DNA of 18,492 bases, taken from the IMG/VR virus record IMGVR_UViG_3300048058_000019; one strand, written 5' to 3'. Shown here one piece after another: positions 1 to 18,492 of this stretch. Made by a program: the position numbers and the translations under genes. The stretch comes from a virus. Lineage: Duplodnaviria; Heunggongvirae; Uroviricota; Caudoviricetes. The notes below the pieces were generated by a model, which worked only from the letters and a program-made list of their open reading frames with translations, was not told the origin of the DNA and made no database searches. The stretch's first letter is position 1; every line of letters starts with the position of its first letter.

Positions 1-75
1 CTTATCTCCGGCTTGGAATGCGCCCTGCTTAGCGCCCAGATGCTCGATCTCGCAATCTCGTATGAATAGACGCAC
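1..75 (-). CDS. hypothetical protein, 5' part only (runs off window)
   Basis: AAGGAG 6 nt before GTG at 75; MRLFIRDCEIEHLGAKQGAFQAGDK stays open to position 1. Confidence 0.45.
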   Translation of the reverse strand, partial: MRLFIRDCEIEHLGAKQGAFQAGDK

Positions 76-78
76 AGT

Positions 79-333
79 TCACTCCTTATGGTTGAGGTCT
101 CGTGAAACCAAAATTTCTTCGATCTCCGTCTTGATTCGAGCCAAGAGATTTGGAAGTTTGTCCGTCTGCTTACTCTCGATTAGAGCATCAGAGATATCGA
201 AGAGACCGATGATCGACTCGCAAGCACCTGTGCACCAAGAGGTCACATCCGGCCTTATTGAGGGACCGTCATGTACACCTTCTCTGTTATGTGTGATCAC
301 AGGTCGCTTACAATAAGGGCACTCGTAAGTCAT
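79..333 (-). CDS. hypothetical protein with N-terminal CxxC (84 aa)
   Basis: Start moved to ATG 333 (MTYECPYCK), which overlaps the upstream TAA as TAATG. Confidence 0.75.
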   Translation of the reverse strand: MTYECPYCKRPVITHNREGVHDGPSIRPDVTSWCTGACESIIGLFDISDALIESKQTDKLPNLLARIKTEIEEILVSRDLNHKE

Positions 334-464
334 TAGTTGTAACAAAGTGTGATGAAACGAAATGGACCCATCGACACTAACATGCCCTCAAACGAGTTGG
401 GAATTCTGGGAGAACCGAAGTAAAGACGCGTCTTCGACGTGAAGCAATACTTGACGTTGTTCAT
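333..464 (-). CDS. small hypothetical protein (43 aa)
   Basis: MNNVKYCF...TLCYN; ATGA overlap at start, TAATG overlap at end. Confidence 0.55.
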   Translation of the reverse strand: MNNVKYCFTSKTRLYFGSPRIPNSFEGMLVSMGPFRFITLCYN

Positions 465-514
465 TTCCGCTTCCCTTCGACAACGAGGGAGAGCTTGTCC
501 ACAAATATGTTCAT
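461..514 (-). CDS. 17-aa micro-ORF MNIFVDKLSLVVEGKRK
   Basis: Exactly fills the gap between neighbours with TGATG and ATGA overlaps. Confidence 0.4.
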   Translation of the reverse strand: MNIFVDKLSLVVEGKRK

Positions 515-696
515 CAGAACCGGTGAAGCCCAACCTGGACTCCCTCGAGAAGCTCCTCGGACCAGAGCTCGGTATGGTTTTCATGCTCGATCTTGGTCTC
601 AGGGAGAGCGAGCAATGCCTTGGCAAGCTCATGGGTCGTGAGCGTCGGTTGGCTGAGAATCGCCTCCGCTTCGCTTTCAGTCATTTTGACAGTCAC
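514..696 (-). CDS. small phage protein with T(T/V)xELxxxL motif (60 aa)
   Basis: AGGAG 7 nt before GTG; contains LTTHELAKALLALP. Confidence 0.75.
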   Translation of the reverse strand: MTVKMTESEAEAILSQPTLTTHELAKALLALPETKIEHENHTELWSEELLEGVQVGLHRF

Positions 697-795
697 CTAG
701 TTTCTCCTTCCTGGCCAGCCTCTGAGAATGACAGCCAATGCAAAAAAGACTCCAATAACGGAGCCCGCAACGGCAATTCCTTCACCTATCGTCAT
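697..795 (-). CDS. single-helix membrane peptide (32 aa)
   Basis: MTIGEGIAVAGSVIGVFFALAVILRGWPGRRN; ATGA overlap with upstream gene. Confidence 0.7.
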   Translation of the reverse strand: MTIGEGIAVAGSVIGVFFALAVILRGWPGRRN

Positions 796-1283
796 TCCTT
801 GATTCCTTTGATCTTGTACTCCCACCGACCATTAAACCATGTGGAAGGTTTTGCGAAATACCACTTGTTGCTGACCCAACGACGTGCGGTCGTGTGGGTT
901 ATACTTGAGCCGCATTCCGGACAGAGGAACATGTGTCCCCAGAACGCGCCACCGCCATGTTTGCAATCCTCGCAGTATTTGGCGGTCTCCCACGCTCCGG
1001 TATAATCGGGCTTGGCAGTCATCCAAGCTGGGATGACCTCAGGATCCGGAGGTCTGCGTGTGGTACAAAGGAGATGTTTTTCCTCACCCAGAATAGCTGC
1101 GATTGCGGCCTCGAGTGCCACCTCTTCCACGTCCTTGATCGTCATGTGCGGGAGAAGCACGTCGTTGCTTCCCCACGTGACTTGACTCCCGTTGCGTCGT
1201 TTCCACTGAACCCAGTTACGGGTTGCACCGAGCCAATCGCCCCCGTTCTTGAGGCGTTCTCTGATTTCTTCACTGGTCTTCAT
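792..1283 (-). CDS. hypothetical protein with Zn-ribbon-like CxxC..CxxC (163 aa)
   Basis: GGAGG RBS; CEDC and CPEC motifs. Confidence 0.8.
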   Translation of the reverse strand: MKTSEEIRERLKNGGDWLGATRNWVQWKRRNGSQVTWGSNDVLLPHMTIKDVEEVALEAAIAAILGEEKHLLCTTRRPPDPEVIPAWMTAKPDYTGAWETAKYCEDCKHGGGAFWGHMFLCPECGSSITHTTARRWVSNKWYFAKPSTWFNGRWEYKIKGIKE

Positions 1284-1724
1284 TTAGCCCCTCCCTAGGC
1301 TTGGAATTGCGACGTCTGGGTAGACGCCTGGATTCTCGAATTTAGCGAGGGCATTGCCCTTCTTGGTCAACCCCCACAACATCGCTGTAGAAAGACTGGC
1401 GGAGATTGCATACTTGTGCATCTGCTGGTGGCAGGTCCGGTGGCAGATTGCAAGATTCCGCACCGCGTTGTTGTTCCGGTCTTCATCCATGTGATGAAGA
1501 GTGATCCTGTCATCCACAGGATTGACGTCGTGGACTAGAATCTTCTTGGTGCACCAGTAACAACGAGGTTTGGAACTGCTGATGAGTTCTCGGACCTTGA
1601 CTGTCAGCTCAAGAACTTGCTGAGCACCAGCCGTCTGATTAGAGAGCTTGTTTGTCGCCCCGTACTTCAACTCAAACCAGCGAGCGAACTCCTTCAGCCG
1701 TCTACAGCGTGCTTGGAAGGTCAT
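1284..1724 (-). CDS. HNH endonuclease family protein (146 aa)
   Basis: CYWC...LHHMDEDRNNNAVRNLAICHRTCHQQMH matches the CxxC / HH / N..N / CxxCH HNH signature; AAGGAG RBS. Confidence 0.85.
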   Translation of the reverse strand: MTFQARCRRLKEFARWFELKYGATNKLSNQTAGAQQVLELTVKVRELISSSKPRCYWCTKKILVHDVNPVDDRITLHHMDEDRNNNAVRNLAICHRTCHQQMHKYAISASLSTAMLWGLTKKGNALAKFENPGVYPDVAIPSLGRG

Positions 1725-1980
1725 GCAGCTCCTTGTTGGTAATCTTGATCATGCGCTTCCGTTCTGGCGACAGGTCATCTTTGTAGCAGGTTACATATGA
1801 CGCTCTGCCATCTTGGAACCCGACCTTGCCACCAAAACCCAGCCCGCCTTGAAAACGCCATTCGCGGGTTGATTCAACATCGGCGGTCGCAAGGAAGTTC
1901 TCCCGCAGAGGCTCGTGGGCCCCCGCATGCTCCACCAAGATGTCCCAAACCTTGTCGAGGTAACTCTTGCTCTGACTCAT
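1702..1980 (-). CDS. hypothetical protein (92 aa)
   Basis: ATGA coupling; EWRFQGGLGFGGK and YVTCY segments look protein-like. Confidence 0.8.
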   Translation of the reverse strand: MSQSKSYLDKVWDILVEHAGAHEPLRENFLATADVESTREWRFQGGLGFGGKVGFQDGRASYVTCYKDDLSPERKRMIKITNKELHDLPSTL

Positions 1981-2108
1981 CCGAGTATCCTCTCACAGAA
2001 ATTCCAGACAGAAGATATCCACCAGCCGAGTGCCCAAATGACAACTAGTAAGACTGTAAATGCCACCGGCATCACGGTCGCTATGCCGATGATCTTGAGT
2101 GCCTTCAT
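1977..2108 (-). CDS. membrane peptide (43 aa)
   Basis: MKALKIIGIATVMPVAFTVLLVVIWALGWWISSVWNFCERILG; ATGA overlaps at both ends. Confidence 0.75.
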   Translation of the reverse strand: MKALKIIGIATVMPVAFTVLLVVIWALGWWISSVWNFCERILG

Positions 2109-2458
2109 GCGAACCTCTCCACAAGAAGATCACGGAAATCCTTGTACTTGAGTCCTTGATTCATCTGCTCGCGCACGGCGGGGACGAAGGTCTCCTTAAA
2201 GAACTCTTCTCCCATCCGGCCAACAACATCACCCATGAAGTGTTTGGCCGTCTGTGGTTTGCCTCCCAGCTCGCGAACCTTGTGGACACGGCGTTCTCCG
2301 TGTCCATAACCTCGACCGCCCATCCGAGCGGCCACAACCTTGGCGAGCCAGATTCCTTCCGCCTGCGCATCGTCCTCACTCATCCCGGCATCGAGATTCA
2401 TGAGGTATTGGTGCGTGGCGAAAACGTCGAAACGACGAATGCTCATCTTCTGCTTCAC
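2105..2458 (-). CDS. hypothetical protein (117 aa)
   Basis: GTGA coupling; RRFDVFA...GIWLAKVVAAR; function not recognised. Confidence 0.8.
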   Translation of the reverse strand: MKQKMSIRRFDVFATHQYLMNLDAGMSEDDAQAEGIWLAKVVAARMGGRGYGHGERRVHKVRELGGKPQTAKHFMGDVVGRMGEEFFKETFVPAVREQMNQGLKYKDFRDLLVERFA

Positions 2459-2685
2459 TTGAACTCCTCTTCGATGAGAGTAGCTAGACGCTCCGCTTCG
2501 GCCCTGCAGGCTTGTGCCGTGTCGTGGTCGCCGATGTCACGCCAAATGATGGCGGTATCAATCAGCTGATCATGACGCTCCTTGAGTTTTCGGAACCTCC
2601 GCCTTTCACGCCATTTCCACCATATGAACATGGCGAAGAAGCCAGCGGTGGCGGCAACAATGCCCGCAATAATGCCTTCGAACAA
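2455..2685 (-). CDS. N-terminally membrane-anchored protein (76 aa)
   Basis: Hydrophobic residues 4-23 followed by basic KWRERRRFRK. Confidence 0.75.
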   Translation of the reverse strand: MFEGIIAGIVAATAGFFAMFIWWKWRERRRFRKLKERHDQLIDTAIIWRDIGDHDTAQACRAEAERLATLIEEEFK

Positions 2686-2686
2686 C

Positions 2687-2980
2687 TTACACCCGGTATT
2701 CCCGGGCGATCTCCTCGACCGTCTTGCGGTCGATGCCCAGCTTGGTGTGGGGCGCGTAGCGAACGATGAACCGCGCCAGATTCCTCAGGGGGAGCCTCAT
2801 CGGGGTTGCGCCCGAGGGGAGCTTGCCGTTCGTGCGGCCGAACCAGAAGGTGGTTGCGGCCCCGGCGTACTCGCTCAGCTGCTGACCGGGTTTCCATCCC
2901 AAGTGACCGAGGAGGACGATCCGCTTCTGACTGTCGGACAGCTGTCCCTTCCTGTGCATCATAAAAGTCTCCATGCTCAA
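2687..2980 (-). CDS. hypothetical protein (up to 97 aa; start uncertain)
   Basis: ORF in operon orientation that abuts the next gene; no clear RBS. Confidence 0.65.
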   Translation of the reverse strand: MSMETFMMHRKGQLSDSQKRIVLLGHLGWKPGQQLSEYAGAATTFWFGRTNGKLPSGATPMRLPLRNLARFIVRYAPHTKLGIDRKTVEEIAREYRV

Positions 2981-3044
2981 CGTGTGGTACCCTGCGTCAC
3001 AACCCCAAACTTAATCAGGGCCAATGCGCCGCTGGCTTTCCACG

Positions 3045-3068
3045 ACACCCGCCAAAATAGGCGGGTGT
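3045..3068. terminator. perfect intergenic hairpin (terminator or RNA-processing site)
   Basis: ACACCCGCC-aaaata-GGCGGGTGT, 9-bp stem; only a short T run on + and none on -. Confidence 0.4.
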
Positions 3069-3102
3069 TTCGGCCGGGAACCATCCGGCCTCATCAGGTG
3101 GG

Positions 3103-3339
3103 TTAGAGATCGTACTCGATACGAACTGCCGGGTGGCTGACCTTACCACCCTCCTCGACGCGACACTTCTCCTTCCGGACCCCAATGATCCAGCCGTTGT
3201 CGACAACCGGCATGTTGGAGTCGAACTTCTGTAACTCTTTGATCAACTCCCCACAGGTCATCGTGCGCGTCGGAAAACGCTCGACAGTCATCTTGGGTTT
3301 GTGTCGAACCGTCCTGATTCGTTGCTTCGTGACCTTCAC
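3103..3339 (-). CDS. small phage protein with MTxxELIxxL motif (78 aa)
   Basis: GTG at 3339 overlaps upstream TGA; contains MTCGELIKELQKFDSNMPVV. Confidence 0.7.
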   Translation of the reverse strand: MKVTKQRIRTVRHKPKMTVERFPTRTMTCGELIKELQKFDSNMPVVDNGWIIGVRKEKCRVEEGGKVSHPAVRIEYDL

Positions 3340-3446
3340 CGCTGCTTCCCTCGACTCCGCGACCTTGCATTCGCCCAATGCGTTCTGGGTTTGGTGCGAG
3401 GAGTCGTCTTGCCGGTCTTCCGGTTAAAGGATCCGCGTCTGCTCAT
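3336..3446 (-). CDS. Arg/Lys-rich basic peptide (36 aa)
   Basis: GGAGG RBS; MSRRGSFNRKTGKTTPRTKPRTHWANARSRSRGKQR; GTGA overlap with downstream gene. Confidence 0.6.
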   Translation of the reverse strand: MSRRGSFNRKTGKTTPRTKPRTHWANARSRSRGKQR

Positions 3447-3498
3447 ACCGCCTCCAATGACTGGTAGCGCATCGAGCTGATCAAGTGGGTGTGTCAAC

Positions 3499-3837
3499 TT
3501 ACCTCCGTTTCAGGGTTTTTGTGAACGCTTCCATGACCTGCGCCTTGGTTCTCTCCTCCTCATTGTTCCAGGCACCGAGATTGCTGTCAAAGTCCTTCTC
3601 GATCACGGGGTTGGCTTTGATCACGGCCTTTTCGGCCTCCACACACCGAGGAGAATTCCAATAAAAGTCCCAGTGATCGCCCTCGCCCAACTTTTCATTG
3701 GGGTGGATTGCACGGAGGATCGCTCCACGAGCGCAAACTGGCCCTCCTTTTTCTTCCTCGAACACATCCTTGATCAGGCCACGACGGCGCAAAACGCCAA
3801 GTGCCTTTGTGAGGTCTTCTCTTACTTGTTTCTTCAT
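3499..3837 (-). CDS. phage protein resembling the DUF6197-type family (112 aa)
   Basis: VCARGAI and C-terminal WNNEEERTKAQVMEAF match the C..GA..WND..RT..V pattern as recalled; not searched. Confidence 0.6.
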   Translation of the reverse strand: MKKQVREDLTKALGVLRRRGLIKDVFEEEKGGPVCARGAILRAIHPNEKLGEGDHWDFYWNSPRCVEAEKAVIKANPVIEKDFDSNLGAWNNEEERTKAQVMEAFTKTLKRR

Positions 3838-3839
3838 GG

Positions 3840-4340
3840 CTATCTCTTGTCGAACCCGATCTGGGGAACGTGCGCGGCCAAATCCGCGAGAGTTGGGATC
3901 TCATCGACCTTCCGCTGAAGGTCCGGGGAGAGCTGGGAGTTATAAAGGTCGCGAACTCGGTTGTTCGTCTCGTCCGAGAGATGAGCGCGCATGTCCGCTG
4001 CCTTCTTGGTGATCTCGGCCGACCTGATCGCAACCTTGTCCCGAACTTGCGTCTGAAGTTCCCGCCAGGCATTCCCCGCGTCGTTCATTTCCTTCTCAAG
4101 CTTGGCCAGCTTCTTGTAGAGCTCCTGCTTGAGGGAGGATTCCTTCTCGCGATAAGCCTGATTGGCTTTGTTCATCTTGTCGCGAGCCTTGTCGAAGTTG
4201 AGCTCCTTGGAGACCTTGCCCTCGAGCTCCTTCATCGCGGCGCGCTCGTACTCATCGATCTGCGTCCGCGTGGCTCCCATCCGGGACCGAATCATCGATT
4301 CGGCCAACTTCAATTCCTGCATCTGCTTGCTCTGGCCCAT
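3840..4340 (-). CDS. coiled-coil protein (166 aa)
   Basis: GGAGG RBS; charged helical heptad-like sequence. Confidence 0.85.
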   Translation of the reverse strand: MGQSKQMQELKLAESMIRSRMGATRTQIDEYERAAMKELEGKVSKELNFDKARDKMNKANQAYREKESSLKQELYKKLAKLEKEMNDAGNAWRELQTQVRDKVAIRSAEITKKAADMRAHLSDETNNRVRDLYNSQLSPDLQRKVDEIPTLADLAAHVPQIGFDKR

Positions 4341-4357
4341 GTCGTATCCTCCATGCC

Positions 4358-4477
4358 TCAGAAAAGTAAAAGCTTCAAAGTAGTTAAGACTACTGCCGCA
4401 ATGCCAAGGTCAATCAAGATGATCTTCCAGTTGTCTCTCTCGCAGGGATCGACGTCATCGAGCTCCCCGTCTTCCAT
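4358..4477 (-). CDS. acidic-N, hydrophobic-C membrane peptide (39 aa)
   Basis: AAAGGAG RBS; MEDGELDDVDPCERDNWKIILIDLGIAAVVLTTLKLLLF. Confidence 0.65.
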   Translation of the reverse strand: MEDGELDDVDPCERDNWKIILIDLGIAAVVLTTLKLLLF

Positions 4478-4487
4478 CTCCTTTCTC

Positions 4488-5090
4488 CTATCGAAGGGTC
4501 ATTTGATTGAGGGCCGCATCGCCGGTTAGCAACATAGCCAACACGAAAGCGTGGCCCATCTTGCGTTTCGGATCGTTCAGGACTTGGGTGAGTGTCTTGT
4601 TCATTGCCCCATAGTCGTAACCGTCGAAGTCCCGCAGGACGATCAATGGCTCGGTGTTGTAGGCTTGAACAAGGCGGTTCCACCCGTTCGTTTTCTTGAC
4701 CGCTTCAGCGTAGAGGGGAGCGTAAATCTGCTTCCGGGCGTCGATGTAACCCAGCTTGTTGCCTTCCCACCAGCTGTACTTCGGTACTGCCCCTCTTCCC
4801 ATCGGGTAACGGTGAGCGAACTGATCCCCCCAGCCCTTCTCGGCCCAAACCCAGTAAGCCGGGGTTGGGTCGCCGTTCTGGTCGGCGTGTTGGGCGTAAA
4901 CCTTGGCGAACTGCCAAGCGTTCTCCATGTTAAGACTGACCTTCCCGTCATAAAGCGGGCAAGGTCCCACATGGAAGGGACTCAGGTCCCGTTGCCAGTC
5001 GCCATTGGCCTTGCTCGTGGTATTGACCACAAGCCCGTTGGTCCCCAGGACCTTCGTGTACATGTTCACAACCCGAATCTGAGCTGCCAT
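4488..5090 (-). CDS. conserved 200-aa protein, DUF6939-like and possibly NADAR-related
   Basis: AGGAGG RBS; motifs NTTS..LSPF..NMENAWQFAKV..ARKQIYAPLY..LRDFDG..MGHAFVL; family assignment from memory. Confidence 0.6.
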   Translation of the reverse strand: MAAQIRVVNMYTKVLGTNGLVVNTTSKANGDWQRDLSPFHVGPCPLYDGKVSLNMENAWQFAKVYAQHADQNGDPTPAYWVWAEKGWGDQFAHRYPMGRGAVPKYSWWEGNKLGYIDARKQIYAPLYAEAVKKTNGWNRLVQAYNTEPLIVLRDFDGYDYGAMNKTLTQVLNDPKRKMGHAFVLAMLLTGDAALNQMTLR

Positions 5091-5109
5091 TCACACCTCC
5101 TCAAAAGAG

Positions 5110-5214
5110 TTAGCTGACGAAGTAGATCCCAAAGGTCATAACGGCCCAAACAACAACCGCGCCAGTCCAAAAACCAGCGCCAAACGACGCTGCGATTTCC
5201 TGCTTCACTTTCAT
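5110..5214 (-). CDS. membrane peptide (34 aa)
   Basis: MKVKQEIAASFGAGFWTGAVVVWAVMTFGIYFVS; ATGA overlap. Confidence 0.7.
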   Translation of the reverse strand: MKVKQEIAASFGAGFWTGAVVVWAVMTFGIYFVS

Positions 5215-5418
5215 TTCTCAACCCTCGTATTCTTCATCTTCTTTTTGAGATCCTCGAGATAGCGAATGTGGTCGATGTACCAGCCTCCCTCTAAGGAGCC
5301 AGGTACCTTAATGGAAAGCTCGATTTGCCGCTCCTTAGCTGCGACGATAGCGTTCTGAACGCAATCCCATAATCATCTCAGCATCGACATCATCGACCAC
5401 AAAATCGAAGTGGATCAA
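5211..5418 (-). pseudogene. ~68-aa gene interrupted by a +1 frameshift (error, pseudogene or recoding)
   Basis: GGAGG plus TTG (TTGA overlap) gives MIHFDFVVDDVDAEMIM; DCVQNAIVAA...KMKNTRVEK continues in another frame after the GGG run at 5366-5368 and ends in an ATGA overlap; span is 208 nt = 3n+1. Confidence 0.6.
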
Positions 5419-5750
5419 AACGACCTCCCAACCTCCTGCTTGAGCTCTTCAAAGCGGCGTTTCATCGCCTCTCGTTTCCCTGAAGGGACACGATCCCAAG
5501 TAGCCCGAACCTGCCAGTCGGTGGCCTGTGTCATTGGGTACATCCTGCGTGGAATGATGCGAAGACTGTCGTAGACTGGATCGAAAATCGTGAGGTGGTC
5601 CTCAGTCGCCTCTGCACAATAAGAGGCTTCATAGGCCCAACTCATGTTCATTTTGGTGAGAACAGGGCCGCCAGGATATTCAGTTTCTTCATTCACAATG
5701 CCCTTGCAGATGACCCAATCACCGGCTTCGATTTCGTCGTCTTTTGGCAT
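5415..5750 (-). CDS. hypothetical protein (111 aa)
   Basis: AAAGGA RBS; IEAGDWVICK start suggests a small beta-barrel. Confidence 0.75.
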   Translation of the reverse strand: MPKDDEIEAGDWVICKGIVNEETEYPGGPVLTKMNMSWAYEASYCAEATEDHLTIFDPVYDSLRIIPRRMYPMTQATDWQVRATWDRVPSGKREAMKRRFEELKQEVGRSF

Positions 5751-6021
5751 TGGGTTTTCCTTTCTTCTGTTCGATTTCGGTGGCCTTCAGGGCCTCAAAA
5801 AGCTTATTGAAGTCCTCGGCTTCCAAGACGAACTTCCAGTGACCGTGCCCCATGAACTGGTCGTACCAGCGAAGAGCCTTCTTATTTAGGGTTAAAACGG
5901 TCTCAATGGCTTTATTCCTCCTGGAGGATTGGGCCTCCTTAGCATCTCGTTCCGCCCAAAGCTGCTTGAGGTGTTTAGCCACCGCTCTGTCGGCGGGATC
6001 GAGTTTGATCTTCTTCTTCAT
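5719..6021 (-). CDS. basic hypothetical protein (100 aa)
   Basis: ATGA coupling, operon orientation. Confidence 0.75.
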   Translation of the reverse strand: MKKKIKLDPADRAVAKHLKQLWAERDAKEAQSSRRNKAIETVLTLNKKALRWYDQFMGHGHWKFVLEAEDFNKLFEALKATEIEQKKGKPNAKRRRNRSR

Positions 6022-6224
6022 TTGACCACCGAGAAAAGAGTCCTGTGATGAGTGGGAATGAACGTCCAGTAGGTCGCCCCGAAGCGCCTGGGGTTGTCGA
6101 TTGCCTCGCGGGTAAGCTGGACGAACATCTTCTCTTCCCTGTCCTGGTCAAATGCCTCGTGGCGCTTCATCCGACCGATGATCGCGTCGACCGTCTCATG
6201 GAGTGCCTGCTTGATCATGCTCAT
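6018..6224 (-). CDS. hypothetical protein (68 aa)
   Basis: GGAGGAG RBS, ATGA coupling. Confidence 0.75.
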   Translation of the reverse strand: MSMIKQALHETVDAIIGRMKRHEAFDQDREEKMFVQLTREAIDNPRRFGATYWTFIPTHHRTLFSVVK

Positions 6225-6664
6225 CTTCTCTCCTCCACTCGAATGTCCAAATGTCTTCCCTTAACGAGGTCGATGGCAACAGTGGCGCGCTGTTTGGGTT
6301 CGTAAAGCGCGTCCCATCCCTCCTGCGTGAACCGGGTCGCAAAACCAGTTGCGTGGAGGAGGTGCTTCATCGCCTTGTAGAGCACCTGTGTCTGCTCCTT
6401 CCAACAAGCATTGTCGTGCTTGCCGTCGTCGTGAGCGCAGATGTGGCACTTCGGGCCCTTACTCTTGTGGGGTACGTCCAAATATCCTTCCCAACGCCAA
6501 GCGTCCTTGTGGCCGACATCCTCCTTCTTCAGGACGCCCGTAGAAATCGCATCGCGGCAACCGGGGCAAAGGATCTTCTCCCCAAATTCCTGCCGTTGTG
6601 CGAGAAGACGCTCCGGGGTGTCATCCCAACAAATTCTGCAATGAAAGCATTGAGCTCGTTCCAT
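6221..6664 (-). CDS. Cys/His-rich putative Zn-binding protein (147 aa)
   Basis: CFHCRIC, CPGC and CHICAH..H..C motifs; TAATG coupling. Confidence 0.75.
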   Translation of the reverse strand: MERAQCFHCRICWDDTPERLLAQRQEFGEKILCPGCRDAISTGVLKKEDVGHKDAWRWEGYLDVPHKSKGPKCHICAHDDGKHDNACWKEQTQVLYKAMKHLLHATGFATRFTQEGWDALYEPKQRATVAIDLVKGRHLDIRVEERR

Positions 6665-6909
6665 TAACGCACCACCTCATCTTCATCCACTTGATGGGGA
6701 CGACTCCATTCAACATTCACCATCACACCATCCAGCTCGCCAACCCACCAATGGTTGTGGCTCACCCAATGATCAATATTGTGTTTGTCTCTCGAGACTG
6801 GATGATTCCCCTTGCACTTGATGGGTTCAGACCCAATCTGGAGCTCAGCAGGGCAGATTTCGATTTCTGGTCCTTCGTCCATGTCACTTAAGCTTTCATG
6901 TGGGGACAA
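6664..6909 (-). CDS. hypothetical protein (81 aa)
   Basis: Operon orientation, coupled to both neighbours. Confidence 0.65.
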   Translation of the reverse strand: MSPHESLSDMDEGPEIEICPAELQIGSEPIKCKGNHPVSRDKHNIDHWVSHNHWWVGELDGVMVNVEWSRPHQVDEDEVVR

Positions 6910-7151
6910 ACGAGAGTGTTGTATTCGCGAGGGAAGTCCAGCCCGTCTGTCTGCCGTACCCGAGCAGGTCGCTTCGCCTCTTCCACCGTCTTCGGATCGA
7001 AGCGCACAAAGATGTGTGCAATGCCGTCAGACGAGGAAATGTCGTAAACCAGCCCGTTGTCTCCCTCGCTGGCATGGAGGTGTTGCTTCTGGCCATCAGA
7101 CCAATAAAGGTCCTTGACTGCTTGGACGGTGTCGCCAATATGAACTTGCAT
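6888..7151 (-). CDS. hypothetical protein, SH3/KOW-like start (87 aa)
   Basis: Start re-assigned to MQVHIGDTVQAV after GAGGAGG. Confidence 0.75.
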   Translation of the reverse strand: MQVHIGDTVQAVKDLYWSDGQKQHLHASEGDNGLVYDISSSDGIAHIFVRFDPKTVEEAKRPARVRQTDGLDFPREYNTLVCPHMKA

Positions 7152-7152
7152 C

Positions 7153-7335
7153 TTAATCCTCCTCAACTTGAATTTCTGCGTAACCCTTCTCTTTGAGTTC
7201 CCGGTTGGGGTAATGAATATCACCACAGACGAGGATTTGAGCGACACTGAGGTCCCGGTTCTGTGCCCCTGTCACGATTACAGGAAGATCCGGGTCCGCA
7301 CCGCGAAGAGCATCCAGGATTTCACCGACTGTCAT
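7153..7335 (-). CDS. small phage protein with MTVxE(I/L)xxxL motif (60 aa)
   Basis: AGGAG RBS; MTVGEILDALRGADPDLPVIV. Confidence 0.75.
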   Translation of the reverse strand: MTVGEILDALRGADPDLPVIVTGAQNRDLSVAQILVCGDIHYPNRELKEKGYAEIQVEED

Positions 7336-7337
7336 CT

Positions 7338-7700
7338 TCACTCTCCTAGACCAATGATTAGTGCATTGTCCTTGAATGGGACAATCTTGTATCGTCCGTA
7401 ACTGGAAAGCCGGAAGGTCCATTGCCTACCCTTACGACTCTCAAGTTCATATTCATCATTTGCAATAAGTTTAACGTCCCCTGCTCCGTATCCGTCCTTC
7501 AACTCTCCATTGAAGTCCTGATAGCTGAGTGGGTGATCCTCAGTCGGCACCGCCAAGAAGCGCTGTCCCTTCTTGGGGAGCGCGTGTTTGGGGATCGCCC
7601 ACGAAGCCATCGCCCGAGAGGGGTCTGCAGGGATCTCAAGGCGAAGATCCCAATGCAGCCCCGCCCTCTTTGCCGCGTGTTCCTGAATCGTGAATCTCAT
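7338..7700 (-). CDS. stand-alone LigD-type DNA 3'-phosphoesterase (PE domain, 120 aa)
   Basis: FTIQEH..HWDLRLE..SWAIPK..LAVPTEDHPLSY.DF.G....GYGAG matches the LigD PE signature including the metal- and phosphate-binding H, H, D, R, H, Y; TAATG coupling. Confidence 0.9.
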   Translation of the reverse strand: MRFTIQEHAAKRAGLHWDLRLEIPADPSRAMASWAIPKHALPKKGQRFLAVPTEDHPLSYQDFNGELKDGYGAGDVKLIANDEYELESRKGRQWTFRLSSYGRYKIVPFKDNALIIGLGE

Positions 7701-7831
7701 TAGTGTGAGTGGGGAATAAGAGAAGCGATGTACATACCAGCAATCAAACCCAGAGCAAATCCGAAGGCAATCGCCATCCAGAAGCTCGTCAGAGCCGCTG
7801 CTCCGGTCCGTCTTTCGTAGGTGATCTTCAC
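7700..7831 (-). CDS. membrane peptide (43 aa)
   Basis: MKITYERRTGAAALTSFWMAIAFGFALGLIAGMYIASLIPHSH; GTGA and TAATG overlaps. Confidence 0.7.
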   Translation of the reverse strand: MKITYERRTGAAALTSFWMAIAFGFALGLIAGMYIASLIPHSH

Positions 7832-8229
7832 TTGGCTTCCTTCTTCCACCAATAGTCAACCGCGAGGTTGACAACGACCTTGGCGTTCTGGTCAAGACCC
7901 TTCCTATACGAGGAGACGAGCTTCCACGGCCCTTTCTGCTTACACCATTGGCGTCGGTTGGACCGCCAACCAGGAATGGCTTCTCCGTGAACATCGGCGT
8001 AGCTCACTCCATCCGAAGCCACGTAACGGAAGCGCCTTCCACGCCCGACCTGAATCATCAAGACCACAAACGGTCTAGCATGAGGAAGAGCCAGGTCAAC
8101 GACCTCATCGTCCTTGATGCCGATGGTCGCAACCGCCTGCGCCAACCAGCCGCCGTCAACGACAAAGCGCTCTCCGTATTGACGGGTCTTGACCTCGTTC
8201 TCCACAAACGACTTAACCTTGAGCTTCAT
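7828..8229 (-). CDS. hypothetical protein (133 aa)
   Basis: Start re-assigned to MKLKVKSF after GAGGAGG. Confidence 0.75.
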   Translation of the reverse strand: MKLKVKSFVENEVKTRQYGERFVVDGGWLAQAVATIGIKDDEVVDLALPHARPFVVLMIQVGRGRRFRYVASDGVSYADVHGEAIPGWRSNRRQWCKQKGPWKLVSSYRKGLDQNAKVVVNLAVDYWWKKEAK

Positions 8230-8479
8230 CTGCCCTCCTCTTGATGAACGCCTCGTACTGCGCCAAGAAGTCCTTGAGTTCGCCAAATTGGAGAGGATCT
8301 GTGTCCTCTGGCATGGATACGAGAGCCTCTCGCAGATCGTCGGGCGTGATTCCGTGCTTCATGGCGACAACAAAGAATTCGTCGCTGCCTTCCTTGACTC
8401 CTTCCATGTCAGTGAGGAGTCTGCCCACTGCCTCGAGCCACGGAGGCGGGACTTTCTTCTCTAACTCTTCGTCTTGCAT
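8213..8479 (-). CDS. acidic hypothetical protein (88 aa)
   Basis: AAGGAG RBS, TAATG coupling. Confidence 0.75.
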   Translation of the reverse strand: MQDEELEKKVPPPWLEAVGRLLTDMEGVKEGSDEFFVVAMKHGITPDDLREALVSMPEDTDPLQFGELKDFLAQYEAFIKRRADEAQG

Positions 8480-8622
8480 TAGATCTCCTTGATCTCCAGG
8501 ATCCTCACTTGGCCGTGCTTCTCGATCAGGATTCGACGGCAGATCGACGTGTCAAGACATTCGATCAAGGCGAGTTTCTCCTCGCCCTTCTCGTTCTCGT
8601 AGCGAGCCTTAAAGCGTGTCAT
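8479..8622 (-). CDS. small hypothetical protein (47 aa)
   Basis: MTRFKARYENEKGEEKLALIECLDTSICRRILIEKHGQVRILEIKEI; overlaps at both ends. Confidence 0.7.
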   Translation of the reverse strand: MTRFKARYENEKGEEKLALIECLDTSICRRILIEKHGQVRILEIKEI

Positions 8623-8921
8623 GCCTGCGGCCCTGCTTTCGTCGGGTTTTCACTGAGCGGGTGATGCTCAACTCCATGCAGCGTGTAGTGGAAGAGGCCC
8701 TCTAACTCCTGGGCCTTCTCCTCTGCTGCCTCCATGATCAGTTCGAAGATTTTCAAGGCGTCGGCCTCGGTGTAACCGTAAGGGACGTGGACGTGAACCT
8801 CTCCGTGGGGTACAACTCTCCCCGGAGGAGGCTTGGGGATGCTCGTCCTCACCTCGTGCGCGTGGGTGGTGGTGGCTGAGAGAGCGACCGTCCCCGCAAT
8901 GAACGCCCTCCGTGTAAGCAT
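8619..8921 (-). CDS. His-rich protein with twin-arginine (Tat)-like signal (100 aa)
   Basis: MLTRRAFIAGTVALSATTTHA|HE; AAGGAG RBS. Confidence 0.7.
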   Translation of the reverse strand: MLTRRAFIAGTVALSATTTHAHEVRTSIPKPPPGRVVPHGEVHVHVPYGYTEADALKIFELIMEAAEEKAQELEGLFHYTLHGVEHHPLSENPTKAGPQA

Positions 8922-8935
8922 GAAATGCTCCTTCC

Positions 8936-9394
8936 TTATTTGGGGTTGAACAGTCTCGTGATCTGATCGAAGTAATGAACCATCTGCATGACAAGATCTG
9001 CGGCCTCGCCGATCTTGGCTTCGTCGCCCACAGCGAGGAGAGTTTTTTCCTCGACGTTGTAGTAAGCCGCCCCACCGTAACCAGCGTCGTTCATGAGGCC
9101 GACCGTCAGCTTGGACTCATCCAGGTGACGCTCGCCACCTGCCCAGACGGTGGCTCCGATTCGGACCCACACCTTCACCGGTTGGCCATAGAGGAAGACC
9201 CGGCCGTACGGACCGCGTTTCGCGGCATTGCCGTCAATCAGACGGCGGTCGATCTCTTTCGCTAAGCGGTAGTTGATGTTCTTCTTGTGTTCACCCAGCC
9301 GCTGACGACGTTTCGCCTTACGTCTCTCGAGTCGCTGTTGCGCGTACTTCTCTTCCATCCTTTGATGGAATAGAAGGATTCTGTTCTCCTCCAT
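8936..9394 (-). CDS. hypothetical protein (152 aa)
   Basis: TGATG coupling; charged N-terminal helix. Confidence 0.8.
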   Translation of the reverse strand: MEENRILLFHQRMEEKYAQQRLERRKAKRRQRLGEHKKNINYRLAKEIDRRLIDGNAAKRGPYGRVFLYGQPVKVWVRIGATVWAGGERHLDESKLTVGLMNDAGYGGAAYYNVEEKTLLAVGDEAKIGEAADLVMQMVHYFDQITRLFNPK

Positions 9395-9759
9395 CAGGCC
9401 CCCTTCATCAAGTTCATTACAACAAACAGCTCATCGATGAACTTGTCGTCGTTGAGCTGGTCCCGGTCCTTCAAGCCGAAAAGGAATTCGGGTTTCTTCA
9501 TGAAAGACGTCCTGTTGTCCTCGATGTTCCAAGAGTCGCTCACACGGCTCTGGTAAATCGAAATCGTCCGTTTCTCCCTCATGAAGATGGCTTGGCCACA
9601 CTCGAAGTGAGCCACGGCCCCGTCACCGTAATCCTTTTCGGCCGGTTCCGAACCCTTCTCCATAATGAAGTCGTGTTCATGGATCAGCCGATGGGCCAAA
9701 CGGGATTCAGCCAGAAAGTTAGCGAATGCCATTCCCCTGAGATTGGTTGCCGTTTTCAC
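9394..9759 (-). CDS. hypothetical protein (up to 121 aa)
   Basis: GGAGG RBS plus GTGA overlap. Confidence 0.75.
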   Translation of the reverse strand: MKTATNLRGMAFANFLAESRLAHRLIHEHDFIMEKGSEPAEKDYGDGAVAHFECGQAIFMREKRTISIYQSRVSDSWNIEDNRTSFMKKPEFLFGLKDRDQLNDDKFIDELFVVMNLMKGA

Positions 9760-10070
9760 AGAACCTCCTTGATTTTCTCGAGGATCTTAAGATCCTGATA
9801 TCCGTGACCAGAATCGAAGACTAGAGCGGGTTTGGGAGCTGAGATGTCTCCGTGGTTGTCACCGAACAGAACAGCGAAGTGGTTGTCTTCCGGCATTGGA
9901 GCAACGCCCAGCTTCTTGATGCTAATCTCTCCCCGACTTAAGGGGGTGCTGGGGAGAATCTTCCAACCAGCCTTCTTGAGCTTGGCGGCAACCTGCTGTG
10001 ATGAGAGACCTGTTGTCATGATTGCTGATCCGTAGAATCCACAACCCTGAGAAATGAGTAACGTCTTCAT
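9756..10070 (-). CDS. hypothetical protein (104 aa)
   Basis: GAGGAGGTGTGAATG initiation region. Confidence 0.8.
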   Translation of the reverse strand: MKTLLISQGCGFYGSAIMTTGLSSQQVAAKLKKAGWKILPSTPLSRGEISIKKLGVAPMPEDNHFAVLFGDNHGDISAPKPALVFDSGHGYQDLKILEKIKEVL

Positions 10071-10460
10071 TCACACCTCCTCACATTTTGAACAAAGATC
10101 CCAGCCCTCGTTGATAAGAATGCCGCAGATCGCACAAAGCGTTCCCCGCTCGAGCGACCTGCCGTCACGTCCAACCAACATCGTTCGAACCCCGTCATAC
10201 TTCTCCTGAACGACCGGAGGAGTGTTGATCTCATCGATGAGAAGCGGGGCAGCCAACTTCCAGTCTCGCTTCAGGACTACAGCATGCCTCCAGAAGTAGG
10301 GCAGGTCCTTTTCGAACTTGCGCCTGAGGCGCAAACGCACGGCTTCCAAGCCCATCTTGGAAGTCAGGTAGAGATGGGGAATCGTGTCATATGACACGCC
10401 CACCTCATGGAATGCAGTGAGCATTTCTTGCTCACTGTCAGACATGAGCTTGGTCTTCAT
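10071..10460 (-). CDS. hypothetical protein with ligase motif-I-like KYDGVR and C-terminal CxxC..CxxC (129 aa)
   Basis: VQEKYDGVRTMLV; CAIC and CSKC; TAATG coupling. Confidence 0.75.
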   Translation of the reverse strand: MKTKLMSDSEQEMLTAFHEVGVSYDTIPHLYLTSKMGLEAVRLRLRRKFEKDLPYFWRHAVVLKRDWKLAAPLLIDEINTPPVVQEKYDGVRTMLVGRDGRSLERGTLCAICGILINEGWDLCSKCEEV

Positions 10461-10987
10461 TAAATCCCTCCCACAAAGAAGCTTTTCAAAACCTTCTCGG
10501 CGTCAACAGCCACGAGCCTTATCGAACCGAACATCGGTTTCTTGACCAACCACTCGACCAACTCGCCTCTTCGCCACCTCGCGATTGGATACTTGCCCGC
10601 TCTGTTGGGCATCTCGTGTTCTCCACACACGTCCTTGTAATCGACCCTGCTCCAGACCTCGCCGTTGATGTAATAGGCGAGGCCGGTAGGGAGGATTACC
10701 TCGACGGTGGGAATCACTGAAGGGTCTCCCGGATTCGCCTCCTTGTGGGCCTGGCTCTTGGCGGCTCCCAGGTAATTCAGCTCGTGGATCCGTGCAACGG
10801 GATCCCACTTAGTCGCCTCACCCTCGACCAGCTTCCAGCGCCAGACCAACATGTGAAGGTTGGGAAACAGCCCTCGATCGACCTCCCTTTGAATCCTGTA
10901 GTGAAGGTGGGAGCCGTCGTGGGGCTTAAAGCGTGCATACCGAACATCGTGCAGAAAAATCCGTCGATGCCCTCTTCCTCTGCTCAT
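10460..10987 (-). CDS. hypothetical protein, first gene of leftward operon (175 aa)
   Basis: Start re-assigned to MSRGRGHRR after GAGGAGG. Confidence 0.8.
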   Translation of the reverse strand: MSRGRGHRRIFLHDVRYARFKPHDGSHLHYRIQREVDRGLFPNLHMLVWRWKLVEGEATKWDPVARIHELNYLGAAKSQAHKEANPGDPSVIPTVEVILPTGLAYYINGEVWSRVDYKDVCGEHEMPNRAGKYPIARWRRGELVEWLVKKPMFGSIRLVAVDAEKVLKSFFVGGI

Positions 10988-11098
10988 TCGACCTCCTCTC
11001 AGAGTTGAGTTCCCGCGCCCTCGCCAAGCACACAGACGGGGCGGCACCGCCAGTCCATCACGCGCGCCAAGCGGCCGTCAATCACCGGTTAGCTGTGC

Positions 11099-11128
11099 AA
11101 TATAACGCTGTATTTCAAAGGTATGCAA
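11099..11128 (-). promoter_or_regulatory. sigma70-like promoter for the leftward operon
   Basis: TTGCAT-N18-TATATT on - strand, about 110 nt upstream of ATG 10987, at the divergence point. Confidence 0.45.
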
Positions 11129-11302
11129 ATTATCGGCCGAATGATGCGAATTTCTACCGCTATTGCCACAGGGTTCTTCTTCACATATGCGGTTGAGGGA
11201 GCCATCAGTTGGTGGTTGTGGGGAGTCCTGGCGGTCCTGACAGCAGCAATATTCACTTTAACTCTCTGGTATGACATACGCAAAGGTCGAGTATGTCAAT
11301 AG
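11123..11302 (+). CDS. two-helix membrane protein (59 aa)
   Basis: MQIIGRMMRISTAIATGFFFTYAVEGAISWWLWGVLAVLTAAIFTLTLWYDIRKGRVCQ. Confidence 0.6.
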   Translation: MQIIGRMMRISTAIATGFFFTYAVEGAISWWLWGVLAVLTAAIFTLTLWYDIRKGRVCQ

Positions 11303-11391
11303 TTCTAATCTGGCTTCTCTTGATTGGCTTCATTCTGGGACTGACCTGGCTCATGGACTGGTTCATCTTCAGACGTTACAAGAAGGGTTGA
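11293..11391 (+). CDS. single-helix membrane peptide (32 aa)
   Basis: MSIVLIWLLLIGFILGLTWLMDWFIFRRYKKG; hydrophobic helix with basic tail; overlaps previous stop. Confidence 0.65.
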   Translation: MSIVLIWLLLIGFILGLTWLMDWFIFRRYKKG

Positions 11392-11397
11392 AGCTAA

Positions 11398-11604
11398 GTG
11401 ATTGAGCGGTCCGCTCAGTTTAGGAGATTGGCCCCGATACTTGCACACGGTCGTGCGCCCACGTACATTGCTTCTGGGGGAGTGTGGTACATAAAAGTAA
11501 TAGCAACCAACACTCCTTACCGCAAGATTCCCTTGGCGATTTACGATGAGGAGGGCCGGGAGAGAAGGCGTGCGGCTTGGAATGCCGCACCTGAATTTTT
11601 ATGA
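11398..11604 (+). CDS. small hypothetical protein (start uncertain)
   Basis: Ends in ATGA overlap; internal YIKVIA resembles the array motif; true start may be GTG 11482. Confidence 0.4.
   Translation: MIERSAQFRRLAPILAHGRAPTYIASGGVWYIKVIATNTPYRKIPLAIYDEEGRERRRAAWNAAPEFL
11441..11469 (+). promoter_or_regulatory. sigma70-like promoter upstream of the micro-gene array
   Basis: TTGCAC-N17-TACATT. Confidence 0.45.
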
Positions 11605-11762
11605 AAGTATCAGTTAAAGGCGAATTTTATCCCGTGATTAAACATACCAACCACAAGTTAGTGTGGAAGAGAATAAAGGGGAACTTCCTTATCCGTGCTA
11701 GCAGCTCCAGTGAACCCTTCTTCGAGCCTAATCCTCCTCCAACCTACGCGTTAGCAATATGA
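11601..11762 (+). CDS. small hypothetical protein (53 aa)
   Basis: MKVSVKGEFYP...YALAI; ATGA overlaps at both ends. Confidence 0.6.
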   Translation: MKVSVKGEFYPVIKHTNHKLVWKRIKGNFLIRASSSSEPFFEPNPPPTYALAI

Positions 11763-11878
11763 ACTTCATAATTATTGGCCCCTGTATCATAAAACCCTTC
11801 CTGTCAGCGTTTTATAAGGGTAAGTTTATTGCTCATACCGAAGTCTTCATGAGAGGGGAGCTCAAGGGAGTATTATGA
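11759..11878 (+). CDS. MNF-array member 1 (39 aa)
   Basis: MNFIIIGPCIIKPFLSAFYKGKFIAHTEVFMRGELKGVL; ATGA overlaps. Confidence 0.65.
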   Translation: MNFIIIGPCIIKPFLSAFYKGKFIAHTEVFMRGELKGVL

Positions 11879-12195
11879 ACTTCTTTGATATCTTGAGCGA
11901 CTGGCTCGAAGAAGAGGGCTTCGAGGAAGAGGGCTTCCAACTTATAGTTGGGCCACCCAGCTTGGGCTCCAAAGAGAAGACGCAAATACTTGTTCATCGT
12001 TGCACTCATCCTTCTCAGTGGGGAATGTTCTTAGAGGAAGGACGTGCTGGGGTTGCTCTGGCCTGGAATTATGAGATCACTCGAGAGACACCAGATGACT
12101 TTGAGATCACTCCTCGCAAGATTCTACCCCTGTCCGATCCAAAATTCTTCTCTAAACTCAAAAGACGCCTCAACACTCACAAGTGTAAGTCATGA
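11875..12195 (+). CDS. MNF-array member 2 (106 aa)
   Basis: MNFFDILS...LPLSDPKFFSKLKRRL; AAGGGAG RBS; ATGA overlaps. Confidence 0.75.
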   Translation: MNFFDILSDWLEEEGFEEEGFQLIVGPPSLGSKEKTQILVHRCTHPSQWGMFLEEGRAGVALAWNYEITRETPDDFEITPRKILPLSDPKFFSKLKRRLNTHKCKS

Positions 12196-12323
12196 ACTTT
12201 GAGATAATTGCCCCAAGGAGATTTAAAAGTAAGCACCCAGCCTATTGGGGAGTGAGGGAAGCTTGGATGCTCAAGAAAGAGTACAGTAAAGTCAGGCGTC
12301 TAGTGAGGGAGTTCTCCAAATGA
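12192..12323 (+). CDS. MNF-array member 3 (43 aa, basic)
   Basis: MNFEIIAPRRFKSKHPAYWGVREAWMLKKEYSKVRRLVREFSK; ATGA overlaps. Confidence 0.7.
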   Translation: MNFEIIAPRRFKSKHPAYWGVREAWMLKKEYSKVRRLVREFSK

Positions 12324-12529
12324 CCGAAACAGGAATCCCCTGCTTTAAGTGTTCCAAGAGATCAGGAACCGATTGTCCGGGCCGTAAGAAAGATGAGGCG
12401 ACCCTCTGCGACCCTTGTTTTAGGGTCAAGATGCTGGTCGATAGGGGCTCTGAGGCCCAGCACCTCCTCAACCAGTTGAATGAGGGGACTCTATCTCTCA
12501 AGGACTTCTATTACTTGGTCAAGGACTAA
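12320..12529 (+). CDS. small Cys-rich putative Zn-finger protein (69 aa)
   Basis: CFKC..C..CDPC; ATGA and TAATG overlaps. Confidence 0.7.
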   Translation: MTETGIPCFKCSKRSGTDCPGRKKDEATLCDPCFRVKMLVDRGSEAQHLLNQLNEGTLSLKDFYYLVKD

Positions 12530-12636
12530 TGAATTTTAAAGTTATTGCCCCTAGGACCATCAAGTTGCATCATTGTATCCTAGGAATCCTCTATAGCCTC
12601 AAGAGGGATACCAAAAGACATCATTGGGTTGTATGA
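12529..12636 (+). CDS. MNF-array member 4 (35 aa)
   Basis: MNFKVIAPRTIKLHHCILGILYSLKRDTKRHHWVV. Confidence 0.65.
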   Translation: MNFKVIAPRTIKLHHCILGILYSLKRDTKRHHWVV

Positions 12637-12830
12637 ACTTTAAAGTCATTGTCCCATTTAAGAAGGTCCGCTTCTCACGTGTCCGTTTCGATAAGAAGAG
12701 GGTGGACACAGGACCGCTTGTTAGAGCCCGCTGGAATGGCTCAACAATTCCTCATGAGATTATTTATTGGGAGCACACTAGGCGTTTGATTTGGAGGGGA
12801 TCAGATGGGTGGAGGGATTGTGAACTTTAA
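12633..12830 (+). CDS. MNF-array member 5 (65 aa)
   Basis: MNFKVIVPFKKVRF...WRDCEL; ATGA overlap. Confidence 0.7.
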   Translation: MNFKVIVPFKKVRFSRVRFDKKRVDTGPLVRARWNGSTIPHEIIYWEHTRRLIWRGSDGWRDCEL

Positions 12831-12984
12831 GAAAGTCATATCTTCACACCTGTTCCAAGAATGGCAAAAGAACAGAAAGAAGAGGGGGCTCTTTTTTACA
12901 ACCATAATAGGTGTCCCTAGGATCCCTCACCTGTTCCCTTATCAGCTTACTGTACTGAAAACCCTTAATCGAAAATTCCAGTAA
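12820..12984 (+). CDS. MNF-array member 6 (54 aa, GTG start)
   Basis: GGAGG then GTGAACTTTAAG; MNFKKVISSHLFQEWQK...LNRKFQ. Confidence 0.55.
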   Translation: MNFKKVISSHLFQEWQKNRKKRGLFFTTIIGVPRIPHLFPYQLTVLKTLNRKFQ

Positions 12985-13342
12985 GGGCTAGCATCCACAC
13001 CGCAAGACATAGGATTAAGAACCAAAAGAGGCAGGCTAGACACCCCGCACATCCAAGGTAATCTTTATTCATGTTGCTCATACTTTAAGCTCTTAGAAAG
13101 TAAACTAAGCTGGGGAGAGGGGAACCCCCATTTGAGATATGTGTTGGGAGGGGGATCCCCCACACGTGACCGGCCCCCCTCACCCACGCAATTATTTCCA
13201 CGCGCGGGCTCTTTAGGACCTAGTTCCCCTCTCGCCCAAAGACGTCCTTAAGGCACGTCCCTATCAGGGCCAACACCGAAGCAGCAAATCCAAAGCCCAT
13301 GTAAATCATGACTTATTTACTTCAAGATGAGAGGGGGGCTTT

Positions 13343-13453
13343 ATGAAGCGATACGCCATCCAATATAAAATAGTCGCCTATCTATCGGATTTGGGAAGTA
13401 GTGAGGAGTTCCCCTCCTGTGTCATGTACATCGGTGTTCCGCACGCGGAATGA
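13343..13453 (+). CDS. possible small protein (36 aa)
   Basis: GAGGGGGG upstream; MKRYAIQYKIVAYLSDLGSSEEFPSCVMYIGVPHAE. Confidence 0.35.
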   Translation: MKRYAIQYKIVAYLSDLGSSEEFPSCVMYIGVPHAE

Positions 13454-13586
13454 TTATCGGGATGCTTATATGATCTTTGTGGGGTACAAATGATATGTGC
13501 AAAGCCGAGAGCGTGAGGCAGCGGACAAAGACCAAGGAGTAGACGCGACGACGGCCACTTTAGTACAGTCGAAGCTTATATAATTC

Positions 13587-13724
13587 ATGGACGGCGTAGA
13601 AATGTTCTGGCGGAGTCGAGAGGCTCCAGAGGGATTCTTCTTCATTTGGTTATTCTTACTGGCGTTGGCTATATTCCTGCTATTTTGGCGAGGGGATAAA
13701 GCATCAAGCTCGGATAAAGAATAG
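13587..13724 (+). CDS. single-helix membrane peptide (40-45 aa)
   Basis: ...GFFFIWLFLLALAIFLLFWRGDK...; TATAAT at 13579-13584 suggests the second ATG (13602) may be used. Confidence 0.55.
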   Translation: MDGVEMFWRSREAPEGFFFIWLFLLALAIFLLFWRGDKASSSDKE

Positions 13725-13760
13725 GGCTTCCCTCCCCCGCTATCTTCCGCTTTTTAAAAA

Positions 13761-13806
13761 GCGAGTTTCAGGGTTTTTTAAGAGGTTCCCTTGTAGCCTC
13801 TACCTC
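13761..13806. repeat. 46-bp direct repeat, copy 1
   Basis: 39/46 ungapped identity to 15031-15076. Confidence 0.85.
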
Positions 13807-13864
13807 CGGTATTGTGTGTGAGGGCTTTCCTCACCTTGGGCCCTCCATAGAGGACCAAAAGTGA

Positions 13865-13889
13865 GGCTCCCCCTTGCTCGAGGGGAGCC
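13865..13889 (-). terminator. probable intrinsic terminator of the 13909-14277 gene
   Basis: GGCTCCCC/GGGGAGCC 8-bp stem 20 nt after the stop, followed on - by TCACTTTT. Confidence 0.55.
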
Positions 13890-13908
13890 CCGTTGGTGCC
13901 TTGGGCGC

Positions 13909-14277
13909 TTACTCTTCGGAGCCCTTGGCCTGGGCGGCCTTGAAGGCGTCGAAGTCGGCCTTGTCCTGGGCCTTCTTCGCCTTCCGGGCGTCGTTGCGGT
14001 GCTCGAGGCAGACCTTCACCTGGAAGAGGTCCGAGGTGAAAACCTTCCGGCGCTGGTCGCAACCCTCGTGGGTGCACTCGATCTCCACGAACTGCTTCTT
14101 GGCGACGTCGTCCCAGGCGAGCGTCCCCTCGATGAAGACCCGGTTCTTCTCGCGAAGCTGGGCTTCCGTGACCCGGCGACCCGGCTTGCCCTCCTTGGCG
14201 ACGGCCTTGCGGATCTTGTTCTTCTGCTCGTCGGTCAGGTGGGTCATTCCGGCCAGGGTCTCTTCCACGTTCGGCAT
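13909..14277 (-). CDS. Lys/Ala-rich protein with Cx4C..Cx2H motif, paralogue A (122 aa)
   Basis: GGAGG RBS; almost all third positions G/C; about 55% identical to 17981-18424 by manual alignment. Confidence 0.9.
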   Translation of the reverse strand: MPNVEETLAGMTHLTDEQKNKIRKAVAKEGKPGRRVTEAQLREKNRVFIEGTLAWDDVAKKQFVEIECTHEGCDQRRKVFTSDLFQVKVCLEHRNDARKAKKAQDKADFDAFKAAQAKGSEE

Positions 14278-14354
14278 CTCAAACCTCCATGCTTTTACCT
14301 TGCCCTCAAGTCCCGCCGCGCCTCACGGCGCTCAAAGCGGTCTCGCGGCCCCCG

Positions 14355-14387
14355 CAGCCTAGCAGGCGCGCCGAGCCGCCGCAACCA
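14355..14387 (-). promoter_or_regulatory. extended -10 promoter, proximal copy
   Basis: TTGCGG-N17-TAGGCT with TG at the extended position; 28/33 identical to 14464-14496. Confidence 0.55.
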
Positions 14388-14463
14388 CCGGCTGAAACCC
14401 CGGCCCTTCGGGGCGGGTGAGCGGCGGCGCGGCCTTGGAGCGCGTGACAGAGCGGGACGCCAC

Positions 14464-14496
14464 CAGCCTAGCAGCCGCGCCCAGCCATCGTAACCA
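14464..14496 (-). promoter_or_regulatory. extended -10 promoter, distal copy
   Basis: TTACGA-N17-TAGGCT with extended TG; direct repeat of 14355-14387. Confidence 0.5.
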
Positions 14497-15030
14497 TCGC
14501 TTGGCTGTATGAATATGACACAAGAGAGTTTAATTAAGCATGTGCGGAATCCTAACAAATTGATTCCCGTCCCATGTGCACATGCCACAGGGCCGCTACA
14601 ATAAGAACCGCCATTGATTATAATTGCGCACGTGTTCGCGATGCATATGACACAGCAGGACTGTATTAAAAAGCGCGCGCCATCTAATGGCGGCCTGGAG
14701 ACGCGATGCATATGCTATAGCGCGTCAAAGGTCTATGTGTGGTACCGTTTAATGTGCGATATCGCGACCAGAGACCCGCGCTTCGGACGGCTAAACACGA
14801 ATCGCGGATCGGCGATCTGGGGGCACTGGGATCTTCTACATTAAGGCGGCGTATCGGCTCAATATATGCATCCCCCTCGTTCTGTCCAATTACCAGGTGG
14901 AAATACCGGCGGATATGACGCATCAAGACTTTCCCATCAAGCTAAGTGTATTGACAGGATCTCCCTCCGCCTCAGCTATCTTCCACCTGACCGCCGAGGT
15001 CAGCCTTACCCCTGGCTTCGCTCGGCGGCG

Positions 15031-15076
15031 GCGAGTTTCGCGGTTTTTAAAGAGGTTCCGCTAAAGCCTCTACCTC
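15031..15076. repeat. 46-bp direct repeat, copy 2
   Basis: 39/46 identity to 13761-13806; conserved AGAGGTT-N7-AGCCTCT. Confidence 0.85.
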
Positions 15077-15083
15077 TAGTTGT

Positions 15084-15179
15084 CTATTGACCCACTAACC
15101 CTAGGAACGCCAGGATCGCCAGGATAAACCAAAGGAAATCGAGATCCTTGCTCGATGCCTTGGCCTTCATCCTTGCCAT
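15084..15179 (-). CDS. 31-aa hydrophobic peptide
   Basis: AGGAGGG 6 nt before ATG; MARMKAKASSKDLDFLWFILAILAFLGLVGQ. Confidence 0.65.
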   Translation of the reverse strand: MARMKAKASSKDLDFLWFILAILAFLGLVGQ

Positions 15180-15229
15180 CAAGCGCCCTCCTAAAAGGGA
15201 CTCGAATTTTAAGCTCCAAGCCATAAACC

Positions 15230-16230
15230 CCCGGCATGCTTGACGCAAGCATGTTGTTCCAGTTAGGTGTGGCTGCGTCCGACCACTGCTTGGAGCAAGA
15301 TTTAGGACCCCCTGCCTTCAGCGCTCTGCGTCAGTTCTCGCCATCTCGACCGTCTGGTCTACTGGGCGTGATCTGCTCGGTCGCCTAACGGGAGGGGGTC
15401 AAATTTTTGCCCCCCTGTGAATCAGATCCCCAAAAGGAGGGGCTCTGAGTCCGGGAGGACTTTGGTCGTTTCCGTCACTTGTTTATACTCGGTTGGCGGA
15501 GAGCAACGAGTTAAACTTCCTTGCCGACCTTACCGAGTGTGTGCCGCAAAGCGGCGTTCAGCGTGTGTTACGCTGCTTTTTGATGTGAGTGCTTGCAACG
15601 ACGGCGAGCACGCCAGCCTTTGAAGGCGGCAAAGCCCCCGGTTGCTAAGATGAAGAGACCCACGAGAGCCTCCCCGATCCCGAAACAGAGACAGGCGAGT
15701 GCGGTTTCCATGAACGTTCTCCTCTCTGGATTTTTGTCAGAGACCCAGTACGTGGTTGTCTGAGGTTCCTGGTCTTAACCAGCATCAAGGGCTGCCTACT
15801 GCTTAGTCACAGATCGGCACCTAGAACCTTGAAGCCCGAGACAACCACCCAACAGGCCTCGCAGCGCAGGAACCTCTTTGCCCCTTGGGGCTTGAGGTGT
15901 GTTACGCCACATTGAGGGCTCACGCCCCACACAGGGGCTTAATTGAGCAAGTTTTACTGCCGGTCAGCGCTTAGCGCATAACTGGCCCTTTCCTCTTTGG
16001 AAGCCCGCCCAAAGCGAGGACGGACGCCCAAAGAGGGGCCCTCATCCGAGGGCCCCGGATCCAGAGAGAGGAGGTGCCTGTGCTTTCTAGCCCTTAGCGG
16101 GCAAGGCCTTTACTGCCCCCCACAGGGGAGGCGCGGCCTCTTTCGTGCGCCGCTATCCCACCAGGGCGGGCAAGCGCCCGCCACCATCCGTTAGCTGCGC
16201 TGGTCTCCATCTCGACTCCCCGCAGGGAGC
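15230..16230 (+). ncRNA. candidate large structured non-coding RNA (family not recognised; ends approximate)
   Basis: No credible ORF; more than 12 stems of 6-10 bp; G-U wobbles mostly valid on +; GGGA tetraloop; two crossed 10-bp helices. Confidence 0.5.
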
Positions 16231-16285
16231 CGGGAAGGAGAGAGGCCCGAGCACCAGACTCGGACCTCAACTCCCCGGTGCTTGG

Positions 16286-16804
16286 TTAGTTCAGCGGACC
16301 GTCCGGGATGTCACCTCGCCGCAAGCGCGGCGGGTTGAGCCCGGTGACCGGGAGCTGGGGCGAAACTCCCTCGGCTTCGGGCGGAAGCGCGCCCATACCT
16401 GCGAGCAAGGCGAGGATCGGGTTCTGCCCGCCTTCGGCCTTCATGAAGGCCGCGTGCTCCTTCTTCCAGGTCGCGATCGCCTCGGGGCTGAGGTCGATCT
16501 CGGTGGGGAGCTCACCCCGCTGGAGCTGGCTGTACTTCTCGTGCAGCAGCTCGAGGGCCGGGACGGCCTTGCCCAGCAGGTCGCCGATGAGCGCCTTGGT
16601 GTCGTGGACTCCCGCTTCCACGAACTGGGGCTCGATGACCTGGATGTCCTTGAGCTTCAAGGCCATCGCCATCGCGACCTTGGACGTGATGGTGAGGGCG
16701 GTCATGCCCTCGCGGAGAGTGCTCTTCTCCTTGTGGCTGAACGCCAGACCACAGGTGCACTCGGGGGCGAAACAGGCCGGATTCGGCTTGGCTTTCTTCT
16801 TCAC
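16286..16804 (-). CDS. hypothetical protein with N-terminal Cys cluster (172 aa)
   Basis: AAGGAGG 6 nt before GTG 16804; CFAPECTC; strong GC3 bias. Confidence 0.85.
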   Translation of the reverse strand: MKKKAKPNPACFAPECTCGLAFSHKEKSTLREGMTALTITSKVAMAMALKLKDIQVIEPQFVEAGVHDTKALIGDLLGKAVPALELLHEKYSQLQRGELPTEIDLSPEAIATWKKEHAAFMKAEGGQNPILALLAGMGALPPEAEGVSPQLPVTGLNPPRLRRGDIPDGPLN

Positions 16805-16955
16805 CAAGCACCTCCTTGAAAGAGAGTCGAAATACCTGACCACCTGGACCTTGGTGGGTTACCAAGACCAAGGTGGTGGCTCCCCGCAGGAGCCACGGCG
16901 CGGGCCTGTGCCATATCCCATCAGGATGGCCAAGCCCGCGCCACCACCGCTGTGC

Positions 16956-17177
16956 TTACCGGCGGTTCCTCTCGCCCATGGCGTGTTCGCGGGCACCCCG
17001 CAGCATGGAGCTGTTGAGCTGGATCCGCACGATCCCACGTTCGGCCAGAGCAGGCAGATTTTCTTGGATGAGCCGGTGCATCTTGCCCCGTGCATCTCCA
17101 AGGTCCAGCCTGGCTTTCTCGACGTTGACGGCTTCGCCCATCAACTGGCGCTCTACTTCCTTCATTCGTTCGTCCAC
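16956..17177 (-). CDS. small helical protein (73 aa)
   Basis: GGAGGTGCTTGGTG initiation region identical to that of 16286-16804. Confidence 0.8.
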   Translation of the reverse strand: MDERMKEVERQLMGEAVNVEKARLDLGDARGKMHRLIQENLPALAERGIVRIQLNSSMLRGAREHAMGERNRR

Positions 17178-17237
17178 CAAGCACCTCCATTAAAGAGAAA
17201 CGATCCCAAGTTTGTGTTTCCCCCTCAAGTGTGGTAC

Positions 17238-17420
17238 CTAGAGCCCTTGACCAGCAGCTCTTTCCCTCCGTCCCTCCAGATCCTTGATCTCCTTGGAGAT
17301 CCTCTCAACTTCGGGACTGGCCTTGATGAGCTTCGCCGCTTCAAGGCGACGATAGGCCCCTTCGATCGCCCGGGTGAACCGGACGACGTCCTGCTCCTTC
17401 TGAGTGAGGGTTCCTAACAT
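17238..17420 (-). CDS. small helical or coiled-coil protein (60 aa)
   Basis: GGGAGGT RBS. Confidence 0.75.
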   Translation of the reverse strand: MLGTLTQKEQDVVRFTRAIEGAYRRLEAAKLIKASPEVERISKEIKDLEGRRERAAGQGL

Positions 17421-17484
17421 ATGTCACCTCCCTGAGACGTACCTCACGACTCATATTTTGTGTGGTACGCCTTAGGGAAGCCCC

Positions 17485-17688
17485 CTACTTAAGGGGGAAC
17501 CCCGCCACCTTGTACGTTGCCGCTATAGACCTTAAGCCCATAGCTTGCAAGTAGTAGGTTGCTCGGATAGAGGGCCACCTGTTTCCAAGGGCCCTCAGTT
17601 CACGGGCCTTCTCCAATGCCCACTTTCTGGCAAGGTATAGACCCCTTGCCTGTCCGTGATTGAAGGCAACAGCTTCTCCTACCAGCAC
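17485..17688 (-). CDS. small basic hypothetical protein (67 aa)
   Basis: AAAGGAGG before GTG 17688. Confidence 0.6.
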   Translation of the reverse strand: MLVGEAVAFNHGQARGLYLARKWALEKARELRALGNRWPSIRATYYLQAMGLRSIAATYKVAGFPLK

Positions 17689-17936
17689 GGTGCCTCCTTT
17701 CTCCCTAGGAGCTCGGATCACGAGCGCCTAGAGAGGCCCCCGATCGGGGGCCAGGTAGAAACTAGACGGCCGGAGGCGCGATTGAGGCTGCCCAGAGCAC
17801 GGACTCGCGTGGGCTCCAGCGCGAAGGTTAGGCTAGTTCACAAGCATCTCCTTCATGTGTTAGAGTTGGCCGTGGGATGAAAGATAGCGCTATCTCCACT
17901 CGAGCCCCCGGTGTGTTACAGGAGCTTGAGTGGAGA

Positions 17937-17962
17937 GGGGTGCCCCCTTTCGGGAGCACCCC
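17937..17962 (-). terminator. 11-bp GAAA-tetraloop hairpin after paralogue B
   Basis: GGGGTGCTCCC-GAAA-GGGGGCACCCC on -; no U-tract, so may be a stabilising or processing hairpin. Confidence 0.5.
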
Positions 17963-17980
17963 CGCTCCGGCCCGTGTGTG

Positions 17981-18424
17981 TTACTCCTCGACTTCGGCCT
18001 CGCCCTCGGGCTCGGCCTCGGCCTCGGGCTCCGCCGTGGTCGTGGCCTCGGCGGCGCGCTGCTTCTTGAAGTCCTCGAAGGCCACCTTGTCGGCGTCCTT
18101 CTTGGCCTTCTTGGCGGCAGCCCGGTGGTCCAGACACACCTTGACCTGGAAGAGGTCGCTGGTGTAGACGTCCCGCTTGGTGCTGCAGCCGGAGTGCGTG
18201 CAGACGATCGTGACCTGCTGCTTGCCTGCCGCCTCGTCCCAGCGGAGGCTGTCCTTGACGACGTGGGCGTACTTGCCCTCGATCGTCTCCTTGGAGATCC
18301 GGCGGCCCTTGCCCGCCTTCTCCTTGGCCACCGCCTTGCGGATCGTCTCCTTCTGAGCGTCCGTGAGGTGGCTCATTCCCGCGAGCGTCTTCTCGACCTC
18401 GGGGGAGCTCTTGAGATCGGCCAT
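17981..18424 (-). CDS. Lys/Ala-rich protein with Cx4C..Cx2H motif and acidic tail, paralogue B (147 aa)
   Basis: AGGAGG RBS; CTHSGC..TSDLFQVKVCLDH; AEPEAEAEPEGEAEVEE tail; extreme GC3. Confidence 0.9.
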   Translation of the reverse strand: MADLKSSPEVEKTLAGMSHLTDAQKETIRKAVAKEKAGKGRRISKETIEGKYAHVVKDSLRWDEAAGKQQVTIVCTHSGCSTKRDVYTSDLFQVKVCLDHRAAAKKAKKDADKVAFEDFKKQRAAEATTTAEPEAEAEPEGEAEVEE

Positions 18425-18492
18425 TCTGGCCTCCTGTCTTCTTGGGGGGTCTTCCCGCCGGGGTCCCCCCCCGGCCGGGCCGCTCCGCCTTG

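Follow-up and report, generated by a model that had tools for sequence, protein, structure and literature searches.

The same short N-terminal tag, Asn-Phe-Lys-Ile-Ile-Ala-Pro after Met in consensus, heads dozens of small proteins from at least three phage genomes; these proteins diverge fast and are for the most part unrelated to one another. The tag is maintained through selection on its amino acids rather than on its DNA. The window, that is, the whole 18.5 kb stretch analysed (18,492 nucleotides), comes from the 384-kb genome of an uncultured phage and contains the tag in the form Met-Asn-Phe-(Lys)-Ile/Val-Ile-Ala/Gly/Val-Pro. The explanation that we favour has three parts: the micro-genes of the window form an operon, selection acts on the tag peptide, and the tag is a portable N-terminal handle for one shared, putative partner. 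Taken as a whole, we regard it as evenly poised between acceptance and doubt.

A chain of coupled micro-genes

Between positions 11123 and 12984, the ORF reading of the window gives a ten-gene chain of micro-genes linked by ATGA or TAATG overlaps (Table 1), and this chain is a real operon of translationally coupled genes. In 7 of the 10 chain ORFs, the own frame has the top codon score of the six, and the own frame of oZ is the best of six. As far as sequence comparison goes, purifying selection acts on the bodies of the orthologues: codon alignments of orthologue pairs give pS values of 0.43–0.88 versus pN values of 0.22–0.48 (for the o5 alignment, pS 0.80 and pN 0.34). A single product fused by reading through TGA was dropped from consideration because successive ORFs are in different frames.

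Table 1. Features of the chain, with positions in the window; s-numbers refer to L068, a syntenic relative.
Feature	Positions	Strand	Description	Relatives and remarks
Chain gene 1	11123..11302	+	Untagged, membrane-type miniprotein, 59 aa	ORF; orthologue s1481, 60% identity
ORF 11293	11293..11391	+	Untagged hydrophobic miniprotein, 32 aa	Orthologue s1666, 75% identity
ORF 11398	11398..11604	+	68-aa protein with decayed N-proximal tag QFRRLAP (residues 7-13, nt 11416-11436)	Orthologue s1772 (46% identity) has NFKILAP in place of QFRRLAP
Hairpin	11570..11590	+	Predicted terminator-like hairpin, then T-run	Directly before ATG at 11601
o0	11601..11762	+	Basic, 53 aa, internal tag-like NFLIRA (nt 11682-11699)	TGA stop falls within ATGA of next gene; orthologue s2154 has NFIIHA in place of NFLIRA, C-terminal PTYALA kept
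o1	11759..11878	+	Tagged miniprotein MNFIIIGP (tag nt 11759-11782), 39 aa	Positional orthologue s2285: MNFIIIG kept, body not alignable
o2	11875..12195	+	Acidic, 106 aa, start MNFFDILS, not a core tag carrier	
o3	12192..12323	+	Tagged miniprotein MNFEIIAP (tag nt 12192-12215), 43 aa	Weak matches: s2475 (N-terminal half) and C-terminus of s2981
oZ	12320..12529	+	Untagged Cys-rich (CxxC...CxxC) miniprotein, 69 aa	
o4	12529..12636	+	Tagged miniprotein MNFKVIAP (tag nt 12529-12552), 35 aa	Orthologue s2374 (MNFKLIVP), 48%
o5	12633..12830	+	Tagged miniprotein MNFKVIVP (tag nt 12633-12656), 65 aa	Homologue P0127 (MNFKVIAP...), E 4.5e-6 (exhaustive search)
o6	12820..12984	+	Basic, 54 aa, variant tag (V/M)NFKKVIS	Alternative ATG start 12805; orthologue s5030

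The initial annotation had seen six coupled ORFs in this region that begin with a common tag. The corresponding DNA pattern, RTGAAYTTY, does occur six times in the window, each time at the start of a plus-strand ORF (11759, 11875, 12192, 12529, 12633, and 12820), and this is more than in shuffled sequence (mean 1.4, maximum 5; none of 200 dinucleotide shuffles reached 6). At the peptide level, the strict motif NF[KTREI][IV][IVLF][AGVTI] is present four times in the six-frame translation of the window as against 0.03 times in block shuffles. The six ORFs encode 35–106 aa with pI values of 9.5–11.6, except for ORF 11875 (pI 5.6), and their tags vary at synonymous positions as described earlier. 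However, only four or five of the six are true carriers: the core tag MNFx[IV]I[AGV]P is found on four, a fifth (ORF 12820) has the variant NFKKVIS, and ORF 11875 is from another family. Versions of the motif that are N-proximal or internal occur in two further members of the chain, ORF 11398 and o0. The bodies of the tagged ORFs had been described as unrelated, and indeed their pairwise similarity is not significant, but ORFs 12192 and 12529 extend their match to APRxxKxxH. For o6, the GTG start at 12820 is favoured over the ATG at 12805 since its orthologue in L068 starts ATG-AAC-TTC (MNFKKLIS; 86% DNA identity over 36 nt).

The separate status of o2 comes from a 52%-identical homologue, P0002, which starts MNLFDILSDWLEEEG (MNLFDILS); judged from this comparison, the N-terminus of o2 is that of the P0002 family and not that of the tag family. 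The protein fits a DPxFFxK family of small proteins, which are about 100 aa long and have ...DWL... near the N-terminus and DPxFFxK(L/I) near the C-terminus: o2 has DILSDWLEEEG and SDPKFFSKL, P0002 has both features, and DPCFFEKI is carried by neighbours in L007. Protein-pattern searches of IMG/VR with o2 and with the 195-aa neighbour returned no relatives.

The neighbours of the tagged genes in the window are early-looking genes, not head genes.

Spread of the tag and turnover of the arrays

A scan for the motif, combined with a comparison of cassettes, found the tag in three phage genomes and array content that is not identical in L068. In the 384-kb genome itself, six tagged ORFs lie beside two clpS genes, at 16–37 kb from the window. 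In L068, the tag heads 12–16 micro-ORFs. Orthologues of several genes of the window are kept there, o2 and oZ are missing, there are some eight extra tagged ORFs, and pairs of internal paralogues reveal tandem duplication. The third genome is represented by G002, an unrelated-looking, T4-like contig of 45% GC, where the tag heads at least ten micro-ORFs; a comparison of G002 with about 75 kb of the large phage of the window gave no match at E < 1e-4.

The tag-bearing arrays expand, then, by tandem duplication, and their content varies between relatives. The earlier idea that the array could act as a nursery of new genes gains support from this duplication, from the fast divergence, and from the gains and losses in L068. 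Turnover of this kind (duplication, divergence, and loss) under a constant tag, as seen in the comparison with L068, is the signature of an arms-race repertoire.

With tag DNA patterns, IMG/VR yielded multiple matches in G002 only; the rest were single matches at about the estimated chance rate, and those inspected lay in unrelated genes. A JGI metagenome collection, evidently without the record of the window itself, gave 25 single matches to tag DNA, which is close to chance, and no clusters. A 595-kb uncultured phage, whose capsid protein is the nearest in GenBank to that of G002, had one tag match, the same as the control. Two relatives of G002, L066 and L067, whose capsid proteins are 83–84% identical to its own, are free of tags up to 10 kb from the head genes. 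Searches for homologues of the tagged 77-aa protein that adjoins clpS returned only the protein itself, the array proteins matched no family in PHROGs or Pfam scans, and the array DNA had no match among GenBank phages. Nothing was found in the window with Rfam, nor were there tRNAs; in the ESM Atlas, o5 had no usable feature match and a model of low confidence (pLDDT 0.41).

Constraint on the heptapeptide and its causes

The codons of 18 tags (from the window, L024, and G002) reveal what is conserved. Positions 1 and 2 are fixed whilst third positions are at maximal entropy: Asn is encoded by AAC in 8 and AAT in 10, Phe by TTC in 9 and TTT in 9, and all the Ile, Ala, and Pro codons are used. 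In the same 18 tags, pS is 0.9–1.0 and pN/pS is 0.1–0.2, in keeping with the test of dN/dS on these codons that had been proposed, and the same codon pattern holds when the list is extended to 37 candidate starts, about 31 of them convincing, in four sequences. When ORF starts were chosen by xx[KTREI][IV][IVLF][AGV]P, with residues 2–3 left out of the criterion, Asn-Phe was found at residues 2–3 in 10 of 10. Since the residues are fixed while the synonymous sites are saturated, selection is on the peptide and not on the DNA.

The position of the tag is also constrained. In the six-frame translation of up to about 110 kb of distinct DNA, the strict motif occurs 19 times; 18 of these copies come immediately after a start codon, and no copy is located deep within a protein. 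Exact N-terminal position is not absolute, since a few members of the family have the motif 3–27 residues from the start. Variants with 3–6 extra N-terminal residues retain it, and in one case (s1772 and ORF 11398) the extension is itself conserved between orthologues.

One explanation put forward for this conservation was a joint of about 24 nt, retained as DNA homology for the gain, loss, and shuffling of cassettes. The differences in array content between the window and L068 would fit, as would the paralogue pairs due to tandem duplication and the fact that some tags of the window and L068 genomes share 21–22 of 23–24 nt; moreover, since every cassette starts with the tag, an unequal exchange from one tag to another would leave the reading frame undisturbed. 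However, if DNA homology were what is selected, synonymous sites would be preserved too, and these are not kept, so that the joint is largely refuted as the cause of the conservation, and we find it scarcely credible. Conservation has a strict three-base periodicity, being confined to codon positions 1 and 2, the tags within the window are just 66–76% identical over 29 nt, and no rearrangement is apparent in five near-identical contigs from different samples. Microhomology from tag to tag may nonetheless contribute incidentally to the turnover of cassettes, given that the arrays differ between relatives. The same periodicity argues against a DNA-binding site, which was dropped. Another explanation would make the tag a passive relic, with the ORFs as paralogues from tandem duplication and a functionless 5′ end as the last part to diverge. 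Tandem duplication is evident in L068, and o3 and o4 do share a few residues past the tag. However, time alone would have erased the tag, since its synonymous sites are saturated and the bodies are unalignable, and the consensus is identical in genomes without other detectable similarity, which makes a relic very improbable.

Explanations at the level of translation and degradation demand more attention. The initial annotation had also suggested a shared translation-coupling element, but ATGA coupling is general in the arrays, and the NTGA start is also found in 49% of the untagged genes. A related proposal is that the nascent peptide, Met-Asn-Phe-Lys-Ile-Ile, helps ribosomes clear the first five codons, in which case the tag would be a stock beginning that suits coupled micro-ORFs with weak initiation, and it would do nothing once the protein is made. 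Verma et al. (2019, Nat Commun; PMC6920384) found that Lys or Asn followed by Ile or Tyr at codons 3–4 or 4–5 gives the highest yields in E. coli whatever the synonymous codons, so this proposal, too, predicts conservation of the peptide with free synonymous sites. The tag resembles their motif in having Lys-Ile at codons 4–5 (the pair is in about 60% of tags; among the 37 listed candidate starts, 22 have Lys4 and 22 have Ile5), in an action that would be at the peptide or tRNA level whatever the synonymous codon, and in being strictly start-proximal, nearly always immediately after the start codon. A hand count of the sequences upstream of 20 tagged genes found no Shine–Dalgarno core in 13 of them; however, a comparison with untagged genes shows no clear difference in Shine–Dalgarno content (1 of 6 called tagged genes versus 44 of 87 untagged, which is not significant). 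Unlike the two-residue motif of PMC6920384, for which many tripeptides work equally well, the tag is one heptapeptide fixed in three genomes with saturated synonymous sites, and its conservation spans residues 2–8, including Ala-Pro, past codons 3–5. It is confined to micro-gene arrays and unused by the most expressed genes of the phage; the highly expressed head genes of the clade (capsid, portal, and scaffold-like; G002, L066, and L067) start otherwise. Moreover, the tag is kept behind 3–6 extra N-terminal residues. We consider a purely translational role unlikely, although it deserves to be kept in mind. Another possibility is that the tag directs the miniproteins to a Clp-type protease, whether to have them removed at a set time or to use them as decoys for the enzyme, either directly, in the style of ClpX N-motifs, or via two phage ClpS adaptors after trimming exposes Phe3. 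Two ClpS homologues (PF02617; ClpS-2 is P0004) are encoded in the 384-kb genome, no more than about 5 kb from genes that are tagged or nearly so, and the tag shares with ClpX and ClpS degrons its shortness, its N-terminal position, and a Lys beside aliphatic residues. Were Met-Asn removed, FKIIAP would be a good ClpS ligand according to the N-degron rules. However, the primary product starts with Met-Asn, methionine aminopeptidase leaves Met in place before Asn, and we know of no trimming enzyme here that would expose Phe3. ClpS N-degrons have a free N-terminal Phe, Leu, Trp, or Tyr, whereas the products start Met-Asn-Phe and would expose such a residue only through a putative processing step. 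The array of the window lies about 40 kb from the clpS genes, and the G002 fragment is without clpS. The Lys and aliphatic run resembles the ClpX degrons of lambda O (TNTAKILNFGR) and OmpA (MKKTAIAIAV; PMC12723719), but only loosely, and these published examples are not matched; a degradation tag is improbable.

Candidate roles of the tag

This returns us to the tag as a handle. It would be a linear docking element, probably a short beta-strand ended by a proline, through which small, effector-like proteins, in a set that changes over time, would all reach the same partner. By analogy with T4, the leading candidate for this partner is the prohead core of a T4-type head: by binding to the core, the proteins would enter the capsid and be delivered together with the DNA, in the way that the capsid targeting sequence (CTS) of T4 works for internal proteins. 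We see this identity of the partner as possible but lean against it; other possible partners are the ClpS adaptors that the phage itself encodes, or else a protease or chaperone of the host. More generally, and only tentatively, the heptapeptide may be a new sorting signal of huge, distantly T4-like phages, with one N-terminal label that would direct a large, fast-duplicating and diverging repertoire of miniproteins to one destination, be it co-injection from the prohead or timed destruction via ClpS; in that event, the arrays would amount to an arsenal, still evolving, of effectors for take-over or anti-defence with one delivery route. A signal peptide or lipobox was dropped because the tag is too short and without Cys, and a RiPP leader because it would need more than seven residues and a maturase is not evident.

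Should the tag prove to serve in sorting or docking, it would single out, from the hundreds of anonymous micro-genes in huge phages, those that share one route, and it would provide a seven-residue handle for pulling out the partner; the principle of the T4 internal proteins would be extended to dozens of fast-evolving miniproteins. If it is a translational starter peptide instead, it would be a natural, lineage-wide use of an early-elongation effect so far shown mainly with reporters.

The comparison with T4 was already made in the initial annotation, which likened the tag to an address on diverse cargo. The address is supported at the peptide level, in that the residues are kept with saturated synonymous sites at the N-terminus in three phage genomes, but the T4-type cleavage site is absent. 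The T4 CTS is carried by the internal proteins IPI, IPII, and IPIII, and also by Alt, gp67, and gp68 (PMC3012670, PMC9026906), and it is removed by gp21 at an L/I-x-E site (PMC9026906). In both cases, a short peptide at the extreme N-terminus is common to otherwise unrelated, mostly basic, fast-evolving small proteins, the carrier genes are in plastic loci, and the conserved part is the peptide, not the body (PMC3012670, PMC9026906). No sequence relationship between the CTS and the tag was found. The tag has 7 residues compared to 10 for the CTS, and in the 37 candidate starts listed, no conserved Glu site (L/I-x-Glu) follows it, the consensus ending in Ile-Ala-Pro. Dozens of carriers of 20–77 aa contrast with three or four T4 internal proteins of 8–20 kDa; the former are encoded in ATGA-coupled micro-gene arrays, and packaging is only a candidate role for them. 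The window and L024 lack the late-promoter motif of T4, TATAAATA, and G002 has a single copy, which is about the chance expectation; sigma-70-like promoter matches are not commoner than in shuffles. For the tag-bearing contig G002, a T4-type head is a probable part of the likeness: to go by its genes alone, G002 has homologues of gp20, gp21, and gp23. These are a portal of T4 type (PF07230), a prohead protease of gp21 type (PF03420), and a capsid protein of gp23 type (PF07068); the tag array of G002 lies 3–10 kb downstream of these head genes on the same strand.

Selection on the tag peptide

The pattern (A/G)TGAAYTTY matches the 18.5-kb window six times, always on the plus strand (see table) and always at an ORF start (ORFs of 35–106 aa); dinucleotide shuffles of the window gave a mean of 1.4 matches and never reached six. 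This bears out the claim of the initial annotation that an array of ORF starts keeps the peptide while synonymous sites vary. That all six ORFs share the tag holds for the four of the core family MNFx[IV]I[AGV]P (29-nt repeat family D1) and, as the variant NFKKVIS, for ORF 12820. It does not hold for ORF 11875, which begins MNFFDILS: its sole homologue (52% identity, E 1e-20) begins MNLFDILSDWLEEEG and both end in a DPxFFxK-type motif, so this ORF is a member of another small-protein family. ORF 12820 has a possible alternative ATG at 12805; its orthologue in the syntenic relative L068 starts ATG-Asn-Phe-Lys-Lys-Leu-Ile-Ser, which favours the GTG at 12820. The bodies, described as unrelated, show no significant similarity in pairwise comparison, except that ORFs 12192 and 12529 have APRxxKxxH in common right after the tag.

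The six ORFs are part of a ten-gene chain, divergent from the minus-strand genes that fill positions 1–11047. Each gene steps back one frame from the one before, by ATGA overlaps, with TAATG once and an 11-nt overlap once. When all six frames of the chain ORFs were scored, stops excluded, with a codon model built from long genes of this phage, the annotated frame came first in 7 of the 10.

Codons were analysed in 18 tags from the window, from L024 (a stretch of the same 384-kb phage) and from G002 (a separate T4-like contig). Codon positions 1 and 2 are fixed and third positions are at maximal entropy (Asn AAC 8, AAT 10; Phe TTC 9, TTT 9; every Ile, Ala and Pro codon occurs), with pS at 0.9–1.0 and pN/pS at 0.1–0.2. 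The same pattern was found in 37 candidate starts drawn from four sequences, about 31 being convincing; none of the positions beyond residue 8 is conserved among the 37. Since Asn2 and Phe3 were built into the search pattern, they were tested apart with xx[KTREI][IV][IVLF][AGV]P, and all ten ORF starts matching it had Asn-Phe. The strict motif lies directly after a start codon in 18 of 19 cases in six-frame translations of at most ~110 kb of distinct DNA. To judge from the sequences, this pattern of selection shows that the tagged starts are translated.

Coordinates of the array, of further tagged ORFs and of neighbouring features
Sequence	Coordinates	Strand	Feature
Window	11123-12984		ten-gene chain
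Window	11759, 11875, 12192, 12529, 12633, 12820	+	(A/G)TGAAYTTY matches
Window	11570-11590		terminator-like hairpin, T-run
Window	13909-14277, 17981-18424	-	paralogous Lys/Ala-rich proteins
L024	12826, 15539, 16354, 18765, 18911		tagged ORFs
L024	12159-12404, 14076-14390		ClpS genes
G002	10015-16134		at least ten tagged micro-ORFs
L014 (stretch of G002)	2406-3068	-	PhyH / 2OG-Fe(II) dioxygenase gene
L068	3869/4137, 3420/4000, 2832/3643		internal paralogue pairs
L068	3643-3894, 1945-2157		longer ORFs with internal tag motifs
L066	18886-21524		vault-domain protein
L067	16240-17889		TROVE-domain protein

Distribution and turnover of the array

By exact-protein matches, the window lies at one end of a JGI metagenome contig of 384,188 bp and also on a 124.8-kb contig. 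Five further copies from other samples are 99.98–100% identical, and no array rearrangement was found among these near-identical copies. Two ClpS homologues (PF02617) lie in a region 16–37 kb from the window, together with tagged ORFs and the N-proximal variants SNFKILG, MLGNFKMTAP and MSSEKFKIFAP; no tags were found in the ~30 kb between the window and this region. The two ClpS proteins are unlike in the pocket region, HDDPKTPMDFV (with the conserved His) in one and NDDDHTYEYV in the other. The latter, in an alignment made by eye with the E. coli sequence, presumably has Tyr at the gatekeeper Met and Asp at His66.

An IMG/VR scan with the tag DNA gave a sole multi-match contig, G002 (IMGVR_UViG_3300048496_000010; 31.9 kb, 45% GC). 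Its genes include those for the large terminase, a portal of T4 type, a prohead protease of gp21 type and a capsid protein of gp23 type, and the tag array lies on the same strand 3–10 kb downstream of these head genes. G002 has no protein similarity at E < 1e-4 to ~75 kb of the 384-kb phage. Its capsid protein has homologues of 75–88% identity on many 300–400-kb contigs, the nearest in GenBank phages being at most 41% identical; two such relatives (L066 and L067) have no tags close to their head genes. Tag matches in a 595-kb uncultured phage were not above control. The remaining IMG/VR matches and all those in JGI metagenomes were singletons at about the chance rate, and those inspected fell in unrelated genes. 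Within these collections, the tag looks lineage-restricted.

An exhaustive HMMER search with ORF 12633 found a 72-aa homologue (E 4.5e-6), likewise tagged at its start (MNFKVIAP), on the 5.1-kb contig L068, which shares its ENA assembly with the homologue of ORF 11875 and is syntenic with the window. Window genes 9394-9759 and 10071-10460 have homologues on its minus strand, and its plus strand has orthologues of ORFs 11123 (60%), 11293 (75%), 11398 (46%), 12529 (48%), 12633 (48%) and 12820 (50%), plus 11601 and 11759. Between the shared ends, ORF 11875 and the untagged Cys-rich ORF 12320-12529 are missing, and there are some eight additional tagged ORFs as well as a gene of 198 aa; a comparison of relatives for cassette content, suggested in the initial annotation, thus did find a difference. 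What is new is the tag in two further genomes (G002 and L068), array turnover with the tag kept, as seen by synteny, selection on the bodies, and a translational rival.

Within 3.3 kb, L068 carries 16 tag motifs; ATG or GTG immediately precedes 12 of these, which are chained by ATGA/GTGA overlaps. Its internal paralogue pairs point to tandem duplication followed by fast divergence. The pS of 0.43–0.88 against pN of 0.22–0.48 in window/L068 orthologue pairs indicates real genes with bodies under purifying selection. ORF 11759 and its orthologue keep the tag MNFIIIG, the remainder being unalignable. In the 11398 family, the motif lies at residues 7–13 after a conserved extension, and the window version of it is decayed (QFRRLAP versus NFKILAP in L068); the 11601 family keeps an internal NF(L/I)I(R/H)A in both. 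Two L068 motifs, SSNFKIVSL and FLNFHIIARP, lie 17–38 residues inside longer ORFs with no adjoining start codon and are candidates for decaying copies or for start-less cassettes fused to the upstream gene.

Possible roles of the tag

The tag is a start-proximal peptide of seven residues, fixed as amino acids. Its carriers are small and mostly basic, vary from array to array, and are fast to duplicate and diverge. The tag is common to phages otherwise unrelated in appearance; a fixed peptide, changing carriers and this spread together bear the signature of a constant targeting or docking signal on variable cargo. The chances that the tag is a handle for a shared partner seem to us about even; that it serves the capsid route specifically, as an analogy suggests, is rather unlikely.

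Among precedents, the one documented best is the capsid targeting sequence (CTS) of T4. This N-terminal propeptide of 10 residues directs diverse internal proteins into the scaffolding core, and gp21 removes it by cutting after L/I-x-Glu (PMC9026906, PMC3012670). In favour of the analogy, the tag-bearing G002 encodes T4-type head machinery. Against membership, the tag lacks an L/I-x-Glu site, and its carriers are far smaller and far more numerous. The tag is therefore classed as a possible functional analogue of the CTS and kept outside the CTS family. The peptide address tag of the initial annotation is supported as regards selection on the peptide, with the capsid as a candidate destination.

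Since the residues are fixed and third positions free, a DNA element (recombination joint, protein-binding site or RNA motif) is ruled out as the cause of conservation, and the ~24-nt homology joint proposed earlier is rejected in that capacity; tag-to-tag microhomology could help the observed cassette turnover. The saturation of synonymous sites also contradicts a passive relic. Free synonymous sites would equally be left by a purely translational role, in which the tag is kept for early elongation: Lys or Asn and then Ile or Tyr at codons 3–5 raises yield in E. coli with any synonymous codon (PMC6920384). Against this rival, conservation covers residues 2–8, the head genes lack the tag, the motif is kept in N-terminally extended variants (one extension being itself conserved between orthologues), and Shine-Dalgarno content is not clearly different between tagged and untagged genes.

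Another possibility is a degron that targets the miniproteins to a protease, with which the two ClpS genes of the phage and a loose resemblance of the tag to the lambda-O and OmpA ClpX degrons are consistent; however, the products begin Met-Asn, and a hypothetical trimming would be needed to yield a ClpS ligand.

Neighbouring features

The terminator-like hairpin, whose 7 pairs include 6 G-C and which is followed by a T-run, lies within the 3' end of ORF 11398-11604, 10 bases ahead of the next chain gene's ATG, and could be an attenuator dividing the chain into two units. Codon usage is strongly heterogeneous within this one phage, third-position GC being 0.65–0.80 in the minus-strand genes (1-11047) versus ~0.5 in the chain (11100-13000; range 0.46–0.67) and in the clpS region. 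The two Lys/Ala-rich paralogues, which both carry CTH.GC ... TSDLFQVKVCL.HR, flank a 2-kb stretch (~14.7–16.3 kb) nearly without long ORFs.

In G002, the PhyH-type gene lies between the prohead protease and capsid genes. The large terminases of L066 and L067 have intein and LAGLIDADG domains, which that of G002 lacks. A few kb downstream of its T4-type head module, L066 (395-kb JGI contig Ga0315336_1000108, from a huge phage) encodes a protein of >880 aa with precomputed Pfam matches to the major vault protein shoulder domain (PF11978) and, faintly, Vault_3. L067 (371-kb JGI contig Ga0183687_1000014) encodes a 549-aa TROVE (Ro60-like) domain protein close to the head module, likewise in a huge phage.

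Follow-up and report, generated by a model that had tools for sequence, protein, structure and literature searches.

We found that a 574-nt segment on the minus strand of an uncultivated jumbo phage, hereafter element A, is non-coding, conserved and thermodynamically stable, with the minus strand preferred, and that it matches no described RNA family. It lies between a gene for a 173-aa protein and a gene for a 47-aa membrane peptide, in a window of 18,492 nt (the whole stretch of DNA that was analysed, to which all coordinates refer). A preliminary description of this window had proposed that 15230-16230 encodes a single structured RNA of about 1 kb, free of credible ORFs and probably made from the plus strand. 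We read the same stretch as a minus-strand expression unit and not as a single RNA. Along the minus strand, the order is the stop codon of the 173-aa gene, element A (16285-15712), the peptide gene (15711-15568) and a lineage-specific, hairpin-rich spacer. Element A is most likely a very large cis-acting leader of the peptide gene; we favour this reading over its rivals, at slightly less than an even chance.

Genomic setting and relatives of the locus

The locus of this phage is also found in public contigs of 384,188 and 124,844 bases. Across the ten public contigs that carry it, 14278-16285 is 100% identical and adds no variation. This stretch is gene-poor and bounded by two minus-strand genes (Table 1), and the minus strand carries every flanking gene. 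Nearly all proteins around 15230-16230 are without a family assignment; the 173-aa protein and the small peptides gave no above-threshold match in Pfam, PHROGs or the ESM Atlas, and in a search of 1.84 billion representatives the family of the 173-aa protein came to just two members. No tRNA or tmRNA was detected by ARAGORN in the 18.5-kb window.

The sole diverged relative known is L011, a 2.4-kb ENA metagenome scaffold whose DNA aligns to the window minus strand from 16893 to 14600. Its 172-aa protein (P0006) matches the 173-aa protein at 47-49% identity. Phage GenBank records contained no DNA match to the window, near or distant, and protein scans of viral contigs returned nothing. When metagenomes were scanned with the aligned peptides, an unrelated membrane protein (L014) was the single return, and the 47-aa peptide search recovered the peptide itself alone. 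DNA-motif scans for element A found no homologue in viral-contig or genome-contig collections. In the genome contigs, 16 motif matches were rejected as chance, their similarity to element A ending at ~23 bases; the majority fall in a conserved bacterial protein-coding gene reading ...EMETSAA..., which resembles lepA, and the remainder in unrelated contexts. The Cys3His family of the left neighbour consists of four clusters, whose contigs include L009 and L010, and neither of these two contigs has similarity to element A. In addition, the ~40 kb of phage sequence examined contained no second copy of element A or of the spacer at 15225-15567.

Table 1. Features of the locus in window coordinates; helices and pairings are as predicted by the folds.
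Feature	Position	Strand	Description
122-aa Cys3His protein gene	13909-14277	-	left neighbour of the gene-poor stretch
Second small gene, 31-aa ORF	15084-15179		AGGAGG site; hydrophobic segment C-terminal; retained in L011
Hairpin-rich, lineage-specific spacer	15225-15567		left half of the flagged stretch; ~75 nt instead in L011
47-aa membrane-peptide gene	15568-15711	-	GGAG ribosome-binding site 8 nt before ATG
Element A	15712-16285	-	574 nt, non-coding, structured, between the 173-aa and 47-aa genes
Shine-Dalgarno block AGAGAGGAG	15719-15727	-	belongs to the peptide gene; end of element A
Long irregular helix, 23 bp	15740-15860	-	15835-15860 with 15740-15766; two small hairpins inside
Helix H10	15861-15910	-	three stacked stems; in L011 one double change (G-C to U-A), wobble changes at three places and 3 nt inserted in the loop
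Internal 9-mer copy GUAACACAC	15897-15905	-	186 nt 5' of the peptide start; within a 28-nt invariant block
Helix H9	15918-15948	-	GCUCA/UGAGC (invariant) around CCCC/GGGG; one C-G to U-A double change in the inner stem
Window-only hairpin insertion	15954-15992	-	39 nt, missing in L011
Helix H7, CCTCTTTGG/CCAAAGAGG stem plus inner hairpin	15994-16034	-	12 bp; stem also listed in the preliminary description; one double and two wobble changes
Hairpin H6, GGGGCCCUC/GAGGGCCCC	16035-16056	-	the 16035/16048 stem of the preliminary description; 9-bp stem invariant
Pyrimidine block CUCCUCUCU (anti-Shine-Dalgarno)	16065-16073	-	predicted to pair with 15719-15727
Hairpin H4	16117-16131	-	CCUCC/GGGGG in the window, CGCGC/GCGCG in L011
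Hairpin H2	16205-16240	-	14 bp, small bulges; retained in L011, where one pair has a double change (C-G to G-C)
Hairpin H1	16242-16268	-	10 bp, directly after the 173-aa stop; present in L011 with an A-U to G-C double change and an altered loop
173-aa protein gene	16286-16807	-	stop codon marks the start of element A

A small membrane-peptide gene lies within the flagged stretch

The earlier view that 15230-16230 contains no credible ORF does not hold, since a conserved 47-aa ORF occupies 15568-15711 on the minus strand. That this gene is real follows from its excess of synonymous over non-synonymous codon differences from L011 (17 vs 9), from the bias of the differences toward the third codon position (6/5/22 at positions 1/2/3), from its GGAG site and from its conservation in L011 as a 48-aa ORF with 77% identity. 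Public assemblies likewise annotate it as a gene. Approximately residues 4-30 of the peptide are hydrophobic and form an N-terminal helix, which is followed by a basic tail containing Cys and His. The peptide matched no toxin family. The L011 peptide, and this peptide only, had a sub-threshold match to a FeoB-associated Cys-rich membrane protein (E 0.005).

With a peptide gene in its middle, and with 15225-15567 mostly absent from L011, the stretch is not the single ~1-kb element that had been proposed. The GTGCTTGC/GCGAGCAC stem, formerly taken as RNA structure, is located within the peptide gene, as are the sequence at 15643-15651 that was proposed as an extended -10 and, at 15655, the GAGACC arm of the supposed GAGACC/GGTCTC closing helix.

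Element A is non-coding, conserved and stably folded

Element A is 77.1% identical between the window and L011, compared with 63.9% for the adjacent 173-aa gene. Its differences are spread evenly over position mod 3 (34/44/39) with no 3-base periodicity, its indels measure 1, 1, 3, 20, 1, 7, 11, 39 and 5 nt, and each sense frame in the window contains 5-8 stops, although one frame of the L011 counterpart is interrupted by a single stop in 538 nt. The stops in all window frames, the frame-breaking indels and the even spread of differences led us to reject a protein-coding element A.

All of the stems listed in the preliminary description are present in the DNA at the coordinates given there, and 15712-16285 and 15180-15585 fold better than shuffled controls on both strands. 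Against dinucleotide shuffles, the minus strand of element A gave z values of -7.68 (window) and -4.89 (L011), and the plus strand -4.99 and -2.97, respectively. The two-sequence consensus energy was -207.9 kcal/mol on the minus strand and -168.5 kcal/mol on the plus strand, with column-shuffle z values of -11.4 and -6.2. Folding of 15180-15585 likewise gave z values of -5.45 (minus) and -3.72 (plus). Furthermore, a coarse scan found z to be negative throughout 15000-18450, coding sequence included, and strongly so in 16800-18450. Stable hairpins are thus a feature of the region and are not specific to element A.

Since in both phages the better fold was that of the minus strand, and the conservation tests described below were positive on the minus strand only, the plus-strand assignment was not upheld. 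A further suggestion, that the stretch holds two RNAs of which the second, of ~550 nt, spans about 15655-16202, came close to the extent of element A, but on the less favoured strand. The Rfam searches, covering the window at the gathering score and 11000-16500, 15650-16350 and L011 at E<=10, returned chance-level microRNA and small-RNA matches alone. With conservation in L011 and no Rfam match, the idea of a structured non-coding element of unrecognised class stands, as does the statement that it is assignable to neither GOLLD nor ROOL (no covariance-model match at E<=10). Our scan of the ends of element A detected neither a promoter nor a terminator of its own.

The consensus fold of element A

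The 5' third of the consensus fold is a row of hairpins (H1, H2, H4 and H5). After the pyrimidine block follows a multi-helix domain of ~330 nt, made up of H6, H7, H9, H10 and the long helix with its two inner hairpins. Invariant blocks of 25-31 nt occur along the element. Between the window and L011, H4 has two double changes, one single change and no broken pair; the H6 loop reads GGAU in the window and GAGUA in L011; and an 11-nt deletion in L011 affects only the loop of H7. L011 carries a hairpin insertion of its own, of 20 nt, at the tip of the long helix. The 23-bp helix includes several G-U pairs, at which a plus-strand RNA would have A-C mismatches, and its changes are three single wobble changes. 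The GGCGGGC/GCCCGCC hairpin at 16165/16176, which had been listed as part of the structure, is present in the window and not retained in L011.

Possible conservation of the fold on the minus strand

The tests of fold conservation rest on two sequences, those of the window and L011, and covariation cannot be established from two lineages. When substitution positions were redistributed over the alignment, the real consensus energy was reached in 0 of 200 cases; when the substituted columns were kept and their bases redrawn, it was reached in 1 of 200 on the minus strand and in 7 of 200 on the plus strand. Substitutions avoid the mutually complementary blocks. In addition, the independent minimum-energy folds of the window and L011 have 91 pairs in common, compared with 61.5 ± 17 under the null of redrawn bases (8 of 200 reach 91), while the corresponding count on the plus strand was not significant. 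High-confidence pairs (p>=0.98) that carry changes were kept in 11 of 19 and 9 of 16 cases on the minus strand; slid controls kept ~41%, and the plus strand kept 1 of 6 and 4 of 12.

Other measures did not exceed chance. The consensus contains 12 doubly compensated pairs, not above the null of 9.2 ± 2.5 (42 of 200 reach 12). When the full minimum-energy structure of one phage was placed on the other, 26 changed pairs were kept and 40 broken, and slid controls behaved alike; with a span-limited structure, changed pairs were also kept at chance level. We dropped the compensatory-pair count as proof of structure because null simulations gave similar counts. The earlier proposal to collect homologues and look for covariation yielded one relative, L011, and compensatory pairs not above the null. 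Overall, the comparison of the two sequences suggests a modest conservation of structure, beyond that of sequence, on the minus strand.

A recurrent 9-mer inside and around element A

The motif GTAMCACAC occurs ten times in the window, exclusively on the minus strand, where 0.04 copies are expected. Its positions are intergenic, either at or just past stop codons or 20-60 nt 5' of start codons. Seven of the ten copies fall within 14737-17984; one copy is in the divergent region that heads a long leftward operon, and one overlaps the stop codon of the peptide gene. This placement fits a phage promoter or processing signal, and judging by it the 9-mer is probably a point at which transcripts start or are processed. 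Given the internal copy GUAACACAC, the two halves of element A may never be joined on one RNA. The existence and the ends of the transcripts are inferred.

Predicted masking of the ribosome-binding site

The blocks CUCCUCUCU and AGAGAGGAG, ~345 nt apart, are predicted to pair in both phages, with a partition-function probability of 0.5-0.99, and the predicted unpaired probability of 15719-15727 in the long RNA is <=0.1 in both. This masking helix is present in both independent minimum-energy folds, and is longer in the window by one C that L011 is missing. Its two arms are invariant, so that covariation can neither back nor refute it. When the RNA was folded from the internal 9-mer, the site was predicted to be largely unpaired in the window but to stay partly paired in L011.

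As a leader, element A would act in cis on the mRNA and gate the peptide gene. The multi-helix domain, in the 3' two-thirds of the element, would be closed by pairing of the pyrimidine block (16073-16065) with the ribosome-binding site (15727-15719). On transcripts reading through from the 173-aa gene, the site would be paired and the peptide untranslated; the masking of the site in the predicted folds of both phages suggests that the peptide is silent on such transcripts. A start or cut at the internal GUAACACAC would yield a shorter mRNA without the masking block.

Such an arrangement would resemble known small toxin genes. In the hok mRNA, the leader likewise hides the ribosome-binding site by folding. 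Leaders of the type I toxin mRNAs dinQ (PMC5066626) and timP (PMC13000454) hide theirs in the same way. The peptide encoded at the locus described here is also small and hydrophobic and has a basic tail, the primary transcript is predicted to be inert through a paired Shine-Dalgarno sequence, and, by analogy, the active form could be an RNA that is shorter or folded anew. The leader is, however, 3-5 times longer than those of type I toxins and the masking partner ~345 nt distant; a conserved antisense RNA was not found, the only plus-strand promoter- and terminator-like sites not being conserved in L011 and the plus strand having no conserved fold; and the setting is a jumbo-phage gene cluster. 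With riboswitches and other cis-regulatory leaders, element A shares a structured, conserved domain directly 5' of a gene and a ribosome-binding site in the closing helix, here a predicted one. Unlike riboswitches, it has a gene context that points to neither a ligand nor a protein partner, and it is far larger than typical aptamers.

Should the long-range masking helix exist, translation of a small membrane peptide would be gated by an unusually large structure, which would tie gene timing in a jumbo phage to the logic of type I toxin mRNAs.

Alternative explanations

We regard it as somewhat unlikely that the locus is an ordinary intergenic region, dense in signals, within a gene cluster that is early or highly expressed. 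Hairpins for stabilisation or termination, a 9-mer serving as promoter or processing signal and a ribosome-binding site would then be separate small elements, conserved independently of one another, with no single fold and no long-range control. The whole of 13.7-18.5 kb is gene-poor and hairpin-rich with negative z throughout, the 9-mer copies cluster within it, and conserved, covarying hairpins are also found 5' of the 173-aa gene and 3' of the 31-aa gene. Retention of pairs over the whole element was at chance level, and every helix is local apart from the masking one and a pair of weak 3-bp stems. A phage spacer of 574 nt would, however, be long, and the invariant blocks are mutually complementary at distances of <=120 nt, as in the 23-bp helix. 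The surplus of common pairs in the independent folds, and the presence in both phages of an exact 9-nt complement to the ribosome-binding site, which is unlikely by chance, also argue against independent elements.

A free-standing large structured RNA, similar to ROOL and GOLLD and acting in trans or as a scaffold, is less probable, and we consider it unlikely. It would be cut out or separately transcribed, and its proximity to the peptide gene would be incidental. ROOL and GOLLD are large 'ornate' RNAs, ROOL averaging 581 nt (PMC5737381), and cryo-EM structures of them have been described (bioRxiv 10.1101/2024.12.08.627333). At 574 nt, element A is close to that average; it is also carried by a phage, as ROOL and GOLLD often are by phages or prophages, and like them it has many helices and multi-branch junctions. 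Its long invariant blocks, its lineage-specific hairpin insertions, a stability well beyond that of shuffles and the absence of a match to known families point the same way. Yet the covariance models of ROOL and GOLLD match neither the window nor L011 at E<=10; they are frequently tRNA-adjacent, whereas the window around element A has no tRNA; and they are known from several phyla, whereas element A came from two lineages after viral, genome, metagenome and protein searches. Moreover, no promoter or terminator was found at the ends of the element, an intergenic signal copy lies inside it, and it passes without a break into the ribosome-binding site of the peptide gene. That it adjoins, and probably masks, this site suggests a role in cis.

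Few classes of large structured RNA are known from bacteria and phages, where such RNAs are rare, and the architectures of these classes proved unexpected. Element A could be the first of a new class of phage RNAs of ~0.55 kb, either a free-standing ornate RNA or a giant switch, but we think this improbable. In the switch version, a membrane-active peptide would be silent on the long RNA and released by a short transcript or by a cut at GUAACACAC; if true, this would be a type-I-toxin-like timing device within a jumbo phage.

The plus-strand RNA or RNAs of the preliminary description, possibly antisense regulators of the peptide gene, are very improbable. Type I toxin systems often use antisense RNAs against small membrane peptides, the sequences resembling a terminator, a -10 and a closing helix do exist, and a few stems have G-U pairs on the plus strand only, such as TATACTCGGT/ACCGAGTGTG and the window-only insertion hairpin. 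Folding is nevertheless weaker on the plus strand in both phages, and the conservation tests failed there. In L011, the supposed terminator (hairpin plus T5, 15559-15581) has lost its 5' arm and T-run, and the -10 TGCTAAGAT has become GGCGAGGAC, with several bases changed because it is part of the peptide gene.

We find it scarcely credible that element A is a gene which has decayed or which is read in some unusual way: the L011 frame with one stop across 538 nt and a short ATG-led frame at 16210 with a preceding GGAG would fit it, but every window sense frame is interrupted by stops, the indels of 1, 1, 20, 1, 7, 11 and 5 nt disrupt any frame, the differences are even over codon positions, and the short frame at 16210 has a different end in each phage.

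Implications for giant phages

Although the case rests on two lineages, a folded segment of 574 nt that is better conserved than the adjacent protein gene suggests a function at the RNA level in giant phages. The 9-mer extends beyond the window as well, with five copies of GTAMCACAC in L011, two in L009 and one in L010, and it may be a first lead to the signals that this phage group uses in transcription or RNA processing.

A recurrent minus-strand 9-mer

The 9-mer GTAMCACAC occurs 10 times in the window against an expectation of 0.04, and all 10 copies lie on the minus strand. It is common to four related phages: outside the window, five copies were found in L011, a metagenome scaffold carrying a diverged relative of the locus, and two and one, respectively, in L009 and L010, contigs that carry Cys3His family homologues. 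Its placement is intergenic, either at or directly after stop codons or 20-60 nt upstream of start codons. In this phage group, GTAMCACAC probably serves as a signal for transcription initiation (a promoter) or for RNA processing.

Repeated and conserved features of the window
Feature	Position	Strand	Remarks
GTAMCACAC, copies 1-5	1058-1066, 2982-2990, 11482-11490, 14737-14745, 15563-15571	minus	
GTAMCACAC, copies 6-10	15897-15905, 17229-17237, 17460-17468, 17911-17919, 17976-17984	minus	
Cys3His proteins	13909-14277, 17981-18424	minus	two paralogues, Lys/Ala-rich, flanking the region on both sides
CATATGCATCGC repeat	14638-14649, 14703-14714		two copies 65 nt apart, upstream of Cys3His gene
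Sigma-70-like site	14888-14861	minus	TGGACA-16-TATATT, promoter-like, near CATATGCATCGC copies
Element B	14925-15083	minus	non-coding, ~150 nt, 82% conserved, 3' of 31-aa gene
31-aa peptide gene	15084-15179	minus	AGGAGG site; second conserved micro-gene
Translation-start cassette (29 nt)	15177-15205, 16802-16830, 17175-17203		minus-strand genes
Strong hairpins	16844-16950	minus	in the 74-aa/173-aa intergenic region; z of -6.9 and -5.1

Other conserved features

The sequences upstream of both Cys3His paralogue genes are duplicated too, and relatives (50-55% identity) were found on three short metagenome contigs. Both CATATGCATCGC copies are invariant in L011, and the -10 region of the promoter-like site is likewise conserved.

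The 31-aa peptide has a basic N-terminus and a hydrophobic C-terminus, and its L011 counterpart is a 29-aa ORF. Element B forms two hairpins with 35 pairs, five of which show double compensatory changes while none is broken. Downstream of the Cys3His gene, at 13761-13806, approximately 46 nt of this element are repeated. In L010, the Cys3His homologue is likewise followed by a copy of a 39-nt piece of the element (79% identity).

The 31-aa, 173-aa and 74-aa genes have the translation-start cassette in common; its pattern is TCGA.TCTCTTT.AAGGAGGTGCTTG(G/A)TG. The hairpins between the 173-aa and 74-aa genes are retained in L011 with compensatory changes, e.g. GUGGCUCC/GGGAGCCAC versus GUGCUCC/GGGAGCAC.
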